From an uncultured Candidatus Saccharibacteria bacterium (lineage in GTDB: Bacteria; Patescibacteriota; Minisyncoccia; Phycocordibacterales; Zambryskibacteraceae): a stretch of 64,000 nt of DNA. The translations under genes and the position numbers were made by a program. The notes under the pieces were generated by a model. That model did not search any database. It had not been told where the DNA came from and saw nothing but the letters and a program-made list of their open reading frames with translations. Positions 1-64,000 of this stretch are shown here, in pieces. Location of the stretch: assembly GCA_964355645.1 (NCBI GenBank), contig CAYHDI010000001.1, positions 92,897 to 156,896 on the forward strand, in the 5' to 3' direction. Within the stretch, counting starts at the first letter, position 1, and every line of letters starts with the position of its first letter.

Positions 1-1003
1 TGTCACTTGAAATAGATTGGAAACAATCCGTGAGATATCGATGATTCACATTAATAACAAGGTCTGCTCCTTCTATCACCGCCTCAACGGCATAGACATT
101 TTCTCCAACATTATTGTTTTTTGATTCAATTTCAAAGAGTTTTTTAGAAGGAGCGAGGGTTATTCTGAGTTGATTGAGGGAGTCTGAAAAAACAAGGGCT
201 GTTTTCAGAGAGTTAATTAAATCTTGCTTGAGGACAACGGCTTTGGATGTGGTTTCTTTCGGAATAATTTGTTTGTAGTCCGGGAAAACCCCATCAATAA
301 TCCTTGATGTAAGATAAATTCCTCCTCCTCGAAAAGCAATTTGGTTTTCTTCTATAGAAAGAGAGATATCCTCGTTGATTGAATCGAAAACTCGAACGAT
401 TTCCGCTGCGTTTTTTTGAGGAATTAAAACTTGTTTAAAGTTTGGAATTTTTTTTGTTTTTATTTTCTTTTCAGCTAGTCTAAATGAGTCTGTGGATACA
501 AATACGAGATGGTCTTCCTCCCGAGTTAAATAAATGGAAGAGAGCTCAGGCTTCATACTTCCAGTAGAAGCCGCGTACATGACCGATTTGAGGCCAATAA
601 CAAGGTCTTTTGATGGTAGAGAGAAATTCTCTTCGTCTTTTATTTCGGGAATGATTGGAAAATCTTCAGTTGATAAGGTTTTTATGGATGTTTCCGTACT
701 ACTTGTCTCAATGTGTAGGGTTTGGTCTTTAGTATTTAGAATAATACTTTTATCTTTGGTTAATGAATTAAGGAAAGAATTCAAAACATGAGCTGGAACA
801 ACTATTTCCCCAGGTTCAACAATTTTTACCGGGATTGAAATTAAGATTCCTAAATCAAGATTAGTGGCCCGAATGTTTAGAGTATTTTTTTTCGCTTCCA
901 AATAAAGTCCAGAAAGAATCGGGAGGGTTGGATTTCTACCCGCAATCTTTTCCGCTCTCCCCACCGCATCCGCGAGCCTGTCTCTAATGCATTCTATTTT
1001 CAT
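1..1003 (-). CDS. dnaN: DNA polymerase III beta sliding clamp, 3'-partial (runs off window start)
   Basis: Minus-strand translation from the ATG at 1003 gives MKIECIRDRLADAVGRAEKIAGRNPTLPILSGLYLEAKKNTLNIRATNLDLGI..., which matches the DnaN N-terminus. It sits downstream of dnaA in the classic arrangement. It is absent from the ORF track because there is no stop codon within the window. Confidence 0.8.
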   Translation of the reverse strand, partial: MKIECIRDRLADAVGRAEKIAGRNPTLPILSGLYLEAKKNTLNIRATNLDLGILISIPVKIVEPGEIVVPAHVLNSFLNSLTKDKSIILNTKDQTLHIETSSTETSIKTLSTEDFPIIPEIKDEENFSLPSKDLVIGLKSVMYAASTGSMKPELSSIYLTREEDHLVFVSTDSFRLAEKKIKTKKIPNFKQVLIPQKNAAEIVRVFDSINEDISLSIEENQIAFRGGGIYLTSRIIDGVFPDYKQIIPKETTSKAVVLKQDLINSLKTALVFSDSLNQLRITLAPSKKLFEIESKNNNVGENVYAVEAVIEGADLVINVNHRYLTDCFQSISSD

Positions 1004-1213
1004 ATAAATACTTGTTAATACTATTAGTTCTGTGGATAAGTGGATAGCCTATTTAACCAATCATGACAACATATTCTAGACACCGAAAAATTTTTCTTGT
1101 GGATAGCCGAAGAAAAGAAATTTAAACAAAGATTTATTTTTTGAAATAAATCAATTATTCTCATCTTTTCCTGCCCCCTATCAACATGTTTGTACTCGTT
1201 TCTCAACATATTA
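1004..1213. promoter_or_regulatory. dnaA-dnaN intergenic region with DnaA boxes (oriC candidate / DnaA autoregulation)
   Basis: Perfect TGTGGATAA at 1031-1039 and a 1-mismatch TGTGGATAG at 1098-1106, with a further near-box at 1040-1048. An AT-rich tract follows (aaatttaaacaaagatttattttttgaaataaatcaattattc). Confidence 0.5.
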
Positions 1214-2563
1214 TTACACAATTAAAAGATTTCTAATTTGAGCAATCTCTTGAGAAAGAGCCACGTCTTCCTTAAGGTCGTTCTTCATTTTTTCACACGA
1301 ATGGATGACTGTCGTGTGATCTCTCCCCCCCAGTTTTTGACCAATCGACGGATAAGAGATATTAAAATCCTCCCTTAAGAGATACATAATAATTTGTCTC
1401 GGTCGGATAACCTCCTTTCTTCTTGTTTTCTCATAAATACTTTCTTCTTCTATAGAATAAAAATCGGAAACAATCTTCACAATATCCTTTACGGAAACAT
1501 TTCTTTTTGGCTTGGTGCTTGTTTTCACAAAATTTCTTACTTCGTTCATGGTTATTTCCTTCCCCTTGAGTTCGGCGTGGCAAATTAGAGTATTAAGAAT
1601 CCCTTCAAGATCTCTGATGTTCCCGTTCACTGTGTGGGCCAGATAATCAATAATTTCTTGGGAAAGAGCGAGCCCCTGCCCGGAAGCCTTTTTAGTGATA
1701 ATAGCGATTCTAGACTCTTCATCAGGAGGCGGAATGTCTATAACCATTCCGGCTGAAAAGCGAGATTTAAGGCGCTCCTCAAGGCCAGAGATGAAATGAG
1801 GGTTCTTGTCGGACGAGAGAATAATTTGTTTGTTGTTGTCGTAGAGGCTATTAAAAAGATGGAAAAGCTCCTCCTGGAATTTTTGTTTGTCAGTGAAGAA
1901 TTGAACATCGTCCATAATGATGACGTCGTATTTTCGGTATTTCTCCTTGAAAGAAGCCATTTTTTGGTACTGCAAGGCGTTCATACAATCCTGGCAGAAC
2001 CTTTCAGAGGTCATGTAGTAAACTTTCTTGTTTGGATTGGTTTTTTTAATATGGTTACCGATGGCCTGAACCAAATGGGTTTTCCCGTGTCCAGTAGAAC
2101 CGTAGATAAACAAAGGGTTGTATAGCACCCCGGGGTTTTTAATCACAGCCTGGGCGGCCGCATGAGCCAGCTCATTAAAAGGTCCAACAACAAAAGTTTC
2201 AAAGGTATAGCGGGGGTTGAGGTTGTCCTCCTTGTTCACGGTTATTTCAGGAATTGGCAGTTCATTCATTCCTAAATACCCAGAAATGGCTCGGTCTTCT
2301 CTCCTACGAGATTCTTCCTTGTTTATCACATATTCCACGCTATGCACCGAGCTTTCGAGAGAACGAAGAGTTTTAAGAATAGTGTTGTGATATCTCTCAA
2401 GAAGCCACTCCTTCACAAATGCGTTGGGGACAGAAAGAACTATTACCCCACCCTCTTCTTTCACAATACGGGTATCTTTAAACCAAGTAGTGAAATTTGC
2501 TTTTGAAACACCAAGTTCTATTTCGACTAGAACGCTCTGCCAAAGTTGTTTCGGATCAATCAT
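1214..2563 (-). CDS. dnaA: chromosomal replication initiator DnaA
   Basis: Walker A GSTGHGKTHL, the IIMDDVQF box, and the C-terminal DNA-binding domain (GGRDHTTVIHSCEKM) over a 449-aa product. Confidence 0.95.
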   Translation of the reverse strand: MIDPKQLWQSVLVEIELGVSKANFTTWFKDTRIVKEEGGVIVLSVPNAFVKEWLLERYHNTILKTLRSLESSVHSVEYVINKEESRRREDRAISGYLGMNELPIPEITVNKEDNLNPRYTFETFVVGPFNELAHAAAQAVIKNPGVLYNPLFIYGSTGHGKTHLVQAIGNHIKKTNPNKKVYYMTSERFCQDCMNALQYQKMASFKEKYRKYDVIIMDDVQFFTDKQKFQEELFHLFNSLYDNNKQIILSSDKNPHFISGLEERLKSRFSAGMVIDIPPPDEESRIAIITKKASGQGLALSQEIIDYLAHTVNGNIRDLEGILNTLICHAELKGKEITMNEVRNFVKTSTKPKRNVSVKDIVKIVSDFYSIEEESIYEKTRRKEVIRPRQIIMYLLREDFNISYPSIGQKLGGRDHTTVIHSCEKMKNDLKEDVALSQEIAQIRNLLIV

Positions 2564-2670
2564 GGTTTTTGTATCAAAGTTCTAGTAGTATATCCTCCGA
2601 GCCAGAGACACAAAACTTGTAAAAGAGCATAAACATGTTTATAATGTGTTTATAACTTACTTCGAAATTC

Positions 2671-2805
2671 ATGTCTATAACATACCAACCAAAGAAAAGA
2701 AAGAGGGCCAGAGCCCATGGATTCAGAAAACGAGCCAAAACCACCGGAGGTCAAAGAGTAGTTAGGGCCCGCCGCAGAAAAGGTCGAACAAAGCTCGCGG
2801 CTTAA
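2671..2805 (+). CDS. rpmH: 50S ribosomal protein L34
   Basis: A 44-aa ORF below the ORF-track cutoff: [44 protein letters not shown]. It has the canonical L34 sequence and the canonical position upstream of rnpA. Confidence 0.85.
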
Positions 2806-2808
2806 TCC

Positions 2809-3162
2809 ATGCTTCCCAAAAAATTACGAATTCCACGTAAACTTTTTTCAGAGCTTCTTCTTAATTCAAGATATACCAATTCCCCCATTTTCTCGTTGCG
2901 CTTTGTTGTTGATTCTTCAATAAAAGAAACAAGAGTTGGTGTTTCTGTTTCCAAAAAGATTTCCAAAAGCGCGGTGGTTAGAAATAAAGTTCGTCGTCGG
3001 ATTTATGATGCGCTTAAACCAATCATTTCTAATTTTCCGAACGGTCTTTTTCTTTTTATTACCAAACCAGGCATAGAAAAATTCAAAAAAGAAAAATTAG
3101 CCGATGAATTAAAAGGACTTCTAGAAAAAGGGCCGTTTGTTCTGGGAGATAAAAAAAGTTAA
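2809..3162 (+). CDS. rnpA: RNase P protein component
   Basis: 117-aa basic protein (VGVSVSKKISKSAVVRNKVRRRI) in the rpmH-rnpA-yidC synteny. Confidence 0.85.
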   Translation: MLPKKLRIPRKLFSELLLNSRYTNSPIFSLRFVVDSSIKETRVGVSVSKKISKSAVVRNKVRRRIYDALKPIISNFPNGLFLFITKPGIEKFKKEKLADELKGLLEKGPFVLGDKKS

Positions 3163-3176
3163 ACTAATACGACCGA

Positions 3177-3914
3177 ATGACCGCCTTCTATCACATTTTT
3201 ATTCACGATCCCTTGTACAACGGTTTAATTGGTATCTTCACCTTGTTGCCGTGGGCGGACGCTGGTGTGGCCATCATTATTCTCACTTGTGTGGTTCGTC
3301 TTATTCTCTTCCCTCTTTCAAGGAAGGCGGTGCACACTCAAGTGAAGATGCAGGAAATCAATCCGGCTCTGGCTCTAATAAAAGAAAAATACAAAGACAA
3401 TTCTCAAGAACAGGCCAAGAAGACTTTGGAGCTTTATAAAGAAAAAGGGGTTAATCCATTCTCCGGAGTTTTGGTTCTTTTAATCCAACTTCCAATCATT
3501 CTTGCTCTTTATAGAATTTTCTTATATTCAGGATTGCCAGCTGTAAATAGTTCGATCTTGTATTCTTTTATTCATGCTCCCACTCAAATCAATACAGTTT
3601 TCCTTGGGTTAATAAATCTCACTGAAAAAAGTGTGGTCCTCGCTGTTCTTGCCGCCGTCACCACCTTTTTCCAATTAAAATTAGCGGCTCCTATCCCTAC
3701 TAATAAATCAAAAGATGGCTCGAAATCTTTCGGAGACAACCTGGCTCAAAGTATGCAAACCCAAATGAAATATTTTTTCCCAGTCCTCGTGTTTTTTATT
3801 TCATATAAAATCTCCGGAGTGATTGCTCTTTATTGGTTGGTGTCAAACCTCTTCACTATTGGACAGGAAATCGTGGTTAGAAGAAAACTGAAAGCAAAGA
3901 TTAGTTTAGTTTAA
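3177..3914 (+). CDS. yidC: membrane protein insertase YidC/Oxa1 (short form)
   Basis: Multi-TM protein with the conserved YidC core (RLILFPLSRKAVHTQVKMQEINPALALIKEKYKD..., NPFSG). Lies downstream of rnpA. Confidence 0.9.
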   Translation: MTAFYHIFIHDPLYNGLIGIFTLLPWADAGVAIIILTCVVRLILFPLSRKAVHTQVKMQEINPALALIKEKYKDNSQEQAKKTLELYKEKGVNPFSGVLVLLIQLPIILALYRIFLYSGLPAVNSSILYSFIHAPTQINTVFLGLINLTEKSVVLAVLAAVTTFFQLKLAAPIPTNKSKDGSKSFGDNLAQSMQTQMKYFFPVLVFFISYKISGVIALYWLVSNLFTIGQEIVVRRKLKAKISLV

Positions 3915-5127
3915 GCGCCCACAAAGTCAAATCATTTTTATTCATGAAGAAGAGATAATCTTCATTAGGAGAAAGGCTTGGATTAATCAGATCTATATCT
4001 GTTCCAGAGTCTTTTTTAGGTTCAAAAAGAATTTCGCTTGTGTAGGTGATAATACTAAATCTCCAAATTTGATCAGAAAAATGAGTTATCCCTTGATACC
4101 AATTATCAGGTTCACCAGGACCAATAGTTGTGCTTGGAGTTCCACAATACAAAACCCCCGCACTCTTTTTGCTCCAAATACATTTATCTGCAAACGTTGT
4201 GGGCAAAATTTGGTCGCTTAAGCCATCAGACAAGTTTTTAAATTCAAACACAGTCTTACCATTTGAAACATAGGAGTAAACAACCCTCTTCCCGTCCGAG
4301 CTTTCTGAAAAGGTCAAAGCGTTTAATGGCCCAATAATTTTAGTTAATCTTCCTGTCGTTGGATTTAAATTATAAGCGAAACCCGAGACGGCTGAACTGG
4401 CTTTAGTAACCAAACTAACAATATTTGTATTTGGCCAAGACATTCTCCAATCAGTGAATCCAGATGAAAGGAGATTTGTCCCCTTGCTTCCATCAAAGGC
4501 GGAGGAGACAATCGATCCAGAATTTCCTAAAACATAAACCAACAGATTAGTTGGTCCCACAGACACATCTTTGATATCACCGATTAGATTTGTGGCTTTT
4601 ATTGTATACAAACTATCGGTAGTTGTTGCTTTGGGGGCGGTGAGGGACAAAGAAATGTTTTCAACTGTGTCGCTATCCCCTTTCAAATCTCTCAAAAGAA
4701 CTGATGAGCCATCGTTCTTGAAATAAGCCTCTTGGATTTTTGGAAAAGTGGTATTTGTGATTTTAGTTTTTTCTAATGTAATCGGGCTGACATCATAAAT
4801 ATGACCAGTAGCCCGATCTACGTAGCGGACGACCGTCTCCCCAGACTTTTTGTTGAAGGCAACCATTCCGGCGACAGGTTGTTCAGAAACACGAAAGAGT
4901 TTAGCTATGGGTTTCCCTTGAGCATCAAGGCCTGTAGGAGTGTTTTGACCGGTTGAAGTATTTGCTCCGATAGGAATATTTTCTCCACCTTGTCCAAAAG
5001 GTGAACCGGTTCCAGTTGTTGGAATTGCCGGTGTGGTCGGTTTGCTAAAAAAGAAATACCAACTTAAAAAACTAACAATTATTACCGCGACGATTCCGAT
5101 TATTATTACTGTAGTTTTTCTGGTCAT
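3901..5127 (-). CDS. hypothetical membrane-anchored extracytoplasmic protein (first gene of T4SS-like cluster, reading direction reversed)
   Basis: N-terminal TM helix (VIIIGIVAVIIVSFLSWYFFF) followed by a long beta-rich domain. No recognisable motif. Confidence 0.5.
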   Translation of the reverse strand: MTRKTTVIIIGIVAVIIVSFLSWYFFFSKPTTPAIPTTGTGSPFGQGGENIPIGANTSTGQNTPTGLDAQGKPIAKLFRVSEQPVAGMVAFNKKSGETVVRYVDRATGHIYDVSPITLEKTKITNTTFPKIQEAYFKNDGSSVLLRDLKGDSDTVENISLSLTAPKATTTDSLYTIKATNLIGDIKDVSVGPTNLLVYVLGNSGSIVSSAFDGSKGTNLLSSGFTDWRMSWPNTNIVSLVTKASSAVSGFAYNLNPTTGRLTKIIGPLNALTFSESSDGKRVVYSYVSNGKTVFEFKNLSDGLSDQILPTTFADKCIWSKKSAGVLYCGTPSTTIGPGEPDNWYQGITHFSDQIWRFSIITYTSEILFEPKKDSGTDIDLINPSLSPNEDYLFFMNKNDLTLWALKLN

Positions 5128-5130
5128 AAA

Positions 5131-6105
5131 TTAGTAGCTTATATGGAAACTAGGAGCAGTATTATATTTATAGTCCGATGATTTTGAAACGTCCCTCAGA
5201 ATAGCTGGATCTACTCCAGCTGCTGACAAATCATTGTAATTAGCAGTATTGACTTCAAAAATAACCCCAAGATCATTTGTTCTTATAACTTTAGCAAAGG
5301 CATTGATTTCATCTGTCTGCGCTCTAGTTGGTTTCCCCGAAACATACTTATTTGTAGTAAGGTTGGTGTCTATACAACTCCCAATACTATGACAGTTAGC
5401 AGAATGTGGGCTTGTAGTTGGCCACGCTTCCGTGACTTGCCATCCAAATACTATTAGAGAAGCTGCCACTTTTAATTTTTGAAGTAGACCAGCGTTCATT
5501 GATGAATTATTTTTGAAAGACAATCCCTGAATTCCCAAACCGCTTGTGCAATTTATACAAGTACACGGTGCCTTGGTACCGTTTTTGTCTACTACACAAC
5601 TTGAGGTCGCGTTAATTCCCAATGTTTCGGGAGTAGTTGATCCAAGATCTGTACTTATCGGCGCTCCGACTCTTAACCCAGCAATATCAAATTTAAAGGT
5701 AACTAAGTTTGGATTGAGAGTATACAAAATGATGTAAGCACTTATGGCGAGTAGAAGCCCAATGAGAGCATTGTTGATAGTTTCCTTCGCATCACTTTTC
5801 TTTTCGAAAGCATCAGAAGTCATATATTGAATACCGCCCATCATGATTCGAAGAACCGCCAGGGCTCCAGCAATGCCTATGATTAGTTTGATTACCGCGG
5901 GGATGTAAGTGTTTATGTTTACCGGAGTCTTCGCGTTTTCAGAAATTCCAGGAAGTGCAGTCAACGGGCAATAGCCGTCTGGTCCAGGAACACAGGTGGT
6001 TTGTGCATAAATCGGCGCAACGTTCACTAAAAACATAAGAGTGATGAAAGTGAATGCGAAGAATTTAAAAAAAGATTTCATATTATAAATTATTTTGAAC
6101 ACCAA
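5131..6105 (-). CDS. VirB2/TrbC-like T4SS pilin with ~170-aa Cys-rich C-terminal extension
   Basis: Signal peptide, then two hydrophobic helices separated by a short charged loop (IPAVIKLIIGIAGALAVLRIMMGGIQYMTSDAFEKKSDAKETINNALIGLLLAISAYIILY), the hallmark of TrbC/VirB2 pilins. There is no type IV prepilin G|F motif. The Cys-rich tail is unusual. Confidence 0.5.
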   Translation of the reverse strand: MVFKIIYNMKSFFKFFAFTFITLMFLVNVAPIYAQTTCVPGPDGYCPLTALPGISENAKTPVNINTYIPAVIKLIIGIAGALAVLRIMMGGIQYMTSDAFEKKSDAKETINNALIGLLLAISAYIILYTLNPNLVTFKFDIAGLRVGAPISTDLGSTTPETLGINATSSCVVDKNGTKAPCTCINCTSGLGIQGLSFKNNSSMNAGLLQKLKVAASLIVFGWQVTEAWPTTSPHSANCHSIGSCIDTNLTTNKYVSGKPTRAQTDEINAFAKVIRTNDLGVIFEVNTANYNDLSAAGVDPAILRDVSKSSDYKYNTAPSFHISY

Positions 6106-7102
6106 ATTCTATACTCATTGATTTCTCTATGGTTTGAAGAATATTGTTTGAATTTTCTATTTTTAAACCAAGAGTTGAGTTCCCTGCCACCCCTTGTTGG
6201 CCCCGGAGAGTAATAGAGTTTTGGTTTGGGGAGCTAATGTTCGAACCGTTCAGGGTCCAAGTATATTTTAGGGCGCCAGCCTGCAAATCCTTGTTTGAGA
6301 AAAAGTATGGGACCCCGATTACATTTACTTCGGAGGCAGAAAGTTTGAAACCGTTTCCAAGTTCTTGGTTATAAAGAATGCCGAGAAGAGGATTATTCTC
6401 ATAAAAAAGAATTATTGGAAAATCAGGTCGCATGGAGATTGAACTTTTTGTCACAATACTTTTATCAAGGGTAGAGGCCACCACTGAAACATTCATGGGT
6501 AATCCAAGGATAGAATCCACGAGAGTAAGGGAATTTTTCCCCGTACCAGAGAGACTCCCGAGAACGCTCCCATCTTTCGACCAAGTATAAATAACATTTT
6601 TAGGACTCACGACATTTCCATTTTGGTCGATGATGTTTGGTATGGCCACGAAAGTGATACTTCCCTGATTAGTAAACATAGCTCTACCTTTATAAAATGG
6701 TGGTACATATGAATCTCCTTGCCAGAGGAGGTCGACGCTTGCTGGAGTAAGGGTGATGGTTTTTTGAAATGAGTCTCCGTTTGAGGGTTGAATCGAGAGA
6801 TCAACCGAGGTGACAGTGCCTATATTTCCAGTTTTTAATTTCAAAACTTTTTGTCCCATTCCATCCTGAACCGTTTTTCCATTTACAGCCCAAGTGATTT
6901 GAGCACTGTTTAAATCAGTCGAATAGCTTTCAATTCTTATAATCACATCAGTATTTGGCCCAGGGTTCTCCGGGTTTATGCTGACATCAATATTTTCAGA
7001 CAATTGCTGTAAGGCTGCTTCAGGAGAAAGTTGGGCGTGAGTAAAAGCTGGAAGTAGGGAGAAAGAAGAAAGGAGGAGAATAAGTAATATTCTGGATTTC
7101 AT
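6083..7102 (-). CDS. secreted hypothetical protein (T4SS-like cluster)
   Basis: Signal peptide MKSRILLILLLSSFSLLPAFTHA, then a beta-rich mature domain with no motif. Confidence 0.5.
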   Translation of the reverse strand: MKSRILLILLLSSFSLLPAFTHAQLSPEAALQQLSENIDVSINPENPGPNTDVIIRIESYSTDLNSAQITWAVNGKTVQDGMGQKVLKLKTGNIGTVTSVDLSIQPSNGDSFQKTITLTPASVDLLWQGDSYVPPFYKGRAMFTNQGSITFVAIPNIIDQNGNVVSPKNVIYTWSKDGSVLGSLSGTGKNSLTLVDSILGLPMNVSVVASTLDKSIVTKSSISMRPDFPIILFYENNPLLGILYNQELGNGFKLSASEVNVIGVPYFFSNKDLQAGALKYTWTLNGSNISSPNQNSITLRGQQGVAGNSTLGLKIENSNNILQTIEKSMSIEFGVQNNL

Positions 7103-7120
7103 ACTTCTATTATATACGTT

Positions 7121-7546
7121 CTATAGCGGTTTGTTTAACCTTTTCCCCACGTCCTCTATTTTGTTGGTAATTTTCCCCGCTCTTTCTAAAGATTTATCCA
7201 AAATTGGTAAGGCTTTCTCAATCTTACCCTCAGCTTTGTCCCAAGCCATGATTAGAATTACGTCCAATGTCCAAAGAGGCAGTGCGTCTATAATCGGGAG
7301 CTCTTCTCCAACGAAAGAGGCTATCAGTGAAAGTATTTTCTTGGCATTCAATTTCACTCCCCTCAACCAGAAATAGGCGGGTAATACCATTCCCACTACG
7401 ATATCTATAAATCTGTTAGCAATAACTCCTATAGCAAACATGTCCAAAACAATTTGAACCACATCTACTGTGGCCACAGCCCCAATGACCAATCCCCATT
7501 CGAAGTTTGGTATTTTACTGCCCTGTTGTGGTTGTTGCTCCGGCAT
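7121..7546 (-). CDS. small two-TM membrane protein (possible VirB3-like accessory)
   Basis: 141 aa with two hydrophobic helices and a charged C-tail. Its start overlaps the end of the VirB4 ATPase gene. Confidence 0.4.
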   Translation of the reverse strand: MPEQQPQQGSKIPNFEWGLVIGAVATVDVVQIVLDMFAIGVIANRFIDIVVGMVLPAYFWLRGVKLNAKKILSLIASFVGEELPIIDALPLWTLDVILIMAWDKAEGKIEKALPILDKSLERAGKITNKIEDVGKRLNKPL

Positions 7547-9395
7547 TATTTATAGGATTAGGTGACACAATAGGAACTTCCTTTTCTGTTTCAAGTTCCT
7601 GGCGCGCTTTTTTCATGGCAAGGACTTGTGAAGGGTCTGAAGTAATGATTTGGTCCTCGGTGTATGAAGCGATAGCTTTGATGGCCACATGCTTAAGCCC
7701 AGCGAAGAAGATTCCTTCCCCCACATCAGATTCTAGAAGAAGATATTTCTCTTCATCGGTCAGATTAAATGTTTTCTGTAGGTCATCAATAATAGTTGGA
7801 GATTGTTTGAGGAGAATTTGAATCGAAGAGTTTGTGATGATAGGCAAACCGTATGGAGATTTGAGGAAGTCGCCAACGTCTTGAGTGATGGTGGCTATCC
7901 CAAGATAATATTTGCGTCCACGCTTGGCTAGGCCCATGAGGAATGAAGCCGTGTCTTCGGATTTCATCATCCACCACGCTTCGTCTATCACGAGGAGCCT
8001 CTTCTTGAGCTCTTTGCGGATAGCATTCCAGATGAAGTGCATAACGATATACATGGCGATAGGTTTGAGCTCGTCTTCCATGTCTCGCAGAGAGAAGACC
8101 ACGAACTTTTTGTTTATGTCTACATTTGTGGGTCGATTAATGAAGCCGGACCATGTACCTTTCGTGTATTTGGTCAAACGTTGAGCCAGCGATTCTCCTC
8201 CCTCGAGACCGGAGAGAACAAGTTCGAAGTCGGACATGAGAGGAGGCTCAACGGTTCTGAAATCTGATTCAGCGGTGATGTCTTTGAGCGCATAAGTTTC
8301 GGTGATGGCTCGGTCAATAATCGCATCCTCTTCGGCCGTCAGTCCGCCCATCATCAATCTGAACAATCCGACGAGATTAATAATATTTGAACGCAAGACA
8401 TTCGCGCTTGATTCATCCGGACCGGGTACAGGGAGGTCGAACGGATTAATGTGGTGTTCAGAATTAAGAGAGATTTTGAAATATCTTCCACCGGTGGCCT
8501 CGGCCATGTATTCGTATTCATTTTCTGGATCGAGACACAAAACTTCGGTGTCAAACATCAAAGTTCGAAGAATTTCTAGTTTGGTGGCATAAGATTTTCC
8601 TGCCCCAGCCTTCGCGAACATGATTGAGTTGTAGTTTTCGAGGGAGAATCGATCGAAGAGAACGAGAGATGAATTGTGTCTGTTTATCCCGTACAAAATT
8701 CCTTTGTCTGAAGTGAGGTCGAATGAGGTGAATGGGAAGAGTGATGAAAGCGGAGAAGAATTCAATTTAGAATGCACGGCGAGAAGGTCGTTCCCGAGAG
8801 GAAGAGTGCTTTGGTATCCTTGTTCTTGTTGAAAGAGGGCCGGTTTGATATATACAAGCTTCGCATCAAGAATAGATTTGATTTCCGTTTCTACTTTGTC
8901 GAGTTCTGCTTCGTTGTCTGCATAAATAGTGATGTACAAACCAACATCAAAAAGTTTTTCTTGAGCTTGTTGAAGTTGGTCGCGCAAATTCTCGAGGTCT
9001 TGATAAGCCACATCAAGCATTGGGTCACGCACGAGACCTTTGTCTTCTCTCGTATGAATCTGGCTCTGAACCTCGGCTACTTTCTTTTGAAATTGTCTGA
9101 GCACTTTTGAAGTTTCGACCGGGTGAACAAAGATAGAAACGTCGAAAACTTTATCCATGTTGATAATCGGGGCGAACCAACTTTCAGAAAGGAATCTAGG
9201 ATAAGAGATGACGAAGAAACTACGAAGAATCTTTTCTCCAAGGTTTATTTCTTTCGGGGTGACGGAGAGAGCCGAAGGGGCGATGATGTCTTTCAATTCA
9301 AGCACCCCGGCTTGAAATATTTCTTGAGGCAGGATAGAAGCGATGTCCGGCTTCGCGTTTTCTTTCCCTCCAAATAAGTTTGAAAAAAAACTCAT
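7515..9395 (-). CDS. VirB4/TrbE/PrgJ-family T4SS ATPase, C-terminal (ATPase) portion
   Basis: Walker A FAKAGAGKSYAT and Walker B LLVIDEAWWMM with the surrounding conserved VirB4 architecture. The VirB4 N-terminal domain is absent from this ORF. Confidence 0.85.
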   Translation of the reverse strand: MSFFSNLFGGKENAKPDIASILPQEIFQAGVLELKDIIAPSALSVTPKEINLGEKILRSFFVISYPRFLSESWFAPIINMDKVFDVSIFVHPVETSKVLRQFQKKVAEVQSQIHTREDKGLVRDPMLDVAYQDLENLRDQLQQAQEKLFDVGLYITIYADNEAELDKVETEIKSILDAKLVYIKPALFQQEQGYQSTLPLGNDLLAVHSKLNSSPLSSLFPFTSFDLTSDKGILYGINRHNSSLVLFDRFSLENYNSIMFAKAGAGKSYATKLEILRTLMFDTEVLCLDPENEYEYMAEATGGRYFKISLNSEHHINPFDLPVPGPDESSANVLRSNIINLVGLFRLMMGGLTAEEDAIIDRAITETYALKDITAESDFRTVEPPLMSDFELVLSGLEGGESLAQRLTKYTKGTWSGFINRPTNVDINKKFVVFSLRDMEDELKPIAMYIVMHFIWNAIRKELKKRLLVIDEAWWMMKSEDTASFLMGLAKRGRKYYLGIATITQDVGDFLKSPYGLPIITNSSIQILLKQSPTIIDDLQKTFNLTDEEKYLLLESDVGEGIFFAGLKHVAIKAIASYTEDQIITSDPSQVLAMKKARQELETEKEVPIVSPNPINNAGATTTTGQ

Positions 9396-9443
9396 AGACT
9401 AATTATCAATGAACAATGAACAATAAACAATGGACAGAAATGA

Positions 9444-9803
9444 TCATGTTTTTAATTTTTTCTTAAAACCACCCAATTGCCGGGCAATACTAGACGCTTT
9501 TTCTTTGGCTATCAAGAAGTCTTTTTGATCAATTAGGTTGTTTGTTTTTAGAATGTCAACATTTGCTACTGTTTCATATAAAGAACCCAGCGCTATATCG
9601 AGAAAGTGGGAAAAATCCTTTCTAGAAGCTTTTCCGCTTCCTTCCGCAATATTAAGCACTATTGAGGAACTCGACCTTATCAGTTGAGCACTTAACTCAA
9701 ATCTGTATTCCTTTGGTAATTTTCTTATTATTCCTAGACAAAATGAAGACAAATCCTGGGCATCTTTGTAAACTGGCCAGTCTAGAAAATTGAATTGGTT
9801 CAC
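9444..9803 (-). CDS. four-helix-bundle protein (TIGR02436-like, '23S rRNA intervening-sequence protein' family)
   Basis: 119 aa with GTG start; LNIAEGSGKASRKDFSHFLDIALGSLYE is characteristic of the family. Lies between the two halves of virB4. Confidence 0.75.
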   Translation of the reverse strand: MNQFNFLDWPVYKDAQDLSSFCLGIIRKLPKEYRFELSAQLIRSSSSIVLNIAEGSGKASRKDFSHFLDIALGSLYETVANVDILKTNNLIDQKDFLIAKEKASSIARQLGGFKKKLKT

Positions 9804-9846
9804 TTGTTAATTGTTTATTATTTATTGTGCATCAAGCCTTTGAAAG

Positions 9847-10551
9847 CTAATTAGCTTTCAAAGGCTTTTCTGATTCCCCCGGGTTAAAGGCCTTGTAGAA
9901 CAATTCAATCACCTCTTCCGTCCCAAGGCGAGCCACTCGAATTCCCGTACGAATTAATCCTTGTTCAACTACACTCAAACGCTCTTCGAGCTGAGTGCGG
10001 TTCTCTTCGAATCCAGCTTCGGCCACAGCGGATTTTTCTTTTATGCTTTGCCCACCGAAAATTCCACCGAGGCTAGAAATCTTCCCGGCAGAAATTGTGG
10101 CCGGAGAATAAGAAACAACAACAAAAAAGTTCTTGGTCATGATGTTTGTGCTCTCGGTGAAGCTCTTGATGAATTCGATGTATTCTTTCGTTTGAATTTT
10201 CATCAAGTCATTCACCTGCTTTTTCTCCTGTTCTTCAAGCAGGGCGATGTATGGTCGGATATCAAGCTTTCTAGACTGGATGACAATTTGCACAGAAAAA
10301 TCCAGAGAATTTAGGAAGTCTTGAAATTGGAAAATAATCGCATTCTTCTCATCTTCTGATTTCAAAGAGAAGTTGAGGGACGAAGCAAGGAGGATGGCGC
10401 GCATTCCGCCGTCCTTCAAGAGGAGGATGCCGTCGCGAACTTCCTGAATCGGGACAAATTGTTGGGTCGAGTTTTTACTCGGGGACATAGAATCATTATA
10501 TATTAACAATAGACAATGGACTATAAACAATAAACTATAAATAATTAACAA
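9847..10551 (-). CDS. VirB4 N-terminal domain encoded as a separate ORF (likely true start at 10488, MSPSKNST)
   Basis: FVPIQEVRDGILLLKDGGMRAILLASSLNFSLKSEDE aligns with the VirB4 N-terminus (YIGHLSDHIVLLEDGSIMSIARIDGVAFELEE). Its stop codon sits in the centre of a 34-bp perfect palindrome. Confidence 0.6.
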   Translation of the reverse strand: MLIIYSLLFIVHCLLLIYNDSMSPSKNSTQQFVPIQEVRDGILLLKDGGMRAILLASSLNFSLKSEDEKNAIIFQFQDFLNSLDFSVQIVIQSRKLDIRPYIALLEEQEKKQVNDLMKIQTKEYIEFIKSFTESTNIMTKNFFVVVSYSPATISAGKISSLGGIFGGQSIKEKSAVAEAGFEENRTQLEERLSVVEQGLIRTGIRVARLGTEEVIELFYKAFNPGESEKPLKAN

Positions 10552-10574
10552 AATACAATAAACAATGGAATACC

Positions 10575-11033
10575 TTATTGTCTATTGTCTATAGTAACTT
10601 GTTTATTATCCTGTGTAACAGGATTGTTATTATCTCGAATATCTAAACTCCAAGACAAATCTTTGAGCTTGGATTCTGAAAGTTTAGGCACATAAATTTG
10701 TGGGGCTGGCTTATTGTTCATCGCATTTTGTTCATTGTTTATCATTGGCTTCTTTTCCTCTTTCTTCCAAACATAAAGCTTCGAAGAGGTGGAGTAGTGC
10801 AGAAAATCTTCAACCACTTGAATAAACGGACGTTCGTTCACTTTATAAAACGCGAGAGCTGCCCCGAAGACTGCGACAGGTATAGAAAGGATAATGGCCA
10901 CGAACATCGGCAATAGACTGAAGAAGATGACGCACAACCCCACTGCCCCGGCGATATAGATGAATTGTTTGAAGGTCAAAGGCCCGAACAGTTTGTCTTC
11001 AATCTCAATGAATTGAGGTACTTGGAATCGCAT
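10575..11033 (-). CDS. PrgI/VirB3-like T4SS membrane protein
   Basis: MRFQVPQFIEIEDKLFGPLTFKQFIYI, two TM helices, and ...FIQVVEDFLHYSTSSKLYVW match the PrgI family (pCF10 PrgI VRVPKEIREYKEKIIFGLNLRQFICL...YIQSIYRYQTSPKKRYY). Directly upstream of virB4, as in Gram-positive T4SSs. Confidence 0.6.
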   Translation of the reverse strand: MRFQVPQFIEIEDKLFGPLTFKQFIYIAGAVGLCVIFFSLLPMFVAIILSIPVAVFGAALAFYKVNERPFIQVVEDFLHYSTSSKLYVWKKEEKKPMINNEQNAMNNKPAPQIYVPKLSESKLKDLSWSLDIRDNNNPVTQDNKQVTIDNRQ

Positions 11034-11119
11034 GCATTAATGATAACAAAAAAACCGACCAAAATCTGGTCGGCTCCAACGTATAGAATGAAGAAAGTTT
11101 AATAAAGACCAGTCGCAAC

Positions 11120-11644
11120 CTAATGTACGAACAGAAGATAACCAACCACCACAATTATTGCCACGGCTAGTATTTCCAGTGGTGTAGTGGGTATTTCCAC
11201 ATTTGGATAACAGACTGAATGCCACGAATAACCATTCTTGAGAGTAGTTACCTCTTGGTAATCAGGAAATATCGGTAATGAGCATGTCGGGCAATTGTTT
11301 CTTGAAACTCTCAGTGGCCCATTTGAACCACATCCGTGGCACACTGATTCCACTTTTAGAACTCCTTGAGAAGACAGAGCTTTACCACACTCGCAACATC
11401 TTAGAGTTTTTGTAGTGACATTTACTGTACGAATTCTTTCATCCAAACAGCTTGCATGAATGTAGTGGCTCGACCAACCCAAAGGTTCACTTGTACGAAC
11501 CATTTGGTCTAGACGACCCATTTTTTGGCACAACCTACACTTAACATAATCAAAACGTTTTTCTCCACACCTCGGACACTTTTCAGCTGATTGGCTTATA
11601 GAATGTCCACATTTCACACACGGAACGAGTTTTATCGAAGACAT
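11120..11644 (-). CDS. multi zinc-ribbon protein with C-terminal TM anchor
   Basis: Repeated CxxC pairs (CVKCGH...CPRCG, CRLCQ, CCECG, CHGCG, CPTCS) and a C-terminal hydrophobic helix (LAVAIIVVVGYLLFV). A rho-independent terminator follows (GGAGCCGACCAGATTTTGGTCGGTTTTTTT on the minus strand, about 11046-11075). Confidence 0.5.
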   Translation of the reverse strand: MSSIKLVPCVKCGHSISQSAEKCPRCGEKRFDYVKCRLCQKMGRLDQMVRTSEPLGWSSHYIHASCLDERIRTVNVTTKTLRCCECGKALSSQGVLKVESVCHGCGSNGPLRVSRNNCPTCSLPIFPDYQEVTTLKNGYSWHSVCYPNVEIPTTPLEILAVAIIVVVGYLLFVH

Positions 11645-11721
11645 GGGACGCTCCTGGGGTCGAAGAACGTGATTTTCCTATTGACACTTATATCATTTTA
11701 GCGTAAAAAGCACAACACATT

Positions 11722-12342
11722 TTATTCTAGTGGTTCTCTATATGGGTCTTTTCCTCCCGGGTATCCTGCTTGTGGTGTCGGAGGAGTATATGGCTCGGGT
11801 TGTTGTTTTTGAGCTGGGGTTTGAATGGGAGCTTGAACCGGAGGTGTTTGAGTTGGTTTTTGTTGAATAGGAGGAACAAACGGTTTCGTATCGTGTACTG
11901 TTTCGCTCGCTTCAATCATTGGAAGATTTGCTGGTGGAACTTCAAGTTCGGTAGTTTTGGTTGGGGGGAGGCTTTCTAAATCAGGCTTCTCAATGACCGG
12001 TTGTATTTTTTCTTGCTCCACTGAAGATACATCAATTTCTGTTGGAAGAAACGCCATCATTTCTTTGAAAATTCGTTCATTTAATTCCATTGTCACGGCT
12101 TTCGCAAGGACTGGGTCAATTCCTAAACTTGTAGATAAGTTTTTTTCTAAATTACTTAGTAAATCTAAACCAATCAATGCAAACAAAACTTCATTTTCTA
12201 AAGATGTTTTTTGATCTAGTGACAATCCATCTTTTTTTGCTATATCTTCTACTACGGAAACCCATTTTTCTTCAGCAATAAATTTTCTAATTTCTTCAGG
12301 AGCGCTCGTTATTTGCTGTTCTAGTATTTTTGAATCTTCCAT
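11722..12342 (-). CDS. hypothetical protein with Pro/Gln-rich C-terminus
   Basis: 206-aa ORF in the cluster with no motif. Confidence 0.4.
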   Translation of the reverse strand: MEDSKILEQQITSAPEEIRKFIAEEKWVSVVEDIAKKDGLSLDQKTSLENEVLFALIGLDLLSNLEKNLSTSLGIDPVLAKAVTMELNERIFKEMMAFLPTEIDVSSVEQEKIQPVIEKPDLESLPPTKTTELEVPPANLPMIEASETVHDTKPFVPPIQQKPTQTPPVQAPIQTPAQKQQPEPYTPPTPQAGYPGGKDPYREPLE

Positions 12343-12345
12343 AAA

Positions 12346-14685
12346 TTATTCTTTTGGTTTTTCCTCACCACTTTCGGTTGTTTTTTCTTTGGCACCCCCC
12401 TCATCCTTCTTTTCATCTTTGATATCACCCGCTTCTTTAAGTATAGCCTCTAGCTGTTCTTTAACAGGCTTTTTACCCTTTCTCAAATTTGCAGCAGCTT
12501 GAAGTGAAGATTGTTTTACAGCTCCAACAAGAAACACCCTGTCTAGACTCACCAGACCAGGATTTGAGATATTAAGAGCTCGAGATTGCGTTCTAAGTTC
12601 TCCAATCCCTTTAGTTTCCTTTATCGCCTCTCTTCTAGTTTTGTATTCCTCTGAAATGGCCTTTTGAGAAAGAACACTTTGTTTCTTAGCGATTTCAAAT
12701 TCTTGGTTCTTGATTATAAGTTCTTTGTTTAGAGCTTCTTTTTGGGCATCGCTAGCTTTATTAATTTGATTAACGAGATTTTTTACTTGTTCGTCAAGAT
12801 CTTTTTCCTTTTTAAGGTTAGGATCTTTTCCTAGAGCAGTTTTCTCTTCTTCGTTTAAAGCCTTCTGTCTATTATCAAATTCTTTTTTATCAACACCTGT
12901 TAGCTTATCTACCTTTTCTTGAGTACTACGCACTTTCTCTTCAACTCCAGAGCTTGAAACCAATTGTTCAATCCCCCTCTGTCGGCGGGCCTCGTGTGCT
13001 TCTTGTATTGGCTTTGCTTGTTCCTCAAGTTCGGCCATTCGTTTTAATGCTCCAGCACGTGAGTCAACAGAAAGGCTTGGATTTTCAGACAGTTTCTTTG
13101 CTGTTTGTATATCATTTTCTAATTTGACCAAAACTTCTGGTTTTTTTAGAGTCGAGTCAACCGTTGTCGTTGCTGTTGCTCTGACTTTCTTTTCTTTTTC
13201 TTTTGCCTCATCTCGATCTTGTTTTGCTCGATCAATTACAGTATCTGCAGGAGCAAGAGATTTGGCGAATTCCTCTTTTTTCTTTGCTTCGTCTTTTATC
13301 ATTTGTTCACGCCCGCCCTTTCCACCAGCTTTTCCTGCCCCAAGAGAATCGTTTAATCCTGTTCCGCGCAAATCAAAACTTCCCTTCGCAGCCTTACTAG
13401 CAGCCGCAAGTTGTAATCTAGCTCGAATGCTTCCCTCGGCAGCTCTTTTCTTAAGATCTTCATTATTTAAATCAGCAACAGCTTTCGCACCAATAGTCCT
13501 TCGACCGGCGTACCCAACCAACCCAAGCGTGGCCCCTCCTGCAAATCCCATAGCCGCGCCCGTCATTTTACTTACCATTCCCCCCGCTTTATTCGCCATA
13601 TTCTTTGAAAGGATAAGAGTAGCGATGAGGAAAACAATTACCACAACAAAGTTAAACAACAGTGATGCGGAATCCGGGTTTATCACATCTTGTCCGTTAA
13701 CAGTTTTCATTGATCCCGTGAGAGCGTCTGCCAAGGTTCCCGTTCCCTTCGGCATGTGTTGAAAAATATTGATAGTAATCCAAGTTAGCAACATATATAA
13801 AGGAGCGAAGAAAGCTTGATTAAGAAGAGCATCTTTCCACTTTCCCCATACACCCTCAATACCCGGGATGACCCATGAAACAAACGCAATAGGAGAAAGA
13901 ATTAAAACGAAAATAAGAACCACATATCGAATCACAAACATCATGGCAATCGCGAAGAACACGAAAGCAGCAATCAAGGAAACAATTGAGCCCATCACAC
14001 CAATAGTGGCAAGGTTAGAAGGGTCGAGACCGCCAGCCATACTCCAAATTGACTGCAGACTAAGAGGCTCCATCAGAGCATTTGAAAGTCCAGTATTTAA
14101 AATTTGATCTGGTGTGCCGGCTGTGCCGCCTGGTACCATTGCATTATAAAAAGTAACAGCGAGAAGGTTCGAAGCATCTATCACTACCTTGGTAAAGAAC
14201 AAACTAAAGTTAATCAGGATGGCGGCGATGACAATATTTACAATTAGTTTCCTCGTATCTTTCCCCACACCCAAAATCATTTGAATCGAAGCATAGAGTA
14301 ATACAAAGATAAAACCCATGTTGGCTATGTCGCGCAAAGTGCCCCATGCAGTGTCTATGGCTGAAATCTTTCCGTAATTTTCTGCCACATTAACGACAGT
14401 GTAATTAACTACATAATTTAGAATAATTCCCGACAATCCGGTAATGAGAGAGACTATTTTAAGGACAAGAATCGCTATTGGAGTGACAACTGAGCCGATG
14501 ACGTCTGCTCCAGCTTGTTTCCAACCAGAAGGAGTAAGAGGACCACAAGCGGGGTTCAGGTAAGCTAAAGGATTTGATGCTGAACAGTCGTCGGCGTGTG
14601 CAACGTTTGGCCAAACACTTCCCCCTACTCCAAACATAACAATGAAGAGTAAACCAAATGTGATGATATGAGAATATTTTTTCAT
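12346..14685 (-). CDS. VirB6/TrbL/PrgH-like polytopic membrane protein with long charged coiled-coil tail
   Basis: Signal/TM N-terminus, at least 6 predicted TM helices in the first ~400 aa, then a ~350-aa Lys/Glu-rich tail. Architecture and position upstream of prgI-virB4 match VirB6-like proteins. Confidence 0.55.
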   Translation of the reverse strand: MKKYSHIITFGLLFIVMFGVGGSVWPNVAHADDCSASNPLAYLNPACGPLTPSGWKQAGADVIGSVVTPIAILVLKIVSLITGLSGIILNYVVNYTVVNVAENYGKISAIDTAWGTLRDIANMGFIFVLLYASIQMILGVGKDTRKLIVNIVIAAILINFSLFFTKVVIDASNLLAVTFYNAMVPGGTAGTPDQILNTGLSNALMEPLSLQSIWSMAGGLDPSNLATIGVMGSIVSLIAAFVFFAIAMMFVIRYVVLIFVLILSPIAFVSWVIPGIEGVWGKWKDALLNQAFFAPLYMLLTWITINIFQHMPKGTGTLADALTGSMKTVNGQDVINPDSASLLFNFVVVIVFLIATLILSKNMANKAGGMVSKMTGAAMGFAGGATLGLVGYAGRRTIGAKAVADLNNEDLKKRAAEGSIRARLQLAAASKAAKGSFDLRGTGLNDSLGAGKAGGKGGREQMIKDEAKKKEEFAKSLAPADTVIDRAKQDRDEAKEKEKKVRATATTTVDSTLKKPEVLVKLENDIQTAKKLSENPSLSVDSRAGALKRMAELEEQAKPIQEAHEARRQRGIEQLVSSSGVEEKVRSTQEKVDKLTGVDKKEFDNRQKALNEEEKTALGKDPNLKKEKDLDEQVKNLVNQINKASDAQKEALNKELIIKNQEFEIAKKQSVLSQKAISEEYKTRREAIKETKGIGELRTQSRALNISNPGLVSLDRVFLVGAVKQSSLQAAANLRKGKKPVKEQLEAILKEAGDIKDEKKDEGGAKEKTTESGEEKPKE

Positions 14686-16640
14686 CTTGGTTTGTATATG
14701 AATACTTCAGGTTGGCAGGCTGCTGAGGCTACACCACTATTCGCAATAAACGGATCCATATCTCTGACTGTTAGTTTTGCGCTCACATTGCGATCAGTCA
14801 AAACATTATCTTTATCAATTTCGTATAACCTACTCATTGAGATTTTTGTACTTCCATCAGGGAGTTTAGTGATTGTTTGAATAGCTCCACTTGAACCACT
14901 CGCCCAATGTCCATCCCCGTTTGAACCATCACCCCATCTTTGATTTGGATTCCATAGCTCCACTGCGAGTTTATCGTGAGGAGACCCGTATCTTCTCGTT
15001 TGAATAATCATACGAATTCTATCTACTTCTTCCCCAGACCAAACAATAGGATTATTTTTAGCCAAATTCCCTGAACCCCCAGAAACATTTGCCTCCCAAG
15101 TAACCCGAGCCATTCGCATTCTTCTTTCGCCCTTAATATCTATTTCAAACGGTGAGATCTCGTTTGCCAGAGATTCGCCAGTAGTTGAAGTACAGGAATT
15201 AACCACAAGCGGAGCATATTTTGACACCTTCACCCCGGGTGAACAGCTGATAGTTGATGTTTTCATTGTTGGTATAGAAGAATCATCTACAGACAACGAA
15301 GAAGTTATTTTTACCGAAGCCATTTTGTTGCCCTCGCTCGCATATTTCATAACCAGAGAACTACCAGTCGAATTTGCGGGCACATCCGTACCACTCCATT
15401 CATAGGTGTACGAAAGACCTGGTGAATCACTCGCTGTGGTGGTCCATGTGACTGAATCACTAAACACCGCATTATTTTTGTCTGGAGAACAAGTCATGCC
15501 TGATGTCGGATCGACTCCCTGACCAGTGTCAACAGTCCCTGGGTCATAAACTCCATTTCCCGAATCCACATAATCACTTCCTTTTGTGGTGCTATCAAAT
15601 AATCCTGCGGCACTCATAAAGATTTTTTTTGAAAGAGAGCCTACAAGAGCACTGACAATATCATCGAAAGATCTGGCCAATCCAAGATCATCCACACCAT
15701 GCCCGAGAATTTTATTGAGTTGAGTTTCAATCACTGAACCCGGAGTAATAGTTTGAGTGGCGCCGACGCAGCTGTCTTTGCCAGTAGTATTGTCGTGTAC
15801 GGTTGTGCCGAGACATTTGGTGGTAGAAAGAAATCCCTTATTCCAATTAGATTCAAGTGTCGCTAAGCCGGTTTTCTCGGCTATCCCTTGATCAAGATTA
15901 GATTTGGCCTCTAGATACGCTCCATATGGATTATTAGAATCACTTTGGGTCATAGAGAACCACGACTCCCAACCCCCCTCCGAAAAGTTCGTATAAAAGT
16001 TTTCTAGATTGTGCCCTATTCCAGTCAAAGTACATTGCGGATTGTATTCATTGCGCGAAGATTGTTGAAGAGAAAGCACGATTTGAGGTTTAAACGGGGC
16101 ACACAAATTTCCACCCGCCACCTGGCTAAGAAAATCTCCAGCGAAACCATTGGCAATGTCTGCGAAATATTGTCTCGTGTTAGTAATGTATTGCGGTTTA
16201 CCCTTACCATTTATCCATTCCACTGTGCTTTTGGTGAGTTGGTTTACCACTATTTTCATAGCAGCTTTTCGGATTGCGTCCCAACTTGAGAAAGGAACTG
16301 GAATACCCCAAGCGGTAATACCAACCGTTTTATTTTTTAAAGCAGAGGTGGCTTTTTTTGTGGCACAGGCGATACTGTTCTGTTTGCTTACGAGAAGGTT
16401 TGCAGCTACGCTATTTGTTGGGACACTCACAACGGCATTCGTAGTGTTTATAGTACCATCAGTCGTTTTAATCACCGCATCTCCCGTACCATTATTAATC
16501 AAACAAGGATCATTATCATCAAGAATAGCAGTAATTGACGCCGCTCTAACCATACTCGGTAAAAAAATAGTAGGTATAAATACTAGAGTTATGGCCAAAG
16601 AAGAAAATAGTAATTGTTTTCGCCAGTGAGTCTTTTTCAT
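14682..16640 (-). CDS. large secreted protein with PKD-like domain
   Basis: Signal peptide, then a PKD-like motif (SYTYEWSGTDVPANSTG...VKITS). Confidence 0.5.
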   Translation of the reverse strand: MKKTHWRKQLLFSSLAITLVFIPTIFLPSMVRAASITAILDDNDPCLINNGTGDAVIKTTDGTINTTNAVVSVPTNSVAANLLVSKQNSIACATKKATSALKNKTVGITAWGIPVPFSSWDAIRKAAMKIVVNQLTKSTVEWINGKGKPQYITNTRQYFADIANGFAGDFLSQVAGGNLCAPFKPQIVLSLQQSSRNEYNPQCTLTGIGHNLENFYTNFSEGGWESWFSMTQSDSNNPYGAYLEAKSNLDQGIAEKTGLATLESNWNKGFLSTTKCLGTTVHDNTTGKDSCVGATQTITPGSVIETQLNKILGHGVDDLGLARSFDDIVSALVGSLSKKIFMSAAGLFDSTTKGSDYVDSGNGVYDPGTVDTGQGVDPTSGMTCSPDKNNAVFSDSVTWTTTASDSPGLSYTYEWSGTDVPANSTGSSLVMKYASEGNKMASVKITSSLSVDDSSIPTMKTSTISCSPGVKVSKYAPLVVNSCTSTTGESLANEISPFEIDIKGERRMRMARVTWEANVSGGSGNLAKNNPIVWSGEEVDRIRMIIQTRRYGSPHDKLAVELWNPNQRWGDGSNGDGHWASGSSGAIQTITKLPDGSTKISMSRLYEIDKDNVLTDRNVSAKLTVRDMDPFIANSGVASAACQPEVFIYKPR

Positions 16641-17449
16641 ATACTGTTCCAGCCGAAGCCAGGATCGCTTTCATTAAAAATTATACCACTCTCAGAGAAA
16701 TATTGAGCCATTGTAGAAAGAATGATATCTTCATAATCTGAATATTGGCTAAAAGTGCTTATACCACTAATTGCAGACATGGAGTCATTGTTTATCTGAG
16801 CTAATTTTTTTAATGCTTGACCACTCGTTGCATAATTATTAAGAAGTTTAAGATGCAGGTTGGCCAGTTCACTCGGTACGGAGAGTTTAGAAAGTTCGCT
16901 TGCCGCCTTTATATACAAGTCTCCCGTAGCAATGAAACCACTTACGAATGAAGAACTTAACGGATCTGTTGCAAAATTTGCACTCCCGATTTGATTTTGA
17001 CTGTACAAATCCATATATTTTTTTCTAATTGCCCAAAATCCATTGGCATAATCTTTAATTTCTTTTAATGAAGCGTTGTCTACTAAATTCAAATCACTGA
17101 TTTGATACTGAACAGTGGCTTTGGTATCAAGCCCAGAAGCGATATTGTCTGCCAAGTCGGTTATTGTCTGGGGGTTTAGATTACCTGAACTTTGAAGGGC
17201 CGCAAAATTTGCAAAGAGTTTCTGGCTTACCAAATCTGTTTGGTTTGTGACCAAAGCTGATAAATCAGTCGAAAAGGCCGTTTCGTTTATTGAATTGGCC
17301 AAATTGTTTTGTTGGTTAGCGATATTGTCTACGTAGGCAAGCCGGCCATTTATCTTCTGAGTATTGACGAATCTTATGATTATAGAGGTCGCGATTAGCA
17401 CAAAGGCCAAAATGCATGCGATGACAACTTGGGGTTTAGATTTAAGCAT
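16637..17449 (-). CDS. N-terminally membrane-anchored hypothetical protein (VirB8-like topology?)
   Basis: Single N-terminal TM (VVIACILAFVLIATSIIIRFV) followed by a ~240-aa extracytoplasmic domain. Confidence 0.45.
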   Translation of the reverse strand: MLKSKPQVVIACILAFVLIATSIIIRFVNTQKINGRLAYVDNIANQQNNLANSINETAFSTDLSALVTNQTDLVSQKLFANFAALQSSGNLNPQTITDLADNIASGLDTKATVQYQISDLNLVDNASLKEIKDYANGFWAIRKKYMDLYSQNQIGSANFATDPLSSSFVSGFIATGDLYIKAASELSKLSVPSELANLHLKLLNNYATSGQALKKLAQINNDSMSAISGISTFSQYSDYEDIILSTMAQYFSESGIIFNESDPGFGWNSI

Positions 17450-17502
17450 TGTTTCATAAAGTATAGCAAATAATTCATCAAATCGTGATATGATTACTTC
17501 AT

Positions 17503-17877
17503 ATGAAGAAACCCCAAATATTTCTTGCCTCTCTAATTCTTACTTCATACTTCTTGCTCCCTACTTCAGTTCTAGCTGTGACCGGGGTTGGTTTTGGGGG
17601 CCTAGTCTCAGTTTCTGTTCCTTGTACTTGTTCAGGTGGTTTTTGGGTTTGGTTTACCCCCTTGTATATAAATTCGCCTGTGCCGACCACTGGGGCAATA
17701 TATTTCTCTGCTTTTCACACCGTTCCCTATTCTTGGTATGTCTTCGGAGTTCCAGGCACCTTTGAACTCGGGACTTTCACCCCTGGTGTCCAAGAATGTT
17801 TAGTTGCAACCCCCGTAGGCTGTACTATCCTTCCCACACTCGGCTCCATGATTATGGTTGGTACGAGCAAACTCTAA
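17503..17877 (+). CDS. small secreted Cys-containing protein
   Basis: Convincing signal peptide MKKPQIFLASLILTSYFLLPTSVLA and 4 Cys in the mature part. Convergent with rsmA, with a 4-nt 3' overlap. No obvious SD sequence. Confidence 0.4.
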   Translation: MKKPQIFLASLILTSYFLLPTSVLAVTGVGFGGLVSVSVPCTCSGGFWVWFTPLYINSPVPTTGAIYFSAFHTVPYSWYVFGVPGTFELGTFTPGVQECLVATPVGCTILPTLGSMIMVGTSKL

Positions 17878-18656
17878 GCCAAAATTTTCAGTAGTTTCCC
17901 CCAATCCTCAATCTTTATATCTTCCGCTCGGGTGTTTTCGTCCAGCTTTAATTTTTTAAAAGTTTCCAAAACTTTTTCTTTTGGGTAAATGGTCGAAAGG
18001 TTCGAAGAAAGTTTCTTCCTTTTGGATTTAAACCCAGCATGAAGAGCCCCAAAGAATTTTTCTTCGCTAAATTTATTAAAAAACTTTTTGGAAATATTTT
18101 CCACGAGTAATATAGCCGAATCAACCTTCGGTGTTGGGAAGAATGAACCGGCTTTGATCGTCTGAATATATTTTGGTTCGCCGTACGCTTTGACTGAGAT
18201 GGAGAGAATGCTTTCTTTATTGTCCTTGGCCACAATTCTATTCGCCACTTCCTTTTGAAGCATCAAGACCATTCGTTCGGGTTGGTTTTTTGTTTCAAGA
18301 AATTTTCTAATGAGTTGTCCGGTGATGTAATACGGTATGTTGGCGATTAATTTGTAGCCTTTAGCCTTTAGTTTTTTGTTCTCATATTCCAAAATATCTT
18401 GTTCAATTAAATCCAATTTACCATCCTTAATTTCTTTTTTAAATTTTTCTTCGAGATATGCAACGAGCCCGTGATCTTTCTCGATCGCAATTATCTTTCC
18501 GGCAAAAAGCAAAAGCTTTTTCGTCAACATCCCCTTTCCCGGTCCAACTTCGAGAATGATGTCATTTCCGGCGACATCTCCAGTATCAATAATTGTATCA
18601 ACCGCAGATTCGGAAGTGAGAAAGTTTTGCCCTAATGATTTTTTGGCGTATGTCAT
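17874..18656 (-). CDS. rsmA: 16S rRNA (adenine1518/1519-N6)-dimethyltransferase
   Basis: SLGQNFLTSESAVDTIID and ILEVGPGKGMLTKKL (SAM motif) identify the KsgA family. Confidence 0.9.
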   Translation of the reverse strand: MTYAKKSLGQNFLTSESAVDTIIDTGDVAGNDIILEVGPGKGMLTKKLLLFAGKIIAIEKDHGLVAYLEEKFKKEIKDGKLDLIEQDILEYENKKLKAKGYKLIANIPYYITGQLIRKFLETKNQPERMVLMLQKEVANRIVAKDNKESILSISVKAYGEPKYIQTIKAGSFFPTPKVDSAILLVENISKKFFNKFSEEKFFGALHAGFKSKRKKLSSNLSTIYPKEKVLETFKKLKLDENTRAEDIKIEDWGKLLKILA

Positions 18657-18661
18657 AATAT

Positions 18662-19324
18662 TTAGTTGCGAAGCCGTTTTCTCTTGTTGACACTCGGTGT
18701 CAACACAGATTCCCCCTCAAGTTCTTTCAGGAGGTCCTTCTTTTTAATGATGTCTTTTAGTGACTCTTCTGCGAACTTTTTATACTCCAGAATGTTTTTA
18801 AATTGTTCTAAAATTAAATTTTTTGTGCACAATTTATTGCCAGCCTTTCCCATATACTCATCCCAGCTTGATTTGTACAAAGCACTTTGAGGATAACGAT
18901 GGACTTTATTATTAAGGTTTACATAAACACTTGTATGCAAAAGTTGCTCATTTGTTTCAATATGCACGGCTTTAAATTTTCCTTGAAAAAGAGAGCCACT
19001 TCTTCTGTTTCTAATATTAAAATATTTTGCGTAACCCATTCCTATTTTATGCATAAATCGTTCCACCCCTTTGTCACAAACTTGACGGAGAATGAAATGA
19101 TAGTGGTTCGGATTTAAGCAATAGGCAATAAATTCTACTAATTTTTTACTCCTTGATTCGGAATGGTTTCTATCAATATTTCCAATCTTTTCTGAAGTAT
19201 TGAATTCAGACATTCCCTCAATAAATCTGTCTAAATCTTTAGAAGAAGTAAAAATAATTCGCTTATCAACCCCTCTGTTGAAAATGTGGTAAAATTCATT
19301 TTCTTCAAATTTTAAGTTTCGCAT
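18662..19324 (-). CDS. Y1 (HUH) transposase, IS200/RAYT-like
   Basis: HUH-type motif NPNHYHFIL with a downstream catalytic-Tyr region. Flanked on both sides by the identical hairpin GTTGACACTCGGTGTCAAC. Confidence 0.65.
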   Translation of the reverse strand: MRNLKFEENEFYHIFNRGVDKRIIFTSSKDLDRFIEGMSEFNTSEKIGNIDRNHSESRSKKLVEFIAYCLNPNHYHFILRQVCDKGVERFMHKIGMGYAKYFNIRNRRSGSLFQGKFKAVHIETNEQLLHTSVYVNLNNKVHRYPQSALYKSSWDEYMGKAGNKLCTKNLILEQFKNILEYKKFAEESLKDIIKKKDLLKELEGESVLTPSVNKRKRLRN

Positions 19325-19370
19325 ATTTCTTTATTTGCTTCACATTATCATGTTGACACTCGGTGTCAAC
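18686..19370. mobile_element. REP-flanked RAYT unit (palindrome-Y1 transposase-palindrome)
   Basis: Identical 19-nt hairpins (8-bp stem GTTGACAC/GTGTCAAC, loop TCG) at 18686-18704 and 19352-19370 bracket the Y1 transposase gene. Confidence 0.6.
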
Positions 19371-19373
19371 GGA

Positions 19374-21317
19374 CTAGTCAAATGATATATCAAGTAATGG
19401 TTTGCTCTTCCACGAATCTTCTCCTTCAAAAGTTTCTTCCTCGGTTAGTTCTTCGGGGATATCAAAAATAAATTCTGAAGGAATGTTCACTTGTCTTGAG
19501 CCGAAGATAGTTCGCATCTGGGCATATGAAAGGAAAATTTTCTTCTTGGCCCGAGTGATGGCCACATAGAACAGCCTTCTCTCCTCCTCCGCCTCTTCGG
19601 GTGTGATATTTTCTCTAGTGATTTTTTGATGAGGAAATAGTCCATCCTCAAGTCCAGAAACAAAAATTGTGTTGAATTCTAGGCCTTTTGAGGCATGAAC
19701 GGTCATCAATCGAACAGAGTTTTGTTCTTCCTTGAGTTCATCTTGATCACTATTTAAAGCCGAATCAGAGAGGAGTTGCTCTACCCCCTCTTCCGGATTC
19801 AAATCATCGTAGTGCTTGGCAAAAGCCACAAGCTCGTAAGCATTTTCTAATCTATCGAGATCTTCGCCCTGGTTTTCTTTCCATTCTTTTTCTAATCCCG
19901 AAGCTTTCAAAATGAAAGTGATGATTTCGCTCGGGTGTTTCTCAATCGTGCAAGCTTTTATCTCTTCGAGCAGAGAATAAAAATCTTTTATTTTTTTCTG
20001 AGTGGTTCCGGTCAGGCCCGCTTCAGCTCCAGAAAATAATTTGGCTACCGAGGCCTTCCCTATTCCTCGTGCAGGAACATTGATAATCCGTTTGATATTA
20101 GACAATCCGCTTGGATTAAGCGAAGCCCGGAGATACGCAAGGATGTCTTTAATTTCTTTGCGTTCAAAAAATCTTGTGCCGATAAGTTGATACGGCAGGC
20201 GATGTTGCATGAAGGCCTCTTCGAGAACTCGGGATTGAAAATTGGCTCTGTAGAGGACAGCAATTTCTCTCGGCTCGGTTCCCTCGCCGATTAGTTTCTC
20301 AGCTTTCGAAGCGATGAATTCAGCCTCGGCTGATTCGTCGAAGCCTTGAAAGATTCCAATTTTTTCTCCAGAACCTTGAGAAGTGAACAAAGTCTTCTTT
20401 CTGCGAATTTTGTTTTTCTCTATGACTGCGTTCGCTGCCTCAAGAATAGTTTTGGTCGAACGATAATTTTCTTCAAGCAAAATAATTTTCGCCTCGGGAT
20501 AATCCTTTTCAAAATCCAAAATGTTTTTTATGTCTGCGCCTCTCCAAGAATAAATGTTTTGATCTATATCCCCTACCACACAGATGTTTCTCTTCGGCCC
20601 AACCAAGAGTTTACAAATCTCGTATTGCACCCCACTCGTGTCTTGATATTCATCCACATGAACATAGTCCCAAGTTTTTTGATAAAAATGTCTGACTTCA
20701 AGATCAGTGCGCAAGAGCCACGCCATTTTTAAAAGCAAATCGTCGAAGTCGAGAGCCCCGTCTCTTTTTAAAATCTTTTCGTATTCTTTCCAAACCATCT
20801 CAACCACATCCGAGAAGTATCCTCTTTCGCTTCGATTCTCATAATCCGTTTCGTTTAATCCCCGGCCTTTCTCTTTGGAAATAATCGAGAGTACTCGAGC
20901 AGGGTCATGAGTTTTCACATCCAAACTGCACTTTTCGAGAGCCTCTTTTACCGCCTTTTTGCTATCATCTCGATCGAAAATAGTGAAATGTCGTCTAAGT
21001 CCGAGTTTGGCCGACTGTTCCTTGATGATATGAACTCCGAGCGAATGAAAAGTTGAGACAAACGGCCGTTCATTCATTGAAACCGGTTTGTTTATGGTTC
21101 TGTCTTCAGAAAGCATCTTTTCTATCCTCTCCTTCATTTCTCGAGCCGCTTTGTTGGTGAAAGTAATAGCCAGAATCCTCGAAGGAGAGGTCCCATTTTT
21201 CACCAGGTGTTTAATTCTTTCGGCAATGGTCTTGGTTTTGCCCGCCCCAGCCCCGGCCAAAATCAAAAGCGGTCCTTCGGTAGTCGAAATTGCTTCTTTT
21301 TGCCTTTCGTTTAGCAT
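19374..21317 (-). CDS. pcrA: ATP-dependent DNA helicase PcrA/UvrD
   Basis: Walker A LILAGAGAGKTKTIAER and ITFTNKAAREMKERI, with UvrD-family motifs throughout the 647-aa product. Confidence 0.9.
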   Translation of the reverse strand: MLNERQKEAISTTEGPLLILAGAGAGKTKTIAERIKHLVKNGTSPSRILAITFTNKAAREMKERIEKMLSEDRTINKPVSMNERPFVSTFHSLGVHIIKEQSAKLGLRRHFTIFDRDDSKKAVKEALEKCSLDVKTHDPARVLSIISKEKGRGLNETDYENRSERGYFSDVVEMVWKEYEKILKRDGALDFDDLLLKMAWLLRTDLEVRHFYQKTWDYVHVDEYQDTSGVQYEICKLLVGPKRNICVVGDIDQNIYSWRGADIKNILDFEKDYPEAKIILLEENYRSTKTILEAANAVIEKNKIRRKKTLFTSQGSGEKIGIFQGFDESAEAEFIASKAEKLIGEGTEPREIAVLYRANFQSRVLEEAFMQHRLPYQLIGTRFFERKEIKDILAYLRASLNPSGLSNIKRIINVPARGIGKASVAKLFSGAEAGLTGTTQKKIKDFYSLLEEIKACTIEKHPSEIITFILKASGLEKEWKENQGEDLDRLENAYELVAFAKHYDDLNPEEGVEQLLSDSALNSDQDELKEEQNSVRLMTVHASKGLEFNTIFVSGLEDGLFPHQKITRENITPEEAEEERRLFYVAITRAKKKIFLSYAQMRTIFGSRQVNIPSEFIFDIPEELTEEETFEGEDSWKSKPLLDISFD

Positions 21318-21537
21318 TATTTACACACTATAGCATGGTGGATATGTCGATTGCGGTGGCTGGTTATGAGCGTATAATGAAGGAGCGGTACAGAAGTATA
21401 CAGTGGGCCAGAAATATGGCCATACAGAGCCACCGACCGAAGAACTATAAATTTAACCCAAGTTTATTTCTAAAAAGTTAACCCTCAAAGGCCTTTTCTC
21501 GTCTCTCAAAGCCTTTGGCCTCCAAAATCCCCATATT

Positions 21538-22536
21538 GTGACAGGACTGCGAATCTCGCTCGTGACCGCTTTTTCTGTCCTTGTTGTGGTGCCTTCTCTA
21601 GCCAACGCCCGCGGTACTACCTTTTCTAAGGCTCCGGAAGTCATAATTAATCAAACCTCTCAAACGATGGCCTTGCTCGAGGCTCCAAAAAACATTAATC
21701 CAAGCGTTTCTGTTGGTCGAACTTTGGCTATTATAGATAATAGTGCACTTTATTATGAAGGAGACAGTGGTACGGCTTTCATTGATGCAGGCAAGTCTGG
21801 CACGGGCCAAATTAGTGTTTATGTGGTCAGAAAGGGTGATTCCCTTGCCTTGATTGCCAAGATGTTCGGAGTCTCAACCAACACCATCACTTGGGCCAAC
21901 AATCTTAAGGGAGGAGTTATCAAGGAGGGAGATCAGCTTGTTATTCTTCCGGTTTCAGGAATCAAACATACGGTGAAAAAGGGCGACACTCTCCAATATA
22001 TAGCCAAGCTTTATAAAGCAGATATAAACGACATTCTTTCATACAACGATGTCACTATTGATACAAAATTAGGTATCGGGGATGTGATTATTGTCCCGGA
22101 CGGAGAAATTGTTACCATCTCTATTTCTTCTGGTTCTTCAAATCAGTCGAAAGAACCTTTGCTTTTGAATGTAAACAATTATCCAACTTATGCGGGTTAT
22201 TATCAAAGACCAATCAATGGTGGAAGAAAGACTCAAGGAATTCACGGATACAATGGGGTTGACCTGGCGGCTCCTAAAGGTACTCCGATTTATGCAGCTG
22301 CCGATGGACGGGTTATTATCGCTCGAACCTCCGGCTACAACGGTGGATACGGACTCTATGTGGTTATTAGTCATACAAATGGCACGCAAACAGTTTATGG
22401 CCATATGTCCAAAGTAAATGTTTCAGTTGGCCAGAATGTTGTTCGGGGTCAAATCATCGGCGCAGTCGGCAACACCGGTCGTTCAACTGGTTCTCACGTC
22501 CACTTCGAAATCAGAGGGGCAAAGAATCCGTTTTAA
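21538..22536 (+). CDS. secreted peptidoglycan hydrolase, 2x LysM + M23 peptidase
   Basis: Signal peptide, two LysM repeats (YVVRKGDSLALIAKMFGV..., HTVKKGDTLQYIAKLYKA...), and an M23 core (GVDLAAPKGTPIYAAADGRV...TGRSTGSHVHFEIR). Confidence 0.85.
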   Translation: MTGLRISLVTAFSVLVVVPSLANARGTTFSKAPEVIINQTSQTMALLEAPKNINPSVSVGRTLAIIDNSALYYEGDSGTAFIDAGKSGTGQISVYVVRKGDSLALIAKMFGVSTNTITWANNLKGGVIKEGDQLVILPVSGIKHTVKKGDTLQYIAKLYKADINDILSYNDVTIDTKLGIGDVIIVPDGEIVTISISSGSSNQSKEPLLLNVNNYPTYAGYYQRPINGGRKTQGIHGYNGVDLAAPKGTPIYAAADGRVIIARTSGYNGGYGLYVVISHTNGTQTVYGHMSKVNVSVGQNVVRGQIIGAVGNTGRSTGSHVHFEIRGAKNPF

Positions 22537-22591
22537 GAGTTTTCCCCACTTCAAACAAATATTGTAGAATACTTGCTGTATAATTTGTTGC

Positions 22592-22990
22592 ATGCAAACA
22601 CAAAACAATAAACGTCCTATTTCTGCTTTTATTCTTGCTTGGTTGTTCTTGCTTGGTGGAGTATTCGGGATTATCGGTTCGATTCTTACTTTAGTGATCG
22701 TTCTTTCAACATCGGGTTCGACTGATGTTGCTTCTATTCAAATTCAAAATCTGAAAGGGATGTCTTTTTTGGTTGGAGGGTCTGGTGTAGTTATGGGCAT
22801 TTTAAGTATTATCGTGGCTTATGGTTTATTCAAAATGAAAAGATGGGCACTTGTTTTGCTGACTATTTTTGCTGCTACCGAAATCGTGTTATTCTTCGCT
22901 ACTTCTTTTCAGATTGGTAATCCAGTCTTTCTCCTCATCATGATAGTGCTGACGATTTACTTCTGGATGATAAGAGAAAAGTTTAATTAA
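22592..22990 (+). CDS. small 4-TM membrane protein
   Basis: 132 aa, four hydrophobic helices. Confidence 0.45.
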   Translation: MQTQNNKRPISAFILAWLFLLGGVFGIIGSILTLVIVLSTSGSTDVASIQIQNLKGMSFLVGGSGVVMGILSIIVAYGLFKMKRWALVLLTIFAATEIVLFFATSFQIGNPVFLLIMIVLTIYFWMIREKFN

Positions 22991-23002
22991 CTCGCCGAGC
23001 TC

Positions 23003-23060
23003 TCTCACATCAAATTTTTTGGGGCGAGATTCAACGGCTTCGAGAGCGTGAATATGGTTT
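23003..23060 (-). pseudogene. degenerate duplicate of the comM 3' end
   Basis: Minus-strand reading gives NHIHALEAVESRPKKFDV, against DHILEAVEYRPKKFDV* at the true comM end (23623-23670). Nucleotide identity is about 38/50. Confidence 0.4.
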
Positions 23061-23233
23061 GACAATCTAGCGTCAAGCCGTATACTTAATGTATTAGGTC
23101 CCTTCGGGGGACTCCGAGAAACCCGCCCTTCGGCGGGTTTTGATTTTGGCTACTTGCTTTATTTTAGGAGTTGACTATAATAATCATATTATGGCTTCGG
23201 CCTCCGAGGACCTCCGCAAGGGGGTCCGATTTG

Positions 23234-23617
23234 TTATAGTGATTCTAGCCAAGCGTTCTTAAGTTCGTTGAAGATTTTTTCATCAAGTACATCCACCTTG
23301 CGTAATAATCGTTTGTTGCTGATCACTCGCATTTGGCTAAGCTTTGCCCATATAACTCTTTCTTCCGTTTGAACTTTGTAATGGAATCTATCAGTTTTTT
23401 CTTTAGTAGTTAAAGGTAAGATTACAGCTGTTTCTTTGTTGTAAACTTTCATAATAATAACTGGGCGTTCGAAATTTTCATTCTTTCCGTCTATTTCCGC
23501 GCCAACATTAAGACCTAACGAACACCACCATATCTCTCTTGGGTGTACATATTTGGTAATAGGAGCTTTTTCAAGTTCCTTTTTATTTTTATTCCATGTG
23601 TCAAAATCTTTTTGCAT
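23234..23617 (-). CDS. PemK/MazF-family endoribonuclease toxin-like protein (no adjacent protein antitoxin)
   Basis: REIWWCSLGLNVGAEIDGKNENFERPVIIMKVYNKETAVILPLTTKEK aligns with B. subtilis EndoA/MazF ([28 protein letters not shown]...AIVAAITAQ). Confidence 0.55.
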   Translation of the reverse strand: MQKDFDTWNKNKKELEKAPITKYVHPREIWWCSLGLNVGAEIDGKNENFERPVIIMKVYNKETAVILPLTTKEKTDRFHYKVQTEERVIWAKLSQMRVISNKRLLRKVDVLDEKIFNELKNAWLESL

Positions 23618-23622
23618 TTGTT

Positions 23623-25164
23623 TTACACATCAAATTTCTTGGGCCTATACTCGACGGCCTCGAGGATGTGGTCGCGGGTAATTTCCTTAGAATTATCCAA
23701 ATCAGCGATGGTGCGAGCGACTTTAATCATTCGGTGATAAACACGCGGAGAGAATCCTAATCTATCGGACGCAAGATTGAGTGCAGATTTAGCTTCTGGT
23801 TCAAGGGTGATGAAATTTATCAAATCACGCGCACTCATCTCAGAGTTTTTTAATAAATAGGTTTTGTTATTTTTGTTTGATTCAGAAAATCTGGCGCGTT
23901 GAATATTCCTTGCATCAATCACTTTGTTTTTAAAGAATTCACTCTTGGCCCCTTCCTCAATACCTGAAAGTTGTTCAGCATTAATTCTGTCTACTTCAAG
24001 CCAAATATCTATACGATCAATAATCGGTCCGCTCATTTTTCTTCTATATCTTTGGAGTGATGTGGGAGTACAAATACAAGGTTTACCCCGAAAACCATAA
24101 TTACCACATGGGCAAGGATTCATGGCGGCGATTAGTAATACATTTGCTGGGAAGTTTGCTGTACCCTTCGCCCGAGCAACAGATATAACCTTATCCTCTA
24201 GTGGTTGTCTTAAACTCTCTACAACTCGTCTTTCAAATTCCGGAAATTCATCCATGAAAAGTACTCCACGATGAGCAAGAGTTATTTCTCCAGGTTTAGG
24301 CGTCGCTCCTCCACCAACGAGTGAAACATAGGATGATGTGTGGTGAGGCGAACGAAACGGGGGCTCGGTAATAAAATTAGCCAATGTACCAGCCACAGAA
24401 TGGATACTGGTGGCTTCGAGCGCTTCATCAAACGAAAGAGAGGGCAAAATACCAGAGAAGGCTTTGGCCAACATTGATTTTCCTGTTCCCGGAGGGCCAT
24501 ACATGGCCACATTGTGTCCACCAGCAGCGGCGATGAGCAGTCCCCGTTTGGCCCTCTCCTGTCCTCGGATATCAGAGAAATCAACACTAGAAACTTTGGT
24601 TTCTTTTTTAAATTCAGTTGTATTATTTTTTGTTAAAAGCCTTTTTTTGGTTAAGTGCCCAATTAATGAATTTAACGAATCAACCCCGTAGACATCTATA
24701 CCACTGATGATGGCGGCTTCTTCTGCATTTTCTTTAGGCACATATAATTCTTTGATACCTTTTAATTTGGCAAACTGAGTGATGGGCAATACCCCGCGTA
24801 CTGGGCGAAGTGTCCCATCCAATGATAATTCTCCAAGGAAAACTTTTTTCTCCGGATCAAAATCAATTTCTTCTGCAGATAATAAATATGAAAGGGCCAT
24901 AGCCACATCAAATGATGGTCCCTCCTTTTTTTCTGAGGCCGGGGCGAGGGAGATTACAATTTTATGGTTCTGTGCCTTTGGAGAATCATAACCAGAATTT
25001 TTTATGGCCGAACTTAATCTATCTCTGGATTCTTCTACGGCCTTATCTGGTAGTCCAACAACAGCAAAGGCATAAAGTGTCCGGGGCGTGATGTCAGTCT
25101 CCACAGAGACAATCCCCGCTGATAATGCTGAAGTCTGAGCGCTGTAAACTTTTGAGAAGCTCAT
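23623..25164 (-). CDS. comM: Mg-chelatase-like AAA+ protein YifB/ComM
   Basis: N-terminal Lon-like domain, Walker A GPPGTGKSMLAKA, and the YifB C-terminal domain. Confidence 0.9.
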   Translation of the reverse strand: MSFSKVYSAQTSALSAGIVSVETDITPRTLYAFAVVGLPDKAVEESRDRLSSAIKNSGYDSPKAQNHKIVISLAPASEKKEGPSFDVAMALSYLLSAEEIDFDPEKKVFLGELSLDGTLRPVRGVLPITQFAKLKGIKELYVPKENAEEAAIISGIDVYGVDSLNSLIGHLTKKRLLTKNNTTEFKKETKVSSVDFSDIRGQERAKRGLLIAAAGGHNVAMYGPPGTGKSMLAKAFSGILPSLSFDEALEATSIHSVAGTLANFITEPPFRSPHHTSSYVSLVGGGATPKPGEITLAHRGVLFMDEFPEFERRVVESLRQPLEDKVISVARAKGTANFPANVLLIAAMNPCPCGNYGFRGKPCICTPTSLQRYRRKMSGPIIDRIDIWLEVDRINAEQLSGIEEGAKSEFFKNKVIDARNIQRARFSESNKNNKTYLLKNSEMSARDLINFITLEPEAKSALNLASDRLGFSPRVYHRMIKVARTIADLDNSKEITRDHILEAVEYRPKKFDV

Positions 25165-25173
25165 AGCTCTGAA

Positions 25174-25530
25174 TTATTCCATGTGCTTCTTGCAGGTTGA
25201 AGCGGCCGGGTTGGCTTCCAATCTATCTGATTCTATTTCTTCACCGCATACTCGGCATATGCCGTAGGTGCCCTCGTCGATTCTCTGTAAGGCTTCTTTG
25301 ATTTCTTGAAGCTTCGGTTCAAGAGAGTTTACTATCGCGTTGTTGCTCTCATATTCATCTATACTGTTTCCTGCGGTGCTTTCTTCGTATACAGTGTCAT
25401 GCTCCTCGGGTACAGCTTCCCAGTCCCCTTCTCTATCAGGATTTTTTCTAGCAACTTCCAGTAGTTCTTTTTCAAGAAGAATTTTTTCATCGCGGAGCTT
25501 CTTTTCAAAATGTTTGGTGTCAATAGTCAT
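25174..25530 (-). CDS. DksA/TraR-family C4 zinc-finger regulator
   Basis: Coiled-coil N-terminus plus C-terminal CxxC...CxxH-type zinc finger (ICRVCGEEIESDRLEANPAASTCKKH). Confidence 0.7.
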   Translation of the reverse strand: MTIDTKHFEKKLRDEKILLEKELLEVARKNPDREGDWEAVPEEHDTVYEESTAGNSIDEYESNNAIVNSLEPKLQEIKEALQRIDEGTYGICRVCGEEIESDRLEANPAASTCKKHME

Positions 25531-25562
25531 GGAAGTATTGTATCAAAGTTGCTGGCCTCCGC

Positions 25563-26486
25563 CTAGCGAGAAAGTTTGGACGTGTTCAGTCGAATGATGA
25601 GGGCCCGCAAGCTCGGCTCGTTGTCTGTGATGATGAGCATGTTGTTGTCGTAGAACGAATAGAGAAGGAGAGTATTGTTGTTTTGGTCTTTGATAACACG
25701 AGCGTCTTTGTTTTGAATAGTGACATCTTGAAAAGGAATATCGCTCGGCATGTTTGAGACTGTCTCATCAGAAGCGAAGAGGGGCAGGAGGTCGTTCGAG
25801 AGGTCTTTCTCCCATGCGAGCATTCCTGCATAAGAATTTTCAAACGAATCAAGCTTGACTAAGAGGAAGGTGTGCGGAGTCGAACTCGCGAGAGATGTGT
25901 CTCCTATTAATCCGAGCATGAAGAGCGGGTCGAATGCTCGAACAAGACTGGCCTGAGCTTTGGTATTCAAAATATTTAAAAAATCTTCAGTGTTGATGAG
26001 AGGTGTACTCGTTGAGTTCCTTTTTAATTGTATCTGTTCAATATTTCCAGATTTAATTTCTTTGTTTCTCTCGAGATTAAAGGCGGAGAGGAAAGAATCT
26101 CGCGCCAAACCCGAAACATTCAAATCAACGGAGATTTCCGAAGAAATAAACTTATTTGGAACGATAGTCACAACAGGCAAAGCTGATTTTGTTTTGTATG
26201 AGGTGTAGGCGTAGAAAATTCCAATTCCGCCCAAAACAAAAAAGATAAGTGTCCCGAGGACAAGGAGCAAAGTTTTCTCTCGAGATTTCCTCAAAGCTTC
26301 TTCTTCGGGAGTTCTACGAGGAGCGAATTCATCGCCTCCGCCCTGTTTGACCAATTCTGCACGACGAATAGAAACGAGTGATTCATTTTGGTTTTTGAGC
26401 GCATCAGCTACGTCACCTTGATAGGTGCGAATTTGTTTAAGAGAGGAATTTTCTTCTGACTTTGGACTTTCGACTTCAGGATTCAT
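25563..26486 (-). CDS. membrane-anchored hypothetical protein
   Basis: One TM (LLLVLGTLIFFVLGGIGIFYAY). Confidence 0.45.
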   Translation of the reverse strand: MNPEVESPKSEENSSLKQIRTYQGDVADALKNQNESLVSIRRAELVKQGGGDEFAPRRTPEEEALRKSREKTLLLVLGTLIFFVLGGIGIFYAYTSYKTKSALPVVTIVPNKFISSEISVDLNVSGLARDSFLSAFNLERNKEIKSGNIEQIQLKRNSTSTPLINTEDFLNILNTKAQASLVRAFDPLFMLGLIGDTSLASSTPHTFLLVKLDSFENSYAGMLAWEKDLSNDLLPLFASDETVSNMPSDIPFQDVTIQNKDARVIKDQNNNTLLLYSFYDNNMLIITDNEPSLRALIIRLNTSKLSR

Positions 26487-26500
26487 TCTCTTATTCTACC

Positions 26501-27061
26501 TTATCTTGAGACTCTTTCACGAGTTCGTCTATCTTCCAAACCCATCAAAAACTTTTTTGGATTGGCATCGAGATCGAAGAAGTCATCGGCGACTTCAATC
26601 AGTTTGGCTGACGAGGATTTCCCGAAGGCCACCACTTCTACTTGTGTACCGTGAGTGTTTTGTAAATATTCTATAAGAGAAACGAAGTCGCCGTCGCCCG
26701 AAGCGATGATGACTGTGTCTAAGTGTCCTGCCATTTTAACCGCGTCCATGGCAAGGTCGATGTCCCAATTGGCTTTCTTCGCTCCACCGATGAAAATCTG
26801 TAGAGGTTTGGTGCGGGTTTCTATCCCTACTTTTGAAAGGGCTTCAAAGAAGCTTTTCTCTTCCCCCGTTTCGGTCGAAGCCACATAAGCAATAGCTCGA
26901 ACGAGGGTTCGTCCGTCTAAAACTTCTTTTAAAATGGCTCCGAAATTTGCTTTAGAATGATAGAGATTCTTCGCACTATGATAAATGTTTTGCGTATCTA
27001 TGAAAATGCCGACACGCTGGGCCTTGTGTTTGATAATTGACATGAAAATTATTCTTAACAC
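26501..27061 (-). CDS. NYN-domain (LabA/DUF88) protein
   Basis: RVGIFIDTQNIYHSAK...DIDLAMDAVKMAGHLDTVIIASGDGDFVSLIEYL matches the NYN fold motifs. Confidence 0.8.
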   Translation of the reverse strand: MLRIIFMSIIKHKAQRVGIFIDTQNIYHSAKNLYHSKANFGAILKEVLDGRTLVRAIAYVASTETGEEKSFFEALSKVGIETRTKPLQIFIGGAKKANWDIDLAMDAVKMAGHLDTVIIASGDGDFVSLIEYLQNTHGTQVEVVAFGKSSSAKLIEVADDFFDLDANPKKFLMGLEDRRTRERVSR

Positions 27062-27092
27062 TCGGTGTTGAGATTCCCAAACACCGAGTGTT
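27057..27092. repeat. REP-like perfect inverted repeat AACACTCGGTGTT-N10-AACACCGAGTGTT
   Basis: 13-bp arms seen directly. The core ACACTCGGTGT is shared with the RAYT-flanking hairpins. Confidence 0.7.
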
Positions 27093-27106
27093 TGTATAAA
27101 CGTGAT

Positions 27107-27373
27107 TTACTTCTTCAGACCGAGTTTCTTTTGGAGAGCGAGAGCCTGTTTAGGACTTTTCTTCTCCAGATACTTCATATGCGCCTGTCGTCCAGCCACC
27201 ATCGCGAGTAATCCTCGGCGAGAGTGATTGTCCTTGGCATTTTTCTTCAAATGTTGAGCAAGCTCTTCTATGCGCTTCGTAAGTATTGAAATTTGTACAG
27301 CCGCAGAACCCGTATCCTTATCATGGATTTGGGCTTCTTTGATAACTTTGGCTTTTTTGGTCTTGGAAATCAC
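27107..27373 (-). CDS. rpsO: 30S ribosomal protein S15
   Basis: DTGSAAVQISILTKRIEELAQHLKKNAKDNHSRRGLL is the canonical S15 sequence. Confidence 0.9.
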   Translation of the reverse strand: MISKTKKAKVIKEAQIHDKDTGSAAVQISILTKRIEELAQHLKKNAKDNHSRRGLLAMVAGRQAHMKYLEKKSPKQALALQKKLGLKK

Positions 27374-27461
27374 CGAATAACGATAGCATACAAGCCCAAA
27401 TTAAGCAAATCGGACAGTTTTGGATAGAAAAAAGCACAGGACGTGTCCTGTGCGTTGACGG

Positions 27462-27851
27462 CTATTCCCCGATTCGTTCGTTGATGATTTTCGTGAACTC
27501 AACGAGAGTACTGCGGGGAAGACTCGCAAAAAACACATCAACGAGTTCCGTTGCCTCAGCGAGCTTTGTCTCCTTGGGGAATGGTGACAGGCTAATAGGC
27601 ATTTCACGAAACTCGATGACTATGTTGTTCGGCAGATTGTGATTAGTTAGTCCAATAGGTGCCGTCATTCGAACAAATCTGGTTCCAGCCCCAACCTTTG
27701 GAGCTGAGAAATCATCTTTGTTTTCAATGACGATTTGAAACCCGCGAACAACACGGTTTGGGTCTAGGGTCCCTGTCCCTAATCGTCGAATGATATCCGC
27801 ATACATGCGCGACAGTTTCCCGAGTACTGCGTCAGCGACCTTGTGGGTCAT
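27462..27851 (-). CDS. hypothetical protein
   Basis: 129-aa ORF with no motif and slightly elevated GC. Confidence 0.35.
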   Translation of the reverse strand: MTHKVADAVLGKLSRMYADIIRRLGTGTLDPNRVVRGFQIVIENKDDFSAPKVGAGTRFVRMTAPIGLTNHNLPNNIVIEFREMPISLSPFPKETKLAEATELVDVFFASLPRSTLVEFTKIINERIGE

Positions 27852-27956
27852 GGGACGTCTCCTTTTAAGAGGGAAAAGAACGATTGCCTAGTGTAGGCGT
27901 TACTCATCTTAGTATTAAATAGACTCCCCGTCAATGGTTTCTCGGGACATGGTATA

Positions 27957-28934
27957 ATGTCGCACAATATGGGAACAACTACTGAACTTGAAAAGCTGAA
28001 ACGAGAATTTCTCGAATATACTGAGATAGAGAAGGGTCGCAGTTTGAATACCGTCCGAAACTACGAACATTACCTTGATAGATTCTTCGAATTTTCGAAA
28101 GCGAAGAAAGCGAGCGACATCACGGACGGTCTTCTTCGAGAATATCGTTTGTGGTTGAACAGGCAACCCACCTTCGCCAAGGCTTCGGTGGGCAAAGTCT
28201 CTAGAGCAGAGACTTTGAAAAAGAAAACCCAAAATTATTATTTGATTGCTCTTCGCGCGTTTCTGAAATACATTGCGAAGCGTGGAGTGAAGGTCCTCTC
28301 CCCCGAAGTGATTGAACTCGCGAAGGTTGGTGAGAGGCAAATTGATTTGATTACCTCTGAAGAATTGAATCGCTTGCTCGATGCGCCGGATACTGCCACT
28401 CTGCGCGGTTTGAGAGACAAAGCGATTCTTGAAACATTATTTTCGACCGGACTACGTGTTTCTGAACTCTGTTCCCTACCCCGCGAGATAAATCTCGAAA
28501 GTGATGAGTATTCGATTCGAGGCAAGGGTGAGAAAGTTCGCGTGGTCTTTCTTTCTGATGAAGCGAAACATTCAATCAAAAATTATTTGAATAAAAGAAA
28601 TGATTTGGACGATGCGCTCTTCGTAAAAATCGAAGAGCAAAGTCAAAAGTCAAAAGTCAAAAGTCAAAAGTTGAATGAAGTTGCACCGTTGACTCCCCGT
28701 TCAGTCCAAAGAGTTATTAAACATTATGCCATCAAGGCTGGGATATCAAAAAAAGTGACGCCTCACGTCGTGCGACACATGTTCGCGACCGACCTACTCT
28801 CAAACGGTGCAGATTTACGAAGTGTCCAAATGCTCCTCGGCCATGCAAATATCGCTACTACCCAAATTTATACCCACGTGACAGACGCAGCATTAAGGGC
28901 AACACATAAAAAATTCCATTCGAGGAGGAAATAA
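27957..28934 (+). CDS. xerD: tyrosine recombinase XerC/XerD family
   Basis: N-terminal core-binding domain (TVRNYEHYLDRFFEF) and catalytic R..H..R..Y region (HVVRHMFATDLLSNGADLRSVQMLLGHANIATTQIYTHV). Contains an internal (AGTCAAA)x4 tract. Confidence 0.85.
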   Translation: MSHNMGTTTELEKLKREFLEYTEIEKGRSLNTVRNYEHYLDRFFEFSKAKKASDITDGLLREYRLWLNRQPTFAKASVGKVSRAETLKKKTQNYYLIALRAFLKYIAKRGVKVLSPEVIELAKVGERQIDLITSEELNRLLDAPDTATLRGLRDKAILETLFSTGLRVSELCSLPREINLESDEYSIRGKGEKVRVVFLSDEAKHSIKNYLNKRNDLDDALFVKIEEQSQKSKVKSQKLNEVAPLTPRSVQRVIKHYAIKAGISKKVTPHVVRHMFATDLLSNGADLRSVQMLLGHANIATTQIYTHVTDAALRATHKKFHSRRK

Positions 28935-29318
28935 TTATATCTTCCTACAATTTTTCTTTATCCAAATTTCTAATTTTTTGATATTTATTTCCTTTGTTGC
29001 TACCTCGAGCACCACGAATGCAACTTCTTTGTTGGAAGCTGTCAGTTCATATTTGTTTTCGTGCAAAAAACGAGCCACGACTGTTAGGGCTGTGCGTTTG
29101 TTTCCGTCTATGAAGACGTGATAATTTACCAAAGCTTCCAGAAGCACCGCCGCCTTTTGAAAAACATTTTTATAAAGTTCTTTTCCTGCAAACATTGCCT
29201 GTGGTTTATGAACCGCGGCTTGAAGTAGTCCGAGGTCTCGGATCCCATGACTGCCTCCGATTTCATCTATGAGCAAAGCATGAACAATGAGAACCTCTTG
29301 GGCCGTTAAGTATTTCAT
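28935..29318 (-). CDS. doc: Doc (death-on-curing) Fic-family toxin
   Basis: Fic motif HVFIDGNKRTA. Start taken at MKYLTAQEV (29318) rather than the ORF-track upstream Met. Confidence 0.8.
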   Translation of the reverse strand: MKYLTAQEVLIVHALLIDEIGGSHGIRDLGLLQAAVHKPQAMFAGKELYKNVFQKAAVLLEALVNYHVFIDGNKRTALTVVARFLHENKYELTASNKEVAFVVLEVATKEINIKKLEIWIKKNCRKI

Positions 29319-29319
29319 A

Positions 29320-29550
29320 TTACTCGCGCGCCAGTGTTTCCAAGGCGTCCTTGTATTTGTGAATAAACTTTTTTGTCCAATCAACAAGCTCCGAAGAGAT
29401 TTCCACGGAAGGTTCAATAGTCATTCGTTTATGCGCGGTGTCCAAAGAGACGTTTACCCTGTCTCCAATTCGAAGACCCAAATTCTCGAGAGATTTCTTG
29501 GGGAGAGTGACAGCTGCGGAAGAACCTACTTGAAGTATTTTTTGGACCAT
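29320..29550 (-). CDS. AbrB/MazE/SpoVT-fold antitoxin (Phd-like partner of Doc)
   Basis: VGSSAAVTLPKKSLENLGLRIGDRV has the swapped-hairpin AbrB signature. Its stop is 2 nt upstream of the doc start. Confidence 0.7.
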   Translation of the reverse strand: MVQKILQVGSSAAVTLPKKSLENLGLRIGDRVNVSLDTAHKRMTIEPSVEISSELVDWTKKFIHKYKDALETLARE

Positions 29551-29802
29551 ATATTTTGTATTATAACGTTATTATAATCATCTGTATTGTCCTGTCAAGA
29601 GATTTCCCCCACTTAATATAATGGAGGATTAAGGAGGGGTTATAACTCAAATTTGACAAATTATTGTGTTTAGGTATATAATACAAAGGTAAATATGAGT
29701 AGTAGAAGTTCGCCCTTGGGCGGACTTCTTTCGTACCATTGGAGCTAACGGTTACAAATAATCTACCTCCAACGGTATAAATAGAAAATAATATATAAAA
29801 AC

Positions 29803-31008
29803 ATGTTCGACCTTAAAGTCATAAATTCAGTGCTCGGAGAACTCGAAGAAGTACGAGGTATTCCTCGTGAGAAAATCTTGGAGGCTATTGAAGCTGCCTT
29901 GGCCACGGCGTACAAGAAGGAATACGGCAAGCGCGGACAGATTATCCGCACTACTTTCGATGTGAAGACCGGAGAAGTCAATTTCTTTCAAGTGAAGGAA
30001 GTGGTAGACAAATCTACGGTAATTTTTGAAGACGAAGCTGAAGAATTAGAAAATGAAACTCCGGAATCAGCCGAAGTTGATGCGGACGAACGCTCGATTT
30101 ATGACCCAGAAAAACATATTCTCCTTGAAGATGCGAAGAAAATTAAGCGTGATGCAATCGTGGGCGAAGAAATTATTTTCCCTATTGAATCGAAGGGTGA
30201 CTACGGTCGTATCGCGGCTCAAACAGCGAAGCAAGTTATCATGCAGAAAATTCGTGAAGCAGAGAAGGCCCACCTCGTGACTGAATTCTCTTCGCGCGAA
30301 GGTACGATTGTTTCCGGCACGGTTCAACGTATTGAACGCGGGAATATTTTCATCGACCTTGGTCGGGCTCCCGGACTCTTGCCTTATGAGGAACAAATCC
30401 CCGGCGAACATTTCGCCCAAGGTGAGCGTGTTCGGGCTTATCTCTATAGAGTAGAAGAATCTCCTCGCGGAGTTTTCCTTCGACTTTCTCGTTCTCATCC
30501 AAAATTCCTCGAGAAACTTTTTGAAGCAGAAACTCCAGAACTTCAAAACGGTTCGGTTATTATTAAAGCTATCGCGCGCGAGGCGGGTTATCGTTCGAAA
30601 ATCGCCGCGGAGGCCAAGGATAATCACATTGATCCTGTTGGTTCGCTCGTTGGACAACGCGGAGTACGTGTCTCTACAGTCATGAGTGAACTTCGGGGAG
30701 AAAAAATTGATGTTATTGAATGGAATGAAGATCCAAAGAAGTTTATTGAAGAAGCCTTGTCTCCAGCGAAAGTGATGAGCATTGAACTTAAAGAAGATGA
30801 AACCGGCCTGCCCACCGGACAGGGACAGGTAAACAAAACGGCTGTAGTAAACGTTTCTGAAGATCAACAATCACTGGCCATAGGGAAGGGCGGGCAAAAC
30901 GTTCGCCTCGCGGCCAAACTCACTGGTTGGAAAATTGATATTCAGTCAGCGAAGGGCGAAGAACTCGCTTCTGCCGAAGCAGAAACAGTCAATTCGGAAA
31001 CCAAGTAA
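29803..31008 (+). CDS. nusA: transcription termination/antitermination factor NusA
   Basis: N-terminal domain (MFDLKVINSVLGELEEVRGIPREKILEAIEAAL), S1 domain and two KH domains. Confidence 0.9.
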   Translation: MFDLKVINSVLGELEEVRGIPREKILEAIEAALATAYKKEYGKRGQIIRTTFDVKTGEVNFFQVKEVVDKSTVIFEDEAEELENETPESAEVDADERSIYDPEKHILLEDAKKIKRDAIVGEEIIFPIESKGDYGRIAAQTAKQVIMQKIREAEKAHLVTEFSSREGTIVSGTVQRIERGNIFIDLGRAPGLLPYEEQIPGEHFAQGERVRAYLYRVEESPRGVFLRLSRSHPKFLEKLFEAETPELQNGSVIIKAIAREAGYRSKIAAEAKDNHIDPVGSLVGQRGVRVSTVMSELRGEKIDVIEWNEDPKKFIEEALSPAKVMSIELKEDETGLPTGQGQVNKTAVVNVSEDQQSLAIGKGGQNVRLAAKLTGWKIDIQSAKGEELASAEAETVNSETK

Positions 31009-31147
31009 TTTAAGGGTTTTAGGGCAAAAAACTTGACCAGAATGTTTTTTAGAGGTGGCTTGAGGGTGTAAATATGGATATGTGTTAAAATGTAGTAGTT
31101 CTCATACGGAAACGCCTGAATATAGTATCCACTTAACCCAAACAAAA

Positions 31148-31777
31148 ATGAAACGCACCAGTACTTTACTTGCAGGATTAATTGCCGTTGCACTCATTGC
31201 CACCCCTGTTTTCGCAGAAACAGCGAGTGTCAATGTCAAAAACAAAATCGAAGATAGAAACAAAAAGACAGAAGCTTCGACTACGATTAAGGTTGAGCAG
31301 AAAAAAACAGAAGACAAAAACAAACAGAGCGAATGGAATACCAGAGTTCTAGACAACAAAATTCGCAGTGACATCAAGGTTTTCACTGCCACAGCGAATC
31401 GTCTAGACAAGATTGTTGTTCGTATTCAATCGCGAGTAACAAAAATCAAAGCGGCTGGAGGAAATACGACTCAAATTGAGGCCAGCTTAAACACCGGAAT
31501 CACCAAATTGGCTGAAGCTCGTGCAGATATTTCAACCATTTCTTCAATTGACATCACTGGAGCAACTTCAAGCACAACTGTCCGCACCTTGTTCAACACG
31601 ATTAAAACTAATGCAGTGAAAGCTCGAGAGGCACTCAAAGCTTCTCACTCTGCACTGATTCAGGCCGTCACCTTTATGCAAGGTGTAGAGAAAAAGGTGA
31701 AAGTGAAAGACAGCAATGTCGGAGAGAATGAGACAAATTCTTCTACTGCCAGTACGACTAAGGAGGCCAATCGTTAA
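31148..31777 (+). CDS. secreted coiled-coil protein (start at MKRTSTLLAGL)
   Basis: Signal peptide MKRTSTLLAGLIAVALIATPVFA followed by an alpha-helical Lys/Glu-rich domain. Confidence 0.5.
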   Translation: MKRTSTLLAGLIAVALIATPVFAETASVNVKNKIEDRNKKTEASTTIKVEQKKTEDKNKQSEWNTRVLDNKIRSDIKVFTATANRLDKIVVRIQSRVTKIKAAGGNTTQIEASLNTGITKLAEARADISTISSIDITGATSSTTVRTLFNTIKTNAVKAREALKASHSALIQAVTFMQGVEKKVKVKDSNVGENETNSSTASTTKEANR

Positions 31778-31803
31778 TTATTAAAATTCTTAACAACATT
31801 CTT

Positions 31804-32097
31804 ATGGACGCAAACAACAACACGAATGGCGAAGGGTCGGTCGGGCCAGTGATCGCCACGATTATTATCTTGGCCGTGGTAGTCTTGGGCGGACTTTATT
31901 TCTGGGGACAAAGAAATACAGGTTCTGAGACGACTGACATCTACGGCAATCCGATTTCCACCACTACACCAGCCGCCACTCTGCCTGACACCTCAGCCAT
32001 AGATACTCAATCAAGTTCAGACAATCCTGCTTCAATCCAAAACGATTTGAATTCGACGAATCTTGATAATCTTGGAGCTGATATCAATGCCTCATAA
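31804..32097 (+). CDS. small membrane-anchored protein
   Basis: One TM (VIATIIILAVVVLGGLYFW) and a Ser/Thr-rich tail. Confidence 0.4.
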   Translation: MDANNNTNGEGSVGPVIATIIILAVVVLGGLYFWGQRNTGSETTDIYGNPISTTTPAATLPDTSAIDTQSSSDNPASIQNDLNSTNLDNLGADINAS

Positions 32098-32944
32098 TAC
32101 TTCGACTGTGCTCAGTATAAAACACTTCGACAACTTAAAAACCAAAAAGCTTCCGGATTCGGAAGTGGAGATCACCGGAGAGATTACCCTCTCCTTTTTG
32201 GTCGAATGTCGAGCCGCGGCTCTCAAAGAATTGAACAACCGTTCGGAGATTCCGGGATTTCGTCCGGGGAAAATCCCTGAAGACGTCTTGATTAAAAAAG
32301 TTGGTGAACTGGGTGTGCTCGAAGAATCAGCCGAGATTGCTCTGGGCAAGGAATATCCGAATATTATTAAAGAATTAAATGTGGCTGCGATTGGCCGACC
32401 GACGATTTCTATTACGAAGTTGGCGAAAGATATTCCTCTTGAATTCAAGATGATTACCGCGGTTGAACCGGAGTTTAAGTTGCCGGATTACAAAAAGATT
32501 GCGAAGGAAACCAAACTCGAGGAAGGTGAAAAAGGCAAGGAGAAGAAACGCCTCGCTATTATTGAAAAGCTGGTGAAAGAAACAGAAATCCTCGTGCCGA
32601 AAATTCTGCTTGAATCAGAACTGGCGAAGATGATGGGGCAATTCAAAGATGATGTCGTGCGGGCAGGATTGAAATGGGAAGATTATTTGAAGCAAATCAA
32701 GAAAACCGAACAAGATATAGAAAAGGAATGGAAGGATCAAGCCCTCGCTCGAGCGAAAGCTGAATTAATTGTAGGCAAGATTGCCATAGAAGAGAAAATT
32801 GAACCGACTGAGGCCGAACTTGAACACGAGACCACTCATCTTCTTGAGCATTACAAAGATGCCGATCCCCTTCGTGTACGGGTGTATGTCTACACCATGA
32901 TGAGAAACGAAAAAGTTTTAGAGTTTTTGGAAACACAAAAATAA
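32087..32944 (+). CDS. tig: trigger factor-like chaperone lacking PPIase domain (start at MPHNTST)
   Basis: Ribosome-binding signature GFRPGKIP in the N-domain plus a C-terminal chaperone domain. Only ~286 aa. In a tig...clpP context. Confidence 0.65.
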   Translation: MPHNTSTVLSIKHFDNLKTKKLPDSEVEITGEITLSFLVECRAAALKELNNRSEIPGFRPGKIPEDVLIKKVGELGVLEESAEIALGKEYPNIIKELNVAAIGRPTISITKLAKDIPLEFKMITAVEPEFKLPDYKKIAKETKLEEGEKGKEKKRLAIIEKLVKETEILVPKILLESELAKMMGQFKDDVVRAGLKWEDYLKQIKKTEQDIEKEWKDQALARAKAELIVGKIAIEEKIEPTEAELEHETTHLLEHYKDADPLRVRVYVYTMMRNEKVLEFLETQK

Positions 32945-32959
32945 ACCAAGTTTTTTGAT

Positions 32960-33477
32960 ATGATGGTTAGAATGGAAAACAAAGAAACAAACATCGCATT
33001 CATTGATGGGCAAAATCTTCATCTTGGGACTAGGGAACACGGCTGGTCTGTTAGTCATCAGCGATTACGCATTTATCTTAGTGAAAAATATAATATCACT
33101 GAAGCGTATTATTTCTTGGTTTCGTTTCCAGTGAAGAACAAGATTTATACGATAATCTTCAAAAAGCGGGCTATATTCTTTCATTTCGAGAGCATTCATC
33201 AGCTTTGAAGGGTAAAAAGAAGGGAAATGTTGATGGTGATATTATATTCGGAGTAATGAAAAAATTGGTTGATAATGAACCATTCGATAAAATTTTTATT
33301 GTATCTGGAGATGGAGATTATAAAAAACTTGTTGATTATTTGATAAAGAAGAATAAATTTGGGAAAATGCTTTTTCCCAACAACGAATTTTCATCATCGT
33401 TGTATAAAAGTTTAGGACGAGAGTATTTTGACTATCTCGAGGATAAGGATATAAAAGCGAAGATATCTCATAAATGA
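32960..33477 (+). pseudogene. NYN-domain gene disrupted by a single-base frameshift
   Basis: Frame 1 gives NIAFIDGQNLH...AYYFLV. The next frame then reads ...GFVSSEEQDLYDNLQKAGYILSFREHSSALKGKKKGNVDGDIIFGVMKK...IFIVSGDGDY. This is consistent with loss of one G in ttggg->ttgg near 33118. Confidence 0.7.
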
Positions 33478-33551
33478 AAAGGGCCCCTTAGGTATTTCAC
33501 CGTTTGGGTCCCTTTTCGTCTTAATACAATTCTTATTATACATGCACGCAA

Positions 33552-33800
33552 ATGAAAAGCAAGTGCAATTCCCATCTACATATGTATGGGATTGCTGGTA
33601 TACCAATATCATTAATTATGGGGTCACTACCCTTATATGCTATCAGCGTAGCTATTTTTGAAGATGAATTGGCCTATCTTATAATGCAAGGAAAAACCCA
33701 CCAAGATAATTATTCTCTTTTCTCTCTCATTGGCACAATTCTTTTTGTAATTGCTACGTTTATATTTAGAAGCTATATTATTACTCCATTTTTGACATGA
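33552..33800 (+). CDS. small membrane protein
   Basis: 82 aa, 2-3 hydrophobic helices. Confidence 0.35.
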   Translation: MKSKCNSHLHMYGIAGIPISLIMGSLPLYAISVAIFEDELAYLIMQGKTHQDNYSLFSLIGTILFVIATFIFRSYIITPFLT

Positions 33801-34252
33801 AATTAAGACTTTTACAAAAGAAAGATATTAAGGCCTGTGCAATTATTGTTGGCCAGAATTATTCTAAAAATTGGCAGAGAACATCATCTGCTGAATTAAA
33901 AAGCATGTTTAGCAATACAGCCATCAGGCCAGTGTATTGGGTTGCGGAAGATGAAAGAAAGATTGTTGGGTTTGCGGGATATATTCAATCGTGGATGGAT
34001 TACAATATTTATCAAATATTTTGGGTAAACGTTTTGCCTGAATTACAGAAAAGAGGTATAGGCAAGCAATTGGTTTCAAAAGTAATTAATGAAATTAAAA
34101 AAGATAAAAACGCTTACCTTATTCAACTTACGGCAACTACTCCGAACTCAAAATATTATAGGAAGTATTTCAAGTTTAAAAATACGGGCCACTTTGGGCC
34201 TAAGCCGTATCATCTTATGTCGCTTTCTATAGAAAGAAGAAAGAAACAATAG
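33797..34252 (+). CDS. GNAT family N-acetyltransferase
   Basis: Acetyl-CoA binding motif [15 protein letters not shown]. Confidence 0.7.
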
Positions 34253-34290
34253 AGTTTGATTTTAATAAAACTTTTCTATATAGTATCCGC

Positions 34291-34866
34291 ATGAGTTACT
34301 TAATCCCAACCGTCATAGAGAAGTCGCAGAATGGTGAACGAGCATATGATATTTATTCGCGTCTGCTCAGAGAGAATATTGTTTTTCTCACTGGCCCTAT
34401 TAATGATGAGGTGGCAAATATAGTTATTGCTCAACTTCTTTTTCTTGAATCAGAAAACCCAAAGAAAGATATCACCTTGTATATAAATTCCCCCGGTGGT
34501 CAGGTTACGGCCGGACTTGCGATTGTTGATGCGATGAATCATATCAAGCCAGCCGTTTCTACTTTGTGTATTGGTCTTGCTGCTTCTATGGGCGCTGTAA
34601 TACTTTCTGCAGGGTCAAAGGGTAAGAGATTTTCTCTACCGAATGCCGAAATAATGATTCACCAACCATCGGGTGGCGCAGAAGGTAAAGCTTCTGATAT
34701 TGAAATAAGCGCCAAGAGAATTGTGAAAGATAGAGAAGTTTTGAATAAAATACTAGCGAAAAACACAGGGCAGCCCCTTTCTCGGGTAGAAAAGGATGCA
34801 GACAGAGATTTCTTCATGGATGCCGAAGAAGCCAAGAAATACGGGATTATAGATAAAATACTATAA
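34291..34866 (+). CDS. clpP: ATP-dependent Clp protease proteolytic subunit
   Basis: [18 protein letters not shown] (active-site Ser), IMIHQPSGG, over the full 191-aa ClpP core. Confidence 0.9.
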
Positions 34867-35072
34867 TAATTGACTTCAGGCAGTGAGAGAATTTGAGAGC
34901 TTGCTCTCACAGAGCTCGAGCGAACCTGAAGCCAAACACGCAGTGTTTGACAAGATTCTTTAGTAGCGTATACTTCGGTAGTTCACTTATAAAAAATTAA
35001 TTGAAACGTTAACTTTCAGACTTTCGGCTTTCAGACTTTTTCCTTCCTGCCTCTCGGTTCCGCAACACCAAC

Positions 35073-36602
35073 ATGTCACTTAAATTAGCATTCTTGCTTG
35101 CTTTGCTTGCTGCATCAGCCGGTATTGGTCTTGGGTATTTGTTGCGCCTGATTATTGCTCTCGGGAAGAAGGGTTCGATGGAGCTCGACATCAAGCAGAT
35201 GGAGCTCAAGGCTCACGAAGACGCCCAAGATATTGTTTCCAAGGCCGAAACTCGCGCTGGAGAGATTATCAAGAAAGCCGAGGATATCATCAACGAACGC
35301 GAAGACCGCGCGAAGAAAAACGAAGACCGTTTAATCAAGAAGGAAGAATTTCTAGACAACAGACAGGTCGAGATAGACAAAGAAGTCGAATATGTGAAGA
35401 ACAAGGTCGCAGAAATCAAAACCATTCGCGACAAAGCCGATGAATTGATTCAAAAAAAGAACGAAGAATTGGCCAAGGTGGCCGGGCTTTCACCGAAGGA
35501 GGCACGCGAAGAACTTTTGAATATTGTCGAGAAGCAGTCCGAAGAAGATATCCTTATTCGTCTGCAGAAACTTGAAACTCAAAGTGAAGAAAAGATTGAA
35601 GAGAAGGCACGCCACATCCTCGCTACCACGATTCAACGTCTTGCTTCATCAGTGGCTGGAGAAGTGATGGCCACCTCTGTTCCCCTCGCTTCGGACGAAT
35701 TGAAAGGCAAGATTATTGGGAAGGAAGGCAGAAACATCAAATCTTTTGAACGCGCCACGGGGGTTGAAGTGATAGTGGATGATACACCCGGTTCTATTAC
35801 TCTTTCATCTTTCGACCCTGTTCGTCGCGCTGTGGCCAAGCTTGCACTTGAAAATTTAATTTCTGATGGAAGAATTCAGCCGGCGAAGATTGAAGAGTTT
35901 GTGGAGAATGCTCATGCAGAAATAAACAAAATAATAAAAGAGAAAGGAGAAGAGTCCGCCTTTGAATGCGGAGTTTATAATCTTGATCCGAAACTCCTTG
36001 CGATTCTCGGCCGACTGCATTTCCGAACTTCTTATGGACAAAATGTTTTGGCTCACTCGATTGAAATGACTCATCTCGCTGGGATGCTCGCCGAAGAACT
36101 TGGAGCGAACGTGGCTACAGCCAAGGCTGGCGCGCTTCTGCATGATATAGGCAAAGCGCTTGACCATGAAGTTTCTGGCACCCACGTAGAAATTGGCCGT
36201 AGAATTCTTCAGAAATTTAATGTAAGCGAGGATATCATCAAAGCAATGCAAGCTCATCATGGAGAATATCCTTATGAAACTATTGAATCAATCATTGTTC
36301 AAACTGCAGACGCTATCTCTGGAGGACGACCGGGTGCGAGACGCGATACGGTTGAACATTATCTCAAACGCCTTGAGGACCTTGAGGCTATTGCTCTTTC
36401 CTTCCCCGGTGTGGAGAAGGCTTATGCTCTACAGGCAGGCCGAGAAATAAGGGTCCTCGTCACCCCCGAGAAGGTGACCGATTTAGAAGCCAAAAATATG
36501 GCCAGAGATATAGCTATTCGTATAGAAAAGGATTTAAAATATCCGGGAGAGATTAAGGTTAATGTCATCCGGGAAGCTCGAGCCATCGAGTTTGCGAGGT
36601 AA
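35073..36602 (+). CDS. rny: ribonuclease Y
   Basis: N-terminal TM, coiled coil, KH domain (KGKIIGKEGRNIKSFERATGVEVIVDD) and HD domain (LLHDIGKALDHE). Confidence 0.9.
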   Translation: MSLKLAFLLALLAASAGIGLGYLLRLIIALGKKGSMELDIKQMELKAHEDAQDIVSKAETRAGEIIKKAEDIINEREDRAKKNEDRLIKKEEFLDNRQVEIDKEVEYVKNKVAEIKTIRDKADELIQKKNEELAKVAGLSPKEAREELLNIVEKQSEEDILIRLQKLETQSEEKIEEKARHILATTIQRLASSVAGEVMATSVPLASDELKGKIIGKEGRNIKSFERATGVEVIVDDTPGSITLSSFDPVRRAVAKLALENLISDGRIQPAKIEEFVENAHAEINKIIKEKGEESAFECGVYNLDPKLLAILGRLHFRTSYGQNVLAHSIEMTHLAGMLAEELGANVATAKAGALLHDIGKALDHEVSGTHVEIGRRILQKFNVSEDIIKAMQAHHGEYPYETIESIIVQTADAISGGRPGARRDTVEHYLKRLEDLEAIALSFPGVEKAYALQAGREIRVLVTPEKVTDLEAKNMARDIAIRIEKDLKYPGEIKVNVIREARAIEFAR

Positions 36603-36718
36603 TGCCCTGCCCCGAGCTTGCCGAGAAGTAGCACAAAAAAACGGCTTAGGATATAATTATATTGTCTTACACCCTTGACCGGGCGCTAGGAACTTTAGAA
36701 ATAATTGACGAGAAAAAA

Positions 36719-36991
36719 ATGAACAAGACAGACATCGCAAACGCAGTGCACGACAAACTCGGCGGCACAAAAGTGCAAGCAGAAGAAGTCGTAGACACCG
36801 TGATTGAATCTATCGTTCACACTTTGAAAAAAGGTAGTGAAGTTTCAATCGCAGGTCTCGGAATCTTCTCGACCAAAGTTCGCGCCGCACGTCAGGCACG
36901 CAATCCACGCACAGGCGAAGCCATCTCGGTTCCCTCGATGCGAGTACCGAAGTTTCGCCCGGCAAAAGCATTGAAAGATGCGGTGAAGTAG
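36719..36991 (+). CDS. hup: DNA-binding protein HU
   Basis: MNKTDIANAVHDKLGG...RNPRTGEAISVPSMRVPKFRPAKALKDAV is the canonical HU sequence. Start taken at MNKTD. Confidence 0.85.
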   Translation: MNKTDIANAVHDKLGGTKVQAEEVVDTVIESIVHTLKKGSEVSIAGLGIFSTKVRAARQARNPRTGEAISVPSMRVPKFRPAKALKDAVK

Positions 36992-37007
36992 ATCTAGTAG
37001 AACAAAT

Positions 37008-37068
37008 AAAAAATCTGAAGTCTTTACCCAGCAAAGCTGGGGCCTATAACTTCAGATTTTTTATTTAG
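37008..37068 (+). terminator. rho-independent terminator downstream of hup
   Basis: AAAAATCTGAAGT...ACTTCAGATTTTTTATTT stem-loop followed by a T-run. Confidence 0.6.
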
Positions 37069-37084
37069 TTTACCAAAGTTTTAT

Positions 37085-37495
37085 TTACTGACTTTCAAAT
37101 TGATTTGCAATATCTTCCATTGCGGTTTTAATCTCGCCAACGGTTGATTTAATTGTAATAGGAACAACTAAACTTAGAAAAGTTCTTTTTCTAAATCCGG
37201 TGTAGACAAAAGGTGTGCTAAATTTTTCAGCAATTATTTTGTTTTGTGGGCTGAGCATGTCGTAGGCGATAATAATATGTGCTTCTCCAGGAACATTCTT
37301 TTTATTTGCCCCGGACATTATTGTGGGGATATTTTTATCATAAAGAATTCTGCATGCCTCAAGAACGGGAAATTCTACTAGCTGATCGAGGTCTTTCCGA
37401 TCTGTTGGAGTAATCCCTCCTCCTTCGATAGGCTCGATTTCACTAATGGGTGTTGAGTCCATAATTTGTGCTTCTGATTCGGGGTTTTGTTTCAT
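37085..37495 (-). CDS. hypothetical protein
   Basis: 136-aa ORF with no motif. Confidence 0.35.
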   Translation of the reverse strand: MKQNPESEAQIMDSTPISEIEPIEGGGITPTDRKDLDQLVEFPVLEACRILYDKNIPTIMSGANKKNVPGEAHIIIAYDMLSPQNKIIAEKFSTPFVYTGFRKRTFLSLVVPITIKSTVGEIKTAMEDIANQFESQ

Positions 37496-37501
37496 TTTTC
37501 T

Positions 37502-38026
37502 TTATTTTACATTAAATCCAATTTTCCTGTGCTTGGTTTCGGGTGGAATCATAAGTGCCCGAATAGCATCGAAGACAACCGAAAAATTTTTGTCATATTT
37601 GGCTTCGAGTTGTTTGAGTTTTTCGGCCAAGTCGGCATGAGTGGCCAGGAGTTCACGAAGTTTTACGAATGTTCTGACTATTTCAATGCTTACTTGAATG
37701 GCCCGATTACTGTGCAAAGTGTTTGCGACCATTAAAGCGCCATACTCGGTAAATACATGAGGTAAATATCTCCGGCCTCCATGTGTAGAACTTGAGATTC
37801 CAGATTGGAATCTCAAGTTGGTGGACTCTTCCGCGGTGAGTTGAAACATGAAGTCCTCTGGAAATCGATCGAGATTGCGTCTAACAGCTTTGTTTAAGTT
37901 AAACGTGGTAACACCATATAATTCTGCCAAATCACTATCCAAGAGGACTTTTTCTTCACGAACAAAAAGTATTCGTCTTTCAATCATGCGAACAGAAACG
38001 AGAGCCACATTTTTATTTTGTTTCAT
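37502..38026 (-). CDS. ORF6N-domain protein (KilA-N-like)
   Basis: VLLDSDLAELYGVTTFNLNKAVRRNLDRFPEDFMFQLTAEE...GGRRYLPHVFTEYGALMVANTLHS matches the ORF6N family. Confidence 0.75.
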   Translation of the reverse strand: MKQNKNVALVSVRMIERRILFVREEKVLLDSDLAELYGVTTFNLNKAVRRNLDRFPEDFMFQLTAEESTNLRFQSGISSSTHGGRRYLPHVFTEYGALMVANTLHSNRAIQVSIEIVRTFVKLRELLATHADLAEKLKQLEAKYDKNFSVVFDAIRALMIPPETKHRKIGFNVK

Positions 38027-38040
38027 AGCTTTATTTTACC

Positions 38041-39549
38041 CTATCTCACCCCATGTTTCCCTTTTATCTTTTCAATTTCTTTTTCTTCTTCTCCTTCATT
38101 TTTCTTTCTCGCTCCTTCTCCTAATGTTTTTAATTCTTCGAATGGAAGGGAGTGCAACTCTACTACTCTCTTTTCAAGGTAAGTCTCTGTGTTAAGAGTA
38201 GGGTCTTCGAGGATTTCTGAAAGCAAAATTTCTAATATGAAACCAATGTATGGCCCGGGTTTTTCTCCGGTAAATTTCATTATCTTCTCACCATTTACCT
38301 TGAGCTGTTTGGCACTGATTGGGTCGCGCATCACTTCTTCAATCATCGAATGATATTTGCGTAGACGATACGGAGATTCTTTCGGCCTACCTGTGCCTAT
38401 CCTGTCGCAGGCGCGTACGTCCATGAGGTCCCAGATGAGCTCGGGTGAGACGTTCCTGACCATCCTTCTAACCGCAGAGAGTGAAATTTCTTCAGTGTCT
38501 GAGAAGAACATGTGCCAACGTACAAGCTTGGTCACTTTCTCCACGATTTCTTTCGGAAACTTCAAATCTATCAAGATATTCTTGGCTATTTTCGAGCCCA
38601 CCACTTCGTGTCCATAGAAGGTCCATTGTTCATTTTGCCACCTTTTGGTATGCGGTTTGGCTATATCATGCAGGAGTGTGGCCAGCCGAACATGGAGGGG
38701 CAAATTTTTCTTGGCCGAATGATCGAGGGAACGAAGAAGATGTTCCCACACAGTGAAAGCGTGGGCTTGATTCTGCTCAACTCCGATCCCCTTTTCAAAT
38801 TCCGGGGAAATGAATTTCAAAAGTCCAAGACGAGCAGAAAGATCGAGAGCGATAGCCGGCGAATCGGACATAATTATTTTCGTGAACTCATCTCTGATGC
38901 GTTCCTTACTGATATGTTCAAGCAAACTTGCATTTTTTTGTATGGCTTCCTGAGTTTTGTGTTCGATGGAGAAATCCAAAGTGGAAGCGAAGCGCAAAGC
39001 CCGAAGCATCCGCAGGGCGTCTTCATTAAATCTTTCTTCAGGCTTGCCCACAGTGCGAATAGTTTTCTTCTCAATATCTTTTTCACCCTCATACAAGTCG
39101 ATTAGTTTATTATTTTTTATATCATAGGCGAGCGCGTTCACAGTGAAATCTCTACGAGCGAGATCTTCTGCGAGAGTTTTTCCCCACACCACGGAGTCTG
39201 GTCGGCGAAAATCACTATAGACTGACTCCACGCGGAACGGAGTGACTTCGACGACTTTTAGACTTTCTGACTTTTCACTTTCATCTACGACCCCCACAGT
39301 TCCATATTCGTTTTCATAAAAAGTATGAGGAAAAAGTTTTTGGATTTGTTCTGGTGTGGCATTGGTAGTGATGTCCCAATCTTTTGGTTCTCTACCCAAG
39401 ATTAAATCTCGCACACATCCACCCACGACAAAATTTTCGAATCCAGACTTCGAAAGAATTTCTGAAATATTTTTTATTGGTTTAGGAATTTCGAGTTTGT
39501 TTGTTTCTGTTTTCATATTCAGGGTGCCCAGAACTAGATTATAAATCAA
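38041..39549 (-). CDS. cca: CCA-adding enzyme / poly(A) polymerase family nucleotidyltransferase with HD domain
   Basis: Pol-beta NTase head (FVVGGCVRDLILGREPKDWDITT) and HD domain (ATLLHDIAKPHT). Confidence 0.8.
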   Translation of the reverse strand: MIYNLVLGTLNMKTETNKLEIPKPIKNISEILSKSGFENFVVGGCVRDLILGREPKDWDITTNATPEQIQKLFPHTFYENEYGTVGVVDESEKSESLKVVEVTPFRVESVYSDFRRPDSVVWGKTLAEDLARRDFTVNALAYDIKNNKLIDLYEGEKDIEKKTIRTVGKPEERFNEDALRMLRALRFASTLDFSIEHKTQEAIQKNASLLEHISKERIRDEFTKIIMSDSPAIALDLSARLGLLKFISPEFEKGIGVEQNQAHAFTVWEHLLRSLDHSAKKNLPLHVRLATLLHDIAKPHTKRWQNEQWTFYGHEVVGSKIAKNILIDLKFPKEIVEKVTKLVRWHMFFSDTEEISLSAVRRMVRNVSPELIWDLMDVRACDRIGTGRPKESPYRLRKYHSMIEEVMRDPISAKQLKVNGEKIMKFTGEKPGPYIGFILEILLSEILEDPTLNTETYLEKRVVELHSLPFEELKTLGEGARKKNEGEEEKEIEKIKGKHGVR

Positions 39550-39589
39550 TTCTGGGCTACCCCGTAGTGAACTTTGTTCTACTTCGGGG

Positions 39590-39660
39590 TGCGGGATGGG
39601 GGAATCGGACTCCCGACTACAGTTTGGAAAACTGTCGTTTTACCACTAAACTAATCCCGC
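39590..39660 (-). tRNA. tRNA-Gly (anticodon TCC)
   Basis: Hand-folded cloverleaf: acceptor GCGGGAT/ATCCCGC, anticodon arm ACAGT-TTTCCAA-ACTGT, T-loop TCCGATT. One A-C mismatch in the T-stem. Confidence 0.65.
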
Positions 39661-39672
39661 ATTGGTATTCTT

Positions 39673-39743
39673 TCGGGGCGCCGAGAATCGAACTCGGACC
39701 ACATGCTCCCAAAGCAAGTATACTACCACTATACTACGCCCCG
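39673..39743 (-). tRNA. tRNA-Pro (anticodon TGG)
   Basis: Acceptor CGGGGCG/CGCCCCG, anticodon loop TTTGGGA, T-arm CCGAG-TTCGATT-CTCGG. Confidence 0.6.
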
Positions 39744-39757
39744 TTTATATTCATCTT

Positions 39758-39828
39758 TCGGGCTGCCGGGACTCGAACCCGGGTCTCACGAACCCGAATC
39801 GTGAATAATACCTCTATAATACAGCCCG
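39758..39828 (-). tRNA. tRNA-Pro (anticodon CGG)
   Basis: Acceptor CGGGCTG/CAGCCCG, anticodon arm CACGA-TTCGGGT-TCGTG, T-arm CCGGG-TTCGAGT-CCCGG. The D-arm is atypical. Confidence 0.55.
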
Positions 39829-39916
39829 TAGGAATTTATCCTAGCATGGAGAAGGTTATTTACCAAAGAAAAATAAACTCGATTTTTTTCGTAAGATAAG
39901 ATATTATCATCTAACT

Positions 39917-39987
39917 GCGGGTATGGTTCAGTGGTAGAACAACTGGTTGCCAATCAGTAGATGGGAGTCCGATTCTCCCTACCCGCA
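39917..39987 (+). tRNA. tRNA-Gly (anticodon GCC)
   Basis: GCGGGTA...TGGTTCAGTGGTAGAACA...ACTGG-TTGCCAA-TCAGT...GGGAG-TCCGATT-CTCCC-TACCCGC-A folds as a clean cloverleaf. Confidence 0.7.
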
Positions 39988-40013
39988 CTGAGAAAAATAT
40001 ACTAATATCGATT

Positions 40014-40087
40014 GGTGCCCCCGCTAGGACTCGAACCTAGAACGACTGCTTCGAAGGCAGTTATGATATCCATTTCACTACGGGAGC
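40014..40087 (-). tRNA. tRNA-Arg (anticodon TCG), CCA encoded
   Basis: Acceptor GCTCCCG/CGGGGGC with a 3' ACCA, anticodon arm ACTGC-CTTCGAA-GCAGT, T-arm CTAGG-TTCGAGT-CCTAG. Confidence 0.7.
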
Positions 40088-40138
40088 AGTGAGTTTTGTT
40101 TATAATACGCTATTAAAAACTTTTGCCAAGCAAGAGCT

Positions 40139-40474
40139 TTGGTGATGAAGGCTTTTCACTATCATATTCTCAACAATCTCATCATAGATGAATATAGAAA
40201 GCACAAGACGATGTCTCTCGATGTGCTCATCGAAAAAGGATTTGAACCAAAGGACAATGAAGCCGAACGCCCGTTTGACATGTTGGCTGGCAAGACGGCT
40301 CTCCTTCTTATCCAACAACTTCCGTTAAATTATCAAAAAGTGATGCGTATGAAGTTTGTCCAAGATCTCTCGCTCGAGGAGATGTCTCTTATCACTGGTC
40401 AAACAAAGAACACTATCGCAGTGCAAATACACCGAGGCCTTGCTAAACTCAGATTATTATATAACCCAGTTTAA
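40139..40474 (+). pseudogene. 5'-truncated ECF-type sigma-70 factor (regions 2.4-4 only, TTG start)
   Basis: HYHILNNLIIDEYRK resembles region 2.4 and LPLNYQKVMRMKFVQDLSLEEMSLITGQTKNTIAVQIHRGLAKLR is the region-4 HTH. Regions 2.1-2.3 are absent and the truncation point abuts tRNA-Arg. Confidence 0.5.
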
Positions 40475-40479
40475 CGGCC

Positions 40480-40923
40480 CTAAATAATGATGTTTTCTAA
40501 CATCTCAACTCTCGCCTTTCGGTTTGTCTGATCAATTTTGACCGTGATTATGTCTAATTGCCAATCCATATTGTCCAAACGCTTTTCAAGAATGTAAGTC
40601 TGAATCGCACGAGCCAAACGTTTTAGTTTTTGTGGGTGAACGTTCTCCTCTGGCCTATAACCAGCTTCATGAATAACATTAGCAGGCAATGTTACACAAG
40701 AAACACTCTTTACCTCTACAAAACGGATAATCCCCTTCCTTTTAGCAATAATATCAAGCTCGCCCCATTTGCGTAGGTAATTCCTATCAAGAATCTCAAA
40801 CCCGTGCCTTTTTAAGTAATCACAAGCGATATTTTCGCCGATATCGCCTAATTTTCTCTTTTCAGTCCGATTATCGGGTTTCGGGCTTGCCCTGAGCTTG
40901 TCGAAGGGTTTCATGAATAACAT
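40480..40923 (-). CDS. YraN/UPF0102 family endonuclease
   Basis: LGDIGENIACDYLKRHGFEILDRNYLRKWGELDIIAKRKGIIRFVEVKS matches the family. Confidence 0.7.
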   Translation of the reverse strand: MLFMKPFDKLRASPKPDNRTEKRKLGDIGENIACDYLKRHGFEILDRNYLRKWGELDIIAKRKGIIRFVEVKSVSCVTLPANVIHEAGYRPEENVHPQKLKRLARAIQTYILEKRLDNMDWQLDIITVKIDQTNRKARVEMLENIII

Positions 40924-41119
40924 AAAGTTAAATGTTTCACGTGAAGACGCTTTATGTATATATGGCCAAGATTAAGGATGAAAAGGGCAATAATTGTTAT
41001 GGACATGTCTTTAATACACAGTTTCCCCACACTTATCCACAGTTATAAAGTTTTGTGTTCTAGTAATCCCTAAAATTAAGGATTTTTTGGCACTTTTTGA
41101 TTTTAGCATGAAAATTTAA

Positions 41120-41450
41120 AGGACAAACAAAAACCGCCGGCGGGGCGATCCGCGGCGGGTGTCCACGACCGCTTTGCGGTCGGGAAGAAAGATAAGCCCC
41201 AGAACGAACTAGTGAGGCGAAGGATAAACTCAATCGCATAATTAAAGGTGAGGATTGGTGTCCTCCACCATACATAGTTCAAACCAGGCACTCCTTTCGG
41301 GGGAGTCGTACGACTCCCAATATATATTCGTCGACGTTTGTGCGATGCACCCGCCAGATCTTGTCGCTCAAGAGGAGAAACTTTCACCAGAGGAAGCGTC
41401 TGTACATAGTATACATCTTTAAAGGACAAATAATTAAAACAAAACTGTGG
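41120..41450. ncRNA. GC-rich structured element of unknown class in a 560-bp ORF-free spacer
   Basis: About 60% GC within a ~33% GC context. Contains GC hairpins (CCGCCGGCGG..., GGGGGAGTCGTACGACTCCC) and a ...CCTCCACCA stretch at 41262-41270. On the minus strand it ends in a GC hairpin followed by TTTTTGTTTG. No class could be assigned by eye. Confidence 0.2.
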
Positions 41451-41485
41451 ATAACGAAATTATTTTGTCTCTTAAATATATGGCT

Positions 41486-42265
41486 CTATTTAAGGGTTAA
41501 TTTGATAGGACAGTGATCTGAACCGAGAATGTTGTCAAGGATTTCCATGGATTCAATATTTTTCATCATTTCAAGTGAGGCAAAAAAGTAATCAATTCTC
41601 CAACCGACATTTCTTTCTCGAGCGAAAGTTTTCATATCCCAATATGTATAAGCCTCAGTTTTCTTCGGATTAAAATGTCTGAAAACATCTGTCCATCCAT
41701 GTGAGATTAACTTATCCATCCAAGCCCGTTCGATAGGGAGGAAGCCGACATGTGTTTCATTTTCTTTTGGTCTCGCAAGGTCTATGGCTGTATGGGCCAC
41801 ATTCACATCTCCACAAAAGATGATATTCGGCTGTTTCTTGTGTAACTCATCTATGAATTTTAGAAAATGGTCATAAAAATCAAGTTTATAGTGCAATCTT
41901 TCTGAAGCACCGCCTCCGTTGGGAAAATAACAGTTTATAAGTGAAAAATCCTTATAATGAGCCACAATTAAACGTCCTTCTTGGTCCATTTCCTTTATTC
42001 CAAGGTCGTTGGCTACCCCAATCGGCTCTTCTCTTGAATATATAGCTACTCCGCTGTAGCCTTTCTTGAGAGTAGGGAAGTGAAAGTAGGAATAGAAACC
42101 TTTCGGCGAACGAGCTTCGTCCGGAAGTTGTTCAGGCAAAGTTTTCGTTTCTTGAATACACAAGATATCAGGATTTTCCTCGAGGATTCGGTCAAAGGCC
42201 CCTTTCTTGTGCACTGCTCGCAGACCGTTCACGTTCCAAGAGATGATAGATAGATTTTTCTTCAT
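41486..42265 (-). CDS. xth: exodeoxyribonuclease III
   Basis: IISWNVNGLRAVHKK...ILCIQETK with the EEP-fold motifs through to the C-terminal SDHCPI. Confidence 0.9.
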   Translation of the reverse strand: MKKNLSIISWNVNGLRAVHKKGAFDRILEENPDILCIQETKTLPEQLPDEARSPKGFYSYFHFPTLKKGYSGVAIYSREEPIGVANDLGIKEMDQEGRLIVAHYKDFSLINCYFPNGGGASERLHYKLDFYDHFLKFIDELHKKQPNIIFCGDVNVAHTAIDLARPKENETHVGFLPIERAWMDKLISHGWTDVFRHFNPKKTEAYTYWDMKTFARERNVGWRIDYFFASLEMMKNIESMEILDNILGSDHCPIKLTLK

Positions 42266-42371
42266 GTTTTAATTCTAGCACGCGCGAACTGTGGATATAA
42301 AACGGCTCGCTTTTGTTCTAAAGATGTTAAACTAAATGTAGTTATAAATATTTTAATCTAAAGAACTTTTC

Positions 42372-43016
42372 ATGGAATCAAACAATCAATTTTCTCCAAT
42401 TCCAAACCCAGTCCCCCAACCAATCATCGCCGAAGGCGGGACCTCGCCAAAGGCGATGGCTCCTTCATATACACCTACGCCCGCATCATCTCCCGCGCCT
42501 CAAATGAAACCAGAGATGAAATCTATTTCGACTGGGACGAGTAGTATGTCGAGTCCAATTTGGCTTGGAGTGGCTGTGATAATTATTCTCATCGTCGCTT
42601 ATTTCTTGTGGAGTTCTTCAGGCAATAAAGTCAACAAAACAACTTTTAGTTCTGAAAATGTAGTAGTGAAAACAACCAACGTAGCTGTAGCGACTGAAGC
42701 AGAAAAGTTGCCGGCCGGATTCCTCAAATCAATTCCTGTGGAGACAACCTACATCACCGAAAGCACCACTCTGACTTATCCAGAGAGAAAAGCCGTTTTG
42801 TATTCCGTATCTTATTTCTCAACCAAACAACAACAAGAAATTTTTACCATATACGGAAATTTCTTAAAGGAAAATGGATACAAAATCACTAACACCAACA
42901 AATCGGCGAGTTATATGATGTATCAAGCAACGAAAGATAATAATGATATCACCGTGGTCATCACTCCTCAACCAGACCGAATAATGGTTCAAGTCAGCTA
43001 CGTGGTGAGAGGGTAA
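42372..43016 (+). CDS. membrane-anchored hypothetical protein
   Basis: Pro-rich N-terminus and one TM (IWLGVAVIIILIVAYFLW). Followed by the terminator AACAGCCCAAAATAGGGCTGTTTTAA. Confidence 0.45.
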   Translation: MESNNQFSPIPNPVPQPIIAEGGTSPKAMAPSYTPTPASSPAPQMKPEMKSISTGTSSMSSPIWLGVAVIIILIVAYFLWSSSGNKVNKTTFSSENVVVKTTNVAVATEAEKLPAGFLKSIPVETTYITESTTLTYPERKAVLYSVSYFSTKQQQEIFTIYGNFLKENGYKITNTNKSASYMMYQATKDNNDITVVITPQPDRIMVQVSYVVRG

Positions 43017-43099
43017 AAAAGTAGAAAGTAATTAGTAAACAGCAAACGAAAAGTTTGATTATTAAAACAGCCCAAAATAGGGCTGTTTTAAGGCTGAAT

Positions 43100-44300
43100 C
43101 CTGTGCACAGGAAAGATTGAATTAAGCAACATCATATCAGACACTCTTTAATCTTTTCCTTAGGTGTTAAGCCGTTAATTCCCAAATGTTCACGTTCATT
43201 GTTATACCAATCAATATAGACTTGTCTCTTTAAATCAAGATCCTCAAGGGTTTTGAATGATACTTGATTCCAGAATTCTTCTCTATCTGTCCGGTGGCTT
43301 CTTTCCACCTTGCCATTCTGAGATGGTTTGCCCGGTTGAATCAGATAATGAATGATTTTGTTTTTAAGACAAGTTTGATCAAACAAATGTTTCTTTCTTG
43401 CACCCAGGCTCTTGTATGCTCCAACATATCTATTAGTGAAGATGGAACCGTTATCTGTCTTAACCCCCAGGACTTTGAATGGGGCGTGTTTAATCACTTC
43501 ATCCAGAAATCTCGAAGCATTTAATGAATGTTGTTCCGAATAAAACTTCAAGAATCTCCATCTGGTGCAGCAATCTATAGCCGTGAACTGAAAGATCCAT
43601 TTATCTTTATATCTCTTCATTAAAGCCACATCTATCTCTATAAGTTCTCCAGGAACCAAACTCTTCGGTTTCCAGATATCAGTTCTAGGTATTCGTCTCT
43701 TGGTTCGTACTAACTTCTCACGTTTCAAGACTTTATGTATTCCTCTGGCACTCATCACAGTTCCTTCTTTCAAGAGTCTGAATCTAATTTTTTGAGCACA
43801 GAAATTGTGTTCACTTCTAATTTCTCGTATTCTTTGAACTATATGTATTGGAGTGGTATGAGGATGAGAGTGATGAGCTCTGGATTTCTCCTTGAGACCA
43901 GTTAATCCATTCTTGAGATAACTCCTCTTCCATCTATGCAAAGTATCTCGGCAGAACCCAGAACGTTGGCTTAACTCTGTGATTGATAAATTTCCTTCAA
44001 AATGAAGCTTGAGCCAACGTTCCCGTTCGCTGGCAATCAATATATCTGTTTTTCTTATCATCTTAACCATAGTTTTACACTGTCTGAGATGATGGTACAC
44101 AATACCATTTACACTTGCTTTATTTTCAATTAGTGGTAGTTTAACAATCAGAGCGGTTCCCTTATTCAGGAGTTCAGATGACCAAATCTCAAGAGAATTG
44201 TCATGATGAAGATATTGGCAAACTTGGTCAGAATCCATTTGCTGTAGCAGATGATCCGCCGGATTCTGATCAGATTCTCAAGCAACTCATGGTCGATTAC
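43100..44300. mobile_element. IS481-family insertion sequence (ends not resolved by eye)
   Basis: Single full-length transposase ORF. Terminal inverted repeats could not be defined confidently. Confidence 0.5.
43132..44238 (-). CDS. IS481-family DDE transposase
   Basis: N-terminal HTH (LSITELSQRSGFCRDTLHRWKRSY) and rve integrase core (KTDNGSIF...IQPGKPSQNGKVERSHRT...EREHLGINGLTP). Confidence 0.8.
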   Translation of the reverse strand: MDSDQVCQYLHHDNSLEIWSSELLNKGTALIVKLPLIENKASVNGIVYHHLRQCKTMVKMIRKTDILIASERERWLKLHFEGNLSITELSQRSGFCRDTLHRWKRSYLKNGLTGLKEKSRAHHSHPHTTPIHIVQRIREIRSEHNFCAQKIRFRLLKEGTVMSARGIHKVLKREKLVRTKRRIPRTDIWKPKSLVPGELIEIDVALMKRYKDKWIFQFTAIDCCTRWRFLKFYSEQHSLNASRFLDEVIKHAPFKVLGVKTDNGSIFTNRYVGAYKSLGARKKHLFDQTCLKNKIIHYLIQPGKPSQNGKVERSHRTDREEFWNQVSFKTLEDLDLKRQVYIDWYNNEREHLGINGLTPKEKIKECLI

Positions 44301-44312
44301 TAGAGGTTCCGT

Positions 44313-45602
44313 ATGAACCTCTTTTTTGTTAGTATGTCTGTATATATGAAATCTTTGACCAAATTTGGAGTAGAATTTCATCACGAAGTTTTAAGGAATG
44401 GGGTAAATCTTTTCTTGTTCAAAAGGAAGGGCATGCCTATTTATATAAGGGCCACTTTTTTTGCTGGTTCGCGTTTCGATTCAATCCACGGTACGGCACA
44501 TTTCTATGAACACATGCTCGTAGCTGGTACAAAAAAATTTCCCTCAAAAAATTTAATTGCAGACTATATTCAAAAAGTTGGAGGAGAATTTGGAGCGAGT
44601 ACCAGTAATACAATTTTGAAATTCAATGTAGAAATACCCGAGGCTAAGGATTTGGAGACAGGAATAGAAATTATGAGAGAGTGCCTGGTCAACTCGCTTT
44701 TTGATCCCAAGACTATCGAAACCGAAAGAGGCTCGATTATTTCTGAACTTAATGCGAAAAAAACAAACCCAAACGAATATGTTTTTGAAGTATTTTCTAG
44801 AATCGCCTTTCAAGACACGGCTCTTGAGAACAGTGTTCTGGGTACAGAAGCTGAGGTTAAGACAATTAAAAAAGACGATCTTTTAAATTTTGGATCCAAG
44901 TTTATACATTCAGGCAATCTCGCTTTTGTTGCCAGTGGAGATATCAATATTGATGAATTAAAAACAGCACTCGAAAGTATTCATATTCCAGAAGGAAAAA
45001 AATTTGAAGTAGAAAACCAGATACCAACAATAAAAACCCGAAATTCAGAGATTGAATTTTACTCTGGAGTTAAACAGCTACAAGTAATTTTTGGCTGCCG
45101 TACATCCATTGAAACATTTAAGGAATATTGTGCTTTAAGAGTTTTAAACAATGTTCTTGGGGGCGGGAGGGGTTCTCGGTTGATAACCAAACTTCGTTAT
45201 GAAAATGGTTTGGTATATTCAGTCTCAAGTAATATTCTTGAATCTGCTGATTGGGGAATGTTCAGAATAAGGTTATCTTGTGATAAGGATAATTTTAAAC
45301 TGGCGAAGCAGTTAATTTTAGATGAATTCGATAATTTAAAACAGAACAATATTACTACAGAAGAATTGGAGAACAACAAATCTAAAATCTCGAAAGGCTC
45401 AATTCGAGATTTGCAAACATCGATTTCTTGGGTTAATAATCACGAAACAGATTCTATTTTTAACCCAGAAGCTTTAAATACTATTGAAGACCATATTAAA
45501 ATGATAGAAAACCTGACGTTGGATGATATAAGTATGGTGATAAAAAAATATCTAAGAGAAGAAAACTTTTATACCGCTATTTGTGGAGATTATAAAAAGT
45601 AG
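44313..45602 (+). CDS. M16-family (pitrilysin/insulinase-like) zinc peptidase
   Basis: Inverted zinc motif HFYEH with a downstream Glu, and the two-domain M16 architecture. Confidence 0.7.
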   Translation: MNLFFVSMSVYMKSLTKFGVEFHHEVLRNGVNLFLFKRKGMPIYIRATFFAGSRFDSIHGTAHFYEHMLVAGTKKFPSKNLIADYIQKVGGEFGASTSNTILKFNVEIPEAKDLETGIEIMRECLVNSLFDPKTIETERGSIISELNAKKTNPNEYVFEVFSRIAFQDTALENSVLGTEAEVKTIKKDDLLNFGSKFIHSGNLAFVASGDINIDELKTALESIHIPEGKKFEVENQIPTIKTRNSEIEFYSGVKQLQVIFGCRTSIETFKEYCALRVLNNVLGGGRGSRLITKLRYENGLVYSVSSNILESADWGMFRIRLSCDKDNFKLAKQLILDEFDNLKQNNITTEELENNKSKISKGSIRDLQTSISWVNNHETDSIFNPEALNTIEDHIKMIENLTLDDISMVIKKYLREENFYTAICGDYKK

Positions 45603-45654
45603 AACCCCCCAGCTTACGCCAAGGGGTTCGACAATACCGCTGACCGCAGCTACT

Positions 45655-45756
45655 TTACGACGCCGGGGAATCAGCGTCGGAATCCTCGCTGTAGTCATCG
45701 CTGCTGACGTCATCGACGTCCGCATCGTTGGCGCTGTCGCCATCGTCTGCCATCAT
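45655..45756 (-). CDS. 33-aa highly acidic Asp/Ser-rich peptide in a GC-rich segment
   Basis: MMADDGDSANDADVDDVSSDDYSEDSDADSPAS. SD-like GAGGTG 4 nt upstream. Promoter-like TTGACA-N15-TATAAT on the minus strand at about 45845-45875. Not in the ORF track (<60 aa). Confidence 0.35.
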   Translation of the reverse strand: MMADDGDSANDADVDDVSSDDYSEDSDADSPAS

Positions 45757-45895
45757 GATACACCTCTCGAGAGGATTGGGCAGTTTTCCACGCTTCCCTG
45801 ATGTGGGGAGATCGCAGAGGGAGCAAAGATCACTCCTACTTTCAGATTATACCCGTATGGCTTTTTGTCAATATCCAACACGCGGGCCCTTTTTG

Positions 45896-46147
45896 TTATT
45901 TAATTTTTTCTATCTCTTTTGGTTTAATCAATTTTATATCAATAATTTGTTTAGTTTTAATATCAAGATAATCAACGACGGTATTATTCATGGCGTTAAA
46001 ACCTATACGAAAAGTTTTTTCATTTTCCTTCATTAATACCCCAACACATTTATACTTATTTTTATCGGCATCAAGCGCGGTCAACTCAATCACAATATTA
46101 TTTTTTTTGTTTTCTGGGCTGAATTTTGGAATAGGTTTTGCTTTCAT
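45896..46147 (-). CDS. hypothetical small protein (very AT-rich)
   Basis: 83-aa ORF with no motif. Confidence 0.35.
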   Translation of the reverse strand: MKAKPIPKFSPENKKNNIVIELTALDADKNKYKCVGVLMKENEKTFRIGFNAMNNTVVDYLDIKTKQIIDIKLIKPKEIEKIK

Positions 46148-46153
46148 AATTAA

Positions 46154-46645
46154 TTAAATAATTTTTATTTCAGTAATAAACGATTTCGGTATCATATAAT
46201 ATTTTGGTTTTTTCTGTGGATGATTTTTAATTGGTAATGGATGTGTTTTAATGGTTTCCGGATTTTTTAATACTAAATAAGAATTTGTTGCCTTATATAA
46301 AATACCCTCGGAGTACATAATCGAACAATCCCTCTTGGGCATATTTGCAATATAAACAATATCTCGCCATACAACGGATATATTCGACCCGATTTTAATT
46401 TTCTGTAGCCCTTGAATTTCAAAGTTTTTGTTTAAAGAAGTCAGCGCATTTGCTGGAATTATTAATCCTTTAATTATTTGTTTGTTATCTTTGTTTTTAG
46501 ATATTTGTTTTATGAATTCAATGGTTATGTTTTTCTTGCTTTTTCTCATATACCCATATGCTTCATGAATAGACAGTTTTGTAGGTAAATTCTTATTATA
46601 AAAATAAGATGCGTCAATGTATTTTATGTTAGATATTTTTTCCAT
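46154..46645 (-). CDS. hypothetical protein (start trimmed to MEKISNIKY; the ORF-track N-terminal 78 aa are read-through of a GC-rich insert)
   Basis: Composition switches sharply at 46650. The AT-rich part forms a coherent 164-aa ORF. Confidence 0.4.
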   Translation of the reverse strand: MEKISNIKYIDASYFYNKNLPTKLSIHEAYGYMRKSKKNITIEFIKQISKNKDNKQIIKGLIIPANALTSLNKNFEIQGLQKIKIGSNISVVWRDIVYIANMPKRDCSIMYSEGILYKATNSYLVLKNPETIKTHPLPIKNHPQKKPKYYMIPKSFITEIKII

Positions 46646-46700
46646 ATACTTTAATAATAAACCCGGGGAGGATGATAATCTATCCTCCCCGGTTGTGCTG

Positions 46701-46901
46701 TTACTTCTTGGACCCGAAGACGGAATCCCAGAAGCTTGTAGCGCGACTTCCAGATTCGTCGTCGCGACTGAACGATTGGCTGTTCTTCTCTGAGTTCCCC
46801 CGTTCGAACACGCCTGCCTCGGTGGCATCATCTTGTGCCTGGTGCTCTGCCGCCACAGCTTTGCTCGAAGAATCGCCACTGTCGCTTGAGTATTTGTTCA
46901 C
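46701..46901 (-). CDS. 66-aa acidic Ser/Asp-rich protein in a GC-rich segment
   Basis: GTG start preceded by AAAAGGAGG at an 8-nt spacing, and a minus-strand TTGAAA-N17-TATAAT promoter at about 46985-47015. Confidence 0.45.
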   Translation of the reverse strand: MNKYSSDSGDSSSKAVAAEHQAQDDATEAGVFERGNSEKNSQSFSRDDESGSRATSFWDSVFGSKK

Positions 46902-47157
46902 AGTTCTCGCCTCCTTTTCGAGCGGTTAAAGACAAGGCTGGCTGTCATCCGACTACCAGCATTATTTACATTCTATATGCAATTATAAGACAATAATTGA
47001 CTTGTTTCAAGCTTGTATAAGTTGTTTTACCCATCCAGCATGCGGGCCCTTTTTGTTTGAGAATTTTATTTAATGGTTAAGTTTCGCGATTGGTTTAAGT
47101 TATATGATTACTGTACAAGTTGTTGAAATTAATGTCTATTTATATTAAAATCATTTT

Positions 47158-48855
47158 ATGGAAAACCCCGATACATACGATGATTTTTCAATTAACAGGA
47201 AGGAGAATCCTGAATTACAAAAAAAGATTGCGGAGGCCGTTTTTCTGTCTGAGGCCTTATTAACACCTGAAGAATTAGAGAGAAAATATCCCGAGAGGGA
47301 ATTACCTCCAGAAGCGATGATCACAAGAGTTGGACCCAGTCCAACAGGATTTATGCATATCGGGGGAATATATATGGCCCTTATTTCTGAAAGATTTGCC
47401 CACCAAACGGATGGTATTTATTATCTTAGAATAGAGGATACGGATAGAAAAAGAGAAGTAGATGGGGCACGAAAAGTCATCGTTGATTCACTTCACAATT
47501 TTGGACTTGACCCGGATGAGGGAGAAAAGTTTGATGGTTTAGAGCATGGAAACTATGGACCGTATTGTCAATCAGAGCGAAGGGAAGTATATGGGAGTTA
47601 TATTAAGTCACTTCTTACAAGAGGTGACGCATACTTGTGTTTTTGTAGTGAGGAGGAGCTGGAAGCTATGCAAAAAATGCAGGAAACCTTAGGTGTAAGG
47701 AGAGGATATTGTGGGCCGTGGGCTAAATGGCGGGATGCATCTCAAGAAAAAGTTTTAGATGAATTATCAAGAGGAACTCCATATGTTGTCAGGTTTAGGT
47801 CCCAAGGAGACCCTAATAAAATCTTTACCCACCATGATTTACTGAAAGGCGATGTTATTTTATCAGAAAATGATTTGGATGCTGTGATAATGAAATCAGA
47901 TGGTTTGCCCACATATCATCTTGCTCATGCTGTTGATGATCATCTCATGAGAACAAGCCATGTTTTAAGAGGTGACGAGTGGTTGCCTTCCGTTCCCCTT
48001 CACTACGAATTGTTTAAGACCCTAGGATTCGATCTCCCAGAATATGCTCATATATCTCCGATAAATAAATTGGATAATGGGAATAAAAGGAAACTTTCGA
48101 AGAGAAAGGATCCAGAGGCCAATGTTTCTTTCTATCAACAGAAAGGTTATCCTCCCGAGGCTGTTTTGGAATACCTTTTAAATCTTGCTAATTCTGATTT
48201 TGAAGATTGGAGAAAAGAAAATCCAAACACGAGTTATAAAGAGTTTGAACTCAAAATGAGCAGGTTGGCCAATAGTAACGGGCCATTGTTTGATGAGAGT
48301 AAATTAAGGGATACAGCAAAAGAAATTATCTCAAAAATGTCTGCGGATCAAATATTCGAAAATGTTTTAAATTGGGCAGAAATTAATGATTATCAATTTT
48401 TTACTTTATTAAATAATGACAAGGAATATTGGACCAGTATTTTTGGTATTGAAAGAGGGGGTAGTAATTCAAGAAAAGATATTTCAGCATGGTCTGATGT
48501 GCGTGGATTTTACGAATTCTTTGATAAAGGAAAATATCAACTGCCAAATTGGGGGAATTTCGTCTCAATTTTTAACACCAAAGAAATAAAAGAGATTTTT
48601 AGTGAATACCTTGCCATTTATGATGAGAACGATTCCAAGGTGGAATGGTTAGAGAAAATTAGACAATTATGTATCAAATATAATTTGGCGCCAAATTTAA
48701 AAACATACAAAGCAGACAAAACTAATTTTAGAGGCCATATAGGAGATCTTACTCAGTGTATACGCTTTGCAATTACTGGAAGAACTCAATCGCCTGATAT
48801 TTTTGAGATAATAAAAATATTAGGCAAAAGTGAGGTTTTTCGAAGACTTGCATAA
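47158..48855 (+). CDS. gltX: glutamyl-tRNA synthetase
   Basis: Class I HIGH motif (PSPTGFMHIGGIYMAL), KMSKS-like KLSKRK, and an anticodon-binding C-domain over 565 aa. Confidence 0.85.
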   Translation: MENPDTYDDFSINRKENPELQKKIAEAVFLSEALLTPEELERKYPERELPPEAMITRVGPSPTGFMHIGGIYMALISERFAHQTDGIYYLRIEDTDRKREVDGARKVIVDSLHNFGLDPDEGEKFDGLEHGNYGPYCQSERREVYGSYIKSLLTRGDAYLCFCSEEELEAMQKMQETLGVRRGYCGPWAKWRDASQEKVLDELSRGTPYVVRFRSQGDPNKIFTHHDLLKGDVILSENDLDAVIMKSDGLPTYHLAHAVDDHLMRTSHVLRGDEWLPSVPLHYELFKTLGFDLPEYAHISPINKLDNGNKRKLSKRKDPEANVSFYQQKGYPPEAVLEYLLNLANSDFEDWRKENPNTSYKEFELKMSRLANSNGPLFDESKLRDTAKEIISKMSADQIFENVLNWAEINDYQFFTLLNNDKEYWTSIFGIERGGSNSRKDISAWSDVRGFYEFFDKGKYQLPNWGNFVSIFNTKEIKEIFSEYLAIYDENDSKVEWLEKIRQLCIKYNLAPNLKTYKADKTNFRGHIGDLTQCIRFAITGRTQSPDIFEIIKILGKSEVFRRLA

Positions 48856-48867
48856 ACGACAAACAGA

Positions 48868-49818
48868 ATGGACAGCTTGTTTTTTAAGAAAAAAGAGGTT
48901 GCCGAATCTTTAAAAAGACTTTCTAAAAACATTATTTCATATTATGTTGATTATAAACTAATGTCTAAGAATGCCATTCATGAACTCAACACAAAGACAA
49001 AGAATAGGCAATTTCAAAATAATATTATTGGCGCGTTCACACTGAGCACTTGTTTGCGGCAAGAAATTTATTCATTTGGTTCCAAAAAAAGTGTTGATGA
49101 TGAAAATTATTACGCATGTTTGAGTGGAAAATTAGCACTAAGAAGATTAATTACTATTGCCTGCGGTCTTCACTCAGAAATTATTGGTGAGAAAGAAATA
49201 TTTTTACAATTAGGTAATTCAATACTTTTTGCTTACGATCAGTCATTAATATCAAAGATGTTATGTAGCGATTTATTGAATATCTTATATATTGCGGATG
49301 AATTAAAGAAGAAATTTAGTATACAAACAGATGAGAACTACTCAACTGTCGGTGTTTCAATTATGGCAGGTTTTGCAAATTCTAATTCAACGTTATGTAT
49401 TATTGGTTCTGGATATATGGCTCATGTTTTTATTAAGAATTTCAAATCAATAGAGTATAAGAAAATAATATGGATTAGTCGGGACATAGACAGGCTTAAA
49501 AAAATAGTCGGTATTACAGGTGTTGACAAAGATAAAGTAGTTTACGTAGAAACAAAAGATGCAATTAAATATATACAAGAAGCGGATCTAATTTTTGCAG
49601 CTACAAATAATACTGATACCCCATATCGCCGTATGCTTTTCCCCAAAGCAAAAGCTATTATTGATGTTTCCTACCCGTCGCTTTTTTCTGAAGGTTGTAA
49701 CTCAAATTTTATTTCTATTCAAAACACATTTTTTGAAAAATTGATTAGTAAGCCGGTAGACAAAATATCAATACTCAAGGTTGAAAAGGCGATTGATAAG
49801 TTACTAAAAATTATATGA
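48868..49818 (+). CDS. glutamyl-tRNA reductase (HemA)-like protein, C-terminally truncated
   Basis: Block-wise alignment to E. coli HemA: FTLSTCLRQEIY vs VLSTCNRTELY (catalytic Cys retained); IACGLHSEIIGEKEIFLQ vs VASGLDSLVLGEPQILGQ; CIIGSGYMAHVF...IIWISRDIDRLK vs LLVGAGETIELV...MIIANRTRERAQ; EADLIFAATNN vs EADIIISSTAS; AIIDVSYPS vs LLVDIAVPRD. Lacks the ~100-aa dimerisation domain. Confidence 0.6.
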   Translation: MDSLFFKKKEVAESLKRLSKNIISYYVDYKLMSKNAIHELNTKTKNRQFQNNIIGAFTLSTCLRQEIYSFGSKKSVDDENYYACLSGKLALRRLITIACGLHSEIIGEKEIFLQLGNSILFAYDQSLISKMLCSDLLNILYIADELKKKFSIQTDENYSTVGVSIMAGFANSNSTLCIIGSGYMAHVFIKNFKSIEYKKIIWISRDIDRLKKIVGITGVDKDKVVYVETKDAIKYIQEADLIFAATNNTDTPYRRMLFPKAKAIIDVSYPSLFSEGCNSNFISIQNTFFEKLISKPVDKISILKVEKAIDKLLKII

Positions 49819-50477
49819 AAAAAGTGACCGATGCAAAGATTGTTGACCTTGTTGTAGATATGGTTCCCAAGACCAAGATAATTTTTATCACTGCCCAATA
49901 CGGGAAGTCAACAAGTGATGTTGATATCTATTGTGTTGCTGACGTTAGAAAATCATATGTTCACATTTTTTTAAAAAATGATCGTTTGTATGAAATTTTT
50001 ATTGATAGCATCAAAAATCTTAAGAAAAAAGCAAAAAATAAAGATGAGATAACTTTTTCATTTTTGCATAGAATGAGGTTGGTTTATGGTGACAAAACCG
50101 TTCATAATAATTTCAAGAATTTATTCCCAACAAGATATTCTATGCCCGAATACAGACTCCAGAAGTTAATATATCGAATTAAAGTTATTAGTTCGAAATA
50201 TACTTCCTCAAAAAATGATTTGTTGAGGAATTTTTTCCTAGGACAGCTTATTCAATATTTTATAATGTTGGAGTTTCATCTGAATGGTATATGGCCAGCA
50301 AGTCCTAAGAAATGGCTGGAACAACTTAGTCAAATGAATACGGCAACCTCTAAACAGTTAATAAGTTTGATTGCAAATAAAAACACAAATGTTGGCTCCC
50401 TTATATTAGAATACACCAAGAATTTTAAGGGGCTAGATTTGGAATATTTTACAACCAATCAAACATTAATTGTGTAA
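49815..50477 (+). CDS. putative nucleotidyltransferase-fold protein
   Basis: GKSTSDVDIYCVAD resembles the pol-beta NTase G-S...D-x-D signature. Start overlaps the hemA-like stop (ATGA). Confidence 0.4.
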   Translation: MKKVTDAKIVDLVVDMVPKTKIIFITAQYGKSTSDVDIYCVADVRKSYVHIFLKNDRLYEIFIDSIKNLKKKAKNKDEITFSFLHRMRLVYGDKTVHNNFKNLFPTRYSMPEYRLQKLIYRIKVISSKYTSSKNDLLRNFFLGQLIQYFIMLEFHLNGIWPASPKKWLEQLSQMNTATSKQLISLIANKNTNVGSLILEYTKNFKGLDLEYFTTNQTLIV

Positions 50478-50506
50478 TTATCGGTTCTTTCCCTGTTTTA
50501 GATCTT

Positions 50507-50590
50507 GTGGATACCCACAACTTTTTTAAAGAGAATACTATATAATAGAGAATAGTAATTCTTTAATTTTCTTAAACTAATGAAAAAAGA
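50507..50590 (+). repeat. copy 1 of 70-bp direct repeat + ATGAAAAAA (duplicated promoter/5' end of the surface protein gene)
   Basis: TGTGGATACCCACAACTTTTTTAAAGAGAATACTATATAATAGAGAATAGTAATTCTTTAATTTTCTTAA is identical at 50507-50576 and 52256-52325. Both copies continue into ATGAAAAAA. Confidence 0.85.
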
Positions 50591-50593
50591 GCG

Positions 50594-50620
50594 TTGTGGG
50601 GTTACCACAACGCTCCGTGT
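50594..50620 (-). terminator. rho-independent terminator of the metzincin cassette
   Basis: GAGCGTTGTGG-GGTTA-CCACAACGCTC (11-bp stem), followed on the minus strand by TTTTTTCAT. Confidence 0.6.
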
Positions 50621-50665
50621 TTCGCGCGAATGGATATCGCAGAAACTATGCAAATCAATCCAATC

Positions 50666-52033
50666 TTACTGGCAAACGGTTTTTTCGAGAGCAAGTTTGA
50701 GCATGAACTCGCGCTGACCCTGATGTGCTTCCATGATCGAGCACCGAAGACCACCGTACTTCCTCTCGAGATCCCTCGTCTTGTACAGCATGAGAATGTA
50801 CAGGACGTCGTACTTGCTGGGATATCCGGGCACGAACCCGGTGCGATCATCAATGGTGAATCCCTCGCACTTCTGACCCTGAAGGCTTTGGAATCCGCAC
50901 CCGTGACCAACTCCAACGAAATGGAGCAGTTCATGGCGGAAACTTCCCGGATTCTTGCGCCAATCGTCGAGAGACATGGATACGACTAGACCTGCCCCAA
51001 GCTCTCCATTCCCTAGATAACTTACTCCACCTTGAGCTGGGATAGGAGCAATCTTTGAGGAGATGTATACATTCACGCCGTCTGTCGTCGTGACCTCGCT
51101 CTGATTTCCAGCACGAAGGTATTGACTACCGAAGTACTGGTTCAGAACGTCTGCAGCTGACCATGCCAGTGCCGAATCGGTCGGAGCGAATTGAGCATCG
51201 CCCAAATCGTTTCGGAGCGCATACGGCTGTGGGAGGGTCTTGTGAGTGGCGTTGTTGTAATACCACACACCATTCACAAGTTGACGAGGGTAGAACGATG
51301 AACCATCACTCCCCGCAATGTACGCCAAGCTGATGTCGAACGGTAGCCTTACGCCGGCATACACGCCCGAAGGAATGGTCATGCCGAGAGGCTCAACAAC
51401 GAGTACAAGAGTCTTCGTCATGTCCGCCTTCCGGATGGTTCCGTCGCACTTCCTCGCCGTGTACAACCGACTCGTCCCAGGCATCGCGTCAACAATGCAC
51501 GAAACAGAATCGGTATTCGCAAGCGCGGTCGGAAGAGTGAAACTTCCGTCCGATGACGTCACATCAACACTTGCAGTGTCGGCACCCTTGAAAAGAGTGA
51601 CACGTACACTCTTCGGTGTAGCCCAATCATTTGCCAGGTCGACAATCATTACTCGACCATTCACAACTGACTGTGGTACAGGAACGGGCTTGCAGTCACT
51701 CTTGGTATCTCCGCTCTTTACCGAATGTACCGTAGCACAAACAGTATAGAGTCCGGGCATCGCGGGTACTGTGCCACACGTAGCTGGGTTGCCATTCACC
51801 GTGCAGTCAGTCGTAACGCTTCCAACGTTTGAGGAAGCTTGGACTGAAATCACGATCAGAGGCATCGGGTATGCCTGCGTCACAGACGCCGACACATTCA
51901 CCGAAAGCGTTTCTTGCACCGGCGGGGGCGGAGGATTTCCATTCCCCGTCGGAGAACTGCCACACGCTGTGGCAATGAAAGAGATCACGGCCGCGCAAAC
52001 GGCCGTGGCGAAACCACGGATGATGCGCGACAT
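50666..52033 (-). CDS. secreted lipoprotein zinc metalloprotease (metzincin-like HExxHxxGxxH), GC-rich foreign gene
   Basis: Lipoprotein signal MSRIIRGFATAVCAAVISFIATAC|GSS and the motif HELLHFVGVGHG. GC is about 55-60% against ~33% in the flanks. It has its own promoter (TTGACA x2 ... TATGGT) and SD (CAGGAGG) at about 52040-52200. Confidence 0.6.
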   Translation of the reverse strand: MSRIIRGFATAVCAAVISFIATACGSSPTGNGNPPPPPVQETLSVNVSASVTQAYPMPLIVISVQASSNVGSVTTDCTVNGNPATCGTVPAMPGLYTVCATVHSVKSGDTKSDCKPVPVPQSVVNGRVMIVDLANDWATPKSVRVTLFKGADTASVDVTSSDGSFTLPTALANTDSVSCIVDAMPGTSRLYTARKCDGTIRKADMTKTLVLVVEPLGMTIPSGVYAGVRLPFDISLAYIAGSDGSSFYPRQLVNGVWYYNNATHKTLPQPYALRNDLGDAQFAPTDSALAWSAADVLNQYFGSQYLRAGNQSEVTTTDGVNVYISSKIAPIPAQGGVSYLGNGELGAGLVVSMSLDDWRKNPGSFRHELLHFVGVGHGCGFQSLQGQKCEGFTIDDRTGFVPGYPSKYDVLYILMLYKTRDLERKYGGLRCSIMEAHQGQREFMLKLALEKTVCQ

Positions 52034-52255
52034 TGAAACCTCCTGCCTGACGAATCAGGACTTTTAGATTGGATGATTACAAAGAACTGTTCAGTCGAAC
52101 AGCTCTTCATAGAGGAGTCATTCGACTCAGGCGCTTTCGCACCTCTTACGTCCACCATACACCCAAACCATAAATTTGTCAAGTGTCAAGTCCATCTTCC
52201 CTGTGTATAGCTTTTTAGTCGGAAATCATGCCTAAGAGACATATTTACTCAATCA

Positions 52256-52337
52256 TTGTGGATACCCACAACTTTTTTAAAGAGAATACTATATAATAGA
52301 GAATAGTAATTCTTTAATTTTCTTAACAATGAAAAAA
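52256..52337 (+). repeat. copy 2 of the 70-bp direct repeat (native promoter of the surface protein gene)
   Basis: Identical to 50507-50576. Carries the palindromic TTGTGG-ATAC-CCACAA element and TATAAT-like boxes. Confidence 0.85.
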
Positions 52338-54596
52338 CAAATTTTATTTAAAAGCTTTATTCTCTTGTTTGTTGCAAGCATTACTCTTTTCAGTTCTCAA
52401 AAAGTTGAAGCGTATCAGATGGAATTTTTTGCCAGTGATGGGATGGGGGGTAATACATCGATAACATCGAACACCCTTGACGCTGTGGCTCCAACCTTAA
52501 CAACAACTTCCTCTTCTATCACATTGTATGTTGAGGGAGGGCCATTAGACGGGACACCATACCTTCTAAAATCATCGAGTCCAGCAACAGCATATAGTGG
52601 TACAACTGCTTTTCCTATAGATTCAGGATTTGACAACCAATATATCACTGGTCTTACGCCCGGTGATTACACGTTTCGTGCACGTCTATCAAACACCCAA
52701 GATGGCGGGACAACATATCTTTATGCAGAAATTCCTGTTCGTGTCGTAGCCACATCCGCCACAGTGAATGTTTCTCTAAACTCATGCCCAACTGGTACTA
52801 CGTACGGTTCGAGTACAGGGAACAATGGGACACAGCCGGGAGGAACCTTCACCTTTACTCCAGCATCAAATGGAACTCAAGTTACCATAAGTGTAACAAC
52901 TCCGGTTGATTATGTATTTGATTGGACGACGCCGAGTTCACAAATAGCTTATCAAGGAGGTTCCTATAATTTTACAGGGCTATGTAGACAACAAACACCG
53001 CCTGTAACTGCTGACATAAAAGCCAATGGTTCTGACGACCCAATTACTATTACTTCTGGACAATCAGCCTCGCTTACTTGGTCATCAACAAATGTAAGAT
53101 CTTGTTCGAGTGCGGATTTTTCAACTGGGAATGTCACTTCTAATTCAACAGGAGTATCTGTATCACCCACAGCAACGAAGACTTACAACCTAACTTGTAC
53201 ATCTAATGATGGGCGAACTGGAATAGATAGCGTAACCGTGAATGTTGTCTCCGCTCCAGCTCCAACGGTCACAGTTACCGCTAGCCCAGCTTCAATAAGT
53301 TCTGGGGGTTCTTCTACAGTCTCGTGGTCTTCAACGAATGCCACCTCTTGTGCTTCTAATTGGTGGAGTGGTTCCTCATCTACTTCCGGCTCGGTAACTG
53401 TTTCACCTTCTGTGACAACGAATTATACGAAAACCTGTTCAAACGCTTCCGGAAGCAACACTGGTTCTGCCACGGTTTCTGTCACTCCTGGTGCTTCGGC
53501 TAACCTGACAGCAAATCCAACTACCATGACGAAGGGTAACGGTACCATTCTGAACTGGACGAGTACCAATACGAGCTCGTGTAGTGGAGTCGGCTTCAAT
53601 ACTAGCGGAGCCACTTCGAATACAGTGTCTTGGTACTATTGGATTGCCCCAACTCAAACCACTACTTATACCTTGAATTGTATTTCAAGTGTCGGCGGCC
53701 CAAATCCATCATCAAGTGCGACAGTGACGGTGACTGCTCCGACTGTAGCTACGATCATACTTTATGCTGGTTTGGCTCAAGGTGGGGGAACTGTTAATCC
53801 TGGAAATTTTAGCAATACTGGTCAAACCCCGACTCCTATATATGTGACCCCGAATCCTACGAACGGTACGACTTACACTGTGACTCCTTATAATGTTTCA
53901 GGATACACAGCGTCTGTTGAAGATGGTCAGACAGGAGTACCTGGAGCTTCGGCCTTGCTGTTCCCCGGGGATTCCAAGTATTTCTCAGTGATTTACACTT
54001 CATCCTTCAATTATTCTCTCTCGAATTCTGGAGCAACCACAGTGCCGAAGGGTGGTTCAGGACAAAATACCATCACTGAAACACTCGTGAGTGGAACTTC
54101 TCAACCAGTCACCCTCGCTGTTTCTGGTGTTCCGGCCGGAGTTTCTGCCACACTTTCTACATGTTCTCCTGTGAATCCAACATGTACTTCGGTCATCACG
54201 TTTACAGTTCCTGCGAATACTCCAGCTGGGGATTACAACGTCACCGTGACCGGCAGTCCTTTGTCCAAAACAACGAATCTTACTCTTCGTGTAGTGAACA
54301 ATCCTGCTATTACTTCTACTTGCGTGGCCTCACCTTCCTCGGCCCTTGTTGGCCAAACGGTGACTTGGACAGCGAATGCTTCAGGTGGAACCCCGCCCTA
54401 TACCTATAGTTGGTCTGGTTCAGGAATTCCTACAGATCCCGCACCAAGTTCAGCCTCATTTGGTATCACTTACTCAACTATTGGACAGAAAACTGCTCAA
54501 GTCGTAGTGACCGACTCACTCTCGTCTACTGGTTCGTGCCCAGCCCCCGGTGGTACAGTTCAAATCAACTTCAACCCACAGTTCAAGGAGTTTTAA
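52329..54596 (+). CDS. large secreted surface protein with tandem Ig-like repeats and C-terminal PKD domain
   Basis: Signal peptide, then three ~85-aa repeats with the conserved pattern sWsSTN..SC...........TY.L.C (53040-53760), and a PKD-like ...GGTPPYTYSWSGSG near the C-terminus. Confidence 0.65.
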   Translation: MKKQILFKSFILLFVASITLFSSQKVEAYQMEFFASDGMGGNTSITSNTLDAVAPTLTTTSSSITLYVEGGPLDGTPYLLKSSSPATAYSGTTAFPIDSGFDNQYITGLTPGDYTFRARLSNTQDGGTTYLYAEIPVRVVATSATVNVSLNSCPTGTTYGSSTGNNGTQPGGTFTFTPASNGTQVTISVTTPVDYVFDWTTPSSQIAYQGGSYNFTGLCRQQTPPVTADIKANGSDDPITITSGQSASLTWSSTNVRSCSSADFSTGNVTSNSTGVSVSPTATKTYNLTCTSNDGRTGIDSVTVNVVSAPAPTVTVTASPASISSGGSSTVSWSSTNATSCASNWWSGSSSTSGSVTVSPSVTTNYTKTCSNASGSNTGSATVSVTPGASANLTANPTTMTKGNGTILNWTSTNTSSCSGVGFNTSGATSNTVSWYYWIAPTQTTTYTLNCISSVGGPNPSSSATVTVTAPTVATIILYAGLAQGGGTVNPGNFSNTGQTPTPIYVTPNPTNGTTYTVTPYNVSGYTASVEDGQTGVPGASALLFPGDSKYFSVIYTSSFNYSLSNSGATTVPKGGSGQNTITETLVSGTSQPVTLAVSGVPAGVSATLSTCSPVNPTCTSVITFTVPANTPAGDYNVTVTGSPLSKTTNLTLRVVNNPAITSTCVASPSSALVGQTVTWTANASGGTPPYTYSWSGSGIPTDPAPSSASFGITYSTIGQKTAQVVVTDSLSSTGSCPAPGGTVQINFNPQFKEF

Positions 54597-54617
54597 GGAA
54601 TTATTAAATTAGGTCAA

Positions 54618-54650
54618 TCAGAAACCCCGCCGAAAGCGGGGTTTCTGATA
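54618..54650. terminator. bidirectional rho-independent terminator
   Basis: GAAACCCCGC-CGAAAG-CGGGGTTTC perfect stem-loop. Confidence 0.6.
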
Positions 54651-54661
54651 TACTTAAACCA

Positions 54662-55420
54662 ATGGCAAAACAAATTTTGGTGGCCAATTGGAAAAATTAT
54701 CCTGATTCACTTGTGCGGGTAGGGGAAATTCTCGATGGGTTGGCAAAGAACTCAGGAATTTTCAAAAAAGTTTCTACTTTCATTGCACCACCGCTCGCGT
54801 ATTTTGAATCTATTAGTAAACGTACGAAGAGTTTCGCTCATCTGGCTTCTCAAGATATCTTTATTAAGAAGGGAACTATCACTGGAGCAATTGGTCTAGA
54901 TATTTTAAAAAGTTTCGGTGTTCGACTCTCTATCATCGGACACAGTGAACGTCGAGCGCTTGGTGAAACGAACGAAATAGTCGCGGAGAAAATAAAAGTT
55001 GCTTTGAAAGAAAATATTATTCCGCTTCTGTGTGTTGGTGAGAGCGAACGAGATAGAGAAGGGGAATATTTGGAATTTATCCGACATGAAATTCGCCTCT
55101 CACTCTCTGGAGTGAAGAAAAAGGATTCAGCGAAGAAACTTGTCATAGCTTATGAACCGATTTGGGCCATAAGCACGAAAGCTAAGGGGGTGATAGAGCC
55201 CGATGACCTGGCTCAAATGGTAATTTTCATCAGGAAAGTTTTGACTGATTTGTATGGACGTGAGACAGCAGACAAGATTTCTATTCTCTACGGAGGTTCG
55301 ATTGACCAGAACAATGTTGAAGCTCATATACGAACAGGAGTGAATGGATTCCTGGTTGGGCGAGCTTCTCTTGATTCAAAAAAGTTCGTGGAGATAGCCA
55401 AATCTCTAATTAAGAAATAA
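54662..55420 (+). CDS. tpiA: triosephosphate isomerase
   Basis: VANWKNY, IIGHSERR, YEPIWAI.T and the GGS motif. Confidence 0.9.
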   Translation: MAKQILVANWKNYPDSLVRVGEILDGLAKNSGIFKKVSTFIAPPLAYFESISKRTKSFAHLASQDIFIKKGTITGAIGLDILKSFGVRLSIIGHSERRALGETNEIVAEKIKVALKENIIPLLCVGESERDREGEYLEFIRHEIRLSLSGVKKKDSAKKLVIAYEPIWAISTKAKGVIEPDDLAQMVIFIRKVLTDLYGRETADKISILYGGSIDQNNVEAHIRTGVNGFLVGRASLDSKKFVEIAKSLIKK

Positions 55421-56466
55421 TGGATTTCAACACCATACTTGAAGCAGGAAATCTGGAAGGCAAGAGAGTTCTTGTACGAGTAGATTGGAATGTGCCTATA
55501 GAAAACGGTGTGGTTATGGACGATTTTCGTATCAAGAAGTCTCTGCCCACGATTGAATATTTGCAGAAAGCCGGTGCGAAGATTGTTTTGATTAGTCATC
55601 ATGATACGGAGAACGAAACCCTTAAAACCGTTTTTGAATATGTGAAAAACCTTTTGCCCATAACCTTTGTTGAACCAAGTAATTTAATGTTGCTAGAAAA
55701 TTTGTTCCTAAACGAAGGAGAAAAACAAAACTCTAGAGATTTCGCGGTCAAACTGGCTTCAAAAGCGGACATCTTTGTGAACGAAGCCTTCTCAGAATCA
55801 CATCGTGAGTATGCTTCTATCATTGGGCTACCGAAGCTTCTGCCTTCCTACGCCGGTCTGCAGTTTTATGAAGAAGTGAAACAGCTCTCAAATGCGTTTT
55901 ACCCCAAGCACCCATTTCTTTTTGTCCTCGGAGGGGCAAAATTTGAAACGAAGCTTCCCATTTTGGATAAATTTTTAAATATTGCGGACAATATTTTCGT
56001 CGGGGGCGCACTGGCGAATGACTTTTTCAAAGAAGAAGGGCAGGATGTTGGTTCCTCGCTTGTTTCAGAAGGGGATTTTAATCTGAAAGAGAAGCTTCAT
56101 CCACCGACTGGCGGAGGGAAAATTATTTTGCCCACGGATACGATTCTCGAAGGTACAAGGATTGTGGATGCGGGACCGAAAACCATAGAAAGTCTAAAGT
56201 CAAAAGTTGAAAGTGCGAAGTTTATCTTGTGGAATGGCCCCCTCGGTGAATTTGAAAAGGGTTTCAAAACCTCTACCCTTGAATTGGCGAAGTTAATTGC
56301 TGATTCAAGCGCCGAAACCATTGTTGGTGGGGGAGACACACTTTCGGCCATCAAAGAATTAAATCTACTTGATAAATTTAGTTTTGTTTCTACGGGAGGA
56401 GGAGCAATGCTTGATTTTCTAGCCCTAGGAACCCTGCCGGGGATAGAAGCCCTTAAGAGGAAATAG
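55420..56466 (+). CDS. pgk: phosphoglycerate kinase (short, 348 aa)
   Basis: RVDWNVP and VLISHHDT (cf. RVDFNVP, ILMSHLGRP), with a C-domain Gly-rich loop. Start overlaps the tpiA stop by 1 nt. Confidence 0.8.
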   Translation: MDFNTILEAGNLEGKRVLVRVDWNVPIENGVVMDDFRIKKSLPTIEYLQKAGAKIVLISHHDTENETLKTVFEYVKNLLPITFVEPSNLMLLENLFLNEGEKQNSRDFAVKLASKADIFVNEAFSESHREYASIIGLPKLLPSYAGLQFYEEVKQLSNAFYPKHPFLFVLGGAKFETKLPILDKFLNIADNIFVGGALANDFFKEEGQDVGSSLVSEGDFNLKEKLHPPTGGGKIILPTDTILEGTRIVDAGPKTIESLKSKVESAKFILWNGPLGEFEKGFKTSTLELAKLIADSSAETIVGGGDTLSAIKELNLLDKFSFVSTGGGAMLDFLALGTLPGIEALKRK

Positions 56467-56549
56467 TTTTTAATTTGGTCTTTGTCATATAGTTAATTTG
56501 ACATTATGTAATTTTTCTTTATAGTTGTTATAGATTTTGTTGGGCCAGA

Positions 56550-56948
56550 TTGTCTCCACCGAATATCTTCCAAAGGAGTAGACAAGTGTCAACCTTCCCG
56601 AAATGCCCCAATTGTGGTAACACAGATGATGGCGACAGCATTTGGACCTGTCGCGATTGCGGTTTGGTTCATTGCAAGGAATGTGATCCTCCTAATGGGT
56701 CATGCCCTTCTTGTGGTGGTTCTTGCAAGGAAGCTGGAACTATCGACAGTTCGAGTGGCCAGGATGAAGATGACGATGTTAGTGGATTCTCATCATGCCC
56801 AAATTGTGGCAAGAACGACGATGGTGATAGTATCTGGAAATGTGGACATTGTGGCCTTGTCCACTGCAAAGACTGCGACCCAGATGATGGAGGATGTCCG
56901 TCTTGTGGTAGCAATGATGTAAGCATTATTGGACATATCGACAGCTAA
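56550..56948 (+). CDS. tandem double zinc-ribbon protein
   Basis: Two copies of CPNCGxxDDGDSIWxCxxCGLVHCKxCDPxxGxCPSCG separated by an acidic linker. Confidence 0.45.
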   Translation: MSPPNIFQRSRQVSTFPKCPNCGNTDDGDSIWTCRDCGLVHCKECDPPNGSCPSCGGSCKEAGTIDSSSGQDEDDDVSGFSSCPNCGKNDDGDSIWKCGHCGLVHCKDCDPDDGGCPSCGSNDVSIIGHIDS

Positions 56949-57000
56949 AATAATTCAGAGACACCAAGTCAGGTTCCCTTGCCAAAATGCGGGGGAATTT

Positions 57001-57549
57001 TTATTTTGTATAAAGATAAAGAGTTTTTGCCAATTGATCGTTGTTAGTTTCTATCGAAATTGTTTCTATTGGTTTCCAATTTGGGAATTGATAATCGCAA
57101 GAAACGATTCGTGTCCCTATCCCGCATTCATTTTTTATTTTGGATTTCATCTTTTTCATTAAAGGAGAAGAAAGGTAACAATAAATATGGGTTGCTTGTG
57201 ACAGATTTGAATTTAAGATGTTTCCAAATTTAATTTGTACAGGAATCCTGCATGTATGAATTTTTGCACTGAGAAACGGCAAGATTCCAAATTCAATACC
57301 TACAGCATTAATCCCCGGCACATGTCTAACGGCTTCAATCAGTATTCGTGCATCCCCACATCCTAAATCATATAAAACACTTTCTTTAGATAAATTTAAT
57401 AATTTAATTATTTTTGTCAGAGCTCTTTTCCTAGTTGATACAAACGGAACATTTATAAACATTTGGTCTCTTAGAATAATTACAAAAATAATAGTGAAAG
57501 CTATGATTACAAACAAAAAACCAATAATTATCAAAAAAAGTAAATTCAT
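57001..57549 (-). CDS. membrane-anchored class I SAM-dependent methyltransferase
   Basis: N-terminal TM followed by motif I VLYDLGCGDARILIEA. Confidence 0.6.
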   Translation of the reverse strand: MNLLFLIIIGFLFVIIAFTIIFVIILRDQMFINVPFVSTRKRALTKIIKLLNLSKESVLYDLGCGDARILIEAVRHVPGINAVGIEFGILPFLSAKIHTCRIPVQIKFGNILNSNLSQATHIYCYLSSPLMKKMKSKIKNECGIGTRIVSCDYQFPNWKPIETISIETNNDQLAKTLYLYTK

Positions 57550-57562
57550 AAATATTTCTGTG

Positions 57563-57967
57563 TCAACTTATGTGTTTTCGGATTTTGTCTCCGATTTCTT
57601 TCATTTTCTCAAGACTTTCGTATTTGGTTGGAGGAGAAAAATGTATCTCATCATTCGGATAGCGCGGAATTAAATGTATATGAAAATGAAGGACATCCAT
57701 TCCCCAAATAACCAAGGCAATCGGGTCAGCTTCCAGAGCATTTTTTAATGGTTGCATTAGATGCTTTGCTCTCAAAAACATATCTTTTATTAAATTGTCT
57801 GGTACATCCGGCATCCTTTCATAATGCTCTTTAGGTATTAAGAGAAGGTCACCACAAACTTGTGGACTAATGTCTAGAAAGGCCAGCATTTCATCATCCT
57901 CATAAACAATTTCAGCCGAAATTTCTTTTTTTATAATCTTACAAAAAATACAATTTGGATCAGTCAT
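57563..57967 (-). CDS. HIT-family (Hint-like) nucleotide hydrolase
   Basis: CIFCKII and the histidine triad HFHIHLIP. Confidence 0.8.
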   Translation of the reverse strand: MTDPNCIFCKIIKKEISAEIVYEDDEMLAFLDISPQVCGDLLLIPKEHYERMPDVPDNLIKDMFLRAKHLMQPLKNALEADPIALVIWGMDVLHFHIHLIPRYPNDEIHFSPPTKYESLEKMKEIGDKIRKHIS

Positions 57968-57973
57968 ATTATT

Positions 57974-58978
57974 TTAATACGATTGATAATTAACTAATTT
58001 TCCTGCCGAATCAAAGAGAGAAATTATTTCATAATCCTTGGCCCACAACTCCCATTTCTGCCCAAGGAAAATTCTCCACTCCGAGCCCGAGAAGTCTGGA
58101 TCGTTCTGATGATAGGCAAGACATCCAGGATAGCTGAAATGTGATTTGATAAATGCGACGCACGAACTGGATAGGGTACTGTTCCCGTCCACACATCCGG
58201 TGCATGAATTTCCCTGACTGTCGGTGAGACGACCTTGAGTATCCACGGTGTTGAACTTGGGAGTATGGCAACTCGACATGCCGGAGATATAGTCTCTACA
58301 ACCAGTGTCCAAGTTTTCTATCCCAGGCTCGTTGCGAGGTTGAACACAATTTGTTTGAAGTGAGGGGGTGAAGGAATAGTTGTCCAACTTTTCAATATAT
58401 CCAGTGCAGATATTTTCTTTGAAACTCACAATTTTGTAAGGAATATTTATTCCCATCTGTCCTGTAGTAATGATGGCTGATTCATTCGGTTTGAGCACAA
58501 TGTTTTGCATATTGTTTGCTCCGTTTGGAGAAAGGATATAGGTACCTTGTGGGATAGAGACTGCCTCCGAAGGGAAGTATTGCAGAGAACTCCCAACGTT
58601 GTAAGCTCTTTGTCCTTTGCCGTTTTGAAGTTTCCAACCAGTGATAATAATATGTTTTGAATCACCGTTGGACAGGCTGATGTATTCATCATCCGGTTGG
58701 AAAGAATAAGGCCCGTTGCCCATACTCAAAGATATTGAATTGGCAAAGATAGAATCTTTCGTAATGTTTGTGTTGGCTCCGCCTGAATTGTTTGAATTAA
58801 AAGGTTGGTTGAAAGAACCGAAATTTCCTCCAAAGAGTGAGGGTAAACTAGGCGTTGGACCGGGTGGAGTCTTCGGCAGAATGAAGAGTATTAAGATTGC
58901 CACGAGGCCCAAGGCCATGACGAGACCCTCAATAAACCCCGATTGATGTTGCTTTTTCATATATTCATCATAATACAA
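57974..58978 (-). CDS. N-terminally anchored secreted hypothetical protein
   Basis: TM (LVMALGLVAILILFIL), then a Cys-containing extracytoplasmic domain. Confidence 0.45.
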   Translation of the reverse strand: MYYDEYMKKQHQSGFIEGLVMALGLVAILILFILPKTPPGPTPSLPSLFGGNFGSFNQPFNSNNSGGANTNITKDSIFANSISLSMGNGPYSFQPDDEYISLSNGDSKHIIITGWKLQNGKGQRAYNVGSSLQYFPSEAVSIPQGTYILSPNGANNMQNIVLKPNESAIITTGQMGINIPYKIVSFKENICTGYIEKLDNYSFTPSLQTNCVQPRNEPGIENLDTGCRDYISGMSSCHTPKFNTVDTQGRLTDSQGNSCTGCVDGNSTLSSSCVAFIKSHFSYPGCLAYHQNDPDFSGSEWRIFLGQKWELWAKDYEIISLFDSAGKLVNYQSY

Positions 58979-59009
58979 TAAGGGCGAATTCGCATGCTAA
59001 ACTAGGTCG

Positions 59010-60692
59010 ATGACCTTTCCTGAAATTTTTGAAGTTTTGCTTGAAGAACGAGGACTAGTAGGTGATTCTCGAGAAGAATTTCTGCATCCTGATTATGGGA
59101 AACTCCACCATCCCTTGCTTTTGCCGGATATGGAGAAAGCTCGAGACAAAGTGATTGAAGTCATGGGTCGAAATGAGCACATTGTGGTTTTTTCTGACTA
59201 CGATGCGGATGGAATTCCCGGAGCAGTAGTGCTCTCGGACTTTTTCCATCGGGCGAAATATGAAAATGTTTCATTTTATATTCCACATCGACACGATGAA
59301 GGCTTCGGTTTGAACATGGAAGCAGTGGATGAGATGGCCGAACGTGGAGCGAAGCTTATCATCACCGTGGATTGTGGAACCGCGGATATAAAGGAGGTGG
59401 CGAAGGCAAACAAAAAAGGCATGGAGGTGATTATCACAGATCATCACGAGAGTTCAAAATTACCCAAAGCGTATGCGATAGTCAACCCAAAGAGAAAAGA
59501 TAGTACTTATCCTTTCAATCCGCCAGCCGGCGGACTTTGTGGAGCGGCCTTAGCTTACAAACTAGTTCAAGCAATTCTTATGAAAGAAGAATCCGCCAGT
59601 TGGCGGATTGGGATTAAAACAGGACAAGAGAAGTGGTCGCTCGACATGGTGGGTATCGCCACACTTTCAGACATGGTTCCTCTCGTCGGGGAGAATAGAA
59701 TTTTGGCCAAGTTCGGTTTGGATGTTTTGCGCAAATCCCCGCGCCCCGGACTTTCAGCTCTCTTCAATAAACTCAAGATTGAACAAAGATTTTTGACCGA
59801 GGATGATGTCACTTTCATGATTACTCCGCGCATCAATGCTGCGTCGAGAATGGGTAAACCCGAAGATGCGTTCAAACTTCTTTCGACTACAAATATGTTG
59901 GAAGCCGTAAGACTGGCCGAACATTTGGAAAAAATAAACAATGAACGCAAAGGCACGGTCGCTGCACTTGTGAAGGAGGCGAAGAAACACCTCGAGGCTC
60001 GCGAAAAGATAAATTCGGTGATTGTGGTGGGGAATCCGGAGTGGAGGCCATCACTCCTCGGCCTTGTAGCCAACTCTCTCGTCGAAGAATATATGCGACC
60101 GGCGTTTGTGTGGGGAAGAGATGGAGATAATGTGCTCAAGGGTTCGTGTCGTTCATACAATGGATACAATTTGTTCGATTTGATGAACGGAGCAAAGGAT
60201 TCGTTTCTAGAATTTGGTGGACATGCTGGTGCGGGAGGATTTTCTGTGACCCTTGAGCAGATTACAAAGCTTGAAGAAAAACTTTCGGAAATGGTCGGGA
60301 AACACTCGGTGTCAAAGGATGCCCAGACACCGAGTGTTGAGGAGACCACGAAAAAAATTCAGATTTCACTTTCAGACATCGGAGAAGATTTGTGGAAAAC
60401 CGTAGAACAATTCGCTCCATTCGGTATGGGGAATCAGAAACCAATTTTCAATATCAAGAATGCAGAAATCAAACAAGTTCGACAATTCGGCAAAGAAAAT
60501 AATCATTTAGAGATTGTATTTAAAAGTGGAGCAAAGGATATAAAAGCCATCTCCTTCTTCTCTTCTCCTACTTCCTACTCCTTTCTCCCTACTCCAGGAA
60601 TCTCCTGCACTCTCACCGCCTGTCTCGAGAAATCCTATTTCCGCAATCGTCCAGAAGTCCGTCTTCGAATCGTTGATATTATTGAACAATGA
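59010..60692 (+). CDS. recJ: single-stranded-DNA-specific exonuclease RecJ
   Basis: DHH motifs (VVFSDYDADGIPGAV; VIITDHHE), a DHHA1 domain and a C-terminal OB-like domain. Contains an in-frame REP-like palindrome at 60301-60338. Confidence 0.9.
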   Translation: MTFPEIFEVLLEERGLVGDSREEFLHPDYGKLHHPLLLPDMEKARDKVIEVMGRNEHIVVFSDYDADGIPGAVVLSDFFHRAKYENVSFYIPHRHDEGFGLNMEAVDEMAERGAKLIITVDCGTADIKEVAKANKKGMEVIITDHHESSKLPKAYAIVNPKRKDSTYPFNPPAGGLCGAALAYKLVQAILMKEESASWRIGIKTGQEKWSLDMVGIATLSDMVPLVGENRILAKFGLDVLRKSPRPGLSALFNKLKIEQRFLTEDDVTFMITPRINAASRMGKPEDAFKLLSTTNMLEAVRLAEHLEKINNERKGTVAALVKEAKKHLEAREKINSVIVVGNPEWRPSLLGLVANSLVEEYMRPAFVWGRDGDNVLKGSCRSYNGYNLFDLMNGAKDSFLEFGGHAGAGGFSVTLEQITKLEEKLSEMVGKHSVSKDAQTPSVEETTKKIQISLSDIGEDLWKTVEQFAPFGMGNQKPIFNIKNAEIKQVRQFGKENNHLEIVFKSGAKDIKAISFFSSPTSYSFLPTPGISCTLTACLEKSYFRNRPEVRLRIVDIIEQ

Positions 60693-60723
60693 TAACAATT
60701 TTTACTGACGGTACGTTGAGATT

Positions 60724-60933
60724 TTATTCGAAGTCTTCTTTTGAGAGTTTGGATTGACGCAAGACTGAATGAAAAGTTCCCATTGGGATTTCTTTTTTAT
60801 TTGCGGGGATGATAACCACAAATCGTTTGGATTTAGAAACTAATTTTAGATGGCTACCTTTTTGAGAAACTATTGCAAACCCATTTGCTTCCAAAACTTT
60901 AACAATTTTTTTGGAAGAGTGGAGCCTAGGCAT
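60724..60933 (-). CDS. hicA: HicA mRNA-interferase toxin
   Basis: KKIVKVLEANGFAIVSQKGSHLKL...IPMGTFHSVLRQSKL matches the HicA/YcfA family. Confidence 0.75.
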   Translation of the reverse strand: MPRLHSSKKIVKVLEANGFAIVSQKGSHLKLVSKSKRFVVIIPANKKEIPMGTFHSVLRQSKLSKEDFE

Positions 60934-61144
60934 ACTGAAGCGAGGTGCTTCGAATGACTGGATTTGTAACCCTAGTTACTTTATTTGTTTGAGTGTTTTC
61001 AAGATACAATTCAAGAGCTTCTCTTATATTCGCCAGAGCTGATTTCTGTGTCCTACCAAAACTTGAGATATCAATATTAAGACACTGGGCAACAAAATGT
61101 CTCCCTTCTTTCCAAATCACGATTTGTAGATTAACTTTTCTCAT
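60926..61144 (-). CDS. hicB: HicB-family antitoxin
   Basis: ...WKEGRHFVAQCLNIDISSFGRTQKSALANIREALELYLE has the HicB/UPF0150 fold signature. 8-nt overlap with hicA. Confidence 0.65.
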   Translation of the reverse strand: MRKVNLQIVIWKEGRHFVAQCLNIDISSFGRTQKSALANIREALELYLENTQTNKVTRVTNPVIRSTSLQYA

Positions 61145-61187
61145 GTTTTTATATTATCACATGCTGACCCATGCTACAATTCTATCA

Positions 61188-61691
61188 ATGATAACAATTT
61201 TTACTGATGGGTCGTCGAAAGGGAATCCGGGGCCGGGAGGATGGGGAGCGGTAGTTAGTTATGAGAAGACAGTAAACAGTACACAGCAAGAATGGATTAC
61301 AGAGCTCGGAGGAAGAGAAAATCATACTACAAACAATCGTATGGAATTAACCGCAGCGATTAAGGCTCTCGAATCTTTATCTGTGGGAGTTGAAGTTACT
61401 CTTTATTCTGATGCGACATATGTGGTGAAGGGGATGACCGAATGGATACACGGGTGGATGAAAAACAATTGGCGCACGAGTGCGAAGAAAGCCGTCGAGA
61501 ACCAAGATTTGTGGATGGATTTGTATCAGGCGAGTGTGGACAAAAAAATTCATTGGAAACTTATTGCTGGCCATGCAGGTATTCAAGCGAACGAAAGGTG
61601 TGATGAGATAGCCACTTCTTTCGCGGACTCCGCGCCGACTCATTTGTATAATGGTGCGAAGCATGGATATAAAATTTCTCTTAGAGCATAG
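61188..61691 (+). CDS. rnhA: ribonuclease HI (start at MITIFTDGS)
   Basis: TDGSSKGNPGPGGWGAV, NNRMELTA, and the YSDATYVVKGMTEWIHGWMKNNW catalytic residues. Confidence 0.85.
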   Translation: MITIFTDGSSKGNPGPGGWGAVVSYEKTVNSTQQEWITELGGRENHTTNNRMELTAAIKALESLSVGVEVTLYSDATYVVKGMTEWIHGWMKNNWRTSAKKAVENQDLWMDLYQASVDKKIHWKLIAGHAGIQANERCDEIATSFADSAPTHLYNGAKHGYKISLRA

Positions 61692-63165
61692 GCATCTAAA
61701 TATTTTTGTTTTCATCTGGAGTTTTATCTTTGGTATACTCGTCGCATCAATTGTTCATATTCAACCGCTTTTCGCCCTTTTAATTTTTGTTGTTGTCCTC
61801 GGAATATTTGCGGGTGAGAAAATTTTGCATAATGAAATATCGAAAGCGATTCTAATTATTATTTTGTCTTTGTTCGCGTTCGGTTTAGGAATTTTGAGGT
61901 TTGACATAAAGGATTTCCATCTCTCGGAGACGCCAGTATTCACCGGAGTGATAGTGAGCGAACCTGAAATCAGAGAGAAAAATATGCGTTTTGTTTTCCA
62001 ATCAGACAATGGAGAGAAAGTTTTGGTCAGCACCAATCTTTATTCTGATATTAGATATGGAGACAAAATTAAAATTGATGGGAAATTAGAAAAACCAGGA
62101 ATTATTGCAGAAAGTGATTCGGGTCGAGAGTTTGACTACGGCGCGTATTTATCCAAGGACGATATTTACTACACGATGAATTTTGCTCAAGTGAATGTGA
62201 TTTCTCATGATAATGGTAATCCGATTAAAGCCATGCTTCTAAAAATTAAAGAAAGTTTTATAAACAAAATGAAAAGTATTTTTTCTGAACCACAAGCCTC
62301 GCTCCTCGCGGGATTGTTGGTATCAGGCAAACAAGCTTTACCTACTTCAATTCTCGATGAATTCAAGCGAGCGGGCGTGGTGCACATCGTGGTACTCTCG
62401 GGCTACAACATTATGATTGTGGCTGAATTTTTCAAAGATATTTTAAGTTTTCTTTCTCTGCGTATCGCTTCGAGTGTTTCAATCTTTGGTATTATTCTTT
62501 TCGTTCTTATGACCGGAGCTTCGGCTACGGTGGTGCGCGCGGCCATCATGGCTCTCATTGCTGTCTCAGGCAAAATGTTTGGTCGAAGTTATTCGGCTCC
62601 ACGTGCATTACTCGTTGCTGGATTCTTTATGCTCATAGAAAATCCAAAAATTTTAATTTTCGACCCATCTTTCCAACTCAGCATGCTCGCCACTATTGCG
62701 ATGATTTATGCAGTACCTATCGTAGATAGGTATCTGTCCCGCGGAGCCTTGGCGAAGTGGGATAAATTCCGAGAAATTTTATCCGCCACCATTTCTACTC
62801 AAATCTTCGTTTTACCTTTTCTCTTGTATTCGATGGGGAACATTTCTGTTGTTTCTTTGTTTTCGAATATTCTGATTCTCGCATTCGTGCCTTACACCAT
62901 GCTCGTAGGTTTCATCGCGACCACTCTCGCATATATGAGTTCTGTTCTTGCATTTCCATTTACTTATATCTCGCATCTTCTACTCTCTTGGATTCTCTTC
63001 GTTGCCAACACTCTCGGCAACCTTTCGTTGGCCAGTATAAACGTTTCATCGTTCCCACTTTGGGGAATGATGGTGGTATATATTATTTATTTGGTTACTT
63101 TGAGACGTTTAAGCCCACCTGTGCGGTCAGGAAATTCTCTTCAATCTTTCCCCAATTCAAATTAG
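61651..63165 (+). CDS. comEC: ComEC/Rec2-family DNA uptake channel (DUF4131 + competence domain; start probably MDIKFL at 61663)
   Basis: More than 8 TM helices and competence-domain motifs (GVVHIVVLSGYNIMIVAEF...SATVVRAAIMAL). No MBL domain in this ORF. Confidence 0.7.
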   Translation: MVRSMDIKFLLEHRHLNIFVFIWSFIFGILVASIVHIQPLFALLIFVVVLGIFAGEKILHNEISKAILIIILSLFAFGLGILRFDIKDFHLSETPVFTGVIVSEPEIREKNMRFVFQSDNGEKVLVSTNLYSDIRYGDKIKIDGKLEKPGIIAESDSGREFDYGAYLSKDDIYYTMNFAQVNVISHDNGNPIKAMLLKIKESFINKMKSIFSEPQASLLAGLLVSGKQALPTSILDEFKRAGVVHIVVLSGYNIMIVAEFFKDILSFLSLRIASSVSIFGIILFVLMTGASATVVRAAIMALIAVSGKMFGRSYSAPRALLVAGFFMLIENPKILIFDPSFQLSMLATIAMIYAVPIVDRYLSRGALAKWDKFREILSATISTQIFVLPFLLYSMGNISVVSLFSNILILAFVPYTMLVGFIATTLAYMSSVLAFPFTYISHLLLSWILFVANTLGNLSLASINVSSFPLWGMMVVYIIYLVTLRRLSPPVRSGNSLQSFPNSN

Positions 63166-63640
63166 CGAAGAAATCTTCAACATAATTTTTCTTTCCACTC
63201 GGTAGATAATCGGCGACGTATGAATGTTCCCACATATCGAGGGCGAGAAGTGGAACGCAGGCGGAGAGTTGCCCCAAATGCTGTTCATCAACCCAATTCT
63301 GTAAAAGTTGTTTCGATGTAGGGTCCCACACAAGCATGGCCCAACCCACTCCGCGCGTGAGAGCGAGGGCTTTAAATTTTTCCAAATCAAATCCTGCTTG
63401 AATCAAAGGACTTTCCGGTGAGAGTGGTTGTGGTCCGTTTTCGAAATGCGAGAAGTAAAGTTCGTGATTTCTCATACCATTAAATTCAAATGGGAAACGG
63501 CGATCATATTGTCCTGTGGCAAGTATCTCATTCGCATTCTTCACATATCCAGCATAGAGCTTCAAATGTTCCTCAATAGTTTTGGCTGATATTCCTTTTA
63601 ATGTTGGAATATTAAATTTTTGTTCTGTGAATGTTTTCAT
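63095..63640 (-). CDS. sod: Fe/Mn superoxide dismutase-like protein (start at MKTFTEQ)
   Basis: C-terminal DMWEHSYVADYLPSGKKNYVEDFFANLNW (cf. DVWEHAYYIDYRN.R..Y...FW.LVNW) and NGMRNHELYFSHF. The N-terminal His pair is incomplete. The 3' end overlaps the comEC ORF tail by about 70 nt. Confidence 0.6.
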   Translation of the reverse strand: MKTFTEQKFNIPTLKGISAKTIEEHLKLYAGYVKNANEILATGQYDRRFPFEFNGMRNHELYFSHFENGPQPLSPESPLIQAGFDLEKFKALALTRGVGWAMLVWDPTSKQLLQNWVDEQHLGQLSACVPLLALDMWEHSYVADYLPSGKKNYVEDFFANLNWGKIEENFLTAQVGLNVSK

Positions 63641-63655
63641 AAGACCAATTATACT

Positions 63656-64000
63656 ATGTTTATGAATTTTATAAGAAAGAACTGGCGAGAGGTTGTTTTG
63701 GGTGTTTTGTTGTTCGCAAACATAATTGTTTGGATAACAATTTATGAGAAACGACCGAGCGATATTCTCCGGGTTTATTTTCTGGATGTTGGGCAGGGTG
63801 ATTCTATATTTATTGATTCTCCAACCCACGGTCGACTGCTCCTCGACGGTGGGCCGAATTCAAAGGTGCTCACGGAGCTTGGGAAAATTTTACCTTTCGG
63901 TGATAGACGGATAGATGTGGTTATAGAATCGCATCCAGATGCAGACCATATTGGCGGTTTGGTGGATGTGCTTAACAGATATGATGTTGGAACATTTCTA
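63656..64000 (+). CDS. metallo-beta-lactamase-fold protein (ComEC C-terminal domain-like), 3'-partial
   Basis: TM helix, then LRVYFLDVGQGDSIFIDSPTHGRLLLDGG...HPDADHIGG, typical of the ComEC MBL domain. Runs off the window end. Confidence 0.55.
   Translation, partial: MFMNFIRKNWREVVLGVLLFANIIVWITIYEKRPSDILRVYFLDVGQGDSIFIDSPTHGRLLLDGGPNSKVLTELGKILPFGDRRIDVVIESHPDADHIGGLVDVLNRYDVGTFL

What the first reader, a model, noticed from the sequence alone, without database searches (positions are those of the whole stretch)
50507..52337. Foreign GC-rich metzincin-lipoprotein cassette inserted into a duplicated promoter/5' end of the giant surface protein gene
A 70-bp sequence plus ATGAAAAAA is present twice, at 50507-50585 and 52256-52334. 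The second copy is the promoter and start of the 755-aa surface protein. Between the copies lies a ~1.67-kb segment of sharply higher GC. It carries a reverse-oriented gene for a lipoprotein with HELLHFVGVGHG (HExxHxxGxxH), its own promoter and SD, and a strong terminator (11-bp stem) that abuts the first repeat copy. This is a clean example of recent horizontal acquisition of a secreted protease next to a surface adhesin. The duplicated promoter copy 1 (with its palindromic TTGTGG-ATAC-CCACAA operator-like site) now drives only a 45-codon ORF into the terminator.
Basis: seen in the sequence. Interest (0 to 1): 0.65.

Follow-up and report, generated by a model that had tools for sequence, protein, structure and literature searches.

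The report
Resident protease cassette, duplicated neighbour promoter
A GC-rich gene for a surface-tethered zinc protease, flanked by two copies of its neighbour's promoter, is probably not a recent foreign insert: it is an old, often rearranged partner of an adhesin-like gene in ultra-small groundwater bacteria (Patescibacteria), and the two ends of its message carry matching sequences that co-vary between lineages.

Summary
An exact 71-nt direct repeat (about 83 nt with an indel) brackets a 1.67-kb segment of 52% GC. That segment encodes a 455-aa lipoprotein with HELLHFVGVGH, its own promoter, Shine-Dalgarno site (SD) and a 12-bp-stem terminator. The "recent foreign acquisition" reading is only partly supported.

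- **Resident gene.** Homologues lie beside the same surface-protein gene in six related Patescibacteria lineages. Promoter, leader hairpin and 3'-UTR modules are conserved.
- **Family-wide GC anomaly.** The gene is GC3-rich in eight of nine low-GC genomes examined, so GC does not date an acquisition.
- **Mosaic coding body.** It is 30% identical to the closest relative's copy (housekeeping genes 84%). Residues 1-105 and the promoter are orthologous to that relative; the rest resembles other alleles. This points to allele replacement.
- **Lineage-specific duplication.** The closest relative has one promoter copy and the protease unit in the opposite orientation. The repeat therefore marks a local inversion or re-insertion.
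- **Protein.** The model (pLDDT 92) has Ig-like, transthyretin-like and metzincin domains. The family has 472 cluster representatives and no Pfam model.
- **New here.** In all eight Patescibacteria loci with DNA, an 8-13-bp stretch of the 5' UTR pairs with the sequence at the stop codon, with compensatory changes.

The parts
50505..50588 (+). Repeat copy R1. The exact core is 50505-50575 and the tail with indel ends in ATGAAAAAA(G). It holds the palindrome TTGTGGATACCCACAA (50505-50520) followed by a T-run, and TATAAT at 50541-50546.
   Evidence: Its left flank resembles the left flank of the single copy in L009. Hairpin -6.7 kcal/mol.
50580..50717 (+). 45-codon ORF that starts at R1's ATG and runs antisense into the 3' end of the protease gene. 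Probably non-coding.
   Evidence: No Pfam hit.
50588..50616 (-). Intrinsic terminator of the protease gene (type B: GCGTTGTGG..CCACAACGC plus U6). Its U-tract is the A-run of R1's ATGAAAAAA.
   Evidence: Homologous terminator in L014. TGTGG-N5-CCACA occurs only here in the window.
50619..50646 (-). 3'-UTR hairpin (GUUUCUGCGAUAUCCAUUCGCGCGAAAC). It is conserved in L014, and in L016 with compensatory changes.
50653..50666 (-). 3' arm AGAUUGGAUUGAUU, overlapping the last base of the stop codon. It is complementary to the 5'-UTR arm.
50666..52033 (-). 455-aa lipoprotein. Signal peptide with Cys24 lipobox, Pro-rich tether, Ig/PKD-like domain (43-119), transthyretin-like domain (123-~213) and metzincin-like catalytic domain (~215-455; H367-E-x-x-H371-x-x-G374-x-x-H377).
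52034..52147 (-). Structured ~115-nt leader with four hairpins. The 5'-terminal hairpin lies at 52130-52143 and the SD (AGGAGG) just upstream of the ATG.
   Evidence: z -4.1. 78% identical to L009. Hairpin covariation seen in the alignments.
52066..52078 (-). 5' arm AAUCAUCCAAUCU (-45..-33 from the ATG), complementary to the 3' arm (9 contiguous pairs plus 4 more across a 1-nt bulge).
52154..52182 (-). Promoter of the protease gene, TTGACA-17-TATGGT. It is conserved in L009, L005, L014 and L016.
52256..52337 (+). Repeat copy R2, the upstream region and first three codons of the surface-protein gene. It is 90% identical to the single copy in L009.
52329..54596 (+). 755-aa Ser/Thr-rich surface protein with PKD/Ig-like repeats. 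It is the syntenic partner of the protease gene.
47034..47060 (+). 27 nt identical to the right arm and T-run of the L009 protease terminator at its junction with R. A second copy (80%) lies at 45873-45912. It is either a relic of an L009-like arrangement or a repeated element.

Best explanation
WHAT IT IS. The GC-rich 1.67 kb is one complete transcription unit: a sigma-70-type promoter, a ~115-nt structured leader, an SD, a 455-codon gene, a 3'-UTR hairpin and an intrinsic terminator. The product is a membrane-tethered, three-domain, metzincin-like zinc protease. The unit is an old resident of the adhesin / type-IV-pilus neighbourhood in a clade of Patescibacteria, not a newcomer.

SHOWN:
- Homologues lie beside the same surface-protein gene in six related lineages.
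- The promoter, a 5' hairpin, a 3'-UTR motif and a 3'-UTR hairpin are conserved even where the proteins are only 22-45% identical.
- The gene is a GC3 outlier in eight of nine low-GC genomes examined.
- The coding body is mosaic and discordant with housekeeping genes.
- The nearest relative has one copy of the repeat and the unit in the opposite orientation.

INFERRED:
- The gene evolves by repeated allele replacement. These bacteria encode ComEC, and cultured relatives are naturally transformable.
- In this lineage the unit was inverted or re-inserted immediately after ATGAAAAAA of the surface-protein gene. The joint lies in the A-run shared by that start and the terminator's U-tract. This left a second copy of the 71-83-nt upstream region.
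- R2 serves the surface-protein gene. R1, if active, yields only a short RNA or an antisense RNA into the protease 3' end. Recombination between R1 and R2 could delete the unit.
- The two ends of the protease mRNA pair with each other (8-13 bp, just upstream of the SD with the stop-codon region). This would couple stability or translation initiation to termination.

The cause of the persistent GC-richness is unresolved. The candidates are GC-biased gene conversion at a recombination hot spot, selection, or recurrent import.
For: Synteny and relatives:
- Gene neighbourhoods.
- L012/L006 is titled Candidatus Saccharibacteria. P0125 is from a Parcubacteria bacterium and P0137 from a Patescibacteria group bacterium.

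GC3 of the gene against its neighbours:
- Window 0.57 vs 0.38; L005 0.62 vs 0.36; L009 0.63 vs 0.34; L014 0.54 vs 0.30.
- L016 0.70 vs 0.45; L018 0.47 vs 0.37; L020 0.55 vs 0.29-0.38.

Discordance and mosaic:
- Window versus L009: TIM 84%, PGK 84%, RecJ 76%, surface protein 60%, protease 30%.
- Window versus L005: TIM 39%, protease 43%.
- Residues 1-105 are closest to L009 (41-61%). Residues 130-455 are closest to P0002/P0003 (40-70%, against 13-27% for L009).
- DNA 51893-52214 is 78% identical to L009 in inverted orientation.

Repeat:
- R is single in L009/L019 and absent from the other loci. No relative has flanking repeats.
- Junction sequences.

Conserved untranslated modules.

5'/3' complementarity:
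- All 8 Patescibacteria loci with DNA have 8-13 perfect pairs.
- Shuffles reach the observed length in 0-51 of 2000.
- Of 150 control genes in the same loci, 7 reach 8 pairs or more and 2 reach 9.
- Cognate pairs are best in the cross-matrix.
- The helix appears in the co-fold minimum-energy structure of 7 of 8 loci (total co-fold gain over separate folding 4.7-13.9 kcal/mol), with the local hairpins left intact.
- It is absent in the GC-rich-context homologue L011.

Protein:
- Model pLDDT 92.2, pTM 0.84.
- Motif columns are 93-100% conserved.
- 472 cluster representatives at E <= 1e-3.

Background: natural competence and homologous recombination in Saccharibacteria are documented in PMC10633639. 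A comEC-type gene lies downstream in the same contig.
Against: - Only one close relative (L009) exists in the collections searched, so the order of events (inversion, duplication, allele swap, insertion of the 3.4-kb GluRS block) cannot be resolved.
- A gene inherited vertically for this long should have lost a GC3 excess of about 20 points. That favours some form of repeated import or a special force, neither of which was shown.
- The closest homologue (P0002, 45%) lies on a 59% GC contig, so exchange with GC-rich organisms has occurred.
- Promoter activity of R1/R2 is inferred from position, a TATAAT box and conservation. The consensus scan did not flag R.
- The transcript ends are unmapped, so the RNA pairing is a prediction.
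- The Met-turn position, which is Met in 53 of 70 family members, is Gln385 here. Catalytic competence is therefore unproven.
Confidence: 0.6

Rival explanations
1. First reader's model. The whole protease gene is a recent horizontal acquisition from a GC-rich donor, inserted into the surface-protein promoter with duplication of the target.
For: - Sharp GC step and GC3 outlier status.
- Flanking direct repeats.
- The closest homologue, P0002, is on a 59% GC contig.
- R1's left flank and R2's right flank match the single-copy state in L009.
Against: - The gene is present at the same locus in six related lineages.
- The promoter, leader and first 105 codons are 78% identical in DNA to L009, which is about the genome-wide level (72-82%).
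- UTR modules are shared across Patescibacteria and absent from the GC-rich-context copy.
- The same GC3 excess occurs in relatives whose proteins are only 22-45% identical.
- There are no mobility genes or inverted ends within the repeat-bounded segment.
Confidence: 0.1
2. Recurrent import. The locus is a replacement hot spot into which protease alleles from GC-rich organisms (possibly hosts of these epibionts) are repeatedly recombined. Conserved UTR modules serve as homology anchors. GC-richness persists because no allele stays long enough to ameliorate.
For: - Persistent GC3 excess in eight of nine low-GC genomes.
- Discordant and mosaic coding body.
- P0002 lies in a GC-rich contig.
- Many distant family members have Arg/Ala-rich signal peptides typical of GC-rich organisms.
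- Competence genes are present.
Against: - The members closest to the window protein that carry an organism name are all Patescibacteria.
- Both the orthologous N-terminal part and the swapped C-terminal part have the same GC3 (0.58).
- A GC-rich donor would not supply the Patescibacteria-type UTRs, so crossovers would have to fall inside the coding sequence every time.
Confidence: 0.25
3. The 5'/3' complementary arms act at the DNA level. They would be inverted repeats marking the boundaries of an exchangeable or invertible coding cassette, recognised by a recombinase or used in template switching, and not an RNA-RNA interaction.
For: - The arms bracket exactly the SD-CDS-stop module.
- The coding body is hyper-divergent between conserved flanks.
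- The orientation and position of the unit vary between relatives.
- Concerted change of both arms is also expected for protein-recognised ends.
Against: - No recombinase is associated with the unit in any locus.
- The arm sequence differs between lineages, whereas recognition sites are usually conserved.
- The arms are single-stranded between stable local hairpins in the predicted RNA folds.
- Rearrangements between relatives involve the whole unit, including promoter and terminator, not the segment between the arms.
Confidence: 0.2
4. Assembly artefact. The insert is mis-joined, or is a separate 1.75-kb circle threaded into the contig at a shared repeat.
For: In a k=31 graph the repeat is a branch point, and the insert forms its own unitig (L003).
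Against: - The repeat (at most 88 nt) is shorter than typical reads.
- The same linear order appears in contigs from several assemblies, including an indel-rich, apparently long-read-derived assembly from another sample that holds both junctions about 1.74 kb apart.
Confidence: 0.03

Closest known systems
Metzincin zinc endopeptidases (MMP/M10A, serralysin/M10B, astacin/M12A, snapalysin/M7)
   Same: - HExxHxxGxxH zinc site.
- In most family members, a Met eight residues after the third His, at MMP-like spacing.
   Different: - No Pfam or NCBIfam model matches this protein. Relatives give only sub-threshold M10 or Reprolysin hits.
- The architecture is lipoprotein, Pro-rich tether, Ig/PKD-like domain, transthyretin-like domain, then catalytic domain.
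- There is a conserved GH(T/G)C..W..S motif and a Cys pair.
- In this member the Met-turn position is Gln385.
5'-UTR/3'-UTR base pairing in S. aureus icaR mRNA (PMC3868564)
   Same: A bacterial mRNA whose 3' UTR is complementary to its own 5' UTR near the ribosome-binding region.
   Different: - Here the 3' arm starts at or within 16 nt of the stop codon, and the 5' arm lies 3-25 nt upstream of the SD, not on it.
- The pairing is conserved with compensatory changes across a phylum-level group.
- No experiment exists for this case.
Genomic islets bounded by direct repeats (Campbell-type integration; homology-facilitated illegitimate recombination in transformable bacteria, term found in PMC8116780 and PMC6382021)
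   Same: - Direct repeats flank a compositionally distinct segment.
- One junction lies in a short microhomology (the A-run).
- The organism carries competence genes.
   Different: - No integrase or att-type core is present.
- The repeat is the neighbour's promoter.
- The cargo is a resident gene of the locus, not new DNA.
Adhesin / type-IV-pilus surface loci of Saccharibacteria (PMC10633639, read; PMC12206443, title and abstract only)
   Same: - The neighbourhood holds a large repeat-rich surface protein.
- Relatives add PilB-like T2SSE and PilC-like T2SSF genes.
- Cultured relatives have an epibiotic lifestyle that depends on adhesins.
   Different: A tethered metzincin partner has not been described there as far as I could find: no paper combined "metzincin" with these taxa among the 12 listed.

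Membership tests
Metzincin clan | Extended zinc-binding motif HExxHxxGxxH | tested here: met
   HELLHFVGVGH at residues 367-377. These columns are conserved in 65-70 of 70 family members, and the full motif is present in 122 of 151.
Metzincin clan | Conserved Met-turn beneath the zinc site | tested here: not met
   The family has Met at +8 from the third His in 53 of 70 members. This protein has Gln385, as do 4 of 70 including P0003. No other conserved Met was identified downstream.
Metzincin clan | Catalytic-domain fold | tested here: met
Metzincin clan | Zinc-dependent proteolytic activity | not testable with these tools
   Requires biochemistry.
Curated families M10 (matrixin/serralysin), M12 (astacin/reprolysin), M7 | Match to the family profile above its cut-off | tested here: not met
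   The window protein gives no Pfam or NCBIfam hit at E <= 0.01. Among 70 relatives, 15 give weak Peptidase_M10 hits and 10 give weak Reprolysin_5 hits (best E 1e-4 to 1e-6). The PDB profile search finds only the zinc-motif stretch.
Bacterial lipoprotein | Signal peptide ending in a lipobox with invariant Cys | tested here: met
   The N-terminus is MSRIIRGF-ATAVCAAVISFIATA-C24. Cys24 is invariant among the four closest sequences. 88 of 151 members fit a lipobox pattern. The model shows a helix at 6-19 followed by a disordered Pro-rich tether. No dedicated predictor was available.
Recently acquired genomic island | Atypical composition | tested here: met
   GC 0.52 against 0.41. GC3 z is 2.6-2.8.
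Recently acquired genomic island | Absence from the orthologous locus of relatives | tested here: not met
   A homologue is present at the locus in all relatives recovered.
Recently acquired genomic island | Mobility gene or tRNA at the boundary | tested here: not met
   No such gene lies between or next to the repeats. The nearest IS integrase is at 43132-44238 and the nearest tRNAs at 39.6-40.1 kb.
Transposable element insertion | Terminal inverted repeats and a short target duplication | tested here: not met
   The insert has no inverted ends. The duplication is 71-83 nt, far longer than the usual transposon target duplications (own knowledge).
5'-3' UTR pairing element (icaR-like) | Complementarity between the mRNA's own 5' and 3' UTRs beyond chance | tested here: met
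   All 8 Patescibacteria loci with DNA have 8-13 bp. Shuffles reach this in 0-51 of 2000. Of 150 control genes, 7 reach 8 bp or more.
5'-3' UTR pairing element (icaR-like) | Compensatory change between lineages | tested here: met
   The arm pairs differ by lineage:
- Window: AUCCAAUCU / AGAUUGGAU.
- L016: AUUCAAUCCAAAC / GUUUGGAUUGAAU.
- L005: AACUUCAAUUA / UAAUUGAAGUU.
- L018: AGCAAAUCC / GGAUUUGCU.
Cognate pairs are best in the cross-matrix. This rests on 8 loci and my own registration, not on a formal covariation model.
5'-3' UTR pairing element (icaR-like) | Both arms lie within one transcript, and pairing changes expression | not testable with these tools
   Needs transcript-end mapping and reporter assays.

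The most novel reading that the evidence does not exclude
Patescibacteria carry a previously undescribed kind of self-contained surface-protease gene cassette. It has a GC-rich, rapidly exchanged coding body held between conserved untranslated modules. Its mRNA is closed by co-varying 5'/3' cyclisation arms that link the stop codon to the ribosome-binding region. The GC-richness would be the footprint of continual recombination (biased gene conversion) or of repeated capture from GC-rich hosts at a host-interaction locus.
Probability: 0.3. Interest if true: 0.75.

Novelty: new variant of a known kind. Interest (0 to 1): 0.55.

Why it matters
- **Caution on method.** A sharp GC step bounded by direct repeats looked like textbook recent gene transfer. 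Comparison with relatives shows a resident gene whose odd composition is a long-lived family trait.
- **A candidate host-interaction factor.** It defines an uncurated family of tethered metzincin-like proteases (472 cluster representatives, no Pfam model). In Patescibacteria the family is linked to adhesin-like and type-IV-pilus genes, and these organisms depend on attachment to other cells.
- **Two testable puzzles.**
  - Why does one gene stay about 20 points richer in GC3 than its genome across deep divergence?
  - Does the co-varying pairing between the 5' UTR and the stop-codon region regulate the mRNA? That kind of control is documented in very few bacterial genes.

Tried and rejected
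- **Known RNA families.** Rfam found nothing in the leader, the repeat or the GC-rich patches.
- **Pseudogene remnants.** I asked whether the GC-rich patches at 45.6-47.1 kb are protease pseudogene remnants. A family HMM run on six-frame translations found nothing, and tblastn found nothing.
- **More relatives.**
  - The species-representative genome scan found only the Saccharibacteria MAG.
  - The metagenome scan with the protease alignment found nothing.
  - An exact-pattern scan for the repeat core found only the JGI copy of L009.
  - A profile search of the 5.8-billion-protein set returned only 6 proteins, probably swamped by Pro-rich words.
- **Flanking repeats in relatives.** None were found.
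- **R-like sequence elsewhere.** None exists in the window or the other loci.
- **Long-segment duplex energies.** RNAduplex on 90-nt segments did not discriminate because large internal loops are allowed. I replaced it with contiguous-helix statistics and gene controls.
- **Taxonomy of the family.** Cluster look-ups named only three organisms.
- **P0133 locus.** No DNA was returned.
- **Identity of the GC-rich contig L011.** Its flanking ORFs are truncated and uninformative.
Full report
**Origin of the window.**
- The window matches a 189-kb contig from a 0.1-µm-filtered groundwater metagenome (Hainich well H52, ERZ1292618).
- Relatives of the locus include a MAG titled Candidatus Saccharibacteria. 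Family members are also named from a Parcubacteria bacterium and a Patescibacteria group bacterium.
- I therefore treat the organism as a low-GC (40.8%) member of the Patescibacteria. This is an inference.

**1.
- An exact 71-nt direct repeat lies at 50505-50575 and 52256-52326. With a small indel it continues through ATGAAAAAA to about 50588 and 52337. It is the only exact repeat of 35 nt or more in the window.
- Between the copies GC is 0.52-0.55, against 0.29-0.32 upstream.
- The 455-codon ORF on the minus strand (50666-52033) is the top GC3 outlier of about 60 ORFs (0.568 against a mean of 0.38).
- The ORF carries HELLHFVGVGH and a signal peptide ending in Cys24.
- It has a TTGACA-17-TATGGT promoter and a 12-bp-stem terminator whose U-tract abuts R1.
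- An indel-rich assembly from another sample contains both junctions in the same order. An independent unitig spans the insert. An assembly artefact is therefore very unlikely.

**2. The gene is a resident, not a newcomer.**
- The word-indexed search found only three homologues. An exhaustive profile search found 472 cluster representatives.
- Where DNA was available, the homologue lies beside a homologue of the 755-aa surface protein. It usually has a small membrane protein, PilB-like T2SSE, TIM, PGK and HIT nearby. This holds for L005/L006, L009, L014, L015, L018, L020 and the P0133 contig.
- Orientation and order vary. The gene is divergent from the surface-protein gene in L005, L014, L018, P0133 and the window. 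It is co-directional and upstream in L009, and downstream in L015 and L020.
- In L016 the unit lies in an unrelated context.

**3. High GC is a family trait.**
- In L005, L009, L014, L016, L018 and L020, as in the window, the gene's GC3 exceeds that of its neighbours by 0.10-0.29. It is the first or second outlier in each.
- In L015 the gene is GC-rich but is not an outlier.
- These proteins are only 22-45% identical, so the excess cannot date a recent event. Its cause is unresolved. The candidates are:
  - GC-biased gene conversion at a recombination hot spot, a mechanism proposed for bacteria in PMC4450053;
  - selection;
  - repeated import. The closest homologue, P0002, sits on a 59% GC contig.

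**4. The coding body is mosaic.**
- L009 is the nearest relative: TIM 84%, PGK 84%, RecJ 76%, surface protein 60%. Its protease is only 30% identical to the window's.
- The distant L005 (TIM 39%) has a protease 43% identical to the window's.
- Sliding windows show that residues 1-105 are closest to L009 (41-61%). Residues 130-455 are closest to P0002/P0003 (40-70%, against 13-27% for L009).
- At the DNA level the promoter, leader and first ~140 nt of coding sequence (51893-52214) are 78% identical to L009, in inverted orientation.
- The window's terminator resembles that of L014 (type B). L009, L005 and L015 share another type (type A).
- I infer allele replacement by recombination. A comEC-type gene lies downstream in the same contig, and natural transformation with homologous recombination is documented in cultured Saccharibacteria (PMC10633639).

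**5. The repeat.**
- L009 has a single copy of R (86-90% identical to both window copies), directly between its protease terminator and the surface-protein gene. No relative has a flanking repeat.
- R1's left flank and R2's right flank are the ones that match L009. Locally, then, the 1.75-kb unit (insert plus one R) looks inserted just after ATGAAAAAA.
- The R1/insert joint falls in an A-run shared by that start and the terminator's U-tract.
- The terminator stem also contains TTGTGG..CCACAAC, like the R palindrome. It is the only such site in the window.
- Synteny with L009 breaks at an IS integrase gene (43132-44238) and resumes at R.
- A 27-nt perfect match to L009's terminator/R junction lies 3.4 kb left of R1 (47034-47060). 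It is separated from R1 by a low-GC block carrying GluRS, a GlutR-like gene and a 220-aa ORF. A second, 80% copy at 45873 makes the "relic" reading uncertain.
- The most economical reading is a lineage-specific inversion or re-insertion of a resident unit. Possible routes are integration of a circular or linear copy through R, or tandem duplication followed by deletion. The exact path cannot be resolved with one close relative.
- R is presumed to be the surface-protein promoter from its position, its TATAAT box and its 90% conservation. The consensus scan did not flag it.
- R1, if active, would give a short RNA ending at the hairpin, or an antisense RNA.

**6. The protein.**
- With a 70-sequence alignment the model reaches pLDDT 92.2.
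- Domain order: signal helix, disordered Pro-rich tether, Ig/PKD-like sandwich, transthyretin-like sandwich, catalytic domain.
- The zinc-motif columns are almost invariant. The family has Met eight residues after the third His in 53 of 70 members, but this protein has Gln there.
- No Pfam or NCBIfam model matches it. It is best described as a member of an uncurated metzincin-like lipoprotein family. Activity is untested.

**7. Conserved untranslated modules and a 5'/3' pairing (new here).**
- Alignments of the flanks show four shared elements:
  - a shared promoter;
  - a 5'-terminal hairpin with compensatory changes;
  - a motif immediately after the stop codon (TTGRATTGAWTYG, found once per locus apart from a second site in L016);
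  - a 3'-UTR hairpin.
- The 3' motif is the reverse complement of a leader segment upstream of the SD.
- In all eight Patescibacteria loci with DNA there is a perfect helix of 8-13 bp between positions -47..-11 and the first 25 nt from the stop codon.
  - Shuffles reach this length in 0-51 of 2000.
  - Among 150 other genes in the same loci, 7 reach 8 bp and 2 reach 9 bp.
  - Cognate partners are best in the cross-matrix.
  - The GC-rich-context homologue lacks the helix.
- Co-folding places the helix in the minimum-energy structure of 7 of 8 loci, without disturbing the local hairpins.
- The closest precedent I know is the 5'-3' UTR pairing of S. aureus icaR mRNA (PMC3868564). There, however, the 3' UTR covers the SD itself.
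- A DNA-level role, as cassette-bounding inverted repeats, is not excluded.

**Verdict.** The central claim of a recent foreign acquisition is not supported. The remaining interest lies in the persistent GC anomaly, the mosaic exchange and the co-varying end-to-end complementarity.

Noticed in passing
window 43132-44238 (-): An IS-type transposase gene (rve integrase core plus HTH domains) sits exactly where synteny with the nearest relative L009 breaks (window 43010 / L009 5422). It may have contributed to the rearrangement of the 43-50.5 kb region.
   Followed up: partly
window 45589-45912 and 46595-47072: Two related GC-rich units (~0.46 GC in an AT-rich setting) lie on the minus strand. 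Each has a near-consensus promoter (for example TTGACA-17-TATAAT), a strong SD and a small acidic or hydrophilic ORF (about 33 and 66 aa). Each is bounded by the motif ATCCARCAYGCGGGCCCTTTTTGTT. One copy of that motif is 100% identical over 27 nt to the protease terminator of L009. There is no Rfam hit and no similarity to the protease family.
   Followed up: partly
window 47061-50497: A low-GC block (0.33) carries GluRS, a 316-aa truncated glutamyl-tRNA-reductase-like protein (GlutR_N plus an NAD-binding domain, far below the HemA cut-offs) and a 220-aa ORF without hits. It is absent from this position in all relatives. A HemA-like gene next to GluRS is odd in an organism unlikely to make haem.
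   Followed up: no
window 52201-52214 and 52256-52271; L005 about 7860-7880: A TGTGGATA-like motif recurs in the divergent intergenic region: CCCTGTGTATAGCT in the window, CCCTGTGGATAGGT in L005, and the R palindrome TTGTGGATACCCACAA. It may be a shared regulator site for the protease and surface-protein genes.
   Followed up: no
window 56550-56948 (+): A 132-aa protein made of two copies of a Cys-rich zinc-ribbon-like repeat (CPNCG..DDGDSIW.C..CGLVHCK.CDP..G.CPSCG). Together with the adjacent 182-aa ORF (57001-57549, GC 0.30) it lies in a stretch with no DNA match to L009, between PGK and HIT.
   Followed up: no
L016 5240-6935 (Parcubacteria bacterium C7867-005): Two further strongly GC3-rich genes (0.65 and 0.77, against about 0.42 for neighbours) lie just upstream of that genome's protease gene. 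This suggests that such genomes hold a small class of GC-rich genes.
   Followed up: no
window 52085-52114 (-), within the protease leader: A 15-bp perfect hairpin (AUGAAGAGCUGUUCGACUGAACAGUUCUUUGU) followed by a U-containing stretch lies in the leader and is conserved in L009. It could act as an attenuator or a processing site.
   Followed up: partly
window 39587-40087: A cluster of five tRNA genes: Gly-TCC, Pro-TGG, Pro-CGG, Gly-GCC and Arg-TCG.
   Followed up: no

Follow-up and report, generated by a model that had tools for sequence, protein, structure and literature searches.

Introduction

It has long been asked how small genes for toxin-antitoxin pairs and defence can spread when no mobile element is visible. 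One proposed route is known as insertion with long target duplication and was described for restriction-modification systems (Nobusato et al. 2000, Gene 259:99; Furuta, Abe and Kobayashi 2010, NAR, PMC2853133). The target duplications reported there were long and variable, with no other mobile element, and the repeats were recognised by a length of >30 bp; they often span a translation start or stop, and most of the hosts are naturally competent (PMC2853133). The route has been documented almost solely for these systems, and our search of the literature for toxin-antitoxin pairs with long target duplications, or for CPR-specific cassettes of such kind, found nothing direct.

Integrative elements that use gene ends (those of tRNA-gene and dusA 5′-end integrases) and CIMEs carry a replacement gene end. 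Pangenome hotspots lie between conserved core genes, and homologous recombination in their flanks turns over what they contain. Toxin-antitoxin genes are often carried by integron cassettes and by pdif (Xer-site) modules.

Here we analysed a hicBA cassette located between recJ and rnhA in an uncultured groundwater bacterium of the Patescibacteria/Parcubacteria (CPR), whose genome is tiny and tightly packed. The window is the whole 64 kb stretch of DNA that was analysed, and the features discussed are collected in Table 1.

Table 1. Coordinates of the recJ-rnhA locus and of the two parallel events in the window.
Feature	Position	Strand	Details
recJ	59010..60692	+	560 aa; Pfam DHH/DHHA1/RecJ_OB
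Direct repeat copy 1, relic of the rnhA start over the recJ stop	60687..60719	+	core 60687-60711
hicA toxin gene (predicted)	60724..60933	-	69 aa; Pfam HicA_toxin PF07927, E=4e-14
Short hicB antitoxin gene (predicted)	60926..61144	-	72 aa; N-terminal HicB domain only
Putative 41-nt control region, part of the insert	61145..61185	.	divergent -10-like boxes
Direct repeat copy 2, functional rnhA start	61186..61218	+	sequence comparison
rnhA (RNase HI)	61188..61691	+	167 aa; Pfam RNase_H, E=5e-42; start aligned with relatives
Parallel event, mazF/pemK-like gene	23006..23664	-	between two comM 3′-end copies
Parallel event, metzincin-like gene	50502..52337	.	between two 87-nt segment copies

Results

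A second rnhA start lies over the recJ stop

The gene order at the locus is recJ, repeat copy 1, hicA, hicB, a spacer and repeat copy 2, which is the start of rnhA. The initial annotation described the repeat as two 23-nt copies identical at 22/23 positions, and direct reading of the sequence agreed. The left 23-mer ATGATAACAATTTTTACTGACGG (60689-60711) includes an ATGA that holds the recJ stop TGA (60690-60692), and the right 23-mer ATGATAACAATTTTTACTGATGG (61188-61210) is the rnhA start, encoding MITIFTDG. The duplication of the rnhA start stands, but its length of 23 bp had to be revised to 25-33 bp. The repeat begins 2 nt before the 23-mer (CAATG), which gives a 25-nt core CAATGATAACAATTTTTACTGA[C/T]GG in two copies (60687-60711 and 61186-61210, 24/25 identical), and it extends with lower identity to 33 nt (29/33). 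As had also been stated, the two copies bracket the hicA/hicB pair; both genes and the 41-nt spacer lie between them and nothing else was found there. When up to 3 mismatches were allowed, the 25-mer had two sites only in the window, and a second match appeared in 0/100 dinucleotide-preserving shuffles. Judged from its sequence and place, the left copy is a dead rnhA start in the ancestral position and not a conserved regulatory motif.

The recJ-rnhA junction in related genomes

Following a suggestion of the initial annotation, we compared the junction in 25 related loci that contain both recJ and rnhA. The overlap of the recJ TGA with the rnhA ATG (ATGA), which had been proposed as the ancestral state, was present in 10 of the 25 loci. 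Further empty junctions read TAATG (one locus) or have spacers of 2-13 nt (three loci). Two relatives without hicBA (L033 and L038) have an uninterrupted junction with the 23-mer motif once, at the rnhA start; the repeat pair in the absence of hicBA, named by the initial annotation as the refuting observation, was not seen in them. The nearest empty sites belong to relatives at 78-82% protein identity. A degenerate junction-pattern scan of the metagenome collection, including the Hainich assemblies, found no empty site of the same species, and neither the 167-aa RnhA nor HicA had an exact match on record. The empty-site junction of the window species would read ...ATTATTGAACAATGATAACAATTTTTACTGAYGGGTCGTCGAAAGG.

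Unrelated cargo occupied the junction in 11/25 related loci. The cargoes include a toxin-antitoxin pair, two diversity-generating retroelements, a PaaX-like gene and a nucleotidyltransferase. Moreover, hicBA of the same family is present at the recJ-rnhA junction of a second, distant genome (L103), with no repeat there. Accessory genes have landed at this junction repeatedly. Ten further filled recJ-rnhA junctions carry different inserts, and no flanking repeats rose above the shuffled background there; therefore duplication would not be the only route into the junction, or the repeats decay.

The arrangement of the window was found again in assemblies from other samples and assemblers (L001/L002, L032 and L035). 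In the L035 strain the insertion boundaries are identical, and the sequence is 94.8% identical over 1113 nt. L032/P0001, the closest RecJ relative, was rejected as an independent observation, as it represents the same strain in an error-rich assembly. Because the arrangement is seen in independent assemblies and in a strain diverged by ~5%, we take the insertion to be real and not an assembly artefact.

The hicBA genes

The HicA match to PF07927 scores above the gathering threshold. The stop codon of hicA lies 4 nt past the end of the 33-nt left repeat copy. HicA retains the catalytic His in a GSH motif (KGSH) and matches the HicA structures 4c26, 6g26 and 1whz in PDB. In the alignment this residue falls on the His of 1whz and on the mutated H24A position of 4c26. 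Adjacent hicB overlaps hicA by 8 nt in a single operon arrangement.

Regarding HicB, the evidence from sequence was weaker. Pfam DUF7387 was below the cutoff and a HicB chain was hit at E=0.0096 in a profile search, and the homologues are labelled HicB family or UPF0150 by JGI. The AlphaFold model (pLDDT 92) has a beta-beta-beta-alpha topology, and its best folds are 2yzt, the HicB chain 6g1n_C (TM 0.67, rmsd 1.8) and 3k6q. A C-terminal DNA-binding domain (RHH or HTH) is absent from this 72-aa single-domain protein. It is also missing in other short HicB proteins, e.g. TTHA1756 (2yzt), which form a known subtype. By domain and predicted fold, 60724-61144 is a putative HicAB type II toxin-antitoxin pair, which presumably acts as such. 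Carriage of hicBA by phages was rejected, as the window HicB had 5 weak viral relatives in 2.9 million viral contigs vs at least 586 relatives in metagenome contigs.

Control region and promoters

Extended -10 boxes were found by eye and then backed by a count of TANNNT by position. At -14..-12, 20/53 ATG-start ORFs of the window carry TANNNT, with a background mean of 3.7, which is a signal of leaderless transcripts. The last codons of recJ contain an extended -10-like box TGATATTAT (60674-60682), 6 nt upstream of the relic ATG, and most empty-site relatives have an equivalent box at position -12 of rnhA. In this lineage, rnhA is probably transcribed from a promoter within the last codons of recJ. 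Two divergent boxes lie in the spacer of the window: TGCTACAAT on the rnhA side (61172-61180, + strand, 7 nt upstream of the rnhA ATG) and TGTGATAAT on the hicB side (61161-61153, - strand, 8 nt upstream of the hicB ATG). Their placement agrees with the -14..-12 peak of TANNNT in the window and with the box at rnhA in relatives. The right end of the insert sets a -10 box at the distance of this organism's leaderless transcripts, and so rnhA of the window probably still has a promoter, with a candidate box in the spacer. A scan of 60400-61400 for classical -35/-10 promoters and terminators gave no spacer promoter and no terminator.

Search for mobility machinery

No inverted repeats or dyad symmetry were found in 60650-61250. 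The insert contains hicA and hicB only, and no transposase, integrase, prophage or other mobile element lies in it or beside it. The initial annotation had proposed to look for an integrase or recombinase linked to such cassettes, and this search found none except a distant enzyme of Xer type: of the 71 ORFs in the window, a single one encodes a recombinase, an XerC/D-like tyrosine recombinase at 27957-28931, ~30 kb away. Genes for DNA uptake are represented in the window by ComEC and a Mg-chelatase/ComM-type protein.

Parallel insertions in the window

Duplicated gene ends had also been noted at a mazF-like and a metzincin insertion, and we found both. The final ~39 nt of comM occur on both sides of the MazF/PemK-like toxin gene (23234-23617); 23626-23664 is the functional 3′ end and 23006-23044 the relic (32/39). 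The metzincin-like gene (50666-52033, - strand) is GC-rich and encodes 455 aa with an HExxHxxGxxH motif. It is flanked by two copies of an 87-nt segment (50502-50588 and 52252-52337), with a perfect stretch of 71 nt at 50505/52256, and the segment consists of an intergenic region and the first 9-10 nt of a gene encoding 755 aa. A contig of a slightly different strain from the same aquifer (L042) has one copy of the 71-87 nt segment and no insert, and is a probable empty site of the metzincin-like insertion. The three repeats of the window, with lengths of 33, 39 and 87 nt, have no sequence relation to each other.

Two other repeats were considered and set aside. The 40-nt repeat at 45873/47033 was rejected as a case like that of mazF, as it shrinks to 25 nt (23/25) and includes no gene end; the GC-rich segments flanking it have no detectable homology. 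The repeat at 18679/19345 is a separate phenomenon and consists of hairpins flanking a RAYT-like gene (18662-19324).

Repeats around hicBA cassettes in other metagenomes

Related hicBA cassettes were flanked by repeats in 9/44 cases vs 5/126 shifted control windows (one-sided Fisher p=0.0018). The repeats have no sequence in common, and their lengths span 17-254 nt. Examples are L118 with 254 nt (253/254), L109 with 61 nt (57/61) and L037, where a 32-nt repeat (31/32) includes the ATG of the downstream gene. The boundaries of the insert relative to hicBA vary between the loci. Over all the insertions, the repeats span the rnhA start, the comM end, the start of the 755-aa gene, the start of the L037 gene and map ends.

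The initial annotation had pointed to a shared mechanism of cassette integration. The recurrence of the signature bears this out in part, but given that the repeats are unrelated in sequence and differ in length, a dedicated cassette integrase is most likely not involved. An integrase-free insertion with long target duplication is the more likely shared process.

Discussion

Origin of the duplication

The reading that we prefer, with a probability of roughly 0.6, is insertion with long target duplication, in which the hicBA segment entered the rnhA start and at least 25-33 bp of the target were duplicated. In the ancestor, the recJ stop overlapped the rnhA start (ATGA) at the insertion point. 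A 466-bp segment (60720-61185), in which hicB-hicA forms a minimal transcription unit with the 41-nt control region, was inserted ~31 nt into the 5′ end of rnhA, such that the left copy preserves the recJ stop and the right copy restores a complete rnhA. We infer that the duplication arose when recombination or repair of the host acted on incoming DNA, e.g. by fill-in of widely staggered nicks or by a template switch. Selection would then have retained the insertion, because a packed genome may tolerate only those inserts that duplicate a gene end and so keep the genes on both sides working. Later loss of the insert would be deterred by the toxin-antitoxin pair.

The strongest competitor, although we consider it unlikely, is homology-guided (Campbell-type) integration. 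Here a small circle, or a fragment that became circular after uptake, with hicBA and an rnhA start of another lineage would enter by a single crossover, with the repeat imported and not made in place, and the repeat-flanked cassette could later be excised as a loop and enter other genomes at that conserved gene end. The repeated segments are indeed highly conserved gene ends (the N-terminus of rnhA and the C-termini of map and comM), and the comM copies of the window differ at 7 sites, 6 of them synonymous. L048 and L085 share the same two cassettes in differing order, with a copy of the map end after each and three map 3′ ends, and the map-end relic beside hicBA in L085 is nearer to the functional end of L048 (90%) than to its own (80%). 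In L036 a near-identical cassette (part of hicA and the spacer, 100%) stands upstream of an rnhA allele only 66% identical, and the identity breaks directly after the end of the 23-nt repeat. However, L036 is a 625-nt contig with coverage 1 and may be a chimera joined at a shared 21-mer. The repeat of the window has too few differences to discriminate (2 synonymous in 8 codons, similar to between-strain divergence), and the perfect 71-nt and 253/254 repeats elsewhere resemble in-place duplication. Moreover, homology of 25-33 bp is short for RecA-dependent recombination, and the model leaves the origin of the first repeat-flanked copy unexplained. At some related loci, the sequences of the copies fit the import of a foreign gene end better than in-place duplication, namely the comM relic with its mostly synonymous differences and the map 3′ ends of L085/L048, which resemble the gene end of another lineage.

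With still less confidence, one may suggest that an addiction cassette together with a copy of a conserved gene end forms a mobile unit free of any integrase. Once a first insertion had duplicated its target, such a unit would loop out via its repeats and, after DNA uptake, re-enter by a single homologous or near-homologous crossover at the same conserved gene end in other strains or species. If true, repeated rounds would assemble cassettes into arrays of shuffled order at only some gene ends (rnhA start, map 3′, comM 3′), and CPR bacteria would have an integron-like capture of genes with pieces of housekeeping genes as recombination sites.

It is improbable that a tyrosine or serine recombinase supplied in trans integrated hicBA site-specifically, in which case the rnhA start would be the attachment site and hicBA a recombinase-less attL/attR element (CIME-like). 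Integrases typically choose conserved gene ends and regenerate them, the tandem arrays at one gene end (the three map 3′ ends of L048 and L085) resemble accretion, and hicBA of the same family recurs at the junction of the distant L103. Against this, no integrase is present in or beside the three cassettes of the window, where the single Xer-like enzyme is distant. The sites share no attachment core, as the repeats are unrelated between sites with lengths of 17-254 nt, and the junctions lack dyad symmetry or an inverted repeat. The L103 insertion has no repeat, and the many unrelated cargos at the junction in relatives fit a permissive hotspot better.

A transposon or MITE-like element whose target site duplication is unusually long is very improbable. 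Direct repeats around an insert are the classical sign of transposition, and the window does have the RAYT-like gene, but this gene has hairpin repeats of its own which are unrelated to the insertion sites. The insert lacks terminal inverted repeats and a transposase, the length of the repeat is not fixed between events and the boundaries vary by locus, and no conserved terminal sequences were seen within the repeats across the independent insertions.

That the left copy is no relic but a chance match, a conserved regulatory motif or an assembly artefact can practically be discarded, for although the rnhA start is conserved and the region AT-rich, the shuffles gave no second match, the copy sits exactly at the relatives' rnhA start position over the recJ stop, motif-matching relatives without hicBA carry a single copy and four assemblies agree (L032 being the same strain in its error-rich assembly).

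Comparison with known systems

Insertion with long target duplication remains our preferred reading when the locus is set beside the described systems. It resembles integron and pdif modules in the promoter-poor cassettes of one or two genes, arranged in arrays with repeated sites (cf. the map 3′-end arrays of L048 and L085), but neither an attC or dif-like symmetric site nor an integron integrase is present, and what is repeated here is part of a host gene. With integration hotspots it shares the turnover of unrelated cargo at the recJ-rnhA junction in relatives, but a plain hotspot leaves the duplicated target unexplained, and at this junction only the lineage of the window has one. Like gene-end integrative elements and CIMEs, it has repeats that correspond to a conserved gene end, a restored target and possible tandem arrays; unlike them, it has no integrase, the unit is ~0.5 kb and the repeats are unrelated between sites.

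The likeness to the insertions of restriction-modification systems is broader. In both, a small selfish or 'addictive' unit is flanked by direct repeats, tens to hundreds of bp long, that exist in single copy at the empty site (here in relatives), with no transposase or integrase, a variable repeat length, a start or stop spanned by the repeat and an intact target gene, and the host lineage carries genes for DNA uptake. By the published repeat length of >30 bp the window repeat is borderline, with 33 nt at 29/33 and a 25-nt core at 24/25. The cargo differs, being a type II toxin-antitoxin pair, with a lone MazF-like toxin and a metzincin-like gene elsewhere in the window. As this cargo is not a DNA-cutting enzyme, breaks made by it cannot have caused the event here, and the earlier idea that a nuclease of the cargo triggers the event cannot be general. 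A restriction-modification cargo reflects the setting in which the process was found and not its working. The host differs as well, being a Patescibacteria/Parcubacteria (CPR) bacterium. Three such cases lie in a single 64 kb CPR window, flanking repeats are in excess at hicBA cassettes in other metagenomes, and in the aquifer population at least one such insertion, the metzincin-like one, appears to exist both as a filled allele and as a probable empty one. The process is already known from restriction-modification systems, and what is new is a toxin-antitoxin pair as its cargo and a new bacterial lineage as its host.

The hicBA insertion and its flanking repeat

The hicBA toxin-antitoxin cassette between recJ and rnhA is bracketed by a direct repeat, which the initial annotation described as a 23-bp duplication of the rnhA start. 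Both copies were found at the positions claimed, but the repeat starts two bases earlier, with CAATG as its first bases (24/25 identical), and a stretch of weaker identity extends it to 33 nt (29/33). Allowing up to 3 mismatches, the 25-mer occurs at just two sites in 64 kb, both flanking hicBA, and it was matched in 0/100 dinucleotide-preserving shuffles. The metagenome contig matching the window is 189 kb long and comes from 0.1-µm-filtered groundwater of the Hainich aquifer (ERZ1292618).

HicA clearly belongs to its family: it matches Pfam (4e-14) and solved HicA chains, and its catalytic histidine aligns. HicB is a short, single-domain form for which evidence at the sequence level is weak; its homologues carry the name 'HicB family' in their source records, and the nearest structures to its confident model (pLDDT 92) are TTHA1756, Burkholderia HicB and a further antitoxin. 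Viral contigs only rarely carry this HicB family.

Coordinates of the hicBA locus, of related junctions and of other segments discussed in the text (L-numbers, loci from related genomes or metagenomes; other positions, the window)
Feature	Position	Strand	Remark
recJ	59010-60692		stop TGA inside left repeat copy
Predicted extended -10 box, TGATATAAT-like	60674-60682		last recJ codons (V-D-I-I); 6 nt before rnhA ATG; equivalent in L004-L038
Left repeat copy	60687-60711		25-nt core
ORF opened by relic rnhA start	60689-60757		22 codons (MITIFTDGTLRFYSKSSFESLD)
hicA	60724-60933	minus	gene end 4 nt past 33-nt left copy
hicB	60926-61144	minus	8-nt overlap with hicA
Spacer	61145-61185		41 nt between hicB start and right copy
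Predicted -10-type box for hicB	61161-61153	other strand	in spacer
Predicted -10-type box for rnhA	61172-61180		TGCTACAAT, in spacer
Right repeat copy	61186-61210		25-nt core
rnhA	61188-61691		true start is right repeat copy
Filled recJ-rnhA junction	the window		hicBA
Filled recJ-rnhA junction	L005:5663-8276		diversity-generating retroelement, reverse transcriptase and bAvd protein
Filled recJ-rnhA junction	L020:5669-8191		diversity-generating retroelement, reverse transcriptase and bAvd protein
Filled recJ-rnhA junction	L018:5636-6676
Filled recJ-rnhA junction	L022:5639-6165
Filled recJ-rnhA junction	L103:1581-2530		hicBA of same family
map-end array	L048:2176-4029
map-end array	L085:2329-4826
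MazF/PemK-like toxin gene	23234-23617		Pfam 7e-14; directly behind comM, start 5 nt after comM stop
comM last 39 nt	23626-23664
Relic of comM end	23006-23044
Repeat-flanked segment with 455-aa gene	50502-52337		HExxHxxGxxH; gene GC 52-55 %, surroundings 30-38 %
GC-rich segments around two-gene stretch	45583-47072
RAYT-like gene	18662-19324		with flanking repeats, 18662-19370
XerC/D-like tyrosine recombinase	27957-28931

The ancestral junction and the insertion in other strains

We compared the junction in 29 loci from species-level genomes, collected with a RecJ query, and in further contigs from protein look-ups. The gene order recJ-rnhA-comEC was conserved across these loci. The recJ TGA and the rnhA ATG overlap as ATGA in ten relatives, which bears out the ancestral state proposed earlier; they overlap as TAATG in one and are spaced by 2-13 nt in three. 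The two nearest empty sites (L033 and L038, the same junction without an insert) carry the identical 23-mer once each, at the rnhA start, and no relative was found with the repeat duplicated and hicBA missing. As relatives show the ATGA overlap and the empty sites a single 23-mer, the left copy is a remnant of the former rnhA start and has kept its place. The observation of the initial annotation is confirmed and its interpretation supported.

The insertion is real and older than the split from the strain of L035, a contig from another well with 94.8 % identity over 1113 nt. Identical boundaries were seen in four assemblies; carriers are L035, L002 from the Logan assembly of a different run, and L032, which belongs to a second ENA assembly, represents the same strain and contains numerous indel errors. 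Differences between the window and L035 are strongly clustered, with none in the 328 nt at 60459-60786, which include the left junction. This mosaic pattern points to recombination, frequent in the population and recent at this stretch. The stretch runs from the recJ 3′ end across the relic repeat into the 3′ end of hicA, and adjoining segments are 5-17 % different in L035.

A 625-nt contig (L036) carries a near-identical cassette (hicA part and spacer 100 %, hicB 93.8 %) followed by an rnhA allele of only 66 % identity, the break lying just past the end of the 23-nt repeat; L038 is an empty site with this type of rnhA. If genuine, L036 would be direct evidence of cassette transfer between lineages at the repeat. 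We give it little weight because its coverage is 1 and it could be a chimera joined at a shared 21-mer.

Predicted promoters at the junction

In nearly all loci, filled or empty, a TGnTAnnnT box begins 12-13 nt 5′ of the rnhA ATG, and at empty sites it lies within the final recJ codons (GTTGATATAAT, V-D-I-I). TANNNT was present at -14 to -12 in 20 of the 53 ATG-start ORFs of the window, against a mean of 3.7 at other positions, and a Shine-Dalgarno-like motif in only four of them. Together these counts suggest that leaderless transcription is widespread and that most mRNAs are leaderless. Since the spacer of the insert holds a box at the right position, the insert probably provides rnhA with a new predicted promoter; a classical -35/-10 scan did not detect the spacer boxes. 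The ORF opened by the relic rnhA start crosses the hicA 3′ end antisense. Antisense transcription into the hicA toxin gene is possible, because the relic retains the recJ-embedded box, the stops of the convergent genes recJ and hicA lie 31 nt apart, and no terminator was predicted there.

The recJ-rnhA junction as a hotspot

The junction is a hotspot, with inserts of unrelated cargo in 11/25 loci having both genes. Besides hicBA and the retroelements, cargos include a PaaX-like gene, a nucleotidyltransferase and several genes of unknown function, and L034 carries one more insert, again GC-rich. At the ten filled junctions other than that of the window, no flanking repeat rose above background. 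The C-terminal repeat of the retroelement target gene in L005 and L020 is present again downstream, and the end of the reverse transcriptase gene sits on the rnhA start, as the recJ end does elsewhere. A distant relative (L103, RecJ 53 % identical) has at this junction another hicBA pair of the family, in opposite orientation. That locus, from the same aquifer, contains an extra 97-aa ORF and no flanking repeat.

Repeat-flanked cassettes elsewhere

A HicB-profile scan of metagenome contigs recovered 80 loci, and the 44 cassettes whose contigs extended 500 nt to either side were searched for flanking direct repeats (score >=17), with windows shifted within the same loci as controls. Repeats flanked 9/44 cassettes against 5/126 control windows (one-sided Fisher p=0.0018), some of these control windows resembling neighbouring repeat-flanked segments. 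Repeat lengths ranged from 17 to 254 nt (longest in L118, 253/254), and the distance from repeat to hicBA varied by locus. In L037 (HicB 61 % identical), hicBA lies between 32-nt repeats (31/32), the second including the ATG of the downstream gene. The repeat in L048 and L085 is the 3′ end of map (methionine aminopeptidase), whose three copies per contig set apart a pair of small cassettes, hicBA plus another unit with ~80 % identity from contig to contig; the order of the pair is reversed between L048 and L085. The relic beside hicBA in L085 is 90 % identical to the functional map end of L048, versus 80 % to its own. These arrays look integron-like, with no integrase in view.

Gene-end duplication, which had been said to recur at two other insertions in the window, does so. 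The last 39 nt of comM are repeated (32/39) beyond a lone MazF/PemK-like gene, upstream of which no antitoxin gene could be recognised; of seven nucleotide differences between comM end and relic, all but one are synonymous (LEAVEYRPKKFDV vs LEAVESRPKKFDV). Between the mazF-like gene and the relic lie ~190 nt with three GC-rich hairpins. The 455-aa gene, whose zinc motif is of the metzincin type and for which no Pfam match was obtained, is bracketed by two copies of an 87-nt segment (71-nt perfect core, three single-base indels) comprising the entire intergenic region and AATGAAAAAA, with which the next gene begins. L042, from the same aquifer and different at three upstream positions, has one copy and no insert; it is a probable empty allele, with the reservation that an assembler can collapse a 71-nt repeat. 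As this slightly different strain appears to be without the insert, the insertion seems polymorphic and recent.

A repeat at 45873/47033 was rejected as a third case, being only 25 nt long and involving no gene end. Here, two GC-rich segments (~48-50 %) without detectable homology to each other surround an AT-rich two-gene stretch (27-29 % GC), each followed by a copy of ATCCARCAYGCGGGCCCTTTTTGTT (plus strand; it precedes on minus). The RAYT-like gene (220 aa, weak match to REP-associated tyrosine transposases) has hairpin repeats of its own, two flanking 26-nt copies (GTTGACACTCGGTGTCAAC).

Mechanism and comparison with known insertions

What fits best is a single event, driven by the host, in which foreign DNA would be inserted and the target duplicated; selection would then retain products that leave the genes on either side undamaged. 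Where genes overlap in a genome, such products would be almost the sole viable ones. We put this duplication in place at a probability of about 0.6. Import of a gene end from elsewhere, on a circular cassette integrated by a single crossover, is supported by the comM and map cases and may explain later spread; as the origin we consider it unlikely, and the window's own 25-33 bp repeat fits either course alike. Neither transposition nor one site-specific integrase agrees well with repeats that vary in length and are unrelated in sequence, or with missing terminal repeats and recombinases: the hicBA cassette has no inverted repeats, and no integrase or recombinase accompanies the cassettes, the only tyrosine recombinase from a Pfam scan of the window's 71 ORFs being XerC/D-like and far from all three.

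Furuta, Abe and Kobayashi (PMC2853133) extended the work of Nobusato et al. 2000. The published repeats in many instances cover the site where translation starts or stops, and the hosts are mostly naturally competent species (PMC2853133). The hicBA locus shares the structure of these insertions, whereas its cargo does not cut DNA, a cause proposed by these authors being DNA breakage by the cargo. The limited literature searched contained no report of such a signature for toxin-antitoxin pairs or CPR bacteria, which is not proof of novelty. The hicBA insertion is an event of an already known kind with a new cargo in a new lineage, to which it extends this mode of insertion, and population data could allow the mechanism to be tested.
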